Assembly (NCBI GenBank): GCA_963810275.1
Contig: CAWENF010000026.1
Coordinates: 38,024-102,023 of the forward strand
Source of the DNA: an uncultured archaeon
GTDB taxonomy: Archaea; Thermoproteota; Bathyarchaeia; Bathyarchaeales; Bathycorpusculaceae
Length of the DNA stretch: 64,000 nt
Direction: 5' to 3'
Part shown: piece after piece, positions 1 to 64,000 of the stretch
How the letters are laid out: the number at the start of each line of letters is the position of its first letter
Position numbering within the stretch: the first letter of the stretch is position 1
Program-made: the position numbers and the translations under genes
Notes under the pieces: model-generated
What the model was told of the DNA's origin: nothing
What the model saw: the letters and a program-made list of their open reading frames with translations, nothing else
The model's database searches: none

Positions 1-1359
1 CGGTTAAGCGGTTGTCTTGTTCAGGGTTTACGGTGCGGCGGCACTCAGTGAGCTTCTGCACCCGAGCCTGGTAAGTCTCCTCACCCGGACGCACTTTGCG
101 GTAAACCACTGCACCCACGCAGACTAACGCAGATACCAACGCAGCCCAGAACGTGGGTCGGAAGGAAACCCAGACAGGGTTGTAGCTGTAGGAGAGCTGG
201 ATGGTGTTCAGTTGAGGGGCAAGGTAGTCGACGTAGCTTATGCTTTTTTCAGCAACGGTTAAGGTGTCTTGAAAAGTGCCACGGGTTAATGTGGAAGTTT
301 GGTCTAGGCTACCGACTTGGGGGACTGCTATAGATGCGCCTTCAGGCGGGTTAAAGGTGATCGTAGCGTTTTCCACTACGTACTGGAATTTGGGGAACAA
401 CTGGAAACCCGCCAAAACGTATTGGTCACCTTGCAGGGTTGCGCCGGGCAAATCATACTCCACAGTTAAAGTTGCTGATTGGTCTTTTTCCACAAAAGAA
501 GACAGGGTTATGTTTACGAGCAACACGTTGTTGTAGTTCGCTAAGTAAATGTTTAGCGGAGTGCCATATTGGTCACTAACGGCCACGTTTGACGCTTCAC
601 TGGGCACATTTAGCACAAAGGAACTCAGGGAGGAGGCGTTGCTTGTTAAAAGGTAAGTGTCCGTTGAATCCACGGCGACCAGTGGAGTAAATGGTCAACT
701 CCCGTTTTAGACTGCTTACGGTGGTGGGCTGGATTGCGCCTGAAGAGAGCTCAACCGATGCCGTGGCTGCCGTGAAAGTGTAAGCAGGCAGATTCGCCAC
801 CTCGTAGGAAGCGTCATTTATGTTGCCGTCGCTTTTAATGATGGAATATAGAGGATACAACGTCTGGGAAAGTTAAGGTGACACTGCATGCGCTTGCTTC
901 TTTTATTAGGCTTGGGTAAGCAGGGTAGTTGATGGTGTAGTTGCCGCCGCCGTTGTCAGCGACTAAATCGTTGTTTAACACGAAAGCGACAGTGAAGACG
1001 CTTGGTGCGTACCCTTCAAAGTTGACTTGGGCTCCATAGAATCCACCGCGGTCACCCAATGGCACACCCAAGTTGACTGCGTAAACGTGACTGTCATCAT
1101 AGGCTAATGCTTTTAGCACGTTGTCGCTGTACTGCAGGGGTAAACCAATCAAGAAGCCGTCTTGCGCTGGAGCTGAGAGATGGATAGTGTCGAGCACGAC
1201 GATGTTGCCTGAGTACATGACCTGGACCTGATGATCGACGCTGGTTATGCTGTAGGTGGTTGTCTGCGCATATACGGCGTTTTGGGGGGCAACGGATAAA
1301 ATGGCGAGAAAAAGTACAGCCCCAAGTAAAAACGCCACGCGTTGCTTCAAATTCTTCAC
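1..1359 (-). CDS. Secreted/membrane-anchored hypothetical protein (ribophorin-I-like architecture), frameshifted, runs off the left edge
   Basis: Signal peptide in ORF 835..1359; continues in ORF 597..860 and a further frame with a TM segment near 110-160; shifts near 855 and 600-670. Confidence 0.55.
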
Positions 1360-1574
1360 CGAGTCATGATTTCTGTGGGTTAACCTTGTTTATTTACTTT
1401 TACCGTAATCTTAAAACCGCCCAGTCCAACCAATCCAGATGACGCTGTTTGCGCTCTCTTAGTAGACACCCCTTAAAAGGGTGTTATTTTGCAGACAATG
1501 TAGCGCTTAACTCGTTAAAGTAATGTATATATGCCATTTTGCATCACTGGAATTATCGGTTTTTGGTGAAATTT

Positions 1575-2189
1575 ATGAAAAAAGTAAAAACATTTAGTTT
1601 ACCCAAACTTCCATACGATTACAACGCCCTTGCACCCCACATTTCTGAAGAACAACTTAGAATCCATCACGACAAACATCATCAAAGCTACGTCAACGGA
1701 GCCAACGCAATATTCGCAAAATTCGAAGAAGCTCGCGAAGGCAAAGTAACCCTTGACGTGAAAGCCATCTCCAAAGAGCTCTCCTTCAACATCGGCGGCC
1801 ACATGCTGCACACAACCTTCTGGGAGAACATGGCACCCGCAGGGAAAGGCGGTGGAGGTGAACCCAGAGGAGCCATTGCAGATATTATCGACACTCAGTT
1901 TGGCGGCTTTGAGAAATTCAAAAGAGCATTTTCAACAGCGGCGATGAGCACAGAAGGCTCAGGATGGGCGGCGCTTGCCGTACACCAATGTGTAGACCGC
2001 GCCTTAATTATGCAAATCGAGAAGCATAACGTCAACGTTTTCCCCGACTTCACAATCATCATGGCGCTTGACGTTTGGGAACACGCATACTACCTTGACT
2101 ACAAAAATGACCGCGCTAAATTCGTGGAGAACTTCTGGAACATCGTCAACTGGGACCAAGTCAACAAGAACTTGACCATGGTAAAATAA
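1575..2189 (+). CDS. sod: Fe/Mn superoxide dismutase
   Basis: [34 protein letters not shown] motifs; ATG at 1575. Confidence 0.97.
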
Positions 2190-2246
2190 ACCCTGACTTT
2201 TTTAGGGTATCCCCAAAGATTCCTTTTTTAGGGAACAAAAGCCCCA

Positions 2247-2564
2247 CTATTGGGGCGGAGTGATTTTTATGGCTCCAGCAGGGCACTGGAGTTGGCAGGC
2301 TAAGCATTGAATGCAGGTGTTTTCTCTGGCTGGGTCAGCTTTGCGCTGTGACAGGGGATGCCCAGGCGTGTCAACCATGTCATAGAGCGACACAGGGCAA
2401 ACATCGGCACAGACACCGTCGCCTACACAGGAATCCCAATCCACCGCAGATGTGGTTCCGTGAATACCCAGTTGTGTTGGAGGGTCAACGGGCCCCCAAA
2501 CTTTGTGTCCGTTATGTTCAGAAACAACTTTGCGTTTATCCATAAAATCAGGGTCAATCGGCAA
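2247..2564 (-). CDS. zfx: Zinc-containing dicluster ferredoxin (Sulfolobus Zfx type)
   Basis: N-terminal EHNGHKVWGPV..LGIHGT extension; CVGDGVCADVCP and CIQCLACQLQCP motifs; RKADP. Confidence 0.85.
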   Translation of the reverse strand: MPIDPDFMDKRKVVSEHNGHKVWGPVDPPTQLGIHGTTSAVDWDSCVGDGVCADVCPVSLYDMVDTPGHPLSQRKADPARENTCIQCLACQLQCPAGAIKITPPQ

Positions 2565-2656
2565 AACAAGTCACCAAAGTAACGTGAGTTATGCTGGCAT
2601 ATAGGTGTTTCCACAAAGCATTTTGGCAAGTTGTAGCAACAATTCTAGCGGTGTTT

Positions 2657-3433
2657 ATGCCTAACTATTATCTGCCAGCTGGCATGAGGTTTTCTACATT
2701 AGGGGAACGCAGAGAATTCTACACAGAAGAGTTCAACCTCAAAACAGCGTCCGACTGGTTCAGCCAAGGTTTGGGTAATACCCGCTTTGCCGTCATAATG
2801 GGTAGGCACACCAAAATCGTGCAAAAAAAGTACCGTGAAGACGCTGGGACCACCATCATAATTGACGATTACAAAGACATGACAGACGTTAAGGCGGAGG
2901 TGCTGGAGTTTTTGCCTGAGGCCGTTTACTATGACCGCACACTCTACGGCGGCAGCGGCGAAGTGCTCGGGCAAGAACTTGCGTTTGATTTAGACCCTGA
3001 AAACGTCACCTGTCCAGTCCACGGCACCCTCGCTGACAAGATGAAGCGACATCAGGGACTGAGCTTCTGCGAAATTGAGTTAAGTATTGTGCAGAAGGAG
3101 GCTGTAGGGCTCTATGAGTACCTCGCCAAACAGTACTCCAACCTGAAAGTAACCTATTCGGGCAGGGGCTTTCACATCCACGTCTTTGACAAAGACGCTT
3201 ACAACCTAACCATACAAGAACGCACCGCAGTGGCTAAGGAAGTTAAATCGGCAGGGTTCCAAATCGATGAGTGGGTCACCACAGGCGAATACCGCCTCAT
3301 CCGCTTACCCTACAGCCTCAATGGGCTGGTGTCTCGAATAGTGTTGCCGCTAAAAAAAGAAGAACTGGAAGGCTTTGACGCCGTTCACGACCCACGGTGC
3401 ATTCCCAAATTTTTGGGCACAGCTACTTTTTGA
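2657..3433 (+). CDS. Archaeo-eukaryotic primase small-subunit (PriS) family protein
   Basis: ELAFDLD, YSGRGFHIHV, RLIRLPYSLN motifs; CPVH..C zinc site. Confidence 0.8.
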   Translation: MPNYYLPAGMRFSTLGERREFYTEEFNLKTASDWFSQGLGNTRFAVIMGRHTKIVQKKYREDAGTTIIIDDYKDMTDVKAEVLEFLPEAVYYDRTLYGGSGEVLGQELAFDLDPENVTCPVHGTLADKMKRHQGLSFCEIELSIVQKEAVGLYEYLAKQYSNLKVTYSGRGFHIHVFDKDAYNLTIQERTAVAKEVKSAGFQIDEWVTTGEYRLIRLPYSLNGLVSRIVLPLKKEELEGFDAVHDPRCIPKFLGTATF

Positions 3434-3642
3434 CTTCTGTAGCTTTCTTTTCGCCTTTCCCATAATAGTAGGCTTGTTTCTTTTTCTGCTCTTCAGCCGA
3501 AGGTTTCTTAGCCAAAACAATCATCCCCAGGAAACTATTGAAAAACTGCCCTTAAAGACTTTTTTAATTAAAGCGCTTGCAATTGAAAGGTTTATCTGCA
3601 CTGAAATCTCCACCTTAATGTGTATACTTAAAGGTGACTTTT

Positions 3643-5037
3643 ATGGTTGAAGAATTCGACGTTATAGTTATCGGCTCAGGCTCAGGAATGCTTGTGGCTT
3701 CAGCAGCAGTCGAATCTGGGTACAGAGTGGCGCTTGTTGAAAATGGAAAAATGGGCGGTACCTGCATAAACGTAGGTTGCGTGCCCAGCAAGATGCTGAT
3801 TTACCCCGCGGACGTAACCCAGACCATAGCTGAAGGACAAAAAATCGGAATCAGCGCCTCTGTTAACAGCGTGGATTTCCAGTCCATCATGCGTCGTATG
3901 CACAACCTCGTTGAGCATGATACAGGGATGCAAGCCAGAGGAGTCGAAGCCACCGAAGAGATGACGTGGTTTAAGGAAAACGGAGAGTTCATCTCGGATT
4001 ACACCATGCAAATCGGCAGCCGAACCATAAAAGCCAAAACCATCTTTATCGCGTCAGGCGCGCGCCCCTCAGTTCCACCTATTAAAGGCATAGAGAGCGT
4101 TAGGTATGTTACAAGCGACACTGTGCTGGAACTTCAAACCCAGCCAAAGAGCATTGTGATTGTGGGCGGCGGCTACATCGGCATGGAGTACGGTCACTTC
4201 TTCAGCGGAATAGGCACCAAAACCATCGTAATCCAGCGTTCTGGGCGTCTACTGCCCGAGGAGGAACCGGAAGTCTCTGAGTTGCTCAAGTCGGAGGTGG
4301 AGAAGAGGATGGAGATTTACCTCAACACTGACGCCGTCGAGACAAGACAGGAAGGCAACAAAGTTGTGTTGGTCACCAAAAACCGCTTGGACGGCACCGA
4401 GAAAACCTTCACGGCGGACACTTTGATGATTGCAACGGGCAGAACCCCAAATGCAGCCAGTTTACACCCAGAGAAGACAGGTGTCAAACTCGATCCCCGA
4501 GGCTTCGTTGTCGTGGATGACTATTTGGAAACTAGCAAAAAACACATTTACGCTTTCGGGGACGTCATCGGCAAGCAGATGTTTAAGCATGCAGCCAACT
4601 ATGAGGCAGGGGTCGTCTGGCACAACTTCTCTAACGACAATCATAAGGTCAAAATGAATTTCTCCGCGACGCCGCATGCAGTGTTTACGCATCCCCAAAT
4701 CGCCGCTGTGGGACTTAAAGAGGAGGAGGCAAAACAGTACCACAACGTGCTTGTGGGCAGAGCGGAATACAAGGATACAGCGATGGGTGCTGCCATGGGG
4801 GAACTCGAGGGCTTCGTGAAAGTCCTCGTCGAGAAAGAGACAGGCAAAATTTTGGGTGCACATATCATTGGACCCGAAGCTGCAGTGGTTATCCAAGAAG
4901 TCACAAACGCTATGGCGTCGGGCAACGGCGACTACGGCCCAATCGCACGTGGCATGCATATCCACCCGGCGCTAAATGAGGTCGTGCAGAACGCCTTTGG
5001 CAACCTTCACGAGCACAGTCACGAACATGAGCATTAA
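3643..5037 (+). CDS. lpdA: Class I pyridine nucleotide-disulfide oxidoreductase (dihydrolipoyl dehydrogenase family)
   Basis: GSGSG FAD motif, GGTCINVGCVPSK, GGGYIG, HIHPALNE; His-rich C-terminal tail. Confidence 0.8.
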   Translation: MVEEFDVIVIGSGSGMLVASAAVESGYRVALVENGKMGGTCINVGCVPSKMLIYPADVTQTIAEGQKIGISASVNSVDFQSIMRRMHNLVEHDTGMQARGVEATEEMTWFKENGEFISDYTMQIGSRTIKAKTIFIASGARPSVPPIKGIESVRYVTSDTVLELQTQPKSIVIVGGGYIGMEYGHFFSGIGTKTIVIQRSGRLLPEEEPEVSELLKSEVEKRMEIYLNTDAVETRQEGNKVVLVTKNRLDGTEKTFTADTLMIATGRTPNAASLHPEKTGVKLDPRGFVVVDDYLETSKKHIYAFGDVIGKQMFKHAANYEAGVVWHNFSNDNHKVKMNFSATPHAVFTHPQIAAVGLKEEEAKQYHNVLVGRAEYKDTAMGAAMGELEGFVKVLVEKETGKILGAHIIGPEAAVVIQEVTNAMASGNGDYGPIARGMHIHPALNEVVQNAFGNLHEHSHEHEH

Positions 5038-5276
5038 CTGTTTTGTGGGTTATTAGCCAAAACTTAACTTAGCGCCAACACACAGTCGAGCTGTTCCATG
5101 CACCTTGTGGTAAGAATACCTCTGCCACACCTCGTCAAGCACGGGGACCGATCTGAAAACAAAAAGTAGTTGCAAACAGCCGTAGTCTTGTGGCCGGAAT
5201 TACCATACCTACATAAAGAGGTAACTAAACAGTTATATTCGCCCATTGCCCAAAATTCTAGCTGGAGAGTTTTTTA

Positions 5277-5561
5277 ATGCAGTTTTCAAAGGTTTCTGGA
5301 AAGAACAACAGCCACAAAGTAACCCTCTACGCCTTAAGCACCTGTGTCTGGTGCAAAATGACTAAACAGTTTCTAAATGATAACGGCGTAGAATACGAGT
5401 ATGTAGATGTCGACCTGCTGAACGCAGACGACAAAGGCAAAGCACACGAAGCCATCCTAAGCAAGGGCAGCAACTTAAGCTACCCCACAGTCATCGTGGA
5501 CGACAAAAAAGTCATAGCGGGCTTTCGAAAAGACCAGCTTAAAGAGGCGCTGGGTGTTTGA
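5277..5561 (+). CDS. Glutaredoxin/NrdH-like protein
   Basis: LSTCVWCK motif, SYPTV cis-Pro loop. Confidence 0.9.
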   Translation: MQFSKVSGKNNSHKVTLYALSTCVWCKMTKQFLNDNGVEYEYVDVDLLNADDKGKAHEAILSKGSNLSYPTVIVDDKKVIAGFRKDQLKEALGV

Positions 5562-6112
5562 GCCAGCAAGTAACAATCGACAAAGTGCGCAGACGCGCCG
5601 AAGCAGACGCAAAAACCAACGGCATCTATCTAACCCCACAGCCAGAACTTTTACAGATGTTTCTGGAAGGGCTCAAAACCAACGAGGACCGCTATGGCTA
5701 CCCCGTTTGCCCTTGTCGACTAGGAACTGGTAACCTCGATTTAGACCGAGATATCATCTGTCCCTGTGACTACCGCGACCCCGACGTAGCCCAGTACGGC
5801 GCGTGCTACTGCCGTCTCTACGTCAACAAAGCGGTGTATGAAAGTAAAAACCTCCCCGAAGTTCCCGAGCGTCGCCCTAAAGAGAAAATGGAGCGCGCCT
5901 ACGGAATCCCCTCATCCAGCACAGAAAAAGAAGCTTCAGCGGAGCAGGCTACGCAACCCACCAAACCGGCTACGCCCAAAAAGAAGCTGTGGTACTGCAA
6001 ACAATGCGGATACGTCGTTTTCCGTGAAGACCCGCCTTATGTTTGTCCTATTTGTAAAGCAAAACGAGAGATGTTTGCGGAAATCGACGCTAAAGTAGAC
6101 TTTTACGGTTAG
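5558..6112 (+). CDS. Ferredoxin:thioredoxin reductase catalytic domain fused to a C-terminal rubredoxin (FDR-like)
   Basis: CPCR, CPC, CYC motifs plus CKQC..CPIC; TTG start overlaps the glutaredoxin stop. Confidence 0.9.
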   Translation: MSQQVTIDKVRRRAEADAKTNGIYLTPQPELLQMFLEGLKTNEDRYGYPVCPCRLGTGNLDLDRDIICPCDYRDPDVAQYGACYCRLYVNKAVYESKNLPEVPERRPKEKMERAYGIPSSSTEKEASAEQATQPTKPATPKKKLWYCKQCGYVVFREDPPYVCPICKAKREMFAEIDAKVDFYG

Positions 6113-6260
6113 ACTTCTCTATTTGCACGTCTACTTTTTTCCAGTCCCCACCTATGCCGTGCCGCGTACTCACTGCTCCAGCATGGGTCGAGTCCAGGAT
6201 GCTTTCAACAAAATTATCTATGGGAGTCGCTTTATCGTTAACTTTCACCTTTTTACCCAT
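6090..6260 (-). CDS. Small hypothetical protein resembling a MobB C-terminal-like domain, possibly degenerate
   Basis: KVKVNDKATPIDNFVESILDSTHAGAVST pattern; ATG at 6260. Confidence 0.35.
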   Translation of the reverse strand: MGKKVKVNDKATPIDNFVESILDSTHAGAVSTRHGIGGDWKKVDVQIEKSNRKSLL

Positions 6261-6365
6261 CAAGTCCTCCGCCTTAGCCACCCTAATTGGCAGAAGCGAC
6301 ATAAAAGGTTGACCCAAAAAAAGGAAAAGTTTTTTCTAAACTAAAATTGGGGAGAATGCGCCTTT

Positions 6366-6500
6366 TTAGGCGTAAGTTAGGTTATTATTCCTCATGTGAT
6401 CGTCAGCGTGCATTGCCCTTCTATCCAACGTGTACTTGGCAAATGCAACTGTGAGTGAAGCAATGCCGAAAACCTCAATGGCCAAAGCGGCTATGTCCAT
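6366..6500 (-). CDS. Small protein (44 aa) with a hydrophobic N-terminal segment
   Basis: MDIAALAIEVFGIASLTVAFAKYTLDRR..; AGGTGA RBS upstream; below the ORF-track cut-off. Confidence 0.5.
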   Translation of the reverse strand: MDIAALAIEVFGIASLTVAFAKYTLDRRAMHADDHMRNNNLTYA

Positions 6501-6506
6501 GCTTCA

Positions 6507-6644
6507 TCACCTGCTCGCTACTCCGTGGTAGTTGTGATTTAGGCATGTGCATTCTACGTTTACTTTCTTCGGTAAACAGGTCTCGGATGCGAATGGTCCT
6601 GCCAGGGCAGTGACGCCTAAACCTACTAACGTTGTGTTTGTCAT
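6507..6644 (-). CDS. Small protein (45 aa) with three Cys
   Basis: MTNTTLVGLGVTALAGPFASETCLPKKVNVECTCLNHNYHGVASR; AGGTGA RBS and AT-rich promoter region upstream. Confidence 0.45.
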   Translation of the reverse strand: MTNTTLVGLGVTALAGPFASETCLPKKVNVECTCLNHNYHGVASR

Positions 6645-6768
6645 TTGTTTTCACCTTTTCAGGTATATTCTATATTTGTTTAATAAAATATAAATGTAGT
6701 TAAGATTTGTTCATAACTTTTAATATAAACCAAACAAAAATATAGAGAAGAAAAGACCCATCTGACAG

Positions 6769-7326
6769 TTAGACTCTTGAACCGCTCGGCTTTAAAATAA
6801 CCCGCAGCTTAGTGAGGTTCTCCTTAATCTCCACCTTAACACCCATCGCAGAGAAATACTCCTCCAAAAAGATGCGGATAAAATCCTTAGAAACCTCCGA
6901 AACCAACACCAACGTATAATCGTTAGATCCGTTGCGAATAAGACGGTAAAAGTTGCAGGATTCAAGTCGCGTTAACATATCCTCAGTAGTATGCACCTTG
7001 CCTTTAAGCTGCTCCCAATGTGCCCGCGCAAATTCTCGATGCTCCTTCCAGAACGCTTCTTTCATAGGCGAAGTTTCGATTAAACGTAGAAACATAAGCC
7101 AATGATCAACGTCCACAATAACGTGTTCACCGCTAAGCAACATATCCATGTAGGCACGAATTTTCTTTTTAATTTGAGGGTCTTCTTGAACCCTGTTTTC
7201 ACTGTAGAACTTCAGGGCACGACGCATGATTTCACTCTGCGATGCGTCCGCTTCAGTGCTGATTTTTTCCAGCAAATCCGCCGTATTTTTGTCGAATGCT
7301 ACAGTGATTCTAGTCGGGTTTGGCAT
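6769..7326 (-). CDS. CopG/ribbon-helix-helix transcriptional regulator with a C-terminal domain
   Basis: RITVAFD..SQSEIMRRAL RHH signature. Confidence 0.85.
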   Translation of the reverse strand: MPNPTRITVAFDKNTADLLEKISTEADASQSEIMRRALKFYSENRVQEDPQIKKKIRAYMDMLLSGEHVIVDVDHWLMFLRLIETSPMKEAFWKEHREFARAHWEQLKGKVHTTEDMLTRLESCNFYRLIRNGSNDYTLVLVSEVSKDFIRIFLEEYFSAMGVKVEIKENLTKLRVILKPSGSRV

Positions 7327-7537
7327 GGGGTTTCACTACGAAATGTTGACACACATGCATTTTAACCTAAATTATTTAAACATTACGCCGAAGAATAAGT
7401 ATTTAGCTTTGCAATTTTCGAATAGATAACCCCATTAGCTAGACACATGTTTAACAAGTATACGGGTTAAGGGAAAAGCTTTTTTTACCAACACCAACCT
7501 AACATACTAGCGATTCGTTTTGCTGGAGAAACAGGCA

Positions 7538-8197
7538 GTGAAAACACCGATAGTTTATCTAGAACCAAAGCAGAGAGCCGCAAAAGTAGTAGAAATACTC
7601 GAAAAACAATACCCCCACGCCAAAACTGCATTGCACTTCAATACACCCCTAGAGCTGCTGATCGCTACCATGCTCTCCGCACAGACAACCGACGTACGCG
7701 TCAACATGGTTACCCAGGCACTATTTAAAAAATATAAGACCGCCGAAGACTACGTCAAAGTCAGCACCCAAGAACTCGAATCTGACATACGTAGCACAGG
7801 TTTCTACCACAACAAAGCCCGAAACCTCAAAAAATGCTGCCAGCTCCTCGTAGAAAAATTCCATGGTCAAGTCCCCAAAACCATGAGTGAACTTGTCGAG
7901 CTGCCCGGCGTGGCACGCAAAACAGCAAACATTGTGCTCTACAATGCCTATGGGATCACCGCAGGAATAGCCGTGGATACGCATGTTCTTCGTTTGTCTA
8001 AAAGGCTGGGGCTTACGGCTAACAATGACCAAAACAAAGTCGAGCAGGACCTCATGGCTATCGTCCCCAAAGACAAATGGATGCCCCTTACAGACCTGCT
8101 GATTTTTCATGGCAGAAAAATCTGCGACGCAAAGAAACCGCGCTGCGATATCTGTGTGCTTAACCAGATTTGTCCCAGCGCCTTCACGTTTGCCTAG
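7538..8197 (+). CDS. nth: Endonuclease III
   Basis: LSAQTTD, Hh[18 protein letters not shown]-x6-C-x2-C-x5-C Fe-S motif; start uncertain (7520 or 7538). Confidence 0.96.
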
Positions 8198-8249
8198 TCA
8201 GCAACCGTTAAAAGTAGCATATAACTTCTTTTCTGTGAGGCTAAATTTT

Positions 8250-8726
8250 ATGGTAAACGTTAAAGTTGGAGATAAAGCACCTGATTTCACCTTGACAGAT
8301 GTTGATATGAAAATCCGCAGTCTACATGAGTTTTTGGGTAAAAAAGTTGTTTTAGCATTTTTTGTTGGCGCATTCACTAAAACCTGCACGATGGAGGTTT
8401 GTGCTTTCCGTGATTCAATGGCGTACCTGACTGACTTGGATGCACAGGTGATCGGAGTAAGCGTTAACGACCCGTTTAGTAACAAGGCGTTTGCAAAAGA
8501 AAACTATTTGCCGTATCCAATTCTTAGCGACTACAATCGAGAAGTAATAAGAATGTACGGTTTGGAGAAAACGGACTATTCAGGGTTACACGGTTACAGC
8601 GTTGCTAAACGCTCAATCATTATTGTTGACCGCCAAGGCATAATCCGTTACATGTGGGTCTCCGACAATCTCGAAGTGGAACCTAACTATAACGAAATAA
8701 AAGATTCGCTAGAACAAATCCCCTAA
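8250..8726 (+). CDS. Peroxiredoxin (AhpC/TSA, BCP-like)
   Basis: [31 protein letters not shown]. Confidence 0.9.
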
Positions 8727-9400
8727 CTCTATACGAATTAACACGTTCCTTCTGCTGTGTAAATGCAGGTTTGCAGCTGGTTATCTTTAATACGACTACC
8801 AGAATGATTAAAACAGCAATTAAACCGCTTATTAACGGAAAAGTCAATTCTGCGACGAGAAGAAACATCGGGGATTGGATTCAGTTATCGACGGCGATAT
8901 CCAAATGTGGCATTTGAACTTTTTTGTTGGGGATACTGTGCCGTCTTTTGCTAAAAGATAGAGTTCAAAGCCTTGCTGGTTTGGTGTGATTGGGTTGCTG
9001 ATGTTTAGTCAGACATGCCAATAGGCGAGCGGAATGATAGCCAATGAAAGCGCTATCTAAGTAAACCACATGGACGCCTGATAAATTGAAGCCTGTTTCC
9101 CGAAGTAGCGACTATTCCATAAATTAGTGTTGTATGTAAAGTCTTGAACGTATTCAGAGGCGGTAATTGCTTGTTCCTCTGAGAGGTTATTGGTGGTGTC
9201 GCCGATTTGCTAATTAATACGGAAGTCACGGAATAAAATATGGCTGACTTCTTAGAGCATAAGTTAAGCTAACACCAGTATACTCGACACCATTGTGAAA
9301 GTTAATGATGTATTCGTTGCTGGAATTGCTATAAAAGTGCGGGTCATAGTTGAGTTGAAAATCATTTAGCCTCCAGAGGTGGTGCGCTTTGAGAGCGGGT
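8720..9400 (-). pseudogene. Degraded remnant of a secreted/membrane-anchored protein
   Basis: Protein-like segments (FHNGVEYTGVSLTY, IGDTTNNLSEEQAI) broken by stops and shifts, ending in the TM-like ORF 8683..8868. Confidence 0.35.
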
Positions 9401-9743
9401 TACAGTCCAGTGGCTCATATCGAGCCCAATACGTCGCCTAAGAAAGACACAAGTTTTTCGGTAAACATATCGGTAGGTGGTTGCGCTTGGCACCTCGAAA
9501 AAACAAAGGGAATAAGTATCAAAGTCGCAAGCATAATCATCAACGGTTTGGCTGCTTAAGTTGATATGAGCCTCATGGGTGCTGTCCTAAGCACAACTGT
9601 CTTTATGGGTTTACATTCAAGTTTTAGCCGAATCTAAACTGAGCCTGACTAATGGTGGTTGCTGGAATCTCATTTTGGGGTAACAAAAGTTATTAGCTCC
9701 TATTGGTGATAAGTGAGTGTTATTTGCATGGTGACCTGCTGCA

Positions 9744-10613
9744 GTGTCTTTTGAAATCCAAGAGTTACCCGACGTCATCAGAGTTATTGTTTTACTCACC
9801 CTGAAAAAAGGGAATAAAGTCAAAAAAACAACCCTCAAAAACCGCCTAGATAAAGTCTGCTCTAGCTATGCCTGCATCGAAATCGGCGAGCTCGATAAGG
9901 CACTAAAAGAGATGGCGGCTGAGGGCATAATCACCCTTAAAGATGACGATTTGGTGCAGTTGACCGCTCAGGGTGTGCGGTTAGGTAAGGAATGGGAAAG
10001 CCTGTTGCTTAAAAAAGAACCTATAATGGAAGTCGTCGCGGGTCTCGTGGATGGATCCGTCACCAGTCTAGTCGTTATTCTATCAGCGTTTATCGGCACC
10101 CTCACTGCTAACGCCATATTTTCAAACCCTGACCTCGTGATTTTCTCTGCTTTTTTAACATTAAGCGCTGTTGCCATCACAAACTTTTCCAGTTTCCTCT
10201 TAGGCGGCATCACTGAAGACCTAAACGACATCATGACGCTTCAGAACTTGATGAACTACAGCCTAAGCGATATTCCCGACAAGAAAGAACGCGACAAGTC
10301 CCTTCTGCTTGTGCATAAGCTTTTTACGGTGCTGGGTAAAGAGATTCACCGCTCTAACCTCTACGCGGCGATTATCTGCGGAGTCACAACTTTCATAGCA
10401 GGCATCATTCCTATAGCAACTTATCTGGCACTGGCGCCTTTTGCTCCGCTAAACATTGTTGTTTCACTTGTAGAAGTGGTTGCCATTTCAGGGATTTTCC
10501 TTGTGCGTTACCGTTCGAAGAAGACCAGAGTGAGCTGGAAAATCACGTTGGCTGAAACTTTAACGATTGTGATTGTGGCTGCGATTGTTTCACTACTGCT
10601 GGGCGCCGCTTAA
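9744..10613 (+). CDS. Winged-helix domain fused to a VIT1/CCC1-like membrane domain
   Basis: wHTH-like N-terminus (ELDKALKEMAAEGII..VQLTAQG); EVVAGLVDGSVTSL matches VIT1 TM1; about 5 TM segments. Confidence 0.65.
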   Translation: MSFEIQELPDVIRVIVLLTLKKGNKVKKTTLKNRLDKVCSSYACIEIGELDKALKEMAAEGIITLKDDDLVQLTAQGVRLGKEWESLLLKKEPIMEVVAGLVDGSVTSLVVILSAFIGTLTANAIFSNPDLVIFSAFLTLSAVAITNFSSFLLGGITEDLNDIMTLQNLMNYSLSDIPDKKERDKSLLLVHKLFTVLGKEIHRSNLYAAIICGVTTFIAGIIPIATYLALAPFAPLNIVVSLVEVVAISGIFLVRYRSKKTRVSWKITLAETLTIVIVAAIVSLLLGAA

Positions 10614-11053
10614 AGGTTAGCCTTGAAACAATTGGATGCCCTATGAGTGAGCATTAGACATTTATCCATAACCACAATTAGCCCTGTCTGAATAGCTGCC
10701 TTTGCCGCTGCCTCGTTTACAATGCCCCGTTGCATCCAAACAGCACAAAGATGCCCATATCTGCGTTTTAATTCGATAGCTTGTTCTACAACAGGCGGAA
10801 CATCCGAGCTTTTTCGGAATATATCCACGATATCGATGGTTTGGGCAAGCTTGGGTGGTATAGCGCTGAGACTATTATAGCTTTTTTCACCTAAAATGTT
10901 GCTGGCATTGGGGTTAACAGGTACGATGCGGTAGCCACATCGTTTTAGGTAGGACGCAACAAGAAAGCTCTCTTTAGTAGAGTCAGTAGATAAGCCGACA
11001 ACAGCGATGACAGTACAATTTGTTAAGATGTTTTGCATGTCGAGTTCACTCAA
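10610..11053 (-). CDS. CoA-binding protein (YccU family)
   Basis: IAVVGLS, YRIVPVNP, IDIVDIFR, VWMQ, VVMDKC. Confidence 0.92.
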   Translation of the reverse strand: MSELDMQNILTNCTVIAVVGLSTDSTKESFLVASYLKRCGYRIVPVNPNASNILGEKSYNSLSAIPPKLAQTIDIVDIFRKSSDVPPVVEQAIELKRRYGHLCAVWMQRGIVNEAAAKAAIQTGLIVVMDKCLMLTHRASNCFKANL

Positions 11054-11105
11054 AAACGTCACCTCAATTCTCAAACGAATTAGGGTGGGTTAGCGGTAAT
11101 AAAGG

Positions 11106-11495
11106 TTAAAGTTTTGTTTGTCGACAGAAGAAACAGTTTTCTGCCCAATCCTGTTGCATTTCAGCTTGGCATTTGGGGCATATTAAGCCTTTTTCGCGAA
11201 TGAAGACGCAGGTTGTGCAGAAGAGTTCTAGGAGTTCTAGTTTGTTTTGGGGGGCTTTAATAATTGTGATGACCATTTGCTCGATGAGAGCGATTACTTC
11301 TTGAGTGCTTTCGATTGCTGATAGATTGGCACCTCTTTGCCTGCCGATATATCGGCTGACGGCGGATTGGGAAAGCCCTAAGAGGTTGGCTGTTTGTTTT
11401 TCTGTGTAGCCGTGTTTTTGGACTATGCTGCGTGCCATTATAGCTTTTACGGCTGGCAGGACTGTTTTTACACCGACTTCGCATGGGAGTAGCAA
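11106..11495 (-). CDS. Predicted HTH transcriptional regulator (COG2522-like)
   Basis: PCE..VLPAVKA, LLGLSQSAVSRY..RG; C-terminal Cys cluster. Confidence 0.85.
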   Translation of the reverse strand: MLLPCEVGVKTVLPAVKAIMARSIVQKHGYTEKQTANLLGLSQSAVSRYIGRQRGANLSAIESTQEVIALIEQMVITIIKAPQNKLELLELFCTTCVFIREKGLICPKCQAEMQQDWAENCFFCRQTKL

Positions 11496-11660
11496 GTTTG
11501 CACCTTGTTTGGGGTATTTTGTGGGTAAACCTATTTAAGTATGACGTCCGTCATAGAATATGACACGTGTCAAGACAGAAAAGCAGCCAACCAAATTAAA
11601 TCCACATCAACCACATTCCTTCCAAAGGTCTGCCTTGACACCAAAATAGGAGAAACAAAA

Positions 11661-12602
11661 ATGGCAAACCGCCTACAAACCCTTCAAACAGGCGAAAAAC
11701 GAGACTTAACAACTATACTTAAAAAACTCGACGCGCAATGCCAAAACTGTGCCCCCACATCAGCACTCGAATGCATAAACCGCTGCAAAGTCTACAAACT
11801 AAAAAATGAACTTCGCAACCTACGCGAAGCCATGAATAACCCAAACTACACCAAAGAATTATTCAACGTACTCAAAAACCAAACCCGCCTTCACATCCTA
11901 AAATCTATAGCTGATGGCAGATACTCTGTTAGTCAGCTTCAGCAAGAACTCAAGAAAAACGGGTATAATCATAGCCAAGATACCATACACGAAGAGTACC
12001 TCCAGCCATTGATGTCTGTGGGTTTAGCGATGGAGTCCTGCGAACATTATTACGCAACCCAATTCGGAGGACGCCTAACGGAAACCCTCGAAATATTCCC
12101 AGAATTCGCAGAAGTCTTGCCTGCACACTCGGAATGCTATGAAGAAACCCTCCTCCAAACACTCATTTCAGGACCTAAAACCTTCGAGGACATAGAAAAA
12201 GTGGTGTCACCCAAAATCGCATCGCGAATACTCAAACGGCTCCGCCAAGTCGGCTTACTTGAAACCCCGGAAGAGAGAGACTACATCTTTTTCTTCAAAT
12301 CAAAACGCGACCCCAACAAAGAAACATTGACATCAACCGAAGAGAAAGTCTACCGTTCAATCCCCGACGAAGGAATCTCAGCCGGCAAATTAGCCAAAGA
12401 AGCTGATTTATCTATCCGCAGAATCTACAAATACCTTCGCGGACTGAAAGGCAAAAAACTTGTGTTCGTAAGAAAAACACCCAAAGCCTACGCTTTAACC
12501 GACAAGGGCACAGCGCTGGCTTCAGTGCTTGAAGAACTAAATCAAATAGTCGAGGAAACCTGGAGTTCCTCTCGACAGGTTTTCCATGCCGAAAACGCCT
12601 AA
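11661..12602 (+). CDS. Multi winged-helix protein with an N-terminal Cys motif
   Basis: CQNC..ECINRC followed by several wHTH-like repeats (ArsR-like LKNQTRLHILKSI). Confidence 0.7.
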   Translation: MANRLQTLQTGEKRDLTTILKKLDAQCQNCAPTSALECINRCKVYKLKNELRNLREAMNNPNYTKELFNVLKNQTRLHILKSIADGRYSVSQLQQELKKNGYNHSQDTIHEEYLQPLMSVGLAMESCEHYYATQFGGRLTETLEIFPEFAEVLPAHSECYEETLLQTLISGPKTFEDIEKVVSPKIASRILKRLRQVGLLETPEERDYIFFFKSKRDPNKETLTSTEEKVYRSIPDEGISAGKLAKEADLSIRRIYKYLRGLKGKKLVFVRKTPKAYALTDKGTALASVLEELNQIVEETWSSSRQVFHAENA

Positions 12603-12614
12603 ATTTTCCTTTTT

Positions 12615-13097
12615 TTAGCCCGGCGCCCCGTGGAATGGCACGTTTTCCCAGAGCATCTTCCACCAGTCGTCTTCAGTGATGGTTTCGCCGTGCACGATGA
12701 TTTCCTGCACCATTTTTAGCATGATGTGATGGCGAACTTCGTCCTCAAGGATTGCTTTTAGCAGGAAGATCACTTTCTCATTTTCAATTTCAGGGATACG
12801 CTCTTTTAGGACTTTTATCAGTTTAGCTTCGACATCTATGTGGTGCTGAATAAGTGCTTTGTGCTTGTCAAGGTCTTCTTGTTTTAGGGCGGTTGAAGCG
12901 CTGGTTAGCAATGTGATAGCTGAAGTATAAAGTTCAGCGTGCTTAATCGAATCCAGAGACACACCTTTGAGGACGCCGCGTACCGCTGGGTTTACCATGT
13001 CCTTAAGTGCTTTTTCAAGAGAGTCCACAATTTCTTTTTCAACAACAACTTGGTTTTTTAGGAAATCAATCAAGTCTTCTTGTTTTTTCTGTTCCAT
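12615..13097 (-). CDS. Ferritin-like/rubrerythrin-like four-helix protein
   Basis: DSIKH and DEVRHH metal-ligand motifs in a duplicated helix pair. Confidence 0.75.
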   Translation of the reverse strand: MEQKKQEDLIDFLKNQVVVEKEIVDSLEKALKDMVNPAVRGVLKGVSLDSIKHAELYTSAITLLTSASTALKQEDLDKHKALIQHHIDVEAKLIKVLKERIPEIENEKVIFLLKAILEDEVRHHIMLKMVQEIIVHGETITEDDWWKMLWENVPFHGAPG

Positions 13098-13124
13098 AAC
13101 AAAAGTCTCCCATTGGGGTAATGG

Positions 13125-13568
13125 TTAAGCCTGATTTTTCAAGGTTTCGGCTATTTTTCTGCCGAAGTCTTTTGAGGCATCAAGGGCATCTTGGTCAGGG
13201 ATGTACTTGGCAAGCAGCGGCTCCAATGGGGCTTGCATTCCAAGTTGACTCGTCATTATATCTTGGACCATTTTTGGAGCTTCTCCGCTCCAGCCATAGG
13301 ATCCAAACGTGGCAGCGACTTTGCCCTTGAGTTTTATGCCTTTCTGGGCAGCTTCATCAAAGAGGTTTTTAAACTCCACAGGTATATCTTTGCGGTATGT
13401 AGGCGCACCCACAGCAATGGCGTCATAGCTGTTTAAATCAGAGGCGTCCACGTGGAAGCTTAATTCAACGGCTAAATCCGGCACTGATTTGGCTCCTTCC
13501 GCTAAGGCTTTAGCCATATTCTCGGTGTTTCCACTACGGCTATAGTACAAAACAAGTAATTTCTTCAT
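13125..13568 (-). CDS. Flavodoxin (FprA C-terminal-like)
   Basis: YYSRSGNTENMA, GAPTY, FGSYGWSGEA. Confidence 0.92.
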   Translation of the reverse strand: MKKLLVLYYSRSGNTENMAKALAEGAKSVPDLAVELSFHVDASDLNSYDAIAVGAPTYRKDIPVEFKNLFDEAAQKGIKLKGKVAATFGSYGWSGEAPKMVQDIMTSQLGMQAPLEPLLAKYIPDQDALDASKDFGRKIAETLKNQA

Positions 13569-13644
13569 AACCAAAAATTGGGGGTTTGAATATTTCAATT
13601 TTTTGCTTGCCACTAAAAAAGCCAGAATGTCAAAAAAATTCGTA

Positions 13645-13830
13645 TACTACCTTAAACGTTTTTGCGGTTCTTGCCGCCTTTTCTACCTATTTCGCGATAA
13701 AGCGCTACCCCTCTCCCGCCACTTTTTCCTTACCTACTACTACCTATTGCTTTATAGAAGTAGAATCCATGTTCAAATGTAACTTTTCTGGAACCCGTCT
13801 GCCCGCTTGTTGCTTACTCGTTTTTGATCT
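13645..13830 (-). pseudogene. Decayed KGG-repeat stress protein gene
   Basis: Reads ..KVTFEHGFYFYKAIGSSR*GKSGGRGVALYREIGRKGGK with an internal stop and a shift. Confidence 0.6.
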
Positions 13831-13906
13831 ATACCTATCATTCTTACCGTCAAGCACGGGCCTCGAAAGAAAAAATGCTACAAAAAGACTAAAAAGCGGC
13901 TTGAAT

Positions 13907-14188
13907 TTATTCTATTCTTCCAATTTCTTTTGTTATGTCAATTGGGGACTTGTATATTTTTTCTGGCAACTTCTTGATTAAGCTTATGACGTCACCCGGG
14001 GCATTATTGTTTTCTGCGTTGCTTTGCAGTTTGGACCTTTCAGCGGGGAACCGCGTACCTGCCAAATACTTCTCCACTATGGCTGGGCTAACATGCCCAG
14101 ACTTTCCTCTGCGGTGGGTATATTGACGCCTCGAACCTTTACCTTGACTTATACCGACACGACGCGTAGACGGTTGCAGTTGACCCGT
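13907..14188 (-). CDS. DUF2795 domain-containing protein with an apparent ACG start
   Basis: VEKYLAGTRFPAERSKLQSNAENNNAPGDVISLIKKLPEKIYKSPIDI; 93 aa open frame; GGAGGTGA 6 nt before ACG; absent from the ORF track. Confidence 0.75.
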   Translation of the reverse strand, partial: TGQLQPSTRRVGISQGKGSRRQYTHRRGKSGHVSPAIVEKYLAGTRFPAERSKLQSNAENNNAPGDVISLIKKLPEKIYKSPIDITKEIGRIE

Positions 14189-14237
14189 ATTTATTCACCT
14201 CCAAAATTTAATTTAGCCAAACAACGAGGATTTTAAG

Positions 14238-14408
14238 TTACATTGATTTTTCTCGTTGTTTACCCTCTTCAATTAACCTACGAACTTTTTGACCACCCTT
14301 ATGGCCAATTTCACTGTAAAATTTTTCTCCATGTGTTTGAGCAGTGCGTTCGCCGCCTAACCGGCCTGCCTCCTCTACGCTCATTTTACCTTTCTTTTTA
14401 TTTTCCAA
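14238..14408 (-). CDS. KGG-repeat general stress protein (GsiB/Em-like)
   Basis: KGKMSVEEAGRLGG..FYSEIGHKGGQ; GGAGGTGA plus TTG. Confidence 0.9.
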   Translation of the reverse strand: MENKKKGKMSVEEAGRLGGERTAQTHGEKFYSEIGHKGGQKVRRLIEEGKQREKSM

Positions 14409-14484
14409 CCGATTCACCTCCTTATTGATTTCAGTTTTTGGAGATAGCTTACAGGTTAGTTGTAAGAAGTCGCCTGCTCCCCGC

Positions 14485-14736
14485 TCATTCCTTTTCATGC
14501 GCTTTACCCTCTTTAATTAGGGTTTTTACTCTTTGACCTCCACGGTGCCCTGACTCTTCGAGACTAGTCTTTCCTTCCGCCTCCGCTGAACCCTCATGCT
14601 GCTTAGCACGCTCCGAACCACCCTTACTCCCAATCTCACAATAAAATTCAGGCCCATGAGTCGCTGAAGTTTTTTCGCCGCCCCTTCGCCCGGCTTCTTC
14701 AACAGTCATTTTGCCCTTCCTTGTAGCTTCACTCAT
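14485..14736 (-). CDS. KGG-repeat general stress protein (GsiB/Em-like)
   Basis: MTVEEAGRRGG..HGPEFYCEIGSKGG; GGAGGTGA RBS. Confidence 0.9.
   Translation of the reverse strand: MSEATRKGKMTVEEAGRRGGEKTSATHGPEFYCEIGSKGGSERAKQHEGSAEAEGKTSLEESGHRGGQRVKTLIKEGKAHEKE
14554..14639. repeat. 86-bp exact direct repeat, copy 1 (copy 2 at 15235..15320)
   Basis: ctcttcgagactagtc...cccaatctcac is identical in two KGG genes. Confidence 0.9.
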
Positions 14737-14908
14737 TGTCTCACCTCCAAAAAAACCTTCGAAGCTTATGCAACAGGTTCTTAGCTTTCAACAAGCCTTA
14801 AACTTATGTGGCTGACCAACTGTAGTAACATGGTATAATTAGCTCGGGGTTTGGAGCGCCTAAAGTCAACTCTAAATAAAAAACAAAAAGAATGACGTGA
14901 ATTAAGTA

Positions 14909-15097
14909 TTATTGATGTTCACTTGCTTTGCCTTCTTGGATGAGTTTTCGGACTCGTTGGCCGCCTCTAGGTCCGCCTATGCGTCCGCCTTTACGTCCTA
15001 TTTCGCTGTAGAATTCTTCGCCATGCGTCTGTGAAGTCTTTAAACCACCTTTGCGGCCTGCCTCCGCTACTGTCATCTTACCTTTTTTTTCCTCCAA
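14909..15097 (-). CDS. KGG-repeat general stress protein (GsiB/Em-like)
   Basis: MTVAEAGRKGG..HGEEFYSEIGRKGG; GGAGGTGA plus TTG. Confidence 0.9.
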   Translation of the reverse strand: MEEKKGKMTVAEAGRKGGLKTSQTHGEEFYSEIGRKGGRIGGPRGGQRVRKLIQEGKASEHQ

Positions 15098-15165
15098 AAC
15101 TTTTCACCTCCAAAAAAATTTCATATAAGAGCACGGAAGCAAACAAAAACAATAATCAAATAGTT

Positions 15166-15486
15166 TTATGCTCTCTCGCGCTCTTTTCCTGCTTGAATCA
15201 AACGTCTAACTCGTTGTCCTCCTCTGTGTCCCGCCTCTTCGAGACTAGTCTTTCCTTCCGCCTCCGCTGAACCCTCATGCTGCTTAGCACGCTCCGAACC
15301 ACCCTTACTCCCAATCTCACTATAAAACTCAGGTCCGCGTTCAGAACTGACTTTTTCTCCGCCTTTTCTACCTATTTCTTCGTAGAATTCACGTCCGTGA
15401 GTAGCAGCGGTTTTTTGTCCTCCTTTACGTCCTGCTTCTGCAACTGTCATTTTGCCCTTTTTAGCCTCTTCAGATCGTGTACTCAA
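15166..15486 (-). CDS. KGG-repeat general stress protein (GsiB/Em-like)
   Basis: Several EIGxKGG repeats; GGAGGTGA plus TTG at 15486. Confidence 0.9.
   Translation of the reverse strand: MSTRSEEAKKGKMTVAEAGRKGGQKTAATHGREFYEEIGRKGGEKVSSERGPEFYSEIGSKGGSERAKQHEGSAEAEGKTSLEEAGHRGGQRVRRLIQAGKERERA
15235..15320. repeat. 86-bp exact direct repeat, copy 2
   Basis: Identical to 14554..14639. Confidence 0.9.
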
Positions 15487-15727
15487 AAACTTCACCTCCT
15501 AAAATACTACGGAAAAGTAAACATTAATAATGCCGAATAAGGGCTCATAAACATATGTTGTTGGCGCATGTTAGCAACACGCCCCTTTTGCCAATTCCTC
15601 ACCAAACTAAACATGAAAATATGCGCCCGAAATCAGCTAGCAAATGTAGGGTAGTCCCATAAGGTGGGTAGAAGTTAACTTAAATACAGTGAATTATCCA
15701 CTAAATAGATCATTGAGTACCCACAAG

Positions 15728-17209
15728 ATGAAAATTCTCCTAATTAACCCTCCACAGACGTTTTACGCTGGGTCAGAGCCACCCGCTGGGAACCTGCCGT
15801 TAGGCTTAATGTACATAGCTGCTGTGCTCAAAAAAGCGGGGTATACTGTGGAGATTTTGGACGCCTTCTTTTTAGGCGCAGACTACTCAGAAGATGATGA
15901 CGTTATAACCGTTGGACTAAGCAGTGAACAGATAAAACAAGAAATCCAAAAACGCAAACCCGACATAGTGGGCGTGGCAGGTCCATTCACGTGCCAAGTC
16001 GGACATGCAATCGAAGTCTGCAAAGCCACCAAAGAAACCGACCCCAGCATCTTAGTTGTTGTCGGTGGACCACATGTAACTTTAATGCCCAAAGAATTCC
16101 TTTCAGAAAACCTCTGTGTGGATGTGGTAGTGACTGGCGAAGGCGAATATACCATGCTTGAAATCGTCCAACGCTATGAAAAGAAAAAGGATTTCAACGG
16201 CGTTTTAGGCGTCGCTTATCGAGATGGCGACGAAGTAGTTGTTAACCCACTGCGCCCTTTCATATGCGATCTTGACGAACTGCCCTATCCCGCCTACGAT
16301 TTGGTGGACATGGAGCAGTATTTGGGTCCAAGCAAAATCGGCTACCGTAGCTTTCAAGACCGCTCCGTCTCAATGGTAACGAGCCGTGGCTGCCCGTTTA
16401 ACTGCTGCTTCTGCGCCGTCCACTTACACATGGGACATAAATTCCGTGCCCACTCTGCGGAGTACGTGCTTGATCACATCCAATACGTGGTGGATAAATA
16501 CAATGTACGCAACATCTTTTTTGAAGACGACAACTTGACGCTGGATTTGAAGCGGTTTGAAGCCATCTGTGACGGCTTAATCCAACGTAGACTGCACGTG
16601 GGCTGGGAAACCCCCAACGGTGTCCGAGCAGACTGCCTAACAATGGAGCTGCTTAAGAAAATGAAGCGGTCAGGTGTCAAAAGCATCTTTGTAGGCGTGG
16701 AGTCAGGCGACCAGCAAATCCTTGATAACGTCATCTGCAAAAGCCTAAACCTTGACCGTGTTGTCGAGTTTGCCAAAAACAGCCACGAATTGGGATTGAA
16801 GACTGGTGCTTTCTACATTATTGGGTTCCCTGGGGAAACTAAGGAGAATATGCAGCACACCGTTGATTTCGCTTTAATGCTTAAACGCAAATATGATGTG
16901 GGTATGCATTTGTTTGCCGCGACGCCTAGCTATGGCACAAGGCTTTATGATGAATGTAAAGCTAAAGGATATTTGCCGGCGGATTTATCTTGGAACAGTT
17001 TTGCACAGGCAAGACAAGCCAAGGGGTTGCCATTGATCACTACACCTGATTTTGCGCCGGAGGAGGTCAAGGAGATAGCTGCGAGGGCTCTGGCGGAATA
17101 TAAGAAACTATCTTTGTTGGGACACTTTAAGCATCCGCGAAAAACCTTGCGAACGGTATTTGACCAGCCACAGTTGATTATAAAGTACATAAAAAACCTT
17201 ATTTCCTAA
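15728..17209 (+). CDS. B12-binding radical SAM protein (class B methyltransferase-like)
   Basis: PLGLMYIAA, GGPH, GEGE cobalamin-binding domain; SRGCPFNCCFC; FEDDN; GVESG. Confidence 0.93.
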   Translation: MKILLINPPQTFYAGSEPPAGNLPLGLMYIAAVLKKAGYTVEILDAFFLGADYSEDDDVITVGLSSEQIKQEIQKRKPDIVGVAGPFTCQVGHAIEVCKATKETDPSILVVVGGPHVTLMPKEFLSENLCVDVVVTGEGEYTMLEIVQRYEKKKDFNGVLGVAYRDGDEVVVNPLRPFICDLDELPYPAYDLVDMEQYLGPSKIGYRSFQDRSVSMVTSRGCPFNCCFCAVHLHMGHKFRAHSAEYVLDHIQYVVDKYNVRNIFFEDDNLTLDLKRFEAICDGLIQRRLHVGWETPNGVRADCLTMELLKKMKRSGVKSIFVGVESGDQQILDNVICKSLNLDRVVEFAKNSHELGLKTGAFYIIGFPGETKENMQHTVDFALMLKRKYDVGMHLFAATPSYGTRLYDECKAKGYLPADLSWNSFAQARQAKGLPLITTPDFAPEEVKEIAARALAEYKKLSLLGHFKHPRKTLRTVFDQPQLIIKYIKNLIS

Positions 17210-17436
17210 GCTAACTTGCGGATTATAGCTGACAAAGATCCAGCCACTAACACTCCAAAATTCATAAGGAAATCCAAAACTAAATTATGCAATGCAACAA
17301 GCGCACAATCGATGAAAAGACGAAAGGCAATTGCTTGCCTTAAAAAATGTAGAAAACCTGCTTTAACATGTCTCCCATCGGCCACCAACGCCATTATCTT
17401 CTAATTGAAAAACAAAAACAACGAGGGAAAGCCTTA

Positions 17437-18261
17437 TCAAACTTTGACTTTTTTAGCCAGTTTGTCAATGATGCTTTGGAAAATCAGTTTCCCATCCCCA
17501 TACCGTAGGTTGCTCTGGACGCTGGTCCAGTTGGGTTGCTGCCACCAGTACATCGCCCGCTCGGGATGCGGCATCAAACCGAAAATGTTACCTTCCTTGT
17601 TGCATATACCGGCTATGTCGTAGAAGCTGCCATTGGGGTTAGTTGGATAAGCGCCGTCTGCTGTTTTTCCGTTTTTGTTGCAGTAGCGGAACACAAGCAT
17701 GTCTTCGTCGATTAGCCGCTTAAGCAGCGCTTCTTCTTTTTCTTTGGGGAATAGCCAGCGGCCTTCGCCGTGTGCTATAGGGAGGCTTATGGTTTTGCCC
17801 TTGGGGATTGCTTGGGTGAACATGCATTTGCCGCGGTTTTCCTGTTTGAGGTAGATCCATTTACATTTGAACCCTGCGGGCTCGTTAGTTGTCAGTGTCG
17901 CTTCTGGATAGTCGCGTACACCGCTGAAGCCTGGGAGCAAACCATATTCGACCAAGATTTGGAAGCCGTTACAGATGCCAAGGACTGGGCGGCCTTCGTC
18001 GACGAACATTTCGATTTCCTTGCCTAAATTAGCTGCCAAATGCCTTGCGAAAATAACACCTGAACGCACGTAGTCACCGTAGCTGAAACCGCCTGGAAAA
18101 ACAAGCATATCGTAGTCGAGCAGTGTGTGACGTTTGATTAGTTCACTAACCTGCAGTGTTTCAGCTTGGGCACCGAGTTCAGTGAATGCTCGTTGGGTTT
18201 CAGCGTCACAGTTTGTACCGCCAACGCGTAATACGCAGACTTTGATGTCTTTTACTTTCAT
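17437..18261 (-). CDS. purQ: FGAM synthase glutamine amidotransferase subunit
   Basis: GTNCD, PGGFSYGD, GICNGFQ, MPHPER. Confidence 0.97.
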   Translation of the reverse strand: MKVKDIKVCVLRVGGTNCDAETQRAFTELGAQAETLQVSELIKRHTLLDYDMLVFPGGFSYGDYVRSGVIFARHLAANLGKEIEMFVDEGRPVLGICNGFQILVEYGLLPGFSGVRDYPEATLTTNEPAGFKCKWIYLKQENRGKCMFTQAIPKGKTISLPIAHGEGRWLFPKEKEEALLKRLIDEDMLVFRYCNKNGKTADGAYPTNPNGSFYDIAGICNKEGNIFGLMPHPERAMYWWQQPNWTSVQSNLRYGDGKLIFQSIIDKLAKKVKV

Positions 18262-20645
18262 TGGGAATCCTCCTCGCTGTTCAATGTCTTTTTCCACGCA
18301 TACCGCAGTTTATCCAGCGGTGCCTCAACGGCGACTTTGCCTTTTAACCCGACGATTTTGAGTTTGGGTTGCTTAGTGACTTTGCCTATTGCGGCGCAGT
18401 TTTTGCCCTTCATGAGTTTTTTAAAATCAGCTTTGGCTTCTGGGGCGACTTCAATCAGGAAGCGGCTGTTAGACTCCGAGAACAACAGGAAATCACTGCG
18501 TTTGACGCCTTTGGCTGGAACTTCTCGCAAGTCAAGCTCCAACCCTAAACCCGACGCAAACGCCATCTCAGCCGCAGCAACTGCCAACCCGCCCTCTGAC
18601 AGGTCGTGACATGCTTTAACCAAGCCTTGGTCGATGGCTTTGGTGACAGCTTTAAAGGTACGTTTGGCTTTTCCGCCGCGGACTTTGGGCACGGATGCAC
18701 CAAGGTAGCCTTTGAGTTTGTAGTACTCGCTGCCTCCGAGTTCAGGGTAGGTCTCGCCGATTATGTAGAGCAAATTGCCTTCTGATTTGAGATCCATGGA
18801 TGTCGTGACTCCTATGTTGGGTAAGACGCCGACGGCAGTGACTAGCAGGGTTGGCGTGACAGGTCCGAGAGGTGACTCGTTGTAGAGGCTGTCTTTACCT
18901 GAAATAAATGGTGTTTTAAAGAGAATTGAGAAGTCGTAGCAGGCTTCGCAGGCACGAACCAGCGAACCAAGTCGCTCTGGCTTCTCAGGATTACCCCATA
19001 CAAAGTTGTCAAGCAACGCGATTCTTCTGCCGCCTACAGCGACGTTGTTGCGGATGGCTTCATCTATGGCTGACGCCGCCATCCAGTAAGCGTCGATTTT
19101 GCCGTAGTTGCAGTTCATGCCGCAGCTAATGGCCAATCCTTTCGCCGAGTCTTCCACAGGCTTGAGAACGGCACCATCGTTGGGCCCCGCCAAATCACCC
19201 TGAAGCGGCTTGAGAGTTGTGTTGCCTTTGACTTCGTGGTCGTAGGTGCGAACAATGGCTTCTTTGCTGGCAATGTTAGGCGCTGAGAGAAGCTGCAGAA
19301 GGGCTTCGGTAAGGTCTTTTGGCTCCTCAAACACTGGCTCAGCCAGCTTTGGGGTTTCAATGACTGCGACTTTGCTGCTCTCGCACAAGTTAAACATAAA
19401 CTCCATGTCGATATCCGCTACAACCTCCTCGTCGAAGGTGAGTTGCAGGCGGCGTTCAGGGATAAGTCGACCTATGGCGGTTGCTGTTACATCTTCTTTC
19501 TCAAAAATTGCCATAACTCGCTCTAAATTCTCGGGCGGAACAGTCATCAACATGCGTTCTTGTGACTCGGAAATGTAGATTTCCCATGGCGCCAACCCCT
19601 GATATTTCAAAGGAACCTTAGCCAAATCCACTCGCACACCGCAGCCGAAGCGCTCTCCGGTTTCGCCAACAGCAGAAGATAAGCCTCCGCCGCCAATATC
19701 AGTAATCGCTGAACCAAGCCCGAGGTCGCGGATTTCCACCACAGTGCGTTTGACTTTTTCTTCCTCGATGGGATCTGCGATTTGCACGGCGGGGCGCGAG
19801 ATTACCTCGGATTTCTCGGTGAGTTCCGCTGAGGCGAAGGTTACGCCATGAATGCCGTCTCGTCCAGTTTTGCCGCCTGACAGCACAATGTAGTCTCCGA
19901 CTTTGGCATTTTTAGTGTACTTATTTAGGGGCAATAGTCCGATGCAGCCGCAGTAGACGACGACGTTGCCTGTGTAGGATTCGTCGAAGTATATGGCGCC
20001 ATTGACTGTGGGGATGCCCATGTTGTTTCCGTACGCGCTGATGCCCGCTGTGACGCCCATGTAGACGTATTTGGGGTGCTTGACGCCAGGGGGCAACTTT
20101 GTGTAATCGTAATCGAGGGGTCCAAAGCCCAAGACATCGGTGCATGCGATGGGATCCCCCCACACTCCTAAGATGTCACGGATGACGCCGCCGGTGCCTG
20201 TTGCTGCGCCTCCAAACGGCTCCACCGCAGAGGGGTGATTGTGGGTTTCCACTTTTGCGGCGATGCCGTAGCCCCTGTCAAATTTGATTATCCCCGCGTT
20301 ATCCTCAAAGACGCTGAAGCACCAGGGGGCTTTGATTTGTTTGGTGGCTTTGGAGATGTAGGTTTTGAAGAGGCTCTGGATAGTTTTGCCGTTGAGGTAG
20401 ATTTTGCCTTTGAAGGTTTTGTGACAGCAGTGTTCGCTCCAAGTTTGGCTAATGGTTTGCAGTTCTACGTCGGTTGGGCTGCGGCTTTCGGTTTTAAAGT
20501 AAGTTTGAATTGCTAAAAGCTCATCTAAACTAAAGCCCAAAGCGAGTTCGCTGTTGATTTCGCCAAGCTGCTCTTTCGTTGCGTTGGCTATGGCGAATTC
20601 TAAAACGGGGCTGGTTTTGCGTTGGGTGATAAGGTCAGAGTTCAT
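18258..20645 (-). CDS. purL: FGAM synthase subunit II
   Basis: WSEHCCHK, VETHNHPS, SESQERM, HDLSEGG. Confidence 0.98.
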   Translation of the reverse strand: MNSDLITQRKTSPVLEFAIANATKEQLGEINSELALGFSLDELLAIQTYFKTESRSPTDVELQTISQTWSEHCCHKTFKGKIYLNGKTIQSLFKTYISKATKQIKAPWCFSVFEDNAGIIKFDRGYGIAAKVETHNHPSAVEPFGGAATGTGGVIRDILGVWGDPIACTDVLGFGPLDYDYTKLPPGVKHPKYVYMGVTAGISAYGNNMGIPTVNGAIYFDESYTGNVVVYCGCIGLLPLNKYTKNAKVGDYIVLSGGKTGRDGIHGVTFASAELTEKSEVISRPAVQIADPIEEEKVKRTVVEIRDLGLGSAITDIGGGGLSSAVGETGERFGCGVRVDLAKVPLKYQGLAPWEIYISESQERMLMTVPPENLERVMAIFEKEDVTATAIGRLIPERRLQLTFDEEVVADIDMEFMFNLCESSKVAVIETPKLAEPVFEEPKDLTEALLQLLSAPNIASKEAIVRTYDHEVKGNTTLKPLQGDLAGPNDGAVLKPVEDSAKGLAISCGMNCNYGKIDAYWMAASAIDEAIRNNVAVGGRRIALLDNFVWGNPEKPERLGSLVRACEACYDFSILFKTPFISGKDSLYNESPLGPVTPTLLVTAVGVLPNIGVTTSMDLKSEGNLLYIIGETYPELGGSEYYKLKGYLGASVPKVRGGKAKRTFKAVTKAIDQGLVKACHDLSEGGLAVAAAEMAFASGLGLELDLREVPAKGVKRSDFLLFSESNSRFLIEVAPEAKADFKKLMKGKNCAAIGKVTKQPKLKIVGLKGKVAVEAPLDKLRYAWKKTLNSEEDSQ

Positions 20646-20893
20646 TTTACTTCAACAACACTTATAGTGTAGTTGTCTTTGGTTGGGTTAGCGAGGAGAC
20701 GTTTGCTCATTTCCTCAGCTTTAGCTTTTGCCTCTATGGCTGAAGTTGCTTCTAGAAATACAGTGTAAATTTTGCTTACGTCAACGGCTGAAGCGTTGTA
20801 GCCTAGTTCGACGAGCATTCGCTGGGTGGTTTCGCCTTCCGGGTTGCTGTGTCCGGGTTTGAGGCTTACTTCGATTTTAGCGGCGTATTTCAT
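20642..20893 (-). CDS. purS: FGAM synthase subunit PurS
   Basis: LKPG..NPEG, RLLANP; coupled to purL. Confidence 0.95.
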   Translation of the reverse strand: MKYAAKIEVSLKPGHSNPEGETTQRMLVELGYNASAVDVSKIYTVFLEATSAIEAKAKAEEMSKRLLANPTKDNYTISVVEVK

Positions 20894-21155
20894 GAGTCTT
20901 TAAATTAAGCTGTAGAGATTTAAACGCTTTCGTCACAAAAAATGCAAAATTCCACGGTTAAAACGGGTGTTCTGTTTTCCCTATTTGTGTGCGTGCAGAG
21001 TTCTACAGCACCACAAGACTAACTGCATCTGCAATTGCTTTTCGGATTCAGGTTGCATTTCAACGTCTGAACACGGTGGGGCAACAGAGATTTCATGCAC
21101 TGCCAACATAGACTTTGTTGAAACCGCCGAGGTGCGGTTTGGAAGCATATTGAGT

Positions 21156-22238
21156 TTACGTTAAAACCATATGTTTACCCGCGTGCTCTATCTCGACGAC
21201 ACGCTCTTTGTCAGTGACTTCCCCAATAACTTTCGGGTTGAAACTGTCATGCTCCAGTGCGTTCATGGCTTTATCCTCGTCAGTCTTGCTGACAATTATG
21301 CCAAACCCCCAGCCCATGTTAAAGGTTCTAAACATTTCCTCGTCAGTCACAGTTAAGCCCAGCTCAGCAGCGGTTTTCTGGAGTAACCCGAAAATCGGCT
21401 GAGGATTAAAATTGTCGAAGCGGAACCCTATGCCAGGCGAAAACTTAACAAGGTTATTGAATTTCATGTAACTGTCGCCAGTTATGTGCACGGCACCTTT
21501 AACCTTGACTTCCCCTGCCAGCTTGAGAAGCGGCTTGACGTAAATCTTGGTTGGCTCCAACGCCTCCAACCCAACCTCACTCTCTAAGCCTTCTGGGATG
21601 TCTGTGGCTTCATATTTACCGCCCCACCGCTTAAACAGGATTTTACGTGCCATCGTAATCCCGTTGCTATGCAAACCGTTACTAGCAATCCCAATGATTG
21701 GGTCACCGGGTTTGATACCTTCACCCTTTATGATGTTTTGCCGCTCCACTATGCCGATGCAGGAGGCAACCATGTCAAAACCCGAATTCGGCATTAAGCC
21801 CTTGATGATTTCCGCCACGTCGCCTGTTTCGCCATTAACTATTGGGCACCCAGATTGCTCTGCGCCCTCGATTACTCCTTTGAGCCAATCGTTGACAAGT
21901 TTGGGTTCGCTAGCCACTGCGTGAATGTTGTCTGCTAAAGCAAGTGGTTTTGCGCCGCTACGGATAACGTCGTTAACCACCATGGCTACGGCGTCTATGC
22001 CTATGGTGTCATGTTTACCTGCAAGTTCAGCAAGTAAAACTTTGGTGCCTACACCTTCGATTTCAAGGTCCAAAAACGTGTTTTCGCCGATAGGGAAAAT
22101 GTTGCTGTATGGCAGGTGCATGATACCGCCAAAGCCTATGTGGCGGTAGGTTTGTTTGAGTGTTGAGAGGGCTTTTTTTGATTCTTGGCGTTGTTCTCGG
22201 TTGACGCCTGCGTCGGTGTAGGTAAAGTTTCTAGGCAA
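21156..22238 (-). CDS. purM: AIR synthetase
   Basis: YTDAGV, EGVGTK, GETG, SNGLHSNG, HITG, TFNMG. Confidence 0.96.
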   Translation of the reverse strand: MPRNFTYTDAGVNREQRQESKKALSTLKQTYRHIGFGGIMHLPYSNIFPIGENTFLDLEIEGVGTKVLLAELAGKHDTIGIDAVAMVVNDVIRSGAKPLALADNIHAVASEPKLVNDWLKGVIEGAEQSGCPIVNGETGDVAEIIKGLMPNSGFDMVASCIGIVERQNIIKGEGIKPGDPIIGIASNGLHSNGITMARKILFKRWGGKYEATDIPEGLESEVGLEALEPTKIYVKPLLKLAGEVKVKGAVHITGDSYMKFNNLVKFSPGIGFRFDNFNPQPIFGLLQKTAAELGLTVTDEEMFRTFNMGWGFGIIVSKTDEDKAMNALEHDSFNPKVIGEVTDKERVVEIEHAGKHMVLT

Positions 22239-22518
22239 ACCTGTGTTCCTCGGGTAGTATTCGTTTTTTGTTAGAGATAACGGTTATGCTTCTGGAGTTT
22301 GAAAGCTCCTTCTTGTTATGGGTGTCCTGATTGGTTTTCGTTTAGTTTTGTGAAAAATTTTTTTCAATTATTTATTGGCTGCGGCTTTGATCCCACAAAC
22401 TTCTGTGCTTGCAAACAGTTTTGGTCTGGTTTTTTTATCTAAACATGTATGTTGGGTTGCTTGCGGAAACACAAGCAGCTTCAAAAAATAAAAAATGCTG
22501 TTGCGGAATGCAGGTTTG

Positions 22519-23430
22519 TTAAATCAACACTAAATCGGCTTCGGTTGGTAAACCGTCGCGTGCACCCATTTTCATGACGCTTCTGGACGCCACAAAGTTA
22601 CCGAGGCGGCCACATTCGAAAAGCGGCTTGTTATGGATTAAACCGTAGAGGAAACCCGCATCGAAAGCGTCGCCTGCACCTGTGGTGTCCACTGCGGCAA
22701 CTTTGTAGGGTTGGATTATGTCTTTTTGTTGTCCGTTTGTGAGGTAGCAGCCTTTAGCGCCTAATTTGACGGCAACGATTTGTACGCCCATGTTGAGCAA
22801 AGCTTGTGCACCTTTGGGTATTTCAGATTCGCCCGTGATTAGCCTGAGTTCCAGCTGGTTGGGCATCATAACAAAACTATTCTGGATTATGGGTTCAATG
22901 GCGGCTATCCCCTTCTGTGCGTAGAGGGAGCCAGGGTCAAAGCTGACTTTAACGTGCTCGGGCAGAAAGCTCATCAGTTTTTTCTGGGTACGGAACGATT
23001 TTTCGCCCACAAAGGATGAGAGGTGAAGGAATTGTGTATTGGTGACGTAGGGCGGGTTTATTTCCCGGAACTCGATAGTGTCATTGACGCCGGGGTTAAT
23101 GTATAGCGCCCGTGCACCTTTCTTATCGACAAAGCCTATACAGACACCACTTTTGCCTTTCGGCGAGCGTACAATTCCGTCGGTGTCAACTCCTTCCTGT
23201 GCGAAGCAGTCAATTTGGAGTTTGCCCTCATGGTCGTCGGCGACTTTGCCGACAAAACCGACTTTGCAGGCCAACCGTGCCAAGCCAACCATGGTGTTAG
23301 CTGCTGAACCCCCGCATGCCTCCGCATAGTCATGGATGAAACTCTCCTCTTCAGGGCCAGCTATCTTGTCGACTTTAAGCAACGTATCAACGTTGAGTGC
23401 TCCAAATCCTACTACATCAAAGCGTGTCAT
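22519..23430 (-). CDS. PfkB/ribokinase-family kinase (EhaT-like)
   Basis: GGSAAN, VSFDPG, DTTGAGDAF; ATG overlaps the ftr stop. Confidence 0.93.
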   Translation of the reverse strand: MTRFDVVGFGALNVDTLLKVDKIAGPEEESFIHDYAEACGGSAANTMVGLARLACKVGFVGKVADDHEGKLQIDCFAQEGVDTDGIVRSPKGKSGVCIGFVDKKGARALYINPGVNDTIEFREINPPYVTNTQFLHLSSFVGEKSFRTQKKLMSFLPEHVKVSFDPGSLYAQKGIAAIEPIIQNSFVMMPNQLELRLITGESEIPKGAQALLNMGVQIVAVKLGAKGCYLTNGQQKDIIQPYKVAAVDTTGAGDAFDAGFLYGLIHNKPLFECGRLGNFVASRSVMKMGARDGLPTEADLVLI

Positions 23431-24331
23431 TGGAAAATCTCACTTAGTGGAATCTTGTATTTGCCCAGTTTACCTTCATAGTTGCCTGCCGATATACGCA
23501 CGACACCGGGCACGGCTATTGAGGCTTCGATACCAGCTTTGGTAGCGGCTTTTAGTGCTTCGACAGAGACACCATCGTAAACGATCTCGGCAATGTAATT
23601 CACGCCCTCAGGCACCCAACTTTCCTTACCCAACTTGGCTTTGAGTGAGGGACAGAAGTGGTGATTGGTTGTGGGACCGATTTCTGGAAACTTTGTTTCA
23701 GGTTTGCTGCCTGCCGAGCAAATGTCAAAAGTAGTTACGACACCCTCAACCTTGTGCATGGCATCCAATGCAGCTCTGCTAGCGGTTTTAAGCGATTCTT
23801 TGCTGGTACACATGAGCCAAAAGTTGCCGCCTGCCACACCCTTAGCATAACCGATGTAGTGCTCGATTACGAAGTCTGGAACCATCAAGGGAACAACGAT
23901 AACTTCTCTTCCATTGCGCTGCTCTACCCATTCGTAGCCGTCGCCGCAGTGACCCACGCGGGGCATCATGTCCAGCTTGCCCTCTGCGTTGGTAGGGCAT
24001 CGTAGATGGCGGTGAAGGGTTTGACGAGGATGTCTTGGCGGATGCGGTAGCTGAGTTCCTTCTCGAATTTTTCAAGGGATTGCTGGAAGGTTTTTTTTGG
24101 ATCAATTTGCCCCCAGAACTGCAAAATCGCACCGACGCGGTGGTCTGGTGTGTCTTCTTCGCTGAGGTAGCGTTCGACGCCGCCCTCAGTCCTACCAATG
24201 ACGGTGGCAGGGGTGGCAGTTGAGTCCGACGCAGCTTTGCATAGTGTCTCCACATCGTCTGCTGTCACTATTATTCGGCAGTAAATGCCTTCGAAAGCTT
24301 CAATGTAAGTATCATCAATTTTTTTGTCCAT
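23427..24331 (-). CDS. ftr: Formylmethanofuran:H4MPT formyltransferase paralog (Ftr-2/EhaS-like), one frameshift near 23990
   Basis: [54 protein letters not shown] split across two frames. Confidence 0.9.
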
Positions 24332-25412
24332 TTATCCCAGTCTCCCTATGCTTACTCCACGAACTCGTCTTTCGGTAGTCGCTTGAGTCTTTAGTAATCG
24401 AATCCATGTTTTTGGATGTTACTATTTGAACTTTCGACAACCCATCTGCTGTTACCTTTTGGAATTGTCGCAGTAAATCTTCGTCCACACCACTCTGCTG
24501 CAAGGCTTCTGGGCTCCAGTTCGCGACCAAACTTAGGGCTTCGACTTTACCCTGCTTGCAGAAAACGTCAGCAAGGACTGCAGTCACCAAGTTACTTTCA
24601 GATTGAACAGCGATTTCGGCGTTTTTGACGGCATAGCTGTTGCCGTTAAACGACACCGACAAACCCCCGCCCTCAAGAACCAAACGGAAGGCTTCGACAT
24701 CGGTTATGCTGTCACCCACATACATGACATCTTTGAGGTCACAATTGTGGCGTTTAGCTGCGTCTCGGATGGATTCGGCTTTCTGCTCACCTCCAACGGT
24801 GACTATGTTTAAGAATTTGCCCACAGACATCTTTGGCAAGATTTCCCAAAAGATTTCGTCAAACCGCTGCAAAATCTCTTGGTCACGATCACAGAAATCC
24901 TCTGCCGAAGCTGCGCCCTGTGGGATGTCTATTAGGCGGGTTTGGGCAATTTCCTGTACGATTTCCCTGAGTTGTTCGCGCTCTTTGGGGGTGATTGGGA
25001 TTTTGTCCAGCGACACTTTGGTGCAGTACGTGTTTTGGTAGGGAAAACCTACTGCTTTGCAAAGGGCGCTAATATAGTGCTCGTAGCTTGTGGAAACTAT
25101 GTATGGGTCAGAGATGCCCAAGACGTGCTGGAGCATGGTTTGGCTACCGGCTATTAAGAGGATGTTCTGCGCCGAGAAATCCTCCATCATCTGGTCGGTG
25201 ACTCCGTAGGCTTTGAAAAAGGGCAAAATCAGCTTAAGAGTGCTGCCAGCCGTGTATCCGGACTTATAAAATACGTCGGCTAAAACATCGTCGTACTTGC
25301 TGATATTAGCGAAAAAACTATCTCCCTTTGGGATGAAGTGTTCTGCCAGTTCGTAGGCGTTATCGTTTTTGCTTATGGGTCCTTCGCAGTCGGAGACGAA
25401 GAGGCGCTTCAC
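24332..25412 (-). CDS. HAD-superfamily hydrolase (COG4030 / EhaR-like), frameshift near 24368
   Basis: FVSDCEGP, STSY, GGEQK, YVGDSITD, SFNGN; corrected C-terminus RKRVRGVSIGRLG ends at a TAA abutting the ftr ATG. Confidence 0.85.
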
Positions 25413-26825
25413 TTCTGCCGCCTCAACTGCTCCATGTGTCGTATGCTGTTTGCGATGTGGTTTTGGTCTGCGATGTCGGTGCGATTCCAAAGTGCACCGC
25501 CTGTGATAGCTTTGGCGCCTTCCTGGCTGATAATTTGGGCTTCCTCGATGCTGTCACCGATTCCTAGAATGCCAATGGCTCTGGATTTAAGGGCGTAGTT
25601 TTTGCCGTCGCGTACCTCCATGGAGCCGGGGTAGATGCGGATTTTGTCTCCGTATTTTGCGGTTAGGGCTTCGGCTTTAATAAGGTCAACTGCTCCGCCA
25701 ACTGCTGCTTTGTCGAGTTTGTCTGGGAATGCTTCGGAGTAGCCTCCATAGCCGGGCGGAACCTTGTAGGTCAATACCGTGGCGGATTTCTCAACTGCCA
25801 CAGAAGTGAGTGTACCGTCTACCATGCGCAGGCAGAGATCAGCAAAGTCGTCTTTTAGCACGGGCAGCACATTCATGATTTCGGGGTCACCAGGGCGGCT
25901 GTTAATTTCCAAAATCTTAATTCCTTTACCCGTATGCATAAACGCAAGGTACAATGGGACTCCTCTGAGCGCCGTGTCATCAGGGATTCTCTTTCTCCAT
26001 CCATCGAAAACTTGAGCTACTAAAGCCAACTCTGCCTCGCGATCTGCCTCAGTTAGGAAGGGAAGATAATCCTTGGTGTCTTTGTAGGAGCCCATGCCTC
26101 CCGTGTTGGGGCCATGGTCGCCGTCAAACGCACGTTTATAGTCACGGGTGTCGGGCAGGGAAATGAAGTGTTTGCCGTCGCTAAAGCCCATGCAGCTGGA
26201 TTCTTCACCAGGCAATTTTTCCTCAATTAGAACGATACCGTACTTGAAGCTTGATAAGAAATGCTCGAAGAGCTCTTCTCTGGTTTGGAAATGGTCGCCC
26301 CAGACGCCCACGCCTTTGCCCAATGCTGGTTTGTCTGGTTTGACGACGGCTTGGTTGCCAAGCTCGTCGAGCCACTTGTAAACTGCTGTTTTAGCGTCGG
26401 CTTCGCTTTGGTAGTCTTGGGGGTTGAAAACTTTGAATCGTGGGTTAGCTTCAGGCGCAATCTCCTCGAAAAGAAGCCGTTGCGCAACTTTGGATTCTTC
26501 GATGGCATACGCCTTTTTGGGGCAGACAACTGGTACGCCGACTTTTTCTTCGATTAAGTCGCGGATACCTTTAATTATAGGGCTCTCTGAGCCTACCAGG
26601 ACGAAATCCAAGGCGGATTTGTTGGCTTCTGCAAATTTGCAGATTTCGTCAACATCTGAGGCTAGGGATGACTGCATGTTTTGTTGCGTGGGCTGCGTTG
26701 AAAGGGTTACGTTGCTTATCCGCCACGTATAATTCAACTTTGTGATTTTTGCTTCTGAGGAGTGCATCTGCCATGGCAACTTCTCTTGCGCCATAAGAAA
26801 CTAGTAGGACACCGAGCTTATCCAT
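25409..26825 (-). CDS. purD: Phosphoribosylamine-glycine ligase, frameshift near 26660
   Basis: N-terminal SYGARE in an upstream frame; GKGV, DYKRAFDGDHGPNTGGMG, EINSRPGDPE. Confidence 0.93.
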
Positions 26826-26875
26826 CCAAAGTACACCGTTGTAGGTAAAGTTTGTACGCTAACAGTTAATAGCAG

Positions 26876-28378
26876 TTACGCCTGCACTTCTTCGCTCTCG
26901 TAGATTCTACCCTTCTCCTCGTATCCTTCCTCAAAACGCCTCTTCATGGCATCCGCCATTTTCTGCGCACAAGGCGTAGGGTACTTACCTGTGATGCATG
27001 CAAGGCAGAGGTCGTCTCTGTCGAGGTTGATGGCTTTAATTAAGCCGTCAATGGATTGGTAGCAAACGCCGTCAGCGCCTATGATTTTAGCAATTTCCAC
27101 GTCGTCGTTGCGACTGCCTATGAGTTGTCCATAACTGGACATGTCGATGCCATAGAAGCAAGGACCAATGATTCTGGGGAAAGTGATGAAGACGTAGATT
27201 TTTTTTGCCCCAGCTTGACGCATCTTTTCTATGATAACTTTGGTTGTGTCGCCGCGCACGACGCTGTCCTCGGTTATGATAACATTTTTTCCCTGAACTT
27301 TTTTGCCTAAAATGTTGATTTTCTTATCAATCGTGTTGTAGCGTTCCGCGTTTAGTAGAATGAAAGCACGTTCGGTTACATAGCGGTGCCGCCTCGAGCA
27401 GCGTTCCCAACGTAATCCCGAAGCCTCATGCACACCCATGGCTGAGTCGTCGCCAGTTTCAGGAACCGACATGATGATGTTGCATTCTTTGACGATTTCT
27501 GGATTTTCTTTAACGATGTTGCGCCCAAATTCTTCGCGAACTTCATAGACATATTTGCCGTTGAAAATCGAGTCTGGACGTGCAAAGTAAGCGTATTCAA
27601 AAGCGCAGAAGGCGGATTTGGGGTTCTTAACTACTTGGATACGCTTAAAGCCGTCTTTAGATGCTATTGCGAGCTCGCCAGGGTTTAATTCAAAATCGCG
27701 CACAAGACTATTCATGTCTAAACTGACGGTTTCAGAAGAAAACGCGAAAGTTTTTGAGTGGGGGTCATGTCCAGCGCAAAGAGGCTTTATACCGTGGGGG
27801 TCTTTGAAGGCAAAAAAATCGCCTTCTCCAGTGATGCCAGTTACGCTGAAGGCTCCGTCCAAACCTTCCATGACAGTTTTGGCGGCCTCCTCGAGGTTTT
27901 TGTTTTTGCGGTAGGCGAGCAACATTTTGTGACAGACAAGGTCTGAGTCGCAGTTGTACCTGGCTTCGGGGAAGTTGTCAAACATTTCCTTTTTGAGTGG
28001 TAAGGTGTTTACTATATTACCGTTAAAGGAAACTGCGAGCGCAACACCATCGCTTGATGCGACGACCGGCTGGGTGCCCTGCACGATGGATACGTCATCA
28101 CATTTGCCTGAAGTGGTGTAGCGGACATTTCCTATACCTATTGAGCCTGGCAGCCGTGCGAACCATTCGTTTATGGCGTTGCTCTTGACCTTTGGAACGA
28201 GGTCTAGGTTTTTGTATGTGAAGTACTGACCAGAGTTGTATGTGAGGAAGCCATGTGACTGGTGTCCTCTGTGGTTCTGTGCTCTTAGTCCCCAGTAAAT
28301 ATAGGGGAAGACAGGTTGATTTTCATAGTTTATAGCGCCAAAGATACCGCAGCCCGTTTTTTGGTTCCCTTCTCGCGT
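26876..28378 (-). CDS. purF: Amidophosphoribosyltransferase, apparent ACG start
   Basis: CGIFG, NHRG, GNVRYTTSG, EDSVVRGDT, PCFYGID, CLAC; alternative TTG start at 28414. Confidence 0.96.
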   Translation of the reverse strand, partial: TREGNQKTGCGIFGAINYENQPVFPYIYWGLRAQNHRGHQSHGFLTYNSGQYFTYKNLDLVPKVKSNAINEWFARLPGSIGIGNVRYTTSGKCDDVSIVQGTQPVVASSDGVALAVSFNGNIVNTLPLKKEMFDNFPEARYNCDSDLVCHKMLLAYRKNKNLEEAAKTVMEGLDGAFSVTGITGEGDFFAFKDPHGIKPLCAGHDPHSKTFAFSSETVSLDMNSLVRDFELNPGELAIASKDGFKRIQVVKNPKSAFCAFEYAYFARPDSIFNGKYVYEVREEFGRNIVKENPEIVKECNIIMSVPETGDDSAMGVHEASGLRWERCSRRHRYVTERAFILLNAERYNTIDKKINILGKKVQGKNVIITEDSVVRGDTTKVIIEKMRQAGAKKIYVFITFPRIIGPCFYGIDMSSYGQLIGSRNDDVEIAKIIGADGVCYQSIDGLIKAINLDRDDLCLACITGKYPTPCAQKMADAMKRRFEEGYEEKGRIYESEEVQA

Positions 28379-29105
28379 TGGATGGGGATGTAAGAGAACT
28401 TGGTGGTTTATCAATTTTTAGTACAAATTTAACTAAAAACCACGGTTATTTTGACAGCAAGTAGTTTTAACTTGGATATAGGTTGGGCGTTAACTAATTT
28501 CAATTTAAATTAAAAGTATGTGGGGGCAGTTTTTCTGTTTCACTATTTATTCCCAGCCCCGTTGGTATGTGGTTATGTTTTGCCCTAGCCAAGTTTCATT
28601 TTGTAAAAAAATGCGTTGATTTCACTTATAAAATTCTCCAACCCAGCATTAATTTGTTTGGTGAGTGCGGCTAAATCGTTAAAAAATTAGGGTTCTCAAC
28701 TAGCACATAGTCGGAGATATAAGCGACCTTCGCAGCTGTTGGAGCAAGCGATTACTTGTTTTAGCCCGCTTTCTTAAACTGTTTGAGGCAGGTGGCTTGA
28801 GCGGCTATGTTATATCCCGCCATCCAATATTAAACTTGAAAGTTCTGTGGTCGAAGAAGAGTACGATTTTGAGTTTGTGGCGTTTAAGCGGTATTAAAAA
28901 ATAATAGAGGTAGATGTAGTCAATTAGGCCGGTAGATTACGTTATTTATGAAGTAGTCTGTTGCTTATGAAGTAGTCTGGGTGCCACTAATTCAAGTGCA
29001 GGCGCAACGTGTCGAAGTAGTACATCTGCCCTATGTAGGCTGCTTGTACGTCACCTTTTTGGTGTTGTCTTCGATAATCAGACAGTTGCTCCATGAAATC
29101 ATCCA

Positions 29106-29594
29106 TTAATAATCGACCCTAAACTGCTCATTTAAAGTTCTACACCAATCAGTGATTCTCCGCTCAGTATCCGCCTTATTCTTAGAGGGGTCTTTTAGCG
29201 GCAACTCACCCACAACATCAACGCCGAGCAGCATCTCATAGATTTTCTCGCTTGCCTGCTTAGGGTCAGAATCGAAAGTATAGAAAAATGCCACCCGCCT
29301 GCCCTCCAAAACGTTGCGTGCCACATATGTTCGCAACGCAGGTGTGGGTGCCCAAGCCCAAATCGGAGTACCAAGTACGATGAGCTCGTAGTCGCAGGAC
29401 GCCTTACTCGTTGGTGCAATTTCGGTTTGCTTTTTCTGCATTGCTTCTCTGCCGCCTGAAAGCCAGCCAAGTTTACCTTCGCGTTTTTTGAGATCCACGA
29501 TTTCCTCAAGATCTGCGCCTAACTCGGCTGCAATTGCTTCGGCTACAGTGCGGGTCTTACCTGTTCGGGTATAGTAAACGACTAAGCACTTCAT
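29106..29594 (-). CDS. Flavodoxin family protein
   Basis: YYTRTGKTRTVA, LGTPIW. Confidence 0.9.
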   Translation of the reverse strand: MKCLVVYYTRTGKTRTVAEAIAAELGADLEEIVDLKKREGKLGWLSGGREAMQKKQTEIAPTSKASCDYELIVLGTPIWAWAPTPALRTYVARNVLEGRRVAFFYTFDSDPKQASEKIYEMLLGVDVVGELPLKDPSKNKADTERRITDWCRTLNEQFRVDY

Positions 29595-29724
29595 AGTAGA
29601 TCAAATAACTGGTTGGAGGCTCTGGATATAAGAAATTTGCTATGAGTATATAAATCAGACAAGAAACAAACTGAAAACTAAACGATAGAAATTAATTAAA
29701 AATATAAAAGAAAAGTTGGGATGG

Positions 29725-31134
29725 CTATGGTTGCCATTTGTCGATGATGTATTTCGGAATCTCGCTGCTGTCGCGTGGTCCGACGAGGACTTTCCAGCCA
29801 GAGAGTTCTTCGATTTCGCCGCTGATGCGTGAAGCTTTGCCTGGGCTGATGATTCTGCGGTGTTTAACTTTTTGTTCGATGCCGCTTTGTTTGATTGCTT
29901 CTGCGATTTTCTCTGCAGTGAGTTTGCGTCCTGCAACGCCGCTGTCTATTGCACTGCCTTCTGCGTCGACGACTATGAGGTATGCGTTAGTTTTGCTTGA
30001 TTCAATGTCGGAGGCGACTGTATAGTAGGTTAAGGCGAAGTTGCTTGTGAACATGACTGGACTGTTTTCGTCTGGGGTGCCAATTACTTTGAGACCTGGT
30101 TCGACTGCGACTGGCTTGCGTGGGTCAGTGTAGATATTCTGGCGAAGTACGGTAACTGGAAGTAGGCTCCATCCGTCGTTGCCATGCATGATGATTGCGT
30201 CTGCATAGCGGACAACAAGCATTGATGCGATGTAAGATTCACGCCATTTGATGAGGTCGTCTGCTGTTTCGCCCTTGTTTGCCCATGCAACCATGGGTAT
30301 GCCGAGCAATGGTAAACCTGCGAGTGCGTCGCCGGCTTTGGTGGCTGCGCGTCTCAGCATTGTAAAGTTGTTGAGTGTGTCTTGTAAGCCTTCGTTTGTG
30401 AAGGTACCTGGGTCAAGTACGATATCTTTAACGCCGTACACTGTGAGTGTCTTTGCCAAGGAGACGAGCCCGTTTAGGTCGTTTGGTGAAGATGCCACGA
30501 GGGGTGCGTCGTACATGATTGCGAGTTCAGCCATTTCTTTCCAGTTTTGGGTGGTTGCTGCGTAGAGTAATGGTCGTGCTTTGGGTGCTGCCATTATGCC
30601 TGCTTCCATGACTTGTGGGTTCATGGCGCAGAGAATCAAGGGCAGACCAGTAGTTTCTGAGACTTTCTTGACACATACCTTGAATTTATCTGCGTCGTCA
30701 GAGGTGCAACGGACTGCTATCATGTCGAGTTTAAGGGTGTTGCCGATGTACTCGTAGCTAAAGTTGTCGGTTTTCTTTACGCGTGCAACTACTTCGCTTT
30801 CGGACATTTCATCAGTGACGTCGATTGCAATTGCGGTTGGGTTCTTGTAGGTGAGTTCGTGGCGGTACATAACGAGTTTGCCGCCGATTTTTTTGGCTTT
30901 GTCTCCCACACCGATCGTGACTTCTTTGACTGCTGGTTTAAGCATTTCTTTGAGTGCAGCATATTGTTTTGCGTATTTGGGGTCTAGCAGGGGTTTGCAA
31001 GCGTCAAGTTCAACTTCACGGTTGACTAGCTTGGTGGCAAAAGCCATACAGTTGTCTTGGCCACATTCTTTGCAGTTAGTTTTCGGAAGGTTCTTGTAGA
31101 TGGCGATTGGACTAAGGTCTTTTTTATCTGCCAT
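29725..31134 (-). CDS. cdhE: ACDS complex gamma subunit
   Basis: LPKTNCKECGQDNCMAFA, VMYRHE, NIYTDPRKP, TSNFALTYY. Confidence 0.97.
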   Translation of the reverse strand: MADKKDLSPIAIYKNLPKTNCKECGQDNCMAFATKLVNREVELDACKPLLDPKYAKQYAALKEMLKPAVKEVTIGVGDKAKKIGGKLVMYRHELTYKNPTAIAIDVTDEMSESEVVARVKKTDNFSYEYIGNTLKLDMIAVRCTSDDADKFKVCVKKVSETTGLPLILCAMNPQVMEAGIMAAPKARPLLYAATTQNWKEMAELAIMYDAPLVASSPNDLNGLVSLAKTLTVYGVKDIVLDPGTFTNEGLQDTLNNFTMLRRAATKAGDALAGLPLLGIPMVAWANKGETADDLIKWRESYIASMLVVRYADAIIMHGNDGWSLLPVTVLRQNIYTDPRKPVAVEPGLKVIGTPDENSPVMFTSNFALTYYTVASDIESSKTNAYLIVVDAEGSAIDSGVAGRKLTAEKIAEAIKQSGIEQKVKHRRIISPGKASRISGEIEELSGWKVLVGPRDSSEIPKYIIDKWQP

Positions 31135-31148
31135 TTAAGTCATGTCTC

Positions 31149-32378
31149 CTAAGCTTCCACCTTGACCCAATCCAGAAACTTGGCTGGGTCTACTTTCTTG
31201 TTAGCTGTTAAGTAGTTAGTGACGTCTTTTAGGGTTTTTACTGCTGCGGGGTGCATCATCATGAATAAGTCGACGCCTGCAGTTAGCAATGTGAGGGCTG
31301 TTGTGACTTCCCAAAGTGGACCTCTGAGTTCACGTGGCTCCCACTCCTCGGACATCTTGAGCCAAGCTTCACGTGCTGCCCAGGCGTTGGTTGTACCAGA
31401 GGACATTGGCTGTGCAAGTTCCATGTCACCCATTAAGCCGGCGATGCGTGCGCGTTCCATGTTGGTGAATGCGTAGTCTAAGCCGTAGCCAAGAGCGGCA
31501 GTTGTTAAGTCCATGATTATGTCTTCGCGTGCAAGGTGGTCAAAGAGGTGTCTGTTTAGTTCGCGTGCAAAGTTAAGGTCCATTGGTGTGAATGCGAGGA
31601 CTGCGTGGCCTGCTGGCTTGATGAATTTAGCACATTTTTCGACGTCCATGTCTCGTGTAACTGAGCTGATTAGGAAGCGTTCGCCTGGGAACTGTGCGCA
31701 TACCTCTTCGAAGAGTGCAGTGTCTTTAACTGGGTCACCGCATCCGCCGATAACTAGAGGTACGTCAACTGCCTGTAGGACTTTCTCGATGGTTTTGCAT
31801 GCGTCTTTGGGTGTGGCGTCTTTAAGAAGTGGATCCACGCTGATAAGGTGAAGTGTAACCATGTCTGCGCCAAACTTTTCAACTGCAAGCTTCGCCCATG
31901 CAGCTGGGTCGCCGACGACTTCTTTAACGTGCATCTTAACGGCTTTGGACAGGGGGACTTCCATGTCGAAAACGTCGAGTGTGACAACTGGCTTGTGTGG
32001 CATTGGGTTCTCAAAGGTATAGAAGGCAGGAGATAATTCTCCGCCGATGGTGACTGTTTTGCCGCGTGTGCCGCCTTCGCTTTTAGTTGCGCCTAGTTTA
32101 ACTGATGCGATTTTGTTAGGGTACTTCTCGACTGGTGGCTGGAAGGGAACCTGCAGTAAACTGGTAGGTTTGCCTCCGGGTGCTGCTGCGCCGGGCATTT
32201 TGAGTTTCGGCATGATTTGCGGTACCATGCCTGGCTCAATAAGGATTTGCAGTTCGCTGGTTTCAAGCTGGAAATCTTCCAACTCGATGCTCTTGAACTT
32301 TGCCAGTGCCTCTAAGAGATCTTCAGTTAACTGAAGACCTTCTTCGCTTTTCTTTTTGTCTGTGTCGTGGTGAGTCGT
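31149..32378 (-). CDS. cdhD: ACDS complex delta subunit, apparent ACG start
   Basis: GATKSEGGTR, TTAALGYGLDY, NAWAAREAW, MMHP; frame stays open upstream to ACG at 32378 behind GGTGA. Confidence 0.95.
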   Translation of the reverse strand, partial: TTHHDTDKKKSEEGLQLTEDLLEALAKFKSIELEDFQLETSELQILIEPGMVPQIMPKLKMPGAAAPGGKPTSLLQVPFQPPVEKYPNKIASVKLGATKSEGGTRGKTVTIGGELSPAFYTFENPMPHKPVVTLDVFDMEVPLSKAVKMHVKEVVGDPAAWAKLAVEKFGADMVTLHLISVDPLLKDATPKDACKTIEKVLQAVDVPLVIGGCGDPVKDTALFEEVCAQFPGERFLISSVTRDMDVEKCAKFIKPAGHAVLAFTPMDLNFARELNRHLFDHLAREDIIMDLTTAALGYGLDYAFTNMERARIAGLMGDMELAQPMSSGTTNAWAAREAWLKMSEEWEPRELRGPLWEVTTALTLLTAGVDLFMMMHPAAVKTLKDVTNYLTANKKVDPAKFLDWVKVEA

Positions 32379-32391
32379 TGGAGATCACCGT

Positions 32392-33804
32392 TTACTTTTT
32401 CTTTTCATCCTTGACGGTTTGGATGACGACTTTGTTGGCGTAGATTTTGGCGTCTTTGAGGATGATCTTGAATCCGCCGGCCATGATTGGCAGGGATCCT
32501 GCTGTTGCAACTGGCATCGCGCTTCCTGCTGCTTCCTCGTTGATTGCGAGTGCAGATGTTTCTTCTGCTGCGGGGGCTTCTTCTGCTTCCCATCTCTGAA
32601 CGACTGGGTGATTCTTCTCTTTGAGAAATGCTTTTAGTTCGTCAACGTTTTTAGCGTCTTCTTCAGTTGCGATTTTGTCAACAACGTCTGCTGGAATGAA
32701 TTCTTTGACTTTTTCTTTGACTTCTTTGGGTACCCAAACGATGCGGTTCCAGCCACCGTCTGCTGCGAAGAATTTGCTGCTTCGCATGTATTCGATTGAC
32801 ATTCCGTGGAATCCGTCAACTTGTCGTCCGCCTGCTGCGGAGTCTGCTAAGGTGCTGAATGGTAAGCCGTTTACTGCTGCGCCTTTAAAGTTGCGTTGAA
32901 CGACACCAAGTCCGTCGACTTCTGGGATGTAGAATGTTATTGCTTCGAAGCATCCGCATGAAGTGTGTGGATAGTCAAATGCGGTGTAGAGCCAGACTTT
33001 GTTTACTTCGCCCATGCTGCGTTGTTTTGCTGCTTCGTTGACGCCGCTGAATTCGCCTTTTTCCTCGTTAATAATTTCGCCTCTTGGAATTGCGAAGACT
33101 GGACCCTTGGGGTCAATGCTTGCTGAGGCTTTGCCGTCGAACCAGCTGATGGCACCGCAGTTGCTGTATCTTTGTGGAGTAATAACGCAGACGTGGCTTG
33201 GGGCAAATGACTGGCAGAGTGCACAGCCATAGAATTCGGAAACTTCAGAATCTTTTAGGCCTCTAGCTTTTGCGTCACGTGCTTCGTAATCTTGCATTGC
33301 TTCAGGGGTCATTTTGTCTAGTGTTGCCGGGTCTGTTATGAAGGTAACCTGCACCTTCTCAACAATTGGCAATTCGCTCTTAAAGAGACGGTAGACAACT
33401 TTGCCGATTGGTTCAAAGCTGTTAAGGCCTTTCTGGAAAGCTTTCTTGCCGATACGAATCCAGATGTCATAGCGCTGGTTTAAGTGCATGAAGCCTTCGA
33501 TGTAGTTGAGGTAACCGTGAATACGCCTTTCAAGGACACCTTCAAGACCTGCGTCGAGTTTTTCGCCTGCTGCTTCAATAAGGATACCGAATGGGTATGC
33601 GCCGCCTTCCTTTAGGTCTTTTAAGTCTGGACCGATAATGGTGATTTTTCCATCTTCGATCTCGTTCATGGGTTTTACTTTTGCCAGTTCAAACTTTTGT
33701 TTGACTGTCGGTCCGCCGAGTTCGACTTGCATGTCGTTTCTGCGGATACGTTCGCCTTCGTATATTACGCCGACGTCTACAGGGATATCTTTAAACATTG
33801 ACAT
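32392..33804 (-). CDS. cdhC: ACDS complex beta subunit (acetyl-CoA synthase)
   Basis: YEGERIR, HLNQR, CALCQSFAP, PHTSCGCFE. Confidence 0.98.
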   Translation of the reverse strand: MSMFKDIPVDVGVIYEGERIRRNDMQVELGGPTVKQKFELAKVKPMNEIEDGKITIIGPDLKDLKEGGAYPFGILIEAAGEKLDAGLEGVLERRIHGYLNYIEGFMHLNQRYDIWIRIGKKAFQKGLNSFEPIGKVVYRLFKSELPIVEKVQVTFITDPATLDKMTPEAMQDYEARDAKARGLKDSEVSEFYGCALCQSFAPSHVCVITPQRYSNCGAISWFDGKASASIDPKGPVFAIPRGEIINEEKGEFSGVNEAAKQRSMGEVNKVWLYTAFDYPHTSCGCFEAITFYIPEVDGLGVVQRNFKGAAVNGLPFSTLADSAAGGRQVDGFHGMSIEYMRSSKFFAADGGWNRIVWVPKEVKEKVKEFIPADVVDKIATEEDAKNVDELKAFLKEKNHPVVQRWEAEEAPAAEETSALAINEEAAGSAMPVATAGSLPIMAGGFKIILKDAKIYANKVVIQTVKDEKKK

Positions 33805-33808
33805 TTTC

Positions 33809-34354
33809 TTAGTTTCCTCCTTCATTAAATTTTGAGGTCATTACTTTGAGGTTTTCAGCCCATACTTCTGCTCCTGCATTGGGGAAGGACCAGCTTGCGT
33901 GGGCGTGATAGGTGTTGTCAAGAGTCATGGTTTTGAGGTCTGGTGCGAAGTGTTTGAGTCCCGAGAGGATCAAAGCTTCCATATAGTAGGGTAAGCCCAC
34001 GTACATGACTAGGTCTGGGTGGCCTTTGCCGTCCAGTCCCATCCAAGTTGGGTCTACTACTCGGTTGCTGATATCCATTGCGTTCATGAAGCCTGCTGGG
34101 GTGTAACCGCGTTTGACAAATTCGCCGACTATGTGTGCGGTTGCAACAACTGGGACTTTGCTTGCTTTTGCGAGGTCAATGATGAAGTCAATGACGGGTT
34201 TGCCGTCCAACTGTCTTGCGACGACATTGCTGCCCACAATAAGAAGGGGGCGTTGGGCCCGTTTGATCATTGCTACGGCTATCTCGGGTTTTTGTATTGG
34301 GTTTGCTTTCTTAGTTGCAGCTATTTCTGCACATTGCCATGGTTCACAGGACAT
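33809..34354 (-). CDS. cdhB: ACDS complex epsilon subunit
   Basis: IKRAQRPLLIVG, WMGLDGKG, LKHFAP; lies between cdhA and cdhC. Confidence 0.95.
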   Translation of the reverse strand: MSCEPWQCAEIAATKKANPIQKPEIAVAMIKRAQRPLLIVGSNVVARQLDGKPVIDFIIDLAKASKVPVVATAHIVGEFVKRGYTPAGFMNAMDISNRVVDPTWMGLDGKGHPDLVMYVGLPYYMEALILSGLKHFAPDLKTMTLDNTYHAHASWSFPNAGAEVWAENLKVMTSKFNEGGN

Positions 34355-34370
34355 AATTTTTCTCCTCCAT

Positions 34371-36719
34371 TTACTCCTTTACCTTTCTGACCATTCTAGG
34401 AAGCATTGTTGGGTCCGGAATTATTGATTCCTTCCAGTTATGCTCTTTGAGGATTTTGGTGATTTCATCTTTCATTGTAATGGGTATGTCTGCTGGTGTT
34501 CTGATGAACTGGTGGATGTCTGCTGGCATGACTCCGTAGTGGCGTTTGTGCAGGTCGATGTAGTGAGTCAGTTTACCCATACGTCCCTTCCATGTGTCGT
34601 TTGGTCTAAGGCAGAGTTTTGCAATCATAACCATTGCTTCTTGTGGAGTTTCGACAGTTTGGAAGAGGTGTTCTGGTGCTGGACCGACGTTTACTGTGTC
34701 GCCTGTGCGTGCGTCTAGGATTTCCCAGTTTTCTGGTTTGTCCGATCTGCCTAAGAGCATGCGGCGGTATTTGGCTCCGTGCGGGCCGACTAGAACTGGA
34801 ACACCAAGGCTCCAGAAGCCGGATGCGATTGAGGCTGCTTTCTGTGAGTATGCGCCCCAAGCTAAGCCTACTGCACCGACACGGTTGTGGATGTAGTCAG
34901 CTATTTCCTCGTAGTTACCTCTGAGGTTCCGTTTTGCAAAGATGTTTGCTACTTTGATTGCTGCGCCTGCGATGTGTGGATTAGAGACACAGGAGCCGAC
35001 GTTGAGAACTCCTCCTGCTTCGAATCCGCCTGGGAATTCTTCGTAGAGTGTTTTGCCTTCTTCGTTTTTGTATGAGCCAGCTGACATTGCTGAACATCCG
35101 GATGTTACAACGATATATCTGCGTAAAGCGAATTCTCTTGCGATGTCGTAGACGTCTTTGCCGCCGTTTGGATAGTTTGCGCATCCGACTAAAGCAACGA
35201 TGCCTGGAATTTCGCCGAGCACAATGGGTCCGCCGACGCTTCTAATTTCGACATCGCCAACTGCTCCTCTGCCTGAGCGGCAATAGTTGGTTTCTGCAAG
35301 CATCTTCTTTTCGCCGACTTTGAGGATATAGCTGTGGATTTCGAGTTTAGCTGGGCACGCTTCTTCGCATCTTCCGCATCCGATGCATGCTTCGTAGAGG
35401 TCTGCTAGTTTTGAGTAGTCGCCTTCTGATGCTGCTTTGATTGCAGGTTCGATTGCAAGGTCTTGTGGGCAGCTTCTTTGGCATAGGTTGCAGTGGCGGC
35501 ATGCTTTGGAGAGCTCTTTGATTTGTTCGAGTTCTGGGAGTGACTTCATCTTCTTGCGGATTGGTGCTACTGCTTGTGCGACACGGACTGCGACTTCGCC
35601 GACTTTTTCTGGGTCAAGGATAAGGACACCTGGGACTCTGTAGTTAACAAGGTCGTCAACAATTTGGTCAGCTGGGTCGTTTGTGCGGTCTTTGTAGCCG
35701 ATGCAGTTCTTCTCTGAGGCTGCGATTACTGGTGCCTTAACGCGTTCGGCTTCTAGTGATGCGTCTGTGCGGACACATTGTTCGTCAAGCACAACTACGT
35801 CTGCGAATCCGCCGCGAATGAATCGAAGTTCCCAAGAGATTGGGCCGACGATTTTTGCGCGTTCAAAATATCTTGTGTTGTCAATGGCAGTGCAGCATAA
35901 GCCAACGACTTCCATTTTATCGTCAAGTTTCTGTTCTTTCATGAAGTCAATGATGCCGACTGAGGGAATTACGTTGTGGCCGATGCACATGATAACTGGT
36001 TTGGTTGTATCTACCGTGCCGATACCCATCTCAATGAGGGGTGCTTCGGGGTCTGCCTTGGGGAAGCCCAATGTTGAAATTTGAGCAATATCTGCGATTT
36101 CCATGCCAACCTGGTCCATTCTGCCTGCATGGAATGCTTTGGACTCAAAATCTAAGTTGTTGGCTTCTTGACCTGTGTGGGCTGCTGAGAGGCAGTGGGT
36201 AATTTGTGACTCTGTGTATGCTAGGATGTCATCTAAGTCGCCGATTGTTTCTGGTTTAACTCCGGTAATAAGCCTGGTGACTGGAGCTTCAACCTTGACA
36301 TTTAATCCACCTACATTGAGGGGAAATTTGCGACCGTAGACTTCAATTAAGTGGTCGACTACGTGGCGAGCGTGTGCGTTGTGAGTTGCAGCACCAATGC
36401 AGCATGCAATAAGCACAATACGCGAGGACTGGTCTGCTATGTTTAGTCCGCATGCACCGCGTTTTCCTGCTGTTAAGTCACATTTACCATATGTGCATAA
36501 ACAGCAGAGGTCACAGTCGGGCATATAGAAGGGTTTGTATTTGTTGAGCAATTTCATATCCCAGTCGCGGAGCGTACTGATATGGGGCATTGGGGTTGGA
36601 CCCATTGGTTCATCCCAGTTGTCTGTGACAACTTTACCAAGGGACAACTCGAGGTTCTTGATAAGACCGGCGTTGGTCTTCATTTCACCTATTTTTACAC
36701 GGACGTTTTTACTAGTCAA
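34371..36719 (-). CDS. cdhA: ACDS complex alpha subunit (CO dehydrogenase)
   Basis: CCLCTYGKCDL, GHNV, CCTA, DEQCVR, two ferredoxin motifs, GSCVSN, SQKAA; TTG at 36719. Confidence 0.98.
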   Translation of the reverse strand: MTSKNVRVKIGEMKTNAGLIKNLELSLGKVVTDNWDEPMGPTPMPHISTLRDWDMKLLNKYKPFYMPDCDLCCLCTYGKCDLTAGKRGACGLNIADQSSRIVLIACCIGAATHNAHARHVVDHLIEVYGRKFPLNVGGLNVKVEAPVTRLITGVKPETIGDLDDILAYTESQITHCLSAAHTGQEANNLDFESKAFHAGRMDQVGMEIADIAQISTLGFPKADPEAPLIEMGIGTVDTTKPVIMCIGHNVIPSVGIIDFMKEQKLDDKMEVVGLCCTAIDNTRYFERAKIVGPISWELRFIRGGFADVVVLDEQCVRTDASLEAERVKAPVIAASEKNCIGYKDRTNDPADQIVDDLVNYRVPGVLILDPEKVGEVAVRVAQAVAPIRKKMKSLPELEQIKELSKACRHCNLCQRSCPQDLAIEPAIKAASEGDYSKLADLYEACIGCGRCEEACPAKLEIHSYILKVGEKKMLAETNYCRSGRGAVGDVEIRSVGGPIVLGEIPGIVALVGCANYPNGGKDVYDIAREFALRRYIVVTSGCSAMSAGSYKNEEGKTLYEEFPGGFEAGGVLNVGSCVSNPHIAGAAIKVANIFAKRNLRGNYEEIADYIHNRVGAVGLAWGAYSQKAASIASGFWSLGVPVLVGPHGAKYRRMLLGRSDKPENWEILDARTGDTVNVGPAPEHLFQTVETPQEAMVMIAKLCLRPNDTWKGRMGKLTHYIDLHKRHYGVMPADIHQFIRTPADIPITMKDEITKILKEHNWKESIIPDPTMLPRMVRKVKE

Positions 36720-36856
36720 ATCTGATAACCTCTGTAAAGGTTTAGTATGAGACTGAATTACAATCTTTTTAAACCTTTCCAGATTCTTTATGCAAAATTC
36801 AGGTTCCAATTTATGGAATGTTAGGTTTAGGAAAAATTGTGTAAAAAAAAAGGCGG

Positions 36857-37621
36857 TTAAAGGTAACCTAAATTTTCCAGTATTTTTTTGACGGAAAGGT
36901 ATGCTTTGTTATCATTGGGTAACGATAATAGTGATTCTCCGTCCAAAACATGTTGGTCCAGCTGTTCGTCAGCCTCGATTTTCCCCAAATACTTGAATTT
37001 AAGATCCTCTTCAGCTTGCTTACCGCGTTCTTCTGGGAAGCGGTAGCCGCCAATTAAGTAAAAGTTTTCAAATTTCATGTCAACTTCTTTAGCAATTTTA
37101 TAAGCTCTAAGCACATGGTCTTTTGACTTTTTGGAGTGGTCCAAAATGTCGAAAACATCGTTTACAGAGGAAGTTATTCGCCTGTTAAGGTTCTCTAAGC
37201 CTGCAGGTGAGTCGACGATAACATACTTATAGGTTTTAGTGAGGTTCTCCAACGCGTTTTTTAGTGCAGTATTGGGCATGCAGTAGCAGCCTTCAACCCA
37301 CTTGTTACCGACCGCCATAAAGTCGAAGTGTTCGCTTTCGTAGAGTCCCCCTTCCCAGATACGGGCTTCAATTCGTTGCGCTGGGGGGACGCCGACTGTG
37401 GTTCCGCCGCTGTCGATGAAGGTGGCTACGATGAGGTCAGCTATGGTTGATTTACCTGCTTCTTTTAAGTCTACACCTAGCATTTCGGCTAGATTTTGGT
37501 CTGGGTCAGCGTCAACCAGAAGAATTGGGGATTGTTTTGCTTCGATGAATGCTTTAGCCATAAGGGCGGTAAAGCTGGATTTGCCGGTACCACCACGGCC
37601 GACTGTGACAAGAGTTTTCAT
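36857..37621 (-). CDS. cooC: CooC/AcsF-type nickel insertion ATPase
   Basis: GRGGTGKS, DADPDQNL, GCYC, DSPAGLE. Confidence 0.92.
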   Translation of the reverse strand: MKTLVTVGRGGTGKSSFTALMAKAFIEAKQSPILLVDADPDQNLAEMLGVDLKEAGKSTIADLIVATFIDSGGTTVGVPPAQRIEARIWEGGLYESEHFDFMAVGNKWVEGCYCMPNTALKNALENLTKTYKYVIVDSPAGLENLNRRITSSVNDVFDILDHSKKSKDHVLRAYKIAKEVDMKFENFYLIGGYRFPEERGKQAEEDLKFKYLGKIEADEQLDQHVLDGESLLSLPNDNKAYLSVKKILENLGYL

Positions 37622-37689
37622 AACATAACAAACCTCGACGAGTTATTCATTGTTTAAGCGAAAGCATGCATATATTTTGTGTGGTTTGT

Positions 37690-38238
37690 TTAGAGAAGTT
37701 TACCGATTCTTTTGGCATCTTCTTTAATAGTTTGCAGTTGTGCTTGGGTGGGTTTGCCTCTAACGTCGCCACATCTGCCAAAGGTAGCATGTTCAACTGA
37801 ACCTATAAAGTCGCTTAACACATATAATTCATCTATGATTGTGAAGCCTAAATGTTCAAAGTATTGCCCGATAACCTTGCCTACGGGTTTGGCTTCGTTT
37901 ATGCCTGTGTGCGGTCCTGAATAGGTTACGAATATTAGGGCGTTTTTGCCTTCTCGTTTTGGTGAGCAGGTTTTTATTTCGCCTTTTTGACGGTACGTGG
38001 CGAATTTTTTCTCCAGAAAATCATTCATGGGTTTCGGTGGATGCCAAGAGTAGGAGGGGCTGCCAATACAGACTAAGTCGTAGTCTAGGTAATCAAGTGT
38101 TTGAGCGTCTTCAGGCTTAACACAAGTAACTATTACTCCGGCTTCTTCTAAGCCCTGTTTTATGGAGTTGGCAACTTTTTCAGTATTACCTGTTTTTGAC
38201 CAATAAACAATTAGTGCTAACTTCATTCCCTTCACCAT
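37690..38238 (-). CDS. Flavodoxin-like protein
   Basis: YWSKTGNTEKVA, TYSGPHTG; paralog of 44020..44583. Confidence 0.85.
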   Translation of the reverse strand: MVKGMKLALIVYWSKTGNTEKVANSIKQGLEEAGVIVTCVKPEDAQTLDYLDYDLVCIGSPSYSWHPPKPMNDFLEKKFATYRQKGEIKTCSPKREGKNALIFVTYSGPHTGINEAKPVGKVIGQYFEHLGFTIIDELYVLSDFIGSVEHATFGRCGDVRGKPTQAQLQTIKEDAKRIGKLL

Positions 38239-38263
38239 ATTTTTGTGTGGAGTCCAACTTATA

Positions 38264-38590
38264 TTAGGGTGGTGCTTGGGGGTTTTCGGATGAATCCATA
38301 TTGATTTGGATGGGTCTGCCTTCGGTTAGGGCTCGTGCGGTTTTTTTGCGTGCGCTTTGCAGTAGTCGCCAGACGGTTCCGCGAGATATGCCCATTTTTT
38401 GGCCTGCTTCTTCTTGGCTGAGTCCTTCGAGGTCTACGAGTCTTTGGGCTTCTATTTCTGCTAGATCTAAAAGGATTGGGACCGGGTTTTTGGGAGTTTG
38501 GGGTGTGAAGGTGTTGGTATTAGGGGGGTGGGCTATGGTGATTGGTTTTGGGTTTCTGCCTCTTTTTCCATGTCTGTGTCGCCAGCCCAT
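38264..38590 (-). CDS. DUF134 family predicted DNA-binding protein
   Basis: EIEAQRLVDLEGLSQEEAGQKMGISRGTVWRLLQSARKK. Confidence 0.92.
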   Translation of the reverse strand: MGWRHRHGKRGRNPKPITIAHPPNTNTFTPQTPKNPVPILLDLAEIEAQRLVDLEGLSQEEAGQKMGISRGTVWRLLQSARKKTARALTEGRPIQINMDSSENPQAPP

Positions 38591-38699
38591 TGTTGTTCGG
38601 TATTTGCGTAGTTTGCGGTACTTTTATATATTTTTGTGCATTATCACATAATTATATTGTGTGCTTATGCACATAAATAGCCCGAGGTGAAAACAAAAT

Positions 38700-38960
38700 A
38701 TGAGAAATGGAAGAGGAATGGGAAACTGGTCCGGAAACGGGCCCTACAGCAACTTACCACCCTGGCAACGACCCGGATGGCTCTACGGCAGAGGTGCCTG
38801 CTACTACCTATATGGTGCACCATACACAACGCCACCATCAACCCCTCAAGATGAGACAGCCCTATTAAGCCAACAAAGAACCACCGTAGAAGCACAAATA
38901 AAAGCCCTACAAGACGCACTCACAAAAATCCAAGAAAGATTGGACGCACTCAACAAGTAG
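38700..38960 (+). CDS. DUF5320-like Gly/Arg-rich small protein with a C-terminal coiled coil
   Basis: GNGPYSNLPPWQRPGW..GRG; coiled-coil tail; GAGGTGA RBS. Confidence 0.75.
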   Translation: MRNGRGMGNWSGNGPYSNLPPWQRPGWLYGRGACYYLYGAPYTTPPSTPQDETALLSQQRTTVEAQIKALQDALTKIQERLDALNK

Positions 38961-39007
38961 CCCTTTCTTTAAAAAAGAAAAAGCAGAGGCATTAGTGGCA
39001 CAAGCCG

Positions 39008-39295
39008 CTAAGCTTTCTTTTTTATTTCTTCGACTTCTTTTTTGCCTTCCTCTATTTCTATAACATGTTCTGCATCGACAGACAGGAGCAATGCCTCGAA
39101 TTCGCCGACGTGCGCTTTCTCTTCTTTGGCTATGTCCAAAAGCACCTTTTTTATAACTGGATTCTTGGCAAGTGCAGCCATTTGCTCGTATAAATTAATA
39201 GCGTCAAACTCTGCGATGATGCCTGCTCTGAGGATTTCTTTGTCCAAGTTTTCTTTGCTGATTTTTTGTAGGTCAAAAGGGATTTTCGACAACAA
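39008..39295 (-). CDS. Encapsulated-ferritin-like (Flp/EncFtn) protein
   Basis: AEFDAINLYEQ..DIAKEEKAHVGEF. Confidence 0.85.
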   Translation of the reverse strand: MLSKIPFDLQKISKENLDKEILRAGIIAEFDAINLYEQMAALAKNPVIKKVLLDIAKEEKAHVGEFEALLLSVDAEHVIEIEEGKKEVEEIKKKA

Positions 39296-39351
39296 ACCAT
39301 TTTCACCTCCTTTAGGCTGGTTTTTTATATGATATTGCTTTCAAGCAACCG

Positions 39352-40215
39352 CTATTTAATGTTAACAGGCATCCTGTCCCAGATGGCTTCTATGGCTTTG
39401 GCTGCGTTGCCGCCGGGGGCATACTCGATGATTGTTTTGCCGTCAACCATGGCTTTTGTGACTTTTGGGTCAAATGGGATTTTGCCTAAAACCTCAATGT
39501 TGTGTAAGTTGCAGTATGCCTCGATTTTTTTGGTGTTTTCTAAGTTCACATCAAACATGTTAATACAAACATATGGTTGGATCTTAAAGTGATTTAGTAG
39601 TTCCAAAACCCGTCCAAGATCATGGATTCCAGACAGGGTGGATTCAGTTACAACTAAAGCTGCGTCTACGCCTGAAATTGAGGCGATGACGGGGCAGCCG
39701 ATGCCTGGGGAACCGTCGATTAGTATGAGGTCTATGTTGTGTTTGGTGACGAGGATTTTTGCGTTCTGACGCACCAATGTAACAAGTTTGCCAGAGTTGG
39801 CTTCGCCGGGGTTTAACAGTGCATGGGACATGTATCCGTGATCGGTTTTGGAAAGGTATGAGTTCCCTGAAACGCGATCTTTGAGAGATAATGCTTCCGA
39901 GGGGCAAAACGCCACGCACACACCGCAGCCTTCACACGCAACTGGGTCCACTGAGAAGCTATCGTTTATGGCATAGAATCGGCAAAGTTTTTTGCAAAGC
40001 CCACAATTCACGCATTTTGTGTTGTCTTGCACTGCGACTTTTGAGCCTACAAACTTCTGAGTTTCAATGATTTCTGGATGCAGAAGCATGTGTAAGTCAG
40101 GAGCATCTACGTCGCAGTCAGCCACCACGGCTTTTTTCGCCAAAACCGCAAAGCACGCGGTTATAGAGGTTTTACCGGTGCCGCCTTTGCCGCTTAAAAC
40201 TACAATCTGCTTCAA
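39352..40215 (-). CDS. MinD-superfamily ATPase with an inserted ferredoxin domain (COG1149)
   Basis: SGKGGTGKT, DCDVDAP, CVNCGLC, CEGCGVC, NSGKLV, PGIGCP. Confidence 0.93.
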   Translation of the reverse strand: MKQIVVLSGKGGTGKTSITACFAVLAKKAVVADCDVDAPDLHMLLHPEIIETQKFVGSKVAVQDNTKCVNCGLCKKLCRFYAINDSFSVDPVACEGCGVCVAFCPSEALSLKDRVSGNSYLSKTDHGYMSHALLNPGEANSGKLVTLVRQNAKILVTKHNIDLILIDGSPGIGCPVIASISGVDAALVVTESTLSGIHDLGRVLELLNHFKIQPYVCINMFDVNLENTKKIEAYCNLHNIEVLGKIPFDPKVTKAMVDGKTIIEYAPGGNAAKAIEAIWDRMPVNIK

Positions 40216-41048
40216 TGCTGTAATGACTCCTCTATTTTTTGATGAAGCATCTTGAATTTGTTGGTCCATTCGTGCAATTCTTTGCTGAAGGGGATTCCTT
40301 TGGAGTAGAGTTCTGCGATTCTGCGGTCGTATGGAATTTCAAGTAGGATAGGGATGTTCTGGTTTTTACAGTAATCGTACACTTTATGGTCGCCTATCCC
40401 TGCACGGTTGATTACGACGCCGAAGGGAACCCCGATTTTTTTGAGGACTTCCACGGCGATTTGGAGGTCATATAAACCAAACGGGGTGGGTTCGGTGACT
40501 AAGATGCAGAAGTCGCAGTCGCTTACGGTTTCGACAAACGAGCAGGAGGTACCCGGAGGCGAATCCAGCAGGACAGTGCATGTGGAGTCTGTTTGATTTT
40601 TTACTTTTTTTATTATTGGGACAGCTAAGGGTTTGCCTACGGTTAATTCGCCCCAAACCAGGGTTAAGTCGCCTTTTTTGGCGTAGTTCAGGGTACCGAT
40701 TTGGTGCTTCTCCTCTTGAATGGCTTTTTGTGGGCAAACCAAGGTGCAGCCTCCGCAGCTGTGGCAAAGTTCGGGAAAAACTAGGATTTTATCTTTTAGA
40801 GTTAAGAGGGCGTTGTACCGGCAGAATTTAGAGCAGTCTCCGCAGTAAGTGCAAAGCGCTTCATTCACCTTTGGGACTGCAGTGTAAACCGGCTCAGTCT
40901 TGACCTGGTCGGGTTTTAGAAGAATGTGGGCATTCGGCTCTTCAACGTCGCAGTCCAAGACTTGAACGCGGCTAAGTGAAAGCGCCAAGTTCACAGTCAG
41001 CGAAGTTTTTCCTGTGCCTCCTTTGCCACTTGCAACCGCCACAATCAA
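40212..41048 (-). CDS. MinD-superfamily ATPase with an inserted ferredoxin domain (COG1149)
   Basis: SGKGGTGKT, DCDVEEPN, CHSCGGC, PPGTSC, TEPTPFG. Confidence 0.93.
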   Translation of the reverse strand: MIVAVASGKGGTGKTSLTVNLALSLSRVQVLDCDVEEPNAHILLKPDQVKTEPVYTAVPKVNEALCTYCGDCSKFCRYNALLTLKDKILVFPELCHSCGGCTLVCPQKAIQEEKHQIGTLNYAKKGDLTLVWGELTVGKPLAVPIIKKVKNQTDSTCTVLLDSPPGTSCSFVETVSDCDFCILVTEPTPFGLYDLQIAVEVLKKIGVPFGVVINRAGIGDHKVYDYCKNQNIPILLEIPYDRRIAELYSKGIPFSKELHEWTNKFKMLHQKIEESLQH

Positions 41049-41076
41049 CTTACAAGTCACCTATACAAAAAATGGG

Positions 41077-41490
41077 TTAACAATTTGTTTTGGGCTTCTC
41101 GTATTCCGCTATGGCTTTTTTGAGGGTTTTCACCGCGATTTCGGCGCATTCCTGCTTTTCCTCAGGCAAACCGCCCAGCACCCTTAACACGTCGTCCACA
41201 GTTAGGCTCTTAGCATCACTTACACTTAATCCCTTGATTGTCAAGGTTAAAGCGGACATTGCGGCTATGGAGCCGGGGCAGCCGTAGCAGAGGAATTTGG
41301 CTTCTTCGATAGTATCGTCATCTAGCTTTATGTAAAGGCGTATGAGGTCGCCGTGACTACCGAGGAACACTGCGTTTGCGTCGGGGTTGTCCATGACACC
41401 AAAGTTTACATCGTTTTGGTAAAGTTCGATTGCTTTATCAGAGTAACCAAGTTCGATGAGTTGTTGGGTTTCGTCGACTTTATGGGTCAA
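41077..41490 (-). CDS. IscU/NifU N-terminal-like Fe-S scaffold
   Basis: NFGVM, GSHGD, YGCPGSIA, LGGLPEEKQECA. Confidence 0.85.
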   Translation of the reverse strand: MTHKVDETQQLIELGYSDKAIELYQNDVNFGVMDNPDANAVFLGSHGDLIRLYIKLDDDTIEEAKFLCYGCPGSIAAMSALTLTIKGLSVSDAKSLTVDDVLRVLGGLPEEKQECAEIAVKTLKKAIAEYEKPKTNC

Positions 41491-41513
41491 TGTTTAAACC
41501 TCAAGGTATATTG

Positions 41514-41888
41514 CTAGTGGTGATGTGCTTCGGAGCAGCCTTCGGTTAAGTCTTCGAGTTTACCCTGTATATAGGCTTCAACGACATCTTGGACGGTTGT
41601 ACCTACGGCTCTGAGAACGTCTACGCCTTGGCTATTGAATGCGCTTATGCCTTTGGGGCCCATGCCCAGTACGGCGATGGCTTTAGGATGCAGTTTTGCT
41701 AGGTGGTCTGGTGGAACGCCTACACCGCCCAGGTGTTCGCTGACGTTTTCAACTGCGGAGACTTTGGATACTTCCCATTTATCACCTAATTCGACAACAG
41801 TGAAGTATGGAGCTCGCCCGAAGTGTTTGGCTATCGGAGCAGCTAAGCCTCCTTGGGTTTCGGTTGGTACAATGATTTTATCGGTCAA
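41514..41888 (-). CDS. NifB/NifX family cluster-binding protein
   Basis: HFGRAPYF, GMGPKG, C-terminal CxxxHHH. Confidence 0.9.
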   Translation of the reverse strand: MTDKIIVPTETQGGLAAPIAKHFGRAPYFTVVELGDKWEVSKVSAVENVSEHLGGVGVPPDHLAKLHPKAIAVLGMGPKGISAFNSQGVDVLRAVGTTVQDVVEAYIQGKLEDLTEGCSEAHHH

Positions 41889-41940
41889 TCAATTTCACCT
41901 CCAGTTTTCTGCGGAGTTATTATTAGTTTGTGCTGCAAGG

Positions 41941-42327
41941 TCATGGCTGCAGCTCCTTTAGCGGTTGGGTGCCTGCATGGCTTGTTACGGTTGGAGCGGC
42001 GGTTTTTTGGAGTTTGCAACTGTTGTATTTCTCAACGATTTTGCGTATGGGGGCGGGGATTTCGATCAGAATTTCTACGCCTGCTGCTTGTAGAGCGCCA
42101 AAGGCATTTGGTCCGATGTTACCTGTTATGAGAGTTGTAGCTTGTTTGTTTATAACGGCTTGAGCGGCTTGGATGCCTGCACCTCCGGATGCACCTGCTG
42201 CGGCGTTTGGGATGGCTTCATATTCGAGGGTTTGTGGATCTATGATTAGCAGGTATTGGCATCTGCCGAATCGTGGATCTAGTTGACCGTCTATATTGTC
42301 GGCGGTTGAGCTTAGACATATTTTCAT
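41941..42327 (-). CDS. NifB/NifX family protein (Orange-protein-like)
   Basis: DPRFGRC, GGAGIQAAQ, TGNIGPNA. Confidence 0.92.
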   Translation of the reverse strand: MKICLSSTADNIDGQLDPRFGRCQYLLIIDPQTLEYEAIPNAAAGASGGAGIQAAQAVINKQATTLITGNIGPNAFGALQAAGVEILIEIPAPIRKIVEKYNSCKLQKTAAPTVTSHAGTQPLKELQP

Positions 42328-42463
42328 TGTTTTTTTGCTCCTAGTTTGGGTGCGAAAAGACTGCTGAGGAATTTTCAGCACCACTTGATTGTGAAAAGGT
42401 TTAATAAACAAATCCTATTAATATGTTTTGTTTATAAAACAAACAACTGGGAGAACCGCAAAC

Positions 42464-43036
42464 ATGGACTCAACAGACAAAAAAATCATAGCCATACTCC
42501 AAGAAGATGGTCGAACCACCCTCCAAGAAATATCTCAACACATCGGTCTAACAAGCATGGGCACCAAAAAACGCCTCGAAAAACTCCAGAAAAACAAAAT
42601 CATAAAAATCCAAGCCCTAATCAACCCCAACACCCTTAAACTCCATCCCGCCATAGTCATGCTTGAAATGGAATCCACCGAAGCCATGCAGCAACTGCTA
42701 GAACGCTTCATAGACTGCCCCAGAGTCATCCAAATCTTCAAAACCGTCGGCGGCTACAATCTCATCGCACTGGTTGTCGCCGAAAACCAGGAAACTTTGG
42801 AATCCATTTCAATGGAGAAGTGCTCGCTTCGGTGTAGTCAGGGCATCAGGCGTTCCGAGTTTTACCCCATAAGCGAAACCCTGTTCCAGCCATTCTTGCA
42901 GATACGGGAGGGACTGGCAACGCAGCAGGACAACAAGGTCACACCCTGTAATGTGGAATGCAACCCCTGCAAACGGTACGAATCCAAGAAGTGTGTTGGA
43001 TGCCCCACCAACAGCCACTACCAAGGAACACTCTAG
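42464..43036 (+). CDS. Lrp/AsnC regulator with a C-terminal Cys cluster
   Basis: MDSTDKKIIAILQEDGR; PC..ECNPC..KCVGCP. Confidence 0.9.
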   Translation: MDSTDKKIIAILQEDGRTTLQEISQHIGLTSMGTKKRLEKLQKNKIIKIQALINPNTLKLHPAIVMLEMESTEAMQQLLERFIDCPRVIQIFKTVGGYNLIALVVAENQETLESISMEKCSLRCSQGIRRSEFYPISETLFQPFLQIREGLATQQDNKVTPCNVECNPCKRYESKKCVGCPTNSHYQGTL

Positions 43037-43039
43037 AAC

Positions 43040-44014
43040 ATGGAGGCGCTCGCGGTACAGCTCAAGAAAGCCTTCAAGATTGAGTTAATCTCACTTATGG
43101 ACAACACTGTAGATTACTTTTCAAGCCAGAGTCACCGAGAGGTGCAGTCGTTTTGGCATTGGTATCACAGAGGAGGTGACATGCCTACCGCTGAGCACGG
43201 CTACGCAATGCTCATCAAGGTCTACGGCGAAGACGGGGGGATGCATTCGGTTCTTTTTGATGCAGGCAACAGCCCTAGCGGTGTAGTGGAAAACGCAAGG
43301 CGCATGGGCATTAATCTTGGCGAAGTGGAGTTTCTGGTGCTCTCACATGGGCACTACGACCACTGCGGTGGCTTACCCAAAGTTGTTGAAGCGATCAACC
43401 GAGATGATCTTGTGTTGGTTTCCCATGAAGACATATTTAGACGGCGCGGAACCATAAATTCGAAGGGAGAAATCCGCGAGTACCCATCTTTTCCACAAAT
43501 ATCCCAGCTAAAACCCGAAAAAATCGTTTGCACCACCCAACCAATGCTAATTGCCGACTGCTTAGGCCTTGTAACAGGCGAAATCCCGCACACTGTAGAG
43601 TTCGAGAAGGGCTTAGTTAACAACAGAATATTGCGAGACTGCGAATGGGTGCCTAACCCCTACATTAGGGAGGAGCGCGCTTTAGTATTTGATGTGGAAG
43701 GCAAAGGGCTCGTCGTAATTTCGGGGTGTGCCCACGCAGGCATAATCAACACGTTGCGCTGCGCCCAAATAGTCACCGGTAACCCAGAAGTCTATGGTGT
43801 TTTCGGAGGGTTCCACTTGGCAGGAAGTAAATTTGAAAAACGCATCCAACCCACAATTGCAGAACTCAAAAAAATGGACCCAAAGTTGATTGCTGCGTCA
43901 CATTGCACAGGTTGGCGAGCACTCTGCGCACTACACCAAGAGTTCCCAGACGTCTATGTGGCTAACTCCGTGGGAAACCGCTATGTGTTGTTTGCCGAAA
44001 ATGCAAGAAAATAA
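43040..44014 (+). CDS. MBL-fold metallo-hydrolase (COG1237)
   Basis: AEHG, SHGHYDH, GCAHAG, GGFHL, HCTG. Confidence 0.92.
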   Translation: MEALAVQLKKAFKIELISLMDNTVDYFSSQSHREVQSFWHWYHRGGDMPTAEHGYAMLIKVYGEDGGMHSVLFDAGNSPSGVVENARRMGINLGEVEFLVLSHGHYDHCGGLPKVVEAINRDDLVLVSHEDIFRRRGTINSKGEIREYPSFPQISQLKPEKIVCTTQPMLIADCLGLVTGEIPHTVEFEKGLVNNRILRDCEWVPNPYIREERALVFDVEGKGLVVISGCAHAGIINTLRCAQIVTGNPEVYGVFGGFHLAGSKFEKRIQPTIAELKKMDPKLIAASHCTGWRALCALHQEFPDVYVANSVGNRYVLFAENARK

Positions 44015-44019
44015 AGGGT

Positions 44020-44583
44020 CTATGGTTCTTTTGAGACCAACCGGTTGATGTTGTCTTTGATGTCTTTCAGTTGTTCCGCAGTGGGTTTACCTCTAAGATC
44101 GCCTAGCTTGCCTTGAGTGCTGCGTTCTTTTGAACCATGAAACTCACTAAGAACATACCATTCAGCTACAACGGTGAAGCCTATCTGCTCGAAGAATTGC
44201 CCTACATACTTGCCGGCGGGAGTTGCCTCTGCGAGTCCCGTATGTGAACCAGAATAAGTTACGAAAACTATTGCTTTTTTACCACCCACTTTTGGGGCGC
44301 CAAGTTTAATTTTACCGTTTTCCCGATAGAAATTGTTTTTCTTCTTCAGAAAATCCGTCATCTGCTCAGGCGGATGCCAATATCGAGATGGGAAACCGAC
44401 GCAGACTAAGTCGTAGTCGAAGTAGTCTAGGTTTTCGGCTCCCTCAAGCGTCTTGAGGGTTACATTTACATCTGCTTTTTCTAATCCCTGCTGTATGGCG
44501 TATGCGACTTTCTCAGTGTTGCCAGTTTTTGACCAGTATATTATTAATGCAGTCTCGATTTTTTTGAACTCGTATGGTTTCAT
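44020..44583 (-). CDS. Flavodoxin-like protein
   Basis: YWSKTGNTEKVA, TYSGSHTG. Confidence 0.85.
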   Translation of the reverse strand: MKPYEFKKIETALIIYWSKTGNTEKVAYAIQQGLEKADVNVTLKTLEGAENLDYFDYDLVCVGFPSRYWHPPEQMTDFLKKKNNFYRENGKIKLGAPKVGGKKAIVFVTYSGSHTGLAEATPAGKYVGQFFEQIGFTVVAEWYVLSEFHGSKERSTQGKLGDLRGKPTAEQLKDIKDNINRLVSKEP

Positions 44584-44749
44584 TTGTCGGGTCGCCTATG
44601 CAGGGTTCTGGGTGGTATGCTGTTTCTGCGGGTTCTTATGTGTTTGCACGCTACGGGAAAAGAAGATATGGTGTTTAAGGAAAAGCTACAAGGGCTCCCG
44701 CGTTTCTTAAATAAGGGAAGGGAAGACCTGAAAGAGCAACAGTACAGCG

Positions 44750-45535
44750 TTAGGCGTTTTTCTTTTTTTCAAGCAGTGCCTCGCAGATTTTATCAATCGC
44801 CTGCACAGCTGCCATGTCTTTGTTCTTCAGCGGGGTCACGCCTAGCATGTCGGATTCGATGACTTTCTGGTCCCACGGGATGAAAGCCAACACGGTTATG
44901 CCGTTTTGGTCTGCGAATGTCTGTATTGCTTGTTTTTGGGTGTCATCCATGACGCGGTTTCCAATTAAATAAAGGTTCTTCATGCCTGCCTGCGCGGCCA
45001 TTTCGTGGATGTGTTTGGCGATTTCAAGCGATTTCATGTTGCTGTCGGCAACTATTAAAAGGTCGTCGACTTGGCGTGCGGTGCCTCTGCCAATATGCTC
45101 CACTCCTGCTTCGAGGTCCATGACTATAGCTTCGTTTGCGTCCACCACAAGGTGTCTAAGCAAGGCACGGATGACGGCTGTTGGTGCGCACATGCAACCT
45201 GCTCCCATGGTGTGAACGGTGCCCATGACAATGAGATTCACACCAAGAGGGGTTGGCACTGAGTACTGTTTTACGATGTCGTCTACGCTGAAGTTGAGAT
45301 TGTAGACGCCGCTATAACCAGTGCTCGTTTTGGATTCTACGAGGGGTTGGTTGTCTGAGATGGGCACGATTTTACGTGACTCCTCCGCCGTCAACCCAAG
45401 CGTTAAACCCAAGTTGGGGGATGAATCTGCATCTATTCCGATGGTTTTTAATCCACGATCGGCAAACCCTTTGGCGACGCCGCCAGAGATAAGAGTTTTG
45501 CCTACTCCTCCCTTACCTGCAACTGCTACTTTCAT
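44750..45535 (-). CDS. cooC: CooC-type nickel insertion ATPase (second copy)
   Basis: GKGGVGKT, DADSSPNL, GCMC, DLEAGVEH. Confidence 0.92.
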   Translation of the reverse strand: MKVAVAGKGGVGKTLISGGVAKGFADRGLKTIGIDADSSPNLGLTLGLTAEESRKIVPISDNQPLVESKTSTGYSGVYNLNFSVDDIVKQYSVPTPLGVNLIVMGTVHTMGAGCMCAPTAVIRALLRHLVVDANEAIVMDLEAGVEHIGRGTARQVDDLLIVADSNMKSLEIAKHIHEMAAQAGMKNLYLIGNRVMDDTQKQAIQTFADQNGITVLAFIPWDQKVIESDMLGVTPLKNKDMAAVQAIDKICEALLEKKKNA

Positions 45536-45680
45536 AATATCACAAACACATTGAATTTGTTTGACAAATTAATTTACATTTCCCAAAAAAACATGCAGAC
45601 AAGCCATTGAAATAAAGAGATAAATCCAACAATAACTACTTGTCACATGGTTTTTGAGAGTTTTTTGGAGGTGAAAAGCT

Positions 45681-45965
45681 TTGTTATTTGAAGCAGTCCA
45701 CACTCACCCAGCCAACATGTGCCCTATGCTGTCCGCTGAAGGAAAAGCCATGGTGAAAAACTTGTTCTCACCTGAAAACATGAAGAACGCCGGCGTAACC
45801 ATGGTTGCAGCCTACATGAGTTGCCCACAAGATACTAACGTAGACCATAAAGGATTTTTCACCATTGACGCTGCAAACGAAGATGTAATCAAAAAATTTT
45901 TCGGCGCCATGCAGGTAGAGATTAGACCAGTTAAGCCACTAAGTGAAATTGCAAAGTCCCTCTAA
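45681..45965 (+). CDS. Small hypothetical protein
   Basis: GGAGGTGA plus TTG; HTHPANMCP motif; globular composition. Confidence 0.7.
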   Translation: MLFEAVHTHPANMCPMLSAEGKAMVKNLFSPENMKNAGVTMVAAYMSCPQDTNVDHKGFFTIDAANEDVIKKFFGAMQVEIRPVKPLSEIAKSL

Positions 45966-46503
45966 AAGTGGGTGGGTAGTATGTGCTTGGTTTGTTTCCC
46001 CTTTTTATTTTAACCGCAACGCTAAAGATGGTTATAGCCAGCAAAGCTGCCAAGACGGGGACATACGCGATGTTGTAGGTTTGCAGCAGCGCCATTATAA
46101 GCAACCCTCCTGGAATTGCAGTTAGAGCGACATAGAGGAAAACGTCCAAGCCAATCACTATGCCTTTGCCTAAGCCTGGATGTTGTTGCCGTCAAGCATC
46201 ATTATGGAGAGTTTTGCGACGCCTTTGGTGCAGGATTTGCAGTATTAGCATGAGCTACACATGAATTCACGTGCTATTATGTACAATGAGAAGAACCCCA
46301 AAACCGAGGTAGAGCCAGCCGTATAGGGGGCTATGAGTAGCATCCAAAGGTGCCGACAAGCATCCATGTTAGGGCTAGGAGTTGACCTCCGAGTATGGAT
46401 GATTTTTTAGCTGGCAATTTCTCTTCCTGATTCACAATGCGGCTGTCACGACGCTTACTGATGGTGTTTTTGGGCTTTTAGTCTTGCTACGTAGGTTGGG
46501 CAT
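45931..46503 (-). pseudogene. Decayed membrane protein gene with a Cys motif
   Basis: TM-like segments and MCSSC*YCKSCTKG broken by stops and shifts; 3' part is ORF 45931..46158. Confidence 0.45.
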
Positions 46504-46678
46504 GTGGTTCTTTGGCAGCATTGGTCATCTGGTATGCAGTGGGGGCATTCTAGGTTCTTTTGTATTTTGTTAATACCTTCCTATACTTACATTAAGTGTT
46601 AGATGAGAAAAATATATGTTACTGTATTGCCAACACCGAACAACACCATTTTATGCAGTAAAACACATACACGAACCC

Positions 46679-46809
46679 ATGAACAACCTCCAACCACTAA
46701 CCACAAAAAAGCCACCTGTAAAGAGCTCTTAACATGCCTGTACAACCTAAAACCCACCAACAACGAAATCCTACTAACAATCGCCAAAAACCCAAACTGG
46801 CTTACTTAA
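46679..46809 (+). pseudogene. Truncated HTH regulator fragment
   Basis: ATCKELLTCLYNLKPTNNEILL resembles the N-terminus of archaeal wHTH regulators, then stops. Confidence 0.35.
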
Positions 46810-46861
46810 CCTTTATTTGCTTCAACAACCAGCATCCCTAGCAAGGCGGCACCTGTTTTAT

Positions 46862-47626
46862 ATGACCCAAACCCCAAACCCTGGAGACGCTTACCGAGGC
46901 ATGTTTTCAGCCAAAACTGAAGTGCAGGGGCAAGACGGAGGGGTAGTCACCTCCCTGATACTGAAAGGTTTTCAAGAAGGCCTATTTGATGCCGCCATAG
47001 TTTCACGGCGAACCGAAGGCTACCACGCTGAAGCATACGCCGCCCAAACAGCTACGGAGGTTTTGCAGGCTGCAGGCACCATGTACCTAAAGGTGAACGT
47101 TTCCGCAAAGCTGCTGGAACTCATCGCCAAAGGCAAACATCATATAGCGGTCGTGTGTACCCCATGCGAGGCAGCAGTTGTAAGGAAAATCCGTCAAACC
47201 ATGAGCAAAGACTGTGACCTAACCATAATTGGGTTGTTCTGCTTTGAAGCGTTCGACCATGACAAGCTCAAAGTCGAGGTTCAAAAGCAGTTGGGCGTAA
47301 ATTTAGATGCCCTGGACAGGGTTCAGGTTAGGGGGGACAAGTTCATTGCTAAAACAACAAACGACGAAGCAAGCTGCAAAGTAAAAGACCTCGACTGTGC
47401 CGCTGAAACTTCATGTCACTTCTGCAAAGACTTCACGTCAGAGTCCGCAGACATATCGGTCGGTTCGGTAGGTAGCAGCGAAGGTTACTCCACGGTTATT
47501 GTGCGTACGCCCGTTGGTGAGAAGCTTGTGAAAGGGCTAGAAGCGCTAAAGACAGAGGTTAATGCCGCAGAAGTAGATAGACTGGCGAAGTTTAAGCGTA
47601 CCCGAGCCCAAAAGAACCTATCTTAA
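46862..47626 (+). CDS. F420 hydrogenase/dehydrogenase beta-subunit (FrhB/FdhB) family protein
   Basis: QDGGVVT, AAGTMY, TPCE, IGLFCFEAF, CHFCKDF, DISVGSVGS. Confidence 0.9.
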   Translation: MTQTPNPGDAYRGMFSAKTEVQGQDGGVVTSLILKGFQEGLFDAAIVSRRTEGYHAEAYAAQTATEVLQAAGTMYLKVNVSAKLLELIAKGKHHIAVVCTPCEAAVVRKIRQTMSKDCDLTIIGLFCFEAFDHDKLKVEVQKQLGVNLDALDRVQVRGDKFIAKTTNDEASCKVKDLDCAAETSCHFCKDFTSESADISVGSVGSSEGYSTVIVRTPVGEKLVKGLEALKTEVNAAEVDRLAKFKRTRAQKNLS

Positions 47627-47762
47627 TCAGCTAGACGCTAAAAACCGAGGTGATTTAGTATCTAAACAATACTATGCCCATGGCTTGTTTGAGTTAACCA
47701 AGCCAATGCAGAAGGTTTTTTAACCCAAAAGCTGTACCCTTTTAAACTGAGATGAAATCTCC

Positions 47763-48491
47763 ATGAAAATACTAAACGAGTTTGTCCCAACACGTAAATT
47801 CTTCAAGCTTGCAGAAGAACTCAAAGATTTAGTTGACGGATGGAACGTAACCGATAGCGCAGCCGGTTTCCCAGCACCAAGTGGCGTTGTTGTCAGTTGC
47901 CTACTCAAAAACAAATACCCAGAAAAATACGTTTGTCCAATCTTCATACTACACTACAAAGGCCCAGTTGAAGTGGGAGGCTTAGCCCTCGCATCCGACA
48001 TCGTCGGCTTAGACGGCTTAGCAGTTACTATGGGCGACAAGCCACACTACGGCGAACCCATCAAAATGCTGCCCTCCTCCGAAGCAGCACGTGACTTCAT
48101 ACGCAATGATGTCAAAACCAAGAAACTACAACTTGGCTGCTTACTAAGCGCAAGGTCTTCACTCGAAGACACACTTGAACGTGTCCGCCAACCATGGGAC
48201 TTCGTGTACTTCATGAGACTAAACGACGACTCATTTGAGCAACTCAAAGCAGTCTCAGCGGAATGCAAGAAGCTAAACAAGCCACTCTTCGCATACTTCC
48301 TTGTCGGAACAGAAAAGAACAAGGAAATCGTGAAAATCATCGGTTGGCCAGTAACCGCAACAATGGAAACTGTTGAAGAGAAAGCAGCAAGACTTGAAGG
48401 TCTAGTCGACGGCATAATCGCAACATGCGCTGGTGACGCTGAAGGCGACAAACTGATGCTGCAGAAACTTCAAAAATTCCGTACAAAATAA
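47763..48491 (+). CDS. MetF/methylenetetrahydrofolate reductase-like barrel protein
   Basis: VDGWNVTDS and TMGD resemble MetF motifs; divergent. Confidence 0.5.
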   Translation: MKILNEFVPTRKFFKLAEELKDLVDGWNVTDSAAGFPAPSGVVVSCLLKNKYPEKYVCPIFILHYKGPVEVGGLALASDIVGLDGLAVTMGDKPHYGEPIKMLPSSEAARDFIRNDVKTKKLQLGCLLSARSSLEDTLERVRQPWDFVYFMRLNDDSFEQLKAVSAECKKLNKPLFAYFLVGTEKNKEIVKIIGWPVTATMETVEEKAARLEGLVDGIIATCAGDAEGDKLMLQKLQKFRTK

Positions 48492-48501
48492 ACAACCCAT
48501 C

Positions 48502-48520
48502 GAGACCCTTTAGGGGTCTT
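48502..48520. terminator. Short hairpin with T-tract between convergent genes
   Basis: agaccc-tttag-gggtct followed by ttt. Confidence 0.3.
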
Positions 48521-48549
48521 TTCCCTAAATTTCAACTATTCCTTGTTGT

Positions 48550-48960
48550 TTAAACCGCAAAATCCTTCAGGTTTGCCTCTGTCTGGTCCTGTAAGGTTTT
48601 CTTTTCTTGAGTTCTAGTCAATACAAGCGTTAACACCAGAAACAGTAAAATAACCCCGATTATCATTGGCAGACCCCAATTATTCTTTTGCAGGCAAAGT
48701 GTTACCCACCCAAAGTAGGGAATGCGCATGACTACTTTGCATAGCACCATGTCTTCGGGGACACCCTTGCCAGTATGTCATATGCGGTTTGAGTCTTATT
48801 CGGCTGAGGACGGAATGGCAGGATAGGGTTTCATTCCCGTCGTCCTTAGTCTAAAAATACAAGACACTATATTCCTCGTAAACATCTACCGACGCGGTTC
48901 ACTACAGGCGTGTCGCTGGGACGTTCGGGACGTTGATAAATGATTATATCAGTGTTTAGA
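48550..48960 (-). pseudogene. Degraded signal peptidase I (S26)
   Basis: DIIIYQRP..PVVNRV, TKDDGN and KVVMRIPYFGW remnants in different frames; catalytic His altered. Confidence 0.6.
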
Positions 48961-49190
48961 AACATTAGGTAATCCTACAAAGCAACCAACAAGCAAAGTA
49001 GCCACTAATAGAACGGGCAACAACATTTAGGTATAGGAAATACGTTTGGATTCTTCGGTGGAAGTCAAGTGGTTTGATCCAGTTTTATGTTTAGAATCGA
49101 GTTAATAAGAGAATACACGATTTCCTAAAAAATGAAAGAAACAAAAATTTAAGTGCTCGAGCTGCGGCTCTTTGGTAGGAGAGACAAGGC

Positions 49191-49988
49191 ACGGATATTA
49201 TTGAAGTGATTCCAGTCACAGGTTTACCGCTAATTACAACCGGCGATAACCTAGGCGAAATGATTGTCCACGCCACAGAAAAACAGGGAACTCCCGTTCA
49301 ATCAGGCGACATTGTTGTTGTGACGCATGTGGTGGTTTCCAAGTCTGAAGGCAACGTAATCAACCTCGACACTATCAAACCGTCTCAGAAAGCCTTAGAG
49401 CTTGCAGATCAAACCAACAAGGATCCTGCATTGGTGGAGGTTATTTTGCGTGAAGCCAAAGACATCGTGCGAGTAGGACCCAACAGCATAATCACCGAAA
49501 CTTACAGCGGTACAATATCCGCTAACTCTGGAGTTGACCAGTCAAACGTGGAAGGCGAACGCAACGCTGTACCCTTACCCCAAAAACCTAACATCTCAGC
49601 CGCAAGTATCCGAGGTGAAATTCGAAAAATCAGCGGTAAGGATGTGGCAGTTATTGTTTCTGACACGCATGGCAGACCGTTTCGCATGGGTGAAATCAAT
49701 GTGGCGGTTGGTGTGGCGGGTTTTAAGCCGATTCGAGACCGCCGCGGCGAAAAAGACCTTTTTGGGTACATGTTACGTGTTAAGCAGACGGCAGTGGCAG
49801 ACGAGTTGGCTTCAGCCGCTGAACTGGTAATTGGACAAGCCGACGAGGGTATTCCAGTCGCCATAATCCGAGGATACCATTACATACCCACCGAAGACGC
49901 CCCTGGTCCGCTTATTCGACCTAAAGAAAAAGATCTCTTCAGAACCAACAAGCAAGAAGGTTCAAAAACCTCAGCGCAGCCTAAGTAG
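49191..49988 (+). CDS. cofE: Coenzyme F420-0:L-glutamate ligase, apparent ACG start
   Basis: VSKSEG, ANSGVDQSN, SDTHGRPFR, DELASAA, PVAIIRG, KDLF. Confidence 0.95.
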   Translation, partial: TDIIEVIPVTGLPLITTGDNLGEMIVHATEKQGTPVQSGDIVVVTHVVVSKSEGNVINLDTIKPSQKALELADQTNKDPALVEVILREAKDIVRVGPNSIITETYSGTISANSGVDQSNVEGERNAVPLPQKPNISAASIRGEIRKISGKDVAVIVSDTHGRPFRMGEINVAVGVAGFKPIRDRRGEKDLFGYMLRVKQTAVADELASAAELVIGQADEGIPVAIIRGYHYIPTEDAPGPLIRPKEKDLFRTNKQEGSKTSAQPK

Positions 49989-50007
49989 GATAACCCGAGT
50001 TGAAAAG

Positions 50008-50343
50008 ATGGAAAAAGAAGCCCAAACCCCCCAAGAATTCTTTGAAACCATTCTCCCAGCGAGATTCAAAGCTGAAAAAGCCGAAAGCGTCGATGTCGTT
50101 GCCCAAATTAACGTTTCCGGACCTGAGGGTGGCAACTGGACAATCACTGTGAAAGACAAGAAAATGGAGATCGTCGAGGGCGTTCACGAAAAGCCAGATT
50201 TGACGTTAAAGATGAGTTTAGACGACTTTTTGGATATGGTTAATGGCAAGCTGAGTGCGGAGAAGGCGTTTTTCACGGGGAAAGTGCAGTTTAAGGGTAA
50301 CATTGCAGTTGCTTTGAAGCTGCGTGAAGCAGGCTTCCTGTGA
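50008..50343 (+). CDS. SCP2 sterol/lipid-binding domain protein
   Basis: GGNWTI, PDLTL, AFFTGKVQFKGN. Confidence 0.9.
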   Translation: MEKEAQTPQEFFETILPARFKAEKAESVDVVAQINVSGPEGGNWTITVKDKKMEIVEGVHEKPDLTLKMSLDDFLDMVNGKLSAEKAFFTGKVQFKGNIAVALKLREAGFL

Positions 50344-50398
50344 GTGGTCTTCTTTTAGTTAATTTTAATTTGTCATTTTTGGGTAGCCGCATTGCGCG

Positions 50399-51607
50399 TT
50401 AGCAATGTTTTTTTGGTGCAAGGTGAACTGCCCTTTGCAGCTTTGCTATGCTGGTTTTTTTGAATGAGAAGTTAATTAGGTAAGGCGTTAAGAACGCGGT
50501 GATTATAGTGGCTACTCCGATGATGGGTAGCAGGAAGTCACTTGTGACTCCGAGGTCCTGTCCGCTTTTGGCAACTATGAAGGCGAATTCGCCGATTTGA
50601 CCCATACCTAACCCCACTTGCAACGAGGTACGGCGGGCATAACCGAAAAAGCGTGTTCCAAAGCCACAGCTTGCCAACTTGGTGAAAATGACTGCTATGG
50701 TGATTACAACGGCGGGGAACCAGTACGCAGACATTTGAGTTACATCCATTAGAGCGCCCATGGAAACGAAGAATATGGCTCCGAATACGACTTTGAAGGG
50801 GTCGATTTCGCGGTTGATTTCTTCTCTGAGTTTTGAGCGGGCGATGACTATGCCTATGATGAAGGCGCCGATAGCTGCAGAGAAGCCGATTTGAGTAGAC
50901 ATAATTGCAAACAGAAAACAAAGCCCAATCATGAGTATGTACAGTAATTCGTTGTTTTCGATTTTGGAGAAGCGATCAAGTATTTTTGGGAGGAAGAAGC
51001 CGCCGACTACGAGGGTGCCGCCGATGAAGACCACCAGTTTAACGATTAGCCAAACCGTGGAGGTAAGGGAGATTACGCTTGTTACAGCTACGTCTTGAAG
51101 CATAGCTAGCAGGATAACGACAACCATGTCTTCAACTACTAGAATGCCAAGCATTATGGTGGCGGAGATTTCTTTGAAGCGCCCAGTGTCCCCCAGAACC
51201 TTAGCAATGATGGTTGTGCTGCTGCTAGAAAGTGCTGCACCCAAGAATAGGGTGTCGTAAAAGCCCCAGCCTAGAAAGGCACCCACAACCCAGCTGATAA
51301 TCAACATCAAGGCTATTTCGAGTGCAGAAACGCCTATGACGACACGGCCCAAAGAGCGCAGTTTACTGAGTGGAAACTCTAAGCCTATGGTAAAGAGTAG
51401 CAGGACGACGCCGATTTCGGCGAAAACCGAGAGGAACTCTGTTTGGCTAATCAAGTTAAATGGCAGCGCGTAAGGTCCGATAAGTATACCTGCGATTAGG
51501 TAGCCGATTATAAGGGGTTGTTTGAGCTTGTGAAATATGAATGCCACTACTGAAGCGATAACCATAACCACGGCCAGGTCGGTGATGACTTGGATTTCAA
51601 AGCTCAT
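50399..51607 (-). CDS. Cation:proton antiporter (CPA2/KefB family)
   Basis: GYLIAGILIGP, LLFTIGLE, SSTTII, VVEDM, GQIGEFAF. Confidence 0.93.
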   Translation of the reverse strand: MSFEIQVITDLAVVMVIASVVAFIFHKLKQPLIIGYLIAGILIGPYALPFNLISQTEFLSVFAEIGVVLLLFTIGLEFPLSKLRSLGRVVIGVSALEIALMLIISWVVGAFLGWGFYDTLFLGAALSSSSTTIIAKVLGDTGRFKEISATIMLGILVVEDMVVVILLAMLQDVAVTSVISLTSTVWLIVKLVVFIGGTLVVGGFFLPKILDRFSKIENNELLYILMIGLCFLFAIMSTQIGFSAAIGAFIIGIVIARSKLREEINREIDPFKVVFGAIFFVSMGALMDVTQMSAYWFPAVVITIAVIFTKLASCGFGTRFFGYARRTSLQVGLGMGQIGEFAFIVAKSGQDLGVTSDFLLPIIGVATIITAFLTPYLINFSFKKTSIAKLQRAVHLAPKKHC

Positions 51608-51999
51608 ACCCGTTTTTGTTACGTTGTGTTTGTAATAAGGTTAGCTCACAAACAAAAAAGCAACAAAATGTTAAACAGCGATACTAAAAGGCAAAGCTAT
51701 AGATAGATGAACTTGCGTTTTTTTGCGAGTTCAACGCTAATCTTAAATACAACCTGCCAAATAACGCCATCATTACCTGGTGTCCAATGGGTGCTGGCAG
51801 GTTCACGTATCGGCGAAACAGATGATTTAACTCAGCTGATTTACTCAGCATTTTTTGGATCATCGCTAAACTACTTTCCCCTCAACCAGAGCAGCTTCGT
51901 GTTTTTCACCACAGAATTTTTCTTCCCAGAAAAAGCCAGTTTCTACACCGCAGAATGGTAAATAATTAACACATCCCAGCGAAGGCTAAGGAATAAATT

Positions 52000-53125
52000 A
52001 TGGAAAAAAAACTCAACGAACCCCCCGACCTAAATGAAGAAATAAAAAATCACGGACCACTATCCCTTTTAGACGGCGCAACCCCCCGTGTCCCAACAAT
52101 CACTCCTGAACTGTTTCATGAAAGCAGAATCGCACGTGACCGCACCAAATCCTTGGAAGAGCGACTTGAAAGTTTTGAAATCATCTTGGACTCTGAAGTA
52201 GGAGACACAAGTTTAACACGAGCACGCAATATCGAACGCGAAGTTAGCTTGCGTCAGATTTATCTCAAGTTTGAAGGCGGTAACCCGACAGGCACCCAGA
52301 AAGACCGCATCGCCTTTGCACAGGCTCTTGATGCTTTGCGCCGAGGCTACAACGAAATCACTGTGGCTTCCTGCGGCAACTACGGCGCAGCCATCGCACT
52401 ATCTTCCTACCTTGCGGGTTTGAAATGCATCATTTACGTGCCCGAAGGCTACCATGCTAACCGCCTAAAAGAAATCAAAGCTTTAGGCGCCGATTTAGTG
52501 AAGGTTTCAGGCGACTACGAGGAATCCGTCATTGTTTCACGCAAGAAAGCCGAAGAAAACGGTTACTACGATGCAAATGCAGGTGGAAGCAACACTAACC
52601 TGCAGTTCAAAGCCTACGGCGAAATCGCTTACGAAATCTACGATGAACTCCGTGACGCCCCCGCAGTCGGTCGCTGTGCCAGCCTCAAACGGCTCCACCT
52701 TGGCAGGCATATACCGCGGATTCATAAGCCTCTACAACCGCGGCAAAACCAGTCGCATACCCCGTCTCATCGCAGGTTCCTCGTACGGCATGAACCCCAT
52801 CATCAACGCGTTTGTCAAGAACATGGCTAACTGCTGCGATTTAAACCCAGAAAAAATCCGCAACACCACTGTTAACGAGCCACTGATTAACTGGCGTAGC
52901 ATAGACGGCGACTACGCCTTAACATCGATTCGTCAGAGCCACGGCTGGGCAGCCTATGCCACAGACAAGAGCATGCGGGATTATTCCCGTTTAATCCGCG
53001 ACAAGGAAGGTTTAAACGTGCTTCCAGCCTCCACCGCGGGTCTAATCGCAATGCTTGACAGGCACAAGAAAGAAGCGTACCCAAGCGACCGCTACGTAGT
53101 TATTTTGACGGGGCGCAAAGCGTGA
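52000..53125 (+). CDS. Fold-type II PLP enzyme (threonine synthase-like), frameshift near 52668
   Basis: KFEGGNPTGTQKDR, SCGNYG, VAVPASNGSTLAG, EGL..PAS, VVILTG. Confidence 0.85.
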
Positions 53126-54185
53126 CCGCCATGCCCCAGAAAGCAGTAGTGTACTGCGAGAGCGAGTTCCTAAACGCTAATGGTAAAACCGCTCATGGCT
53201 TAGTACGCTACACCAGGCGATACCAAGTCGCTGCGGTGGTGGATTCCACTGTGCCAGAAGAAGGGTGATGCAGGCGAGATTTTGGAGGGTAAATCACAGG
53301 GATATCCCGCTTTTTCACAGCTTAGAGGAAGCCGTACAGAAAACTAAGCCTGAAACGTTTGTTGTCGGCGCAGTTTCGGAGGGCGGCGTGTTGCCTGAGG
53401 GCTATGATAAAGCCGTCAAGTACGCGCTGGAGCATGGGTTAAACGTGGTTTCGGGTTTGCACCAGTTCATATCCGACATCCCCGAATTCGCCGAATCCGC
53501 CTCAAAGAATGGCTGCACAATCACTGATGTCCGCAAACTGTTCCGTGACCACAAACGCTTCTACACTGGCGAAATCAGCAAAGTAGACGCCACCCGAATC
53601 GCCGTTTTAGGCACGGACTCAGCCATCGGTAAACGCACCACTGCCGTGTTGCTTGTCAACGAACTCAGAAGACGAGGCAGAAGTGCAGACATGATTTTCA
53701 CAGGTCAAACAGGGTGGATGCAGGGGTGGCCCCATGGCGTCGTCTTGGATGCTATGATTAACGATTTCGTGTCAGGCGGCATAGAAGGCGCCATAATCGA
53801 TTCCTGGAAAGATAGTGAACCAGAGTTCATGCTTATTGAGGGCCAGGGCAGTCTTCTGCATCCGTTTTTCCCCGGCGGCTTCGAAATCATGGCGGCTGGG
53901 CAAATCCACGGCTTCATCATGCAGGACGCTCCGGGCCGCACCTACCTTGACGGTTTCCCCGACTACCAGATGCCTGACACCCGTAGAGTAGTCAAGCTGG
54001 CTAAGTTGCTGTCAGGTAAACCACTGGTGGGTATAAGCATAAACCACGAACACATAACCCTCGAGGAAGTTAAAGCCGTTAAACTAGACATTCACCGAAG
54101 GTTCCATGTGCCAGTTGAGGACCCCGTATGGGATGGAGTGGCGAAGTTGGCGGATGCGATAGAAGCACTTCGTGACGGTGAATAA
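53122..54185 (+). CDS. DUF1611 family protein (DgcN-like), frameshift near 53262
   Basis: GKTAHGLVRY in the upstream frame; SGLH, GTDSAIGKRTT, TGQTG, DFVSG, EGQGSL. Confidence 0.9.
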
Positions 54186-54186
54186 C

Positions 54187-55629
54187 TTGAACCTACGCTG
54201 CTTGCGTTAAACATCGCGGTTTCTGAACCCCAAATAAACGGAAAAGCAGTCTCCACACAAATCGAGATAGAAGACCTCGAAGGCAAAAAAAGCAGCTTCA
54301 CACTTCAAGCCAAATATCCCATTGCGCTTTCAGAAGCGGACTTGCCTCTTCTAAGATTGGCGGTTGCGATGCCTCTGCTTAACTACGGCTTATTCGCAGA
54401 CGAAATCCGTCTTGATTTTCCCGTTAGCAAAGCCGATTATGCGCTGTTGACTAGATTTCCTCGAGGTTTTCAGCCGCGACATTTTAATTAACAAGTTTGT
54501 ACGCAAAAAAACCCCATACATCTTGCCCCAGTACGTGCCAACTGAAGCTGAGATTACGGAGGAGAACACTAAAGCCAGAGCAAAAATCATCTCAAAAACC
54601 TTAACGTGCGACGAAGCCATCTGCAAAGATTTGGATTCTAAATCGTGTGGAGTGCTTTCAAGCGGCGGCAAAGAAAGCCTTCTCACTTATGCTATGCTGA
54701 AAGAAACAGGCGCTAACGTCTATCCTCTCTACATCAACGAAAGTGGAGGACACTGGCGCACTGCCCTCGCGGCTTACCGCCACCACCAAAAAACTGAACC
54801 AAATATTGGGCGCGTATGGCTTAACGTGGACCGCTTCTACGTCTTCATGCTTGACCACCTCAGAATCGTTCGCCCCGACCACCGCAAAGTTTGGCTTGAC
54901 ACTTACCCGATTCGCCTCTGCATTTTCCCCGTCTACGTCTTCCACTTGCTGCCAGTGTTTACAGCCAAAGGCATCGGCAACTTACTTATTGGCAGCGAAT
55001 TCGACGACCCCCGAATCGCCCCAATCTACAAAGACATCAAACATTACTTCGGAGTTTACGACCAAACCCAAGACTACGACCTACGCATGGAGCAGTGGTA
55101 CCAGAAGCGGTTGCCCAGCATGCGGCAATGGAGCGCTGTACGTCCAGTTTCAGGCTTAATCGTCGAACGCATTCTCACTCAAAGATACCCGACGCTTGCT
55201 GCCTACCAGCGGAGCTGCCACAGTTGCCGTTTAGAGGCAGGTGAGGTGGTGCCGTGTGGCGAGTGTAGCAAATGCCTCGGAATCCAGCTGTTCTTGCAAG
55301 CCAACGGTGTTAGCCCAGAAAAGATGAATTATAGCCAAAAAGACATCGAACTGTTCCCCAAGCGCTTCGGAGAGGGCGGGATGAGGCTGGACGAGGACGA
55401 AAAGCAACACGCAGCCTACCTATGCAGCGCAAACGGCGTCACAGTTTCGGGCAGAGAACATCCGCATGTGGAGTCCATCCACCTCTACAAACAAACAGGC
55501 GACCTAACGCTTATCCCCAAACAGTTCCGACCTGCACTGATGAGCATCATTGAGCAGTACACCAACAGTTACACCAAACTCGAAGGCGACAAGTGGGTCA
55601 CGGTTTCGAAGTCCGAGTCAGGGGTTTAA
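54187..55629 (+). CDS. PP-loop adenine nucleotide alpha-hydrolase-like protein with a Cys cluster (MurL/QueC-like), frameshifts near 54205 and 54452
   Basis: SSGGKES, SCHSC, PCGECSKC; coding continues upstream of ORF 54523 to TTG at 54187 behind GGTGA. Confidence 0.7.
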
Positions 55630-56083
55630 CCATTCTGACAGCGTTTCGGGTGCCGCAGTGCGCGTAGCGGTAATAGTTGGGCAGTCGCATTTTTTGTTTG
55701 TACCCAGCTTTCTGGTAGAGTGCTAAGGCGTCTTTGTTACCTTCGGAAACCTCAAGCTGAGAGAAACGGCAGCCATGCTTTTCAATTTCCGCTTCCGCGG
55801 CGGCTAGCAGTCTCTGCCCAACACCCATCTTCTGGAATCGGGGGTCAACATCAAGCGTTTCCAAGTAACCCCCCCGTGTGCCCCGTCTGTAAAGCCCCAC
55901 AATAAAGCCGCGAATGCCTTCAGGGCTATCTTCTACTAGGCAGATGCTGTTAGCCTTCAAAACCAGATATGCAAGCTGCTCTCTGGAGTAAGCTGTGGGT
56001 CCGGGGAAGCAGCGCTGCTCGATGGCTGCTATTTCGTCGATGTCGCCTGCCACTGCCCTACGGATACGAGCTTCACCCTGCAT
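55598..56083 (-). CDS. GNAT acetyltransferase (RimI-like)
   Basis: LDVDPRFQKMGVG, LEVSEGN..ALALY..GY, NYY. Confidence 0.9.
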   Translation of the reverse strand: MQGEARIRRAVAGDIDEIAAIEQRCFPGPTAYSREQLAYLVLKANSICLVEDSPEGIRGFIVGLYRRGTRGGYLETLDVDPRFQKMGVGQRLLAAAEAEIEKHGCRFSQLEVSEGNKDALALYQKAGYKQKMRLPNYYRYAHCGTRNAVRMVKPLTRTSKP

Positions 56084-56221
56084 ATTTAATAGCCGAAATA
56101 GAACAACAAAACCCTAAGCAAAAACATTTCTACCAGTCAGGGCGACGGGTTTGTTTGAATATGAATATTTTTATGTAGGCCCCAGTGATTGATTTGATGA
56201 AACCCTCAGAAGGAAAACAGC

Positions 56222-57166
56222 ATGACAAAGATTCCAGTTAAAGACTACAAGTTCACAGAAAACATGACCGTAGACGAGCTTGTCAAGCAGATGGAGCAGG
56301 CGTGGGGCTTCACCGCAGGCAAACTGGCTACAGGCGTCAACATAATGGAAGCGATGGTTGCGGACAAGAAATGTGTAAAGTTCCTCTCTTTCACCGCCGA
56401 CATCATAGCGACTGGCACAAGAGGCGTCATACGCGAGTTAGTTAAGCGTAAATTGGTGGATGTCATCATAACCACTTGCGGTACCTTAGACCACGATGTC
56501 GCTCGGTGCTTCAAAGACTACTACAAAGGCAGTTTCATCATGAGCGACTCTAAACTGCATCATGAAGGAGTCAACAGGTTGGGCAACGTTTTGGTGCCAA
56601 ACGACAGCTATGGCATAATCCTTGAGAAAAAAATGCAAGCCATGCTTACCGATCTCTACAACGAAGGCAAAAAAGAACTCTCCACCACCGAGTTGTCCCG
56701 CGAAATCGGGCTGCGCCTATGTGACGAGTCCTCAATCCTTTACTGGGCAGCCAAAAACAACATACCCATCCATGTGCCCGGCATAACCGACGGCTCAGTG
56801 GGCTACCAGCTTTGGATGTTTAGTCAAGACCACAAAGACTTCCGCATAAACCTGCTCAAAGACGAAGGCATGCTAAGCGACCTCATGTTTGACTCAGAAA
56901 AAAGCGGTGCTCTCATCGTGGGCGGCGGCATAAGCAAGCATCATGTGATTTGGTGGAACCAGTTCAAAGACGGCTTAGACTACGTCGTCTACATTAGCAC
57001 CGCAGACGAGTGGGATGGCAGCTTAAGCGGCGCAAGACCACGCGAAGCAGTGTCGTGGGGCAAAATCAGCGAGAAAGCCAAAAAAATCATGATCGAAGGC
57101 GACGCCACTATGGTGCTGCCAGTCATGACAAGCGCCCTAATCGACCGATTAAGCAAAAAGGACTAA
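56222..57166 (+). CDS. dhs: Deoxyhypusine synthase
   Basis: NRLGNV, TDGSVG, GGGISKHH, DGSLSGARPREAVSWGK, GDAT. Confidence 0.95.
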   Translation: MTKIPVKDYKFTENMTVDELVKQMEQAWGFTAGKLATGVNIMEAMVADKKCVKFLSFTADIIATGTRGVIRELVKRKLVDVIITTCGTLDHDVARCFKDYYKGSFIMSDSKLHHEGVNRLGNVLVPNDSYGIILEKKMQAMLTDLYNEGKKELSTTELSREIGLRLCDESSILYWAAKNNIPIHVPGITDGSVGYQLWMFSQDHKDFRINLLKDEGMLSDLMFDSEKSGALIVGGGISKHHVIWWNQFKDGLDYVVYISTADEWDGSLSGARPREAVSWGKISEKAKKIMIEGDATMVLPVMTSALIDRLSKKD

Positions 57167-57241
57167 CATTCCTTTTTCAGCTTAGTTTTTTAAGAATAAA
57201 ATCAGCCTAATGTTTTTAACGAAAATAAAGAAAGAAAAAGA

Positions 57242-58315
57242 TTATGCTTGTGGCATATCTTTGAAGATCCAGCTCATGTCTGGACCTTGGCGTTTCTCGG
57301 TCACACGCTCAGATAAGGCGTGGCAGATGAGTGGCAATGCGATGGTTGCGTCGCAGTAGCAGACGGCTCTTGTGCCGGTTGCGCTGTTGATTTTGCCCCA
57401 AGAGATGGCTTCTTCGAGTGTGCAGCCTGATAGTCCGCCCCATTGTGGAGAGTCGGTGGTGATTTGGATAGCGTATTTGTGTGGGTAGTAGTATTCTTGG
57501 AGTGATTTGCGTAGGCCGCCTTGTCTGCCTTGGACGCCTTGGTCTTCAGTCATTGGAGAGACGCTGATGGCTATGAGTTGTGTGAGGTCTTTGGGAACGC
57601 CTCCGCCGATGTAGACGACGCCGACTTCTTTGGTTTTGGTACCAATCTGGACGAATTGGTCGAATTCTTTTACGCTGTCGATGTGGACGTTGTGGCCTTT
57701 GTTTTTGGCTAAGAGGAAGGTTTCGCCGTATGCGCTGTCAACCATGGCTGGGCTAAAGATGGGTACGCCGTTAGCTGCGGCAACAGCGGTGATTGAGGGG
57801 ATGTTTTTCTTTCCAAGGTAATGGCCTAAGCCGTTTAGGAACTCGGCTGAAGTGTACATGTAGTCTTCTTTGCAGGTCATAACGTAGCTTGTGACTAGGT
57901 CTTCCATTTCGCGGTAGTCGGTTTCTTTGCCGTACACGTCATAGTAGCGGTTAACGTCGTCGTTTAGCAGTTGTGAGTCATCAACCATGTGGCTGCCTTG
58001 ATAGTAGCCCAAGCCCATGGCGTCCACGATGTCCTCGGACACGTTTGCACCTGTTGAGATGAGCACGTCTATGAAGCGGTTTTCCATAAGCCAATTAACG
58101 ATAGACCACTGACCAGCGGTTGACATGGAGCCTGCGAAGCCCATGGCGATGACTGTGTCTTTTTCTTTAATCATGTTCTCCCATACATCAACGGCTTCGC
58201 CTAGTTTGCGTCCTTGGTAGGCGGTTTTGCTCATTTCTTTTAGTAACTGTGAAATTGGTTTTTGCTTGGTAACTTTGATGGCTTCAAGCTTTTTGCTAAA
58301 GTAATCGTTACTCAA
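57242..58315 (-). CDS. Deoxyhypusine synthase-like protein (second paralog)
   Basis: STGAN, GGGVPKD, WGGLSGCTLEEAISWGK, CDATIALP. Confidence 0.9.
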   Translation of the reverse strand: MSNDYFSKKLEAIKVTKQKPISQLLKEMSKTAYQGRKLGEAVDVWENMIKEKDTVIAMGFAGSMSTAGQWSIVNWLMENRFIDVLISTGANVSEDIVDAMGLGYYQGSHMVDDSQLLNDDVNRYYDVYGKETDYREMEDLVTSYVMTCKEDYMYTSAEFLNGLGHYLGKKNIPSITAVAAANGVPIFSPAMVDSAYGETFLLAKNKGHNVHIDSVKEFDQFVQIGTKTKEVGVVYIGGGVPKDLTQLIAISVSPMTEDQGVQGRQGGLRKSLQEYYYPHKYAIQITTDSPQWGGLSGCTLEEAISWGKINSATGTRAVCYCDATIALPLICHALSERVTEKRQGPDMSWIFKDMPQA

Positions 58316-58414
58316 TGTTAATTGCACCTGCGTTTTATGTTCGAGGGGTCATATTTGAAATTTGTTATTCAAATAATGGGCAACAATCTTTTGCAGTGCA
58401 CAAACGCTTATTTT

Positions 58415-59416
58415 CTAATTGCTCTCTTCTGCAGGGGATAGTACCGGCGGGTATGATTCGTCGGGGTATTGTACATGCAACAGAAGCATAAGTCCCAGCA
58501 CTGAAGAATGCCAATAAGAGCTACCCCCATCGTCACTTGAAGAAGACCATCCGCCATCAGGGTTCTGTACGGCAATGACTCTTTGGATAAAAGAATCGTT
58601 AACCAGTGCACTTTGCCCTGCCAGACAGAGAAACGCTGCTGCTTCCAGTTTTAGATCGGTAATTACATTATCGTCGACGATTATTGCAGCATTTGCATGG
58701 TAGAGGGCGTCCATGTAATCGTTGGATAGCGACATATTATAGTGATTGTCGGTGAACCAAACGGTCGCCAGTAACGCATGTGTTAACAAGTAGCCTCCGC
58801 TGTCAACAGCGTTATGGAATGTTGAATTATAATCAGCCGGCAGAGCTAAACGATCGGAATATAGAGCGGGAACGGTTACAAGGTCGATGTCAGAGCTTAC
58901 AGCATCAAAATCCGTTGATAGCACGATCGTGTTTGAGTAATCTGCCATTCTGCGGAGCACTCGAAGCATTGGTGCTTCAGGGAAGTTGGCTTTGGTTGCA
59001 AGCTGGTCGTCAAACACTATCAAGGAATCGTTGAAGTCACTTATTCCGAAACGCCTGTTTATGACGTCAAGCATTAACAAAGCATGGGGTTCTTTAGTAT
59101 CTGCAAAAAAGTTTGTTGCGTTTCCTACAGCTTCTGAAAGAGTGCGATTCAGTTTTTGTGGAGCGTTTGTAGGTGAAGGAGAGGGCTGGGTAGGGGTTGG
59201 TTTATTGTTTGGGGCGCTTACGGGTTCGTTCTGGGGCGTCTGTTTAGGGTTATCTTGCTGAGTCGATTTACTGGTGGCTTGCGGAGTTGGCTGTATAGGG
59301 TTTTGGGGGTCGGCTTGCGGGTTATCGGGTGCATTAGGTATCGGAAGCGCCAGTAGAGGCACTGCCAGAAGGCAGCATATGACTATTATGCAGATGGCTA
59401 ATGGCAGCTTCGACAT
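58415..59416 (-). CDS. Secreted hypothetical protein with a P/Q/T linker and an alpha/alpha-toroid-like domain
   Basis: N-terminal hydrophobic helix; low-complexity linker; QNPDGGW motif. Confidence 0.65.
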   Translation of the reverse strand: MSKLPLAICIIVICCLLAVPLLALPIPNAPDNPQADPQNPIQPTPQATSKSTQQDNPKQTPQNEPVSAPNNKPTPTQPSPSPTNAPQKLNRTLSEAVGNATNFFADTKEPHALLMLDVINRRFGISDFNDSLIVFDDQLATKANFPEAPMLRVLRRMADYSNTIVLSTDFDAVSSDIDLVTVPALYSDRLALPADYNSTFHNAVDSGGYLLTHALLATVWFTDNHYNMSLSNDYMDALYHANAAIIVDDNVITDLKLEAAAFLCLAGQSALVNDSFIQRVIAVQNPDGGWSSSSDDGGSSYWHSSVLGLMLLLHVQYPDESYPPVLSPAEESN

Positions 59417-59638
59417 AATTGTTCGTGTTAGTTGTGTGGCTTTTATGTTTAGTGTTAAAAAGCATAACTTGCCTGCAGCGAATACGGTCCTCCACCGCCA
59501 CACCCACATAAAGAAAACAAACAAAACAAAGAGCATACAGAGATTGCTATTCTGCTTGTAAAATACTCAGCACAACCAAACAACAACCAAACCCACAACC
59601 CAACAACAAAACAGCAAACACCGACAAACCTGATAGGT

Positions 59639-59670
59639 AGATGATGTGTATAGAGCATACACCATCATCT
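59639..59670. terminator. Imperfect inverted repeat downstream of argS
   Basis: AGATGATGTGTAT-agagc-ATACACCATCATCT beside a minus-strand T-tract. Confidence 0.35.
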
Positions 59671-59696
59671 TCTATTTCAAAAAAAAAGTGGAAAAA

Positions 59697-61647
59697 CTAC
59701 ATTTTTTCCGGTGCAGTCACACCAATCAAATTCAGGGCGTTGCGCATAACAATCTGAATCGCTTTAGTCAACGCAAGCCGCGCATCGATTAGCCCTTCTG
59801 AGTCGGCTTTAAGCACGGGGTGAGCGTTATAGAATGTGTTGAATTTGTCTGCCAAGGCGTTTACGTAGTCGGCGACGTTGTTGGGTTTGAGGTACTCGGT
59901 TGCTTCTATGAACATGTCAGCGAAGCCGGCTAAGTTCAGGATTAACTCTTTTTCTAAGCGTTCAGCGAGCAAAGCGTAGTCAGGGTGTTCGGGTTCCCTA
60001 TCAGCTTTACGCAGAATACTGCAAGCGCGGGCATGCGTGTACTGCACATATGGGGCGCTATTGGTCTCAAAGTTCAAAACACGCTCCCAAGTGAACATAA
60101 CGGTTTTACCCGAATCCACATCCACCAAAGCATAACGCACTGCACCCAAACCAACAAAGTTGGCAATGTTGCGTTTCTCGTCCTCGGTAAGAATTGGGGA
60201 ACGCTTAGAAACCTCTTCATAAGCACGCTGCACAGCCTCATCAAGCACCTCATCAAACGTTATGTAATGCCCACGGCGGCTGCTCATCTTGTAACCAGGC
60301 AACGTGACGAGATTGTAAGCGAAATGCACAAGGTTCTCGGCAGCTTCATCGTAGCCCATAGCGTATAGCGCCAGTTTAAGCTGTAGCTGCGCAAGCGATT
60401 GCTCCATACCTATGACGTTGACAACTTTCTGAGCGTGCTGGAACTTCCACAGCGTATAAGCTATGTCGCGGGTCGTGTACAGTGTAGTACCGTCAGCGCG
60501 CACTAATGTTAGGGGAGGAACTTCATTGTTCTTGCTTAAACCCAACTTGCCCTTCAAATCAAGCGTTACAGCGGCGTTGTTAGCGTCAAACTGCTGTACC
60601 CCCTTCTCGTTAATTATGAACGGCGTCGCCTGCAGCTTACGCATAACCTCATCCACTTGGGGCGTCCATACGAAATCGCTTTCCCAATCCCAAGAATCGT
60701 AGGTTACACCAACACGCTGCATGGTCTGGCGGAAACCATCCAAACAGAGGTCACTGACTTCCCGTATTAGGTCTTTAGCGTCGGGTTGCCCGTCTTCGTA
60801 ATGTCGGTTGAGACGACTGATTTCATCCTCAGGGTTTTCGTCTTCACCGATGCGTTGTGCCAACGCCTCGAAAAGCACAGGGAACTTTTCACGAAGCTCC
60901 GAAGCTATACCAACCCACTCATCAAGTTCACCGTTCACTTTGACAAGTTCATCAGGATTTTTAGCGTCAATCGCTCGCTGTTTGGCTTGTTTAAGGCGGT
61001 TAATTTCAACTAGGCAACTGGTGACAGTGTAGATTTTACCCACAAACAAATCAGGCTTCTCGGTTGGTTTTGGTCTACCCAGCTTATCGTACCCGTAGGC
61101 AACTACGCTACTTTGGCGTCCCACATCATCGATGTAATAGTGTCGCTCAACACTGTGCCCTCTACACTGCAGAATACGCGCCAAAGCGTCACCAAGCATC
61201 GGGTTGCGTGCCTGCCCAATATGAATAGGATGCAGCGGATTCACGCTGGTGTGTTCCACAATAATTTTCTGCGGCTCCTGCGTCATAACAAAACCATAGT
61301 GGTCATCCAAAGTTTTGATAGATTCCAACGTTAAAGCAGCAAATTTGCCAAAGTCAACAAAAAAATTGATGTACCCAGCACCTGCAGGTTCAACTTTCTG
61401 AATAAGCTCAAAACGGCTTTTGTCTACGGCAGCCGCAACTTGCTGGGCAAGCACCTGAGGTTTTCTGCCCCAACTGTTTAGCTAACTCAAAACACAAGGA
61501 AGCCGAGAGTTGCCCGAAATCGATGTTCTGCGTCTTTTTCAATGTAACTGTGCAGGGCTCATGGTTTGGTAGGGCTTTAGATAATGCGTCTTTTAGAACA
61601 ACTTGGCATTCGGCTCGAAACAGGTCGTAAGGGTTCTGCACGTTCAT
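59697..61647 (-). CDS. argS: Arginine-tRNA ligase, frameshift near 61462
   Basis: HTSVNP..HIGQARN, DGTTLYTTRD, KMSSRRG, YVQYTHAR, APEKM; N-terminus in ORF 61408..61647. Confidence 0.96.
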
Positions 61648-61747
61648 AACTTTTAGCTCCAGATACTTGAACAGGCGATTATTTGTTTTGATAGGTTATA
61701 TTTTAAATGCGATGGCACCTTTATGTGTCTGCTGGATGCAAACAGTG

Positions 61748-62596
61748 ATGGATACGAAAATAGTCTATTCAGAAAAATGTTTAGGCTATGGAACATGGCA
61801 CATTGAAGGCCCACAGCGCGTTAAAATCGCACAAGACGTTTTAAAACAAAAAGGCTACCAATTTGTGGAGCCAACTCCAGCCTCAGAGGATGAAGTTTTC
61901 TCAGTTCACGACATGGACTATATTTGGAACGTCAAAAAAGGCATGGTGGAAGACCCAGACACCCCAGCTTACCCAAACATCTGGGAATACGCCGCCCTCA
62001 GCGTCGGAGGAGCATTGCTTGCCAGCAAAATCGGCGGCTTCTCACTTACACGTCCACCAGGGCACCACGTGGGAAGGTACGGTGCAGCTTTAGGAGTGTT
62101 TAGCCGTGGATTCTGCTTTTTTAATAACATCGCCATCGCAGTCAAGGAGTCAGGCAAAAAAACCTTGATTTTAGACATAGACGGTCACCACGGCAACGGA
62201 ACGCAGGAAGTATTCTTGGGCGACCCAAACGTAGCCTACGTTTCCGTGCATCAGTCACCAAATTTCCCAGGTACAGGCGGCAAATCTGAAGTTAACTGCT
62301 TCAACTTTCAATTACCGCCCAATGTGGGTAGGGAAATCTATTTTGAAACTCTCGATAAAGCGTTGGCGTCGGTTGACACCGGCAAATTTGAGGCACTGGC
62401 GGTTTCGGCAGGTTTTGACGCGCACAGCTGCGATTTAGCTTCGCTTGGGCTCGAAACAGTAGACTATTTTGAAATCGGCAAACGCATCGCCAAAATAGAG
62501 TTACCCGCTTTTTTCGTGTTGGAAGGCGGCTACAACGGACAAAACGTAGGGTTAGATATTGATAGCTTGCTGAAGGGTTACGAAGAAAACCGTTAA
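61748..62596 (+). CDS. Histone deacetylase family amidohydrolase
   Basis: RPPGHH, GFCFFNN, DIDGHHGNGT, SAGFD, LEGGY. Confidence 0.95.
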   Translation: MDTKIVYSEKCLGYGTWHIEGPQRVKIAQDVLKQKGYQFVEPTPASEDEVFSVHDMDYIWNVKKGMVEDPDTPAYPNIWEYAALSVGGALLASKIGGFSLTRPPGHHVGRYGAALGVFSRGFCFFNNIAIAVKESGKKTLILDIDGHHGNGTQEVFLGDPNVAYVSVHQSPNFPGTGGKSEVNCFNFQLPPNVGREIYFETLDKALASVDTGKFEALAVSAGFDAHSCDLASLGLETVDYFEIGKRIAKIELPAFFVLEGGYNGQNVGLDIDSLLKGYEENR

Positions 62597-62616
62597 ACCC
62601 CCAGAAAAAGAAAAAA

Positions 62617-63258
62617 TTATTGTTTTTCTGCTTCAAGCTCTTTTTCGCGTTTCTTAGCTGCAGCGCGTTCGTTAAGCGCTTCAAGCTTTGAAGCAACACG
62701 CTCTGAACGTTCCTCAGCTGACGACAAAAGGGGCTTCCAATCCTTCTTTTTTACTGTATCCATTAAGTGCTCGGTTTGATCCGGCAGCTTGTCCAAGGCA
62801 TCGTTGAAGCGTTTGTCGGCTTCCTCGTCGGACTCTACGAGTTCCAGCGCTTCCTCTGGGCAAACTTTGATGCATTGTGGGTCGCCTTCGCAGAGGTTAC
62901 ATGCGATTGCTTTGCCAGTTTCGGCATGAATAGTTATGCCGCCGTGTGGACAGGCTTGGACACACCAGTCGCAGCCTTTGCATTTTTTGTCGTCGATTAT
63001 GAGTAAGCTGTTGTTTTCGGATTGGGTGATTGCTCGTTCAGGGCAGGCTTTTACGCATCTTGCATCGACGCATCCGCGGCATGTGAGTGCAAAATTGAAT
63101 ACTGGGGCCATGCGGACGACCCGGATTCTGCTTCTGATTGGGTTCCAGTTGCCTTCGCCTTTCTCGGTTGTGCAGGCGTATTCGCAGATTCCGCAGCCTA
63201 TACATTTGCTGGGGTCCACTGACACGAATTTTCTAGGTAAGGGTTTTGCCGACGACAT
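62617..63258 (-). CDS. 4Fe-4S dicluster (HycB/CooF-like) electron-transfer protein
   Basis: Four Cys cluster motifs (CIGCGIC, CRGC..CP, CKGCDWC, CNLC..CP); C-terminal helical extension. Confidence 0.9.
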   Translation of the reverse strand: MSSAKPLPRKFVSVDPSKCIGCGICEYACTTEKGEGNWNPIRSRIRVVRMAPVFNFALTCRGCVDARCVKACPERAITQSENNSLLIIDDKKCKGCDWCVQACPHGGITIHAETGKAIACNLCEGDPQCIKVCPEEALELVESDEEADKRFNDALDKLPDQTEHLMDTVKKKDWKPLLSSAEERSERVASKLEALNERAAAKKREKELEAEKQ

Positions 63259-63631
63259 ATATTTCCAAACCTTTTTTTGGTGTTAAAGTATCACTGTGCA
63301 TCATAAGCATTTATGCGTTACTTAAGAAAACTGGTTTTTCTATGCTAAAGATGTTGAAAAAACTTGAAAAAACTGCTTTTGTTGCGTTTTGCATGTTTCA
63401 TGTTTTACATTTGAAGAGAATGTTAGCTTTTTCGGCATCATTTTTGCTCTTCATATAGAGCCACCCTTATAAAAAGAGAAAGAACATCTATTTGCAGCTT
63501 TTTCCTTGGTAAACGATCTGCTTCATCGGAACAGTTGATTAAGCAAACAGTTAATGCAGATGGATTCAAAGCAGAAACGAAAAGAGATGAAGTTTGAATG
63601 CGTACGAGTCCTTGCGGAAAGCATATGACTG

Positions 63632-63829
63632 CTAAGGTTGCTTTAGCGATGTTTGGCTGTGCTGCTGACCAGCCGTTGCCCAGTTCTCCAACGGAATTTC
63701 ATTAATGATTATGGTGGTCGCTTGCGGCGGAATGCCTATATCAGTGAAGACTTTGGTTATTCCGTTCACAATTTTCTTTTTAGTTTCGGGCGTTTGTCCT
63801 GCCCAGACGTTTACTTGCACAAAAGGCAT
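63632..63829 (-). CDS. 4-oxalocrotonate tautomerase family protein
   Basis: N-terminal Pro; EIPLENWATAG. Confidence 0.9.
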   Translation of the reverse strand: MPFVQVNVWAGQTPETKKKIVNGITKVFTDIGIPPQATTIIINEIPLENWATAGQQHSQTSLKQP

Positions 63830-64000
63830 TAGATTACACCATAAAATTGATAGTAGACGAGCTTGATTAATTTTTTTGGCAGGTTAGGCGTACCTGCAAA
63901 CTTGGGTATTAAGGCATGTGGTTATTTGCTTGGATATTTTCGGGTAAAGATTTATTCATGCGTACATAGCTGCTTAGTCACAAACCTATCATTGCGATTA

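What the first reader, a model, noticed from the sequence alone, without database searches (positions are those of the whole stretch)
22519..26825. HAD-Ftr paralog-PfkB trio coupled to purD: candidate new GAR formylation route replacing PurN/PurT
Seen: the cluster covers purine steps 1, 2, 4 and 5 (purF, purD, purSLQ, purM) but has no purN or purT for step 3. In that position sit three tightly coupled genes: purD stop overlaps the HAD start (GTGA), the corrected HAD stop abuts the ftr ATG, and the ftr stop overlaps the pfkB start (ATGA). Established: Ftr moves formyl groups between N5-formyl-H4MPT and the -CH2-NH2 of methanofuran, and GAR presents a similar -CH2-NH2; some archaea lack a known GAR transformylase. 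From recall, to be verified: the same trio ends the Methanothermobacter eha operon as ehaR/S/T with no known role. Inference: the Ftr paralog formylates GAR or its nucleoside from formyl-H4MPT, possibly as dephosphorylate (HAD), formylate (Ftr), rephosphorylate (PfkB), linking C1 metabolism to purine synthesis.
Basis: partly seen in the sequence, partly recalled or inferred. Interest (0 to 1): 0.88.

Follow-up and report, generated by a model that had tools for sequence, protein, structure and literature searches.

The report
Candidate missing archaeal GAR formyltransferase module
Three genes wedged into the purine-synthesis operon of this archaeon (a phosphatase-like protein, a second copy of a methanogen formyl-transfer enzyme and a sugar kinase) most likely carry out the one purine-building step for which many archaea have no known enzyme.

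Summary
On the minus strand lie purF, purD, an EhaR-type HAD protein, an Ftr paralog (Ftr2), a PfkB kinase, then purM-purS-purL-purQ. Three one-base frameshifts (purD, HAD tail, Ftr2) are assembly errors: public contigs carry the in-frame versions at those places. The genome (92.6% complete) shows no PurN, no PurT and no FTHFS, but has a canonical Ftr elsewhere, Mch and two PurP. All five genes, purF-purD-EhaR-Ftr2-PfkB, lie in that order in 73 of 80 relatives' loci; in 6 of the other 7 the missing gene lies beyond a contig end, and L051 lacks purF. Among 171 PurD-bearing Bathyarchaeia genomes, 72 have EhaR only, 78 PurN-type only, 11 PurT-like only, 7 have two and 3 none. In two families Ftr2 is replaced in the same operon by a PurN-like gene. 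Elsewhere the EhaR domain is fused to PurN-like or PurT-like domains, also in bacteria. The module therefore most likely supplies GAR formylation, with Ftr2 drawing on H4MPT- or methanofuran-bound formyl groups. The roles of the HAD protein and the kinase remain open, and nothing is shown biochemically. I found no such proposal in the open literature I searched, which still lists this step as a gap.

The parts
26876..28414 (-). purF (amidophosphoribosyltransferase, purine step 1), first gene of the unit
   Evidence: Pfam GATase_7/GATase_6. The N-terminal ...GCGIFG keeps the catalytic Cys. It lies upstream of purD in 75 of 80 relatives' loci.
25409..26825 (-). purD (GAR synthetase, step 2) of a divergent subtype. 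The window copy carries a one-base assembly error near 26656-26658.
   Evidence: GARS_N/A/C. It is the only GARS_A hit in the genome. The intact 472-aa ortholog in L005 scores 234.4 bits against NCBIfam purD, below the 288-bit cut-off. Indels at 26656 and 26658 appear in public contigs.
24315..25412 (-). EhaR-type HAD-superfamily protein. The true stop is TAA at 24334-24332, once the extra base near 24369 is removed. Motifs are DCEGP, STSY, K and GDSITD, with a conserved C-terminal tail RKxVRGxxIGxLG.
   Evidence: Pfam HAD families. Homologs are named EhaR by JGI. An intact 359-aa homolog is P0001. PDB 1Y8A (AF1437) matches at E 1.3e-28. The AF2 model has pLDDT 93.6, and the nearest folds are 1Y8A and then phosphoserine phosphatases. 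An indel at 24369 is seen.
23427..24331 (-). Ftr2, a paralog of formylmethanofuran:H4MPT formyltransferase. It is one gene of 301 aa, split in the window by a missing base after 23988.
   Evidence: FTR plus FTR_C. The match is uninterrupted in 79 of 83 related loci. It is 33% identical to the genome's own canonical Ftr. It scores 223 bits, below the 292.6-bit equivalog cut-off that Ftr1 passes with 380. A 'C put in behind 23988' is seen in runs X1 and X2.
22519..23430 (-). PfkB-family (ribokinase-like) kinase, last gene of the unit. Its ATG overlaps the Ftr2 stop.
   Evidence: Pfam PfkB E 9e-53. The best NCBIfam and PDB matches are ribokinases, all below the curated cut-offs. It follows Ftr2 in 78 of 80 loci.
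17437..22238 (-). purM, purS, purL, purQ (steps 5 and 4), a separate unit after a 280-base gap
   Evidence: Pfam AIRS/AIRS_C, PurS, FGAR-AT linker and GATase_5. In 64 of 64 relatives' loci that hold both purL and PfkB, this block lies on the opposite strand to the trio.

Best explanation
purF-purD-EhaR-Ftr2-PfkB is one purine-biosynthesis unit. Its last three genes provide the third step of the pathway, formylation of glycinamide ribonucleotide (GAR) to FGAR, in an organism that has neither PurN nor PurT.

Inferred mechanism. Ftr2 is the formyl-transferring enzyme. It has kept the Ftr fold but takes the formyl group from the H4MPT/methanofuran C1 pool, as N5-formyl-H4MPT or formyl-methanofuran made by the archaeal Wood-Ljungdahl branch that this genome encodes. 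It puts the formyl group on the free -CH2-NH2 of GAR or a close derivative.

The EhaR-type HAD protein and the PfkB kinase are constant partners of whichever formyltransferase the module uses, so they act on the acceptor or product side rather than on the C1 donor. Their exact reactions are not known. The most likely is handling of the ribose 5-phosphate of the acceptor (phosphatase or phosphotransferase plus kinase). Less likely is presenting the substrate.

Shown here: gene order, coupling, intactness, phyletic complementarity, replacement in the same operon, and fusions. Inferred: the acceptor, the donor and all chemistry.
For: 1. The gap is real in this genome. Searches gave 0 PF00551 hits. 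For PurT there were only two weak ATP-grasp matches, 46 and 42 bits against a cut-off of 502. FTHFS gave 0 hits. One Mch, two PurP, a single PurD and a canonical Ftr on another contig are present.

2. Synteny. Of 80 genome loci of other Bathyarchaeia species, 80 have Ftr2 next to EhaR, 79 have purD, 78 have PfkB and 75 have purF. Order and strand are always the same, and 73 loci have all five genes.

3. Complementarity in 201 Bathyarchaeia genomes of at least 80% completeness.
- Of 171 with PurD: 72 have EhaR only, 78 have PF00551 only, 11 have PurT-like only, 7 have two and 3 have none.
- Of 30 without PurD, 22 have none of the three.
- Within the single family f11: EhaR in 2, PurN-type in 1 and PurT-like in 7 of 11.
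- H4MPT use is not the confounder. FTR_C is present in 165 of 201, including 39 of 50 genomes of the PurN-bearing family f18. Ftr2-type genomes mostly have two copies.

4. Replacement in the same operon. In G034 and G028 the order is purF-purD-[PurN-like]-EhaR-PfkB; in G010 the purF-purD-PurN-like block lies about 11 kb from EhaR, and in G002 the PF00551 hit is on another contig. That gene is the only PF00551 hit in each of these four genomes. These genomes have PurH and no PurP. Its best NCBIfam and PDB matches are GAR transformylases, and the N-x-H and D catalytic residues align.

5. Fusions. PurN-like plus EhaR occurs in P0185, P0271 and P0272. PurT-like ATP-grasp plus EhaR occurs in P0193 and P0201. 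In 80 metagenome loci, PurN-like and EhaR are fused or adjacent, and a PfkB gene lies within five genes in 21 of them.

6. Literature.
- GAR formyltransferase is reported missing in Archaeoglobi, Methanobacteriales and Methanopyrus (PMC3261824) and in ANME-1 (PMC9012536).
- The same paper reports Ftr2 in ANME-1, Archaeoglobales, M. kandleri and M. marburgensis.
- An EhaR-like protein of A. fulgidus is in the PDB as 1Y8A.
- EhaS and EhaT are annotated as Ftr and ribokinase (PMC3087415).

7. The genes are intact in nature.
Against: - There is no biochemical or genetic evidence for any step.
- Related genomes are not independent, so the 2x2 statistics overstate the case. MAGs are incomplete.
- PF00551 is not specific to PurN. 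None of the PurT-like hits reaches the NCBIfam cut-off; they score 175-303 bits against 502.
- Co-occurrence exists. G130 has Ftr2-EhaR-PfkB plus a separate PF00551 hit. G001 has the module plus a PurT-like hit. ANME-2a/2b are reported with Ftr2 and PurN.
- Three PurD-bearing genomes show none of the three systems.
- If a formyltransferase alone sufficed, HAD and PfkB would be superfluous. Their conservation means the simple 'Ftr2 = GAR transformylase' picture is incomplete.
- A Methanomethylophilaceae-like EhaR subgroup has lost the Asp nucleophile.
- The 80 PurN-like/EhaR metagenome loci (no organism is named for them) lie beside EF-P-, ClpP-, trigger-factor- and AspS-like genes (named by eye only), not pur genes.
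- N5-formyl-H4MPT is a weak formyl donor, and Brown 2011 doubts methanopterin-bound formyl as a donor.
Confidence: 0.68

Rival explanations
1. Formate supply. The module acts like PurU. Ftr2 (or the PurN-like protein) with the HAD protein releases free formate from formyl-H4MPT, formyl-methanofuran or formyl-folate. The formate feeds formate-dependent enzymes such as PurP, or an unrecognised formate-dependent GAR formyltransferase.
For: - The genome has two PurP genes and no FTHFS.
- After PurN, the PurN-like partner resembles formyl-THF deformylase. PurU families score E 1.6e-11 and 1.5e-9, and PDB 3W7B aligns over residues 3-208.
- E. coli PurU feeds PurT (PMC3261824).
Against: - Genomes with the PurN-like version have no PurP (f8 0 of 3; G028 none), no PurT-like hit and no other PF00551 gene, so nothing remains to use the formate for GAR.
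- The complementarity is with the GAR formyltransferases themselves.
- PurT-like/EhaR fusions would consume formate, not release it.
- Many EhaR-bearing genomes have a single PurP, for example G011, G007, G013 and G031.
Confidence: 0.1
2. Another acceptor. The trio formylates and phosphorylates some other ribose- or amine-bearing metabolite (a cofactor precursor, a salvage or repair intermediate). It sits by purD only because of shared regulation or shared precursors.
For: - HAD and PfkB are not needed for a plain GAR transformylase.
- The 80 metagenome loci (no organism named for them) are not in pur operons.
- In Methanothermobacter the trio ends a hydrogenase operon.
- PfkB fits no curated kinase family above its cut-off.
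Against: - This rival does not explain why the module is present where PurN/PurT are not found and absent from 22 of 30 genomes without PurD.
- It does not explain why its interchangeable partners are relatives of the two known GAR formyltransferases in particular.
- purH lies beside the module in f8 genomes.
Confidence: 0.1
3. An unrelated enzyme fills the gap. A PurP paralog or another ATP-grasp enzyme formylates GAR with formate, and Ftr2 is merely a second Ftr isoenzyme of the Wood-Ljungdahl pathway.
For: - Two tandem PurP genes lie on G000 contig C21.
- Ftr2 passes the NCBIfam Ftr subfamily cut-off, 324 against 297 bits.
- Chadwick 2022 treats Ftr2 as a divergent paralog of unknown role.
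Against: - PurP duplication is not tied to the gap. PurT-like genomes G005, G016, G068 and G103 also have two copies, and at least 15 EhaR-bearing genomes have one.
- Ftr2 can be swapped for a PurN-like gene in the same operon slot.
- PurN/PurT genomes that use H4MPT keep only one Ftr.
- Ftr1 is the more transcribed copy in ANME.
Confidence: 0.06
4. The trio is decaying. The split Ftr, the altered HAD tail and the broken purD would be pseudogenes.
For: The window sequence itself has three frameshifts in 4.3 kb.
Against: Public contigs from up to three studies carry the in-frame versions at exactly those positions. In addition, 79 of 83 related loci have an uninterrupted Ftr2, and the L005 genes are intact.
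Confidence: 0.02

Closest known systems
Ftr, formylmethanofuran:tetrahydromethanopterin N-formyltransferase (PDB 1FTR, 1M5H, 1M5S; FhcD 6S6Y)
   Same: Both Pfam lobes (FTR, FTR_C) are present. The length is about 300 aa. It aligns end to end with the solved Ftr structures at E 6e-52 to 2e-44. It passes the NCBIfam subfamily model NF002554.
   Different: - It is only 33% identical to the genome's own canonical Ftr.
- It fails the equivalog cut-off, 223 against 292.6 bits.
- It carries an insertion of about 9 residues around [11 protein letters not shown], read off the gaps in the alignments. The motifs GHCGDGYEW and [12 protein letters not shown] are largely invariant across the 26 Ftr2 sequences of alignment A5 and differ from the solved Ftr structures and the genome's own Ftr1 in the alignments; no multi-sequence Ftr1 set was compared.
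- It is always embedded in purD-EhaR-Ftr2-PfkB, never with fwd or mch genes.
- The proposed acceptor is GAR rather than methanofuran.
PurN (folate-dependent GAR transformylase) and PurT (formate/ATP-dependent GAR transformylase)
   Same: The proposed reaction product is the same (FGAR), as is the place in the pathway. The phyletic pattern is mutually exclusive. Relatives of both occur as alternative partners of EhaR.
   Different: Ftr2 has an unrelated fold and would use a different C1 carrier (H4MPT or methanofuran). It comes with two obligatory accessory genes that PurN and PurT do not need.
EhaR/EhaS/EhaT, the last genes of the Methanothermobacter eha operon
   Same: The same three families occur. 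EhaS was annotated as Ftr and EhaT as ribokinase (PMC3087415). HAD homologs are named EhaR by JGI. An Atlas cluster named EhaR, mostly Methanobacteriota, scores 0.98 in feature similarity (a lead only).
   Different: Here there is no hydrogenase context; the trio is fused to the pur operon. I could not fetch methanogen sequences, so orthology to EhaR/S/T rests on names and the literature.
AF1437 of Archaeoglobus fulgidus (PDB 1Y8A, structural-genomics 'hypothetical protein')
   Same: It belongs to the same HAD subfamily: E 1.3e-28 by sequence and TM-score 0.81/0.92 to the AF2 model. It comes from a lineage reported to lack PurN and PurT.
   Different: AF1437 has the DWEGP variant of motif I, which is the variant seen in the PurT-like fusions. 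Its gene neighbourhood was not available to me.
Phosphoserine phosphatase SerB and ThrH (HAD subfamily IB)
   Same: These are the nearest characterised folds after AF1437. The weak NCBIfam hits are also HAD-IB.
   Different: Identity is about 10-15%. EhaR is about 150 residues larger. Motif I reads DxE instead of DxD. The C-terminal tail is conserved. It is linked to formyltransferases, not to serine genes.

Membership tests
Ftr family (PF01913 + PF02741) | Both lobes present in one polypeptide of about 300 aa | tested here: met
   The window pieces hit FTR (E 9.9e-33) and FTR_C (E 9.2e-55). The intact L005 ortholog is a single 301-aa ORF and aligns over 4-300 to 1M5S.
Ftr family (PF01913 + PF02741) | Equivalog-level similarity to characterised Ftr/FhcD (NCBIfam TIGR03119 cut-off 292.6 bits) | tested here: not met
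   Ftr2 scores 223.1 bits. The genome's other copy scores 380.5 bits.
Ftr family (PF01913 + PF02741) | Catalyses formyl transfer between methanofuran and H4MPT | not testable with these tools
   This needs an enzyme assay. The catalytic Glu that I recall from the M. kandleri structure appears kept in ...AEIVYD..., but the residue number is recalled and was not checked against a paper.
EhaR-type HAD proteins | HAD core motifs I-IV present (Asp nucleophile, S/T, K, acidic pair) | tested here: met
   D8, E10, S107/S109, K211, D234 and D238 are invariant in alignment A2, and the equivalent residues in A3. Among the 150 representatives a DxEGP motif was found in 103, GDSITD in 109 and STSY in 111.
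EhaR-type HAD proteins | Homology to proteins annotated EhaR, and to AF1437 | tested here: met
   JGI names appear. 1Y8A matches at E 1.3e-28 with fold TM 0.81/0.92.
EhaR-type HAD proteins | Part of an Eha hydrogenase operon | tested here: not met
   In the window and in 80 of 80 relatives' loci the neighbours are pur genes. The name reflects one lineage's gene order only.
PfkB/ribokinase family | PfkB domain with the GAGD and NxxE motifs | tested here: met
   PF00294 E 9e-53 over residues 5-296. TTGAGDAF and PNQLE can be read in the translation.
PfkB/ribokinase family | Membership of a curated specificity class (ribokinase, R1P kinase, nucleoside kinase and others) | tested here: not met
   The best hit is ribokinase TIGR02152 at 166 bits against a cut-off of 299.65. 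All 23 hits are below their cut-offs.
GAR transformylase (functional class: PurN, PurT) | Sequence membership in PurN (PF00551/TIGR00639) or PurT (TIGR01142) | tested here: not met
   Ftr2 has neither domain. The claim is functional replacement, not family membership.
GAR transformylase (functional class: PurN, PurT) | Present where, and only where, the other GAR transformylases are missing in purine prototrophs | tested here: met
   161 of 171 PurD-bearing genomes have exactly one of the three systems. In at least 4 of the 7 doubles, the PF00551 gene is the module's own partner.
GAR transformylase (functional class: PurN, PurT) | Converts GAR to FGAR | not testable with these tools
   This needs an assay or genetics.

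The most novel reading that the evidence does not exclude
The trio is an ancient three-enzyme formylation machine found in both archaea and bacteria. In it the formyltransferase is a swappable cartridge (Ftr2, PurN-like or PurT-like), and the HAD protein and the PfkB kinase cycle the 5-phosphate of the acceptor. GAR would be dephosphorylated or held as a phospho-enzyme, formylated as the riboside, and then re-phosphorylated at the cost of ATP. This would pull an otherwise near-equilibrium transfer from the weak donors N5-formyl-H4MPT or formyl-methanofuran. In methanogens it would tie Eha-driven CO2 reduction directly to purine C8, which would explain why ehaR/S/T ride on the anaplerotic hydrogenase operon.
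Probability: 0.2. Interest if true: 0.95.

Novelty: categorically new. Interest (0 to 1): 0.88.

Why it matters
De novo purine synthesis is core metabolism. Its third step has had no assigned enzyme in Archaeoglobi, Methanobacteriales and Methanopyrus since at least 2011 (PMC3261824), and the gap was restated for ANME-1 in 2022 (PMC9012536).

If the module fills that gap, several things follow:
- It closes a hole in metabolic models of methanogens, methane oxidisers and the very abundant Bathyarchaeia.
- It adds a third, unrelated solution for GAR formylation, which would be the first biosynthetic use of the methanopterin/methanofuran formyl pool outside energy metabolism.
- It gives functions to EhaR/S/T and to the structural-genomics protein AF1437.
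- It explains labelling results in which purine C8 and C2 have different sources.

The PurN-like version should work in a folate-containing host. That makes the question directly testable by complementing an E. coli purN purT mutant.

Tried and rejected
1. Complex prediction of Ftr2 (alignment A5) with EhaR (A2) gave 'no answer' (score 0.00, mark 0.32). It says nothing for or against binding.

2. I tried to reach methanogen, Archaeoglobus and bacterial genomes for a cross-phylum test, without success.
- Metagenome records are not held for the genome search.
- Cross-phylum statements therefore rest on papers, PDB 1Y8A, source names and Atlas leads.

3. The phylum-wide search found EhaR in 41 of 301 Thermoproteota genomes. 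All 41 are in Bathyarchaeia families, and 0 of 255 genomes of other families have it. This adds no independent lineages.

4. The identity values for purD are invalid because my query was off-frame. They were recomputed.

5. I looked for active-site residues of Ftr in PMC6926001 and found none usable, so there is no residue-level argument about the acceptor site.

6. Pseudogene reading: rejected.

7. SerB-like function in serine/glycine supply: considered because of the fold match. Rejected because it explains neither the fusions nor the complementarity.

8. White 1997 (PMC179124) is not held, so labelling data are quoted only through Brown 2011.

9. Literature searches for a prior proposal and passages read in PMC10579436, PMC11237513 and PMC11697101 found none. 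This covers the open-access library only. Supplements are closed, so Brown's Additional file 1 and Chadwick's S2/S3 data, which list per-genome genes, could not be checked.

Full report
**What is in the window**

On the minus strand, Pfam assigns the following:
- purF at 28414-26876
- purD at 26825-25409
- a HAD-superfamily protein at 25412-24315
- an Ftr homolog in two ORFs, 24331-23966 (FTR lobe) and 23969-23427 (FTR_C lobe)
- a PfkB kinase at 23430-22519
- after a 280-base gap, purM, purS, purL and purQ at 22238-17437

The purD stop and the HAD start share GTGA at 25412-25409. The Ftr stop and the PfkB start share ATGA at 23430-23427. After one base is removed near 24369, the HAD frame ends in TAA at 24334-24332, directly before the ftr ATG.

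Upstream of purF lie a flavodoxin-like gene and the archaeal CODH/ACS genes cdhE, D, C, B and A (29725-36809).

**The frameshifts are assembly errors**

The window equals G000 contig C26, bases 38024-102023, letter for letter. Three genes are broken by single-base shifts: purD near 26656, the last ~17 codons of the HAD gene near 24369, and Ftr near 23988.

- The closest relative's locus, L005, has intact ORFs: PurD 472 aa, HAD 359 aa from the aligned GTG start (ORF listing gives a 385-aa ORF from an upstream GTG), Ftr2 301 aa, PfkB 304 aa.
- In 79 of 83 related loci, a single-frame match covers Ftr2 from residue 6 or earlier to residue 298 or later.
- Contigs of four public DNA runs laid on 22400-26900 differ from the window by one-base indels at 23988 (X1, X2), 24369 (X1), 26656 (X1) and 26658 (X4), plus 22445 in the intergenic tail.

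The organism's genes are therefore whole.

**The pathway gap**

G000 is 2.26 Mb in 28 contigs, 92.58% complete, with 4.45% contamination.

| Query | Result in G000 |
|---|---|
| PF00551 (PurN type) | 0 matches |
| TIGR01142 (PurT) | two weak ATP-grasp matches, 46 and 42 bits against a cut-off of 502, inside one 1101-aa ORF |
| FTHFS | 0 matches |
| Mch | 1 copy |
| PurP | 2 tandem copies |
| PurD | only the one in the window |
| FTR_C | 2 copies |

- The FTR_C copy on contig C5 passes the NCBIfam Ftr equivalog cut-off (380.5 against 292.6 bits). The pur-linked type scores 223.1 bits.
- The two copies share 33% identity.

So this is an H4MPT-type organism without signs of folate C1 enzymes. It has a canonical Ftr for C1 metabolism and a second, divergent Ftr (Ftr2) in the purine operon.

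**What the HAD protein is**

- Its homologs are abundant: 4832 proteins at E ≤ 1e-5 among the 8000 candidates scored. JGI names them 'energy-converting hydrogenase A subunit R' (EhaR).
- A full HMMER search finds 604 clusters (50% identity level) at E ≤ 1e-3.
- The family keeps HAD motifs, with motif I reading DxEGP, and a conserved extreme C-terminus RKxVRGxxIGxLG.
- An AF2 model (pLDDT 93.6) is closest to PDB 1Y8A, the uncharacterised AF1437 of Archaeoglobus fulgidus. Next come phosphoserine phosphatases and ThrH.

**Synteny**

In 80 loci from other Bathyarchaeia species genomes found through EhaR, counts are as follows:
- Ftr2 follows EhaR in 80 of 80.
- purD precedes EhaR in 79 of 80; the one miss is at a contig start.
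- PfkB follows in 78 of 80; both misses are at contig ends.
- purF is present in 75 of 80.

Order and strand are always the same, and 73 loci have all five genes. The purMSLQ block is on the opposite strand in 64 of 64 relatives but on the same strand in the window.

**Phyletic test**

I searched 201 Bathyarchaeia genomes of at least 80% completeness, the same sample each time.

| Group | EhaR only | PF00551 only | PurT-like only | EhaR + PF00551 | EhaR + PurT-like | None |
|---|---|---|---|---|---|---|
| 171 genomes with PurD | 72 | 78 | 11 | 6 | 1 | 3 |
| 30 genomes without PurD | 3 | 5 | 0 | 0 | 0 | 22 |

- Overall, EhaR (alignment A2) is in 82 genomes with strong matches, plus one weak match that I dropped (G142, E 6.9e-4).
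- PF00551 is in 89 genomes.
- PurT-like hits at E ≤ 1e-40 are in 12; none is over the curated cut-off.
- PurD is in 171.

- Families behave as blocks: f1 has EhaR in 29 of 29 and PF00551 in 0 of 29, while f18 has 0 of 50 and 47 of 50.
- Family f11 is mixed: EhaR in 2, PF00551 in 1 and PurT-like in 7 of 11, with no genome having two.
- Kin are not independent, so I give no weight to the Fisher p-value printed.
- H4MPT use is not the hidden variable. FTR_C occurs in 165 of 201 genomes, including 39 of 50 in f18. Ftr2-type genomes usually have two copies and PurN/PurT genomes one.
- The PF00551 proteins of f18 and f15 have PurN as their best NCBIfam hit by far (about 100 bits, below the 150-bit cut-off).
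- In the wider phylum, EhaR was found in 41 of 301 genomes, all in Bathyarchaeia families, and in 0 of 255 others.

**Replacement in the same operon, and fusions**

This is the strongest evidence.
- Four of the six EhaR + PF00551 genomes (G034, G010 and G002 of family f8; G028 of f21) carry a PurN-like gene, EhaR and PfkB and no Ftr2 in the fetched stretches. G034 and G028 have the contiguous order purF-purD-[PurN-like]-EhaR-PfkB. In G010 the purF-purD-PurN-like block lies about 11 kb from EhaR. In G002 the PF00551 hit is on another contig.
- In G124 the two genes are also adjacent.
- That PurN-like gene is the only PF00551 hit in those genomes.
- Those genomes have one FTR_C copy, elsewhere. 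They have no PurP. All four tested have PurH, and it lies beside the module in f8.
- The PurN-like protein's best matches are PurN (TIGR00639, E 7e-21) and E. coli GAR transformylase structures, with the NxH and D catalytic residues aligned.

Among the family's representatives, the EhaR domain is fused in two ways:
- C-terminally to this PurN-like domain in P0185. P0271 and P0272 are the same fusion, with 11 and 33 member sequences.
- To a PurT-like ATP-grasp region in P0193 and P0201. Their best NCBIfam hits are the PurT models, E about 2.5e-8, and the matches are partial.

The family also occurs in bacteria. Source names include Aerophobetes, Thermodesulfobacteria (among them Thermodesulfatator indicus) and Clostridia. 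In the best 80 of 579 relatives found in metagenome contigs, PurN-like and EhaR are fused or adjacent. A PfkB gene lies within five genes in 21 loci, and a PHP-domain gene sits directly upstream in 58.

So one constant pair (EhaR, usually with PfkB) is combined with three unrelated formyl-transfer catalysts. Two of these are relatives of the only two known GAR transformylases.

**Reading**

By elimination, the PurN-like partner must be the GAR transformylase of the f8 and f21 genomes. Ftr2 occupies the equivalent slot in folate-free genomes. The choice co-varies with the AICAR formyltransferase type: PurP goes with Ftr2 and PurH with PurN-like. The most economical reading is that Ftr2 formylates GAR, or a close derivative, from the H4MPT/methanofuran formyl pool.

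This agrees with the literature.
- Brown et al. 2011 (PMC3261824, passages) could not find PurN or PurT in two Archaeoglobi, four Methanobacteriales (printed as 'Methanomicrobiales') and M. kandleri.
- Chadwick et al. 2022 (PMC9012536, passages) add ANME-1. They report Ftr2 in ANME-1, ANME-2a, ANME-2b, Archaeoglobales, M. kandleri and M. marburgensis.
- All four gap lineages thus have Ftr2. ANME-2a and ANME-2b have Ftr2 and PurN, which is a counter-example to strict exclusion.

**What remains open**

The HAD protein and the kinase would be unnecessary for a plain transformylase, yet they are conserved with all three catalysts. The HAD catalytic residues are invariant in A2 and A3.

It would cost one ATP, as PurT does, and could pull a near-equilibrium transfer.
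- It fits poorly with a PurT-like partner, which already spends ATP.
- It also fits poorly with a Methanomethylophilaceae-like subgroup in which the Asp nucleophile and the tail are lost.
- PurD in EhaR-bearing genomes is itself a divergent subtype: GARS_A scores about 115-130 bits against 145-250 elsewhere, and the whole protein is below the purD equivalog cut-off. This hints at co-adaptation. Family f15 has that PurD subtype without EhaR.

**Rivals**

- A PurU-like formate-supply role fails for the f8 genomes, which have no formate-using partner.
- A second PurP as the real enzyme fails because duplication does not track the gap.
- A different acceptor cannot be excluded, but it does not explain the complementarity.

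**Novelty and limits**

Six literature searches and the passages read found no proposal that Ftr2/EhaS, EhaR or EhaT act in purine synthesis. Two papers state the gap explicitly.

The limits are these:
- The searches cover open-access text only, and supplements were closed.
- Cross-phylum evidence is indirect.
- All function is inferred.

Noticed in passing
window 22445, 23988, 24369, 26656-26658: There are four single-base indel differences to public contigs within 4.5 kb, and three of them break genes. The assembly probably carries many such errors, so other split ORFs in this window should be treated with suspicion.
   Followed up: partly
window 17437-22238 versus L005-L084: The purM-purS-purL-purQ block is co-directional with the trio in the window. 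It is on the opposite strand (convergent) in 64 of 64 relatives' loci that hold both. This is either an inversion specific to this genome or a misassembly.
   Followed up: no
window 29106-38238: The archaeal CODH/ACS genes cdhE, D, C, B and A (29725-36809) are flanked by two flavodoxin-like genes and a CooC-like ATPase, directly upstream of purF. cdhE also lies upstream of purF in many relatives, so acetyl-CoA-pathway genes and purine genes are neighbours.
   Followed up: partly
window 15689-17209 (+): A B12-binding radical SAM protein (506 aa) is encoded on the opposite strand, just beyond purQ.
   Followed up: no
L005:6586-8004; G-handle hits: PurD of EhaR-bearing genomes is a longer (470-490 aa), divergent subtype. 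It scores below the NCBIfam purD cut-off and covers only positions ~19-193 of GARS_A. Family f15 has this subtype without EhaR.
   Followed up: partly
P0001 residues 343-359 and homologs: The EhaR proteins end in a strongly conserved tail, RKxVRGxxIGxLG, with glycine as the very last residue. The window copy loses it through the assembly frameshift. Its purpose is unknown.
   Followed up: partly
P0193, P0201 (fusions); PDB 1Y8A: The fusions of a PurT-like ATP-grasp to EhaR carry the DWEGP variant of motif I, as does A. fulgidus AF1437. Archaeoglobus may therefore use the ATP-grasp version of the module rather than Ftr2.
   Followed up: no
P0243, P0234, P0219, P0184, P0232, P0401: An EhaR-like subgroup lacks the Asp nucleophile and the C-terminal tail. 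The one named member is from Candidatus Methanomethylophilaceae. It may be a non-catalytic derivative.
   Followed up: partly
L085-L164, e.g. L139:7243-7914: In 58 of the 80 metagenome loci (no organism named for them), a PHP-domain phosphoesterase gene sits directly upstream of PurN-like/EhaR. The surrounding genes look like EF-P, an aminopeptidase, ClpP, trigger factor and AspS; I named these by eye from their N-termini and did not scan them.
   Followed up: partly
G000:C21:27757-29401: Two PurP (DUF1297) genes lie in tandem. Tandem pairs recur in many Bathyarchaeia, whatever GAR formylation system they have.
   Followed up: partly
G097, G112, G136, G139 (family f28, genus g72): These genomes have two FTR_C copies but no EhaR. 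G097 has a PF00551 hit; G112, G136 and G139 are not's list of PF00551 matches. Their extra Ftr paralog may be of another kind.
   Followed up: no
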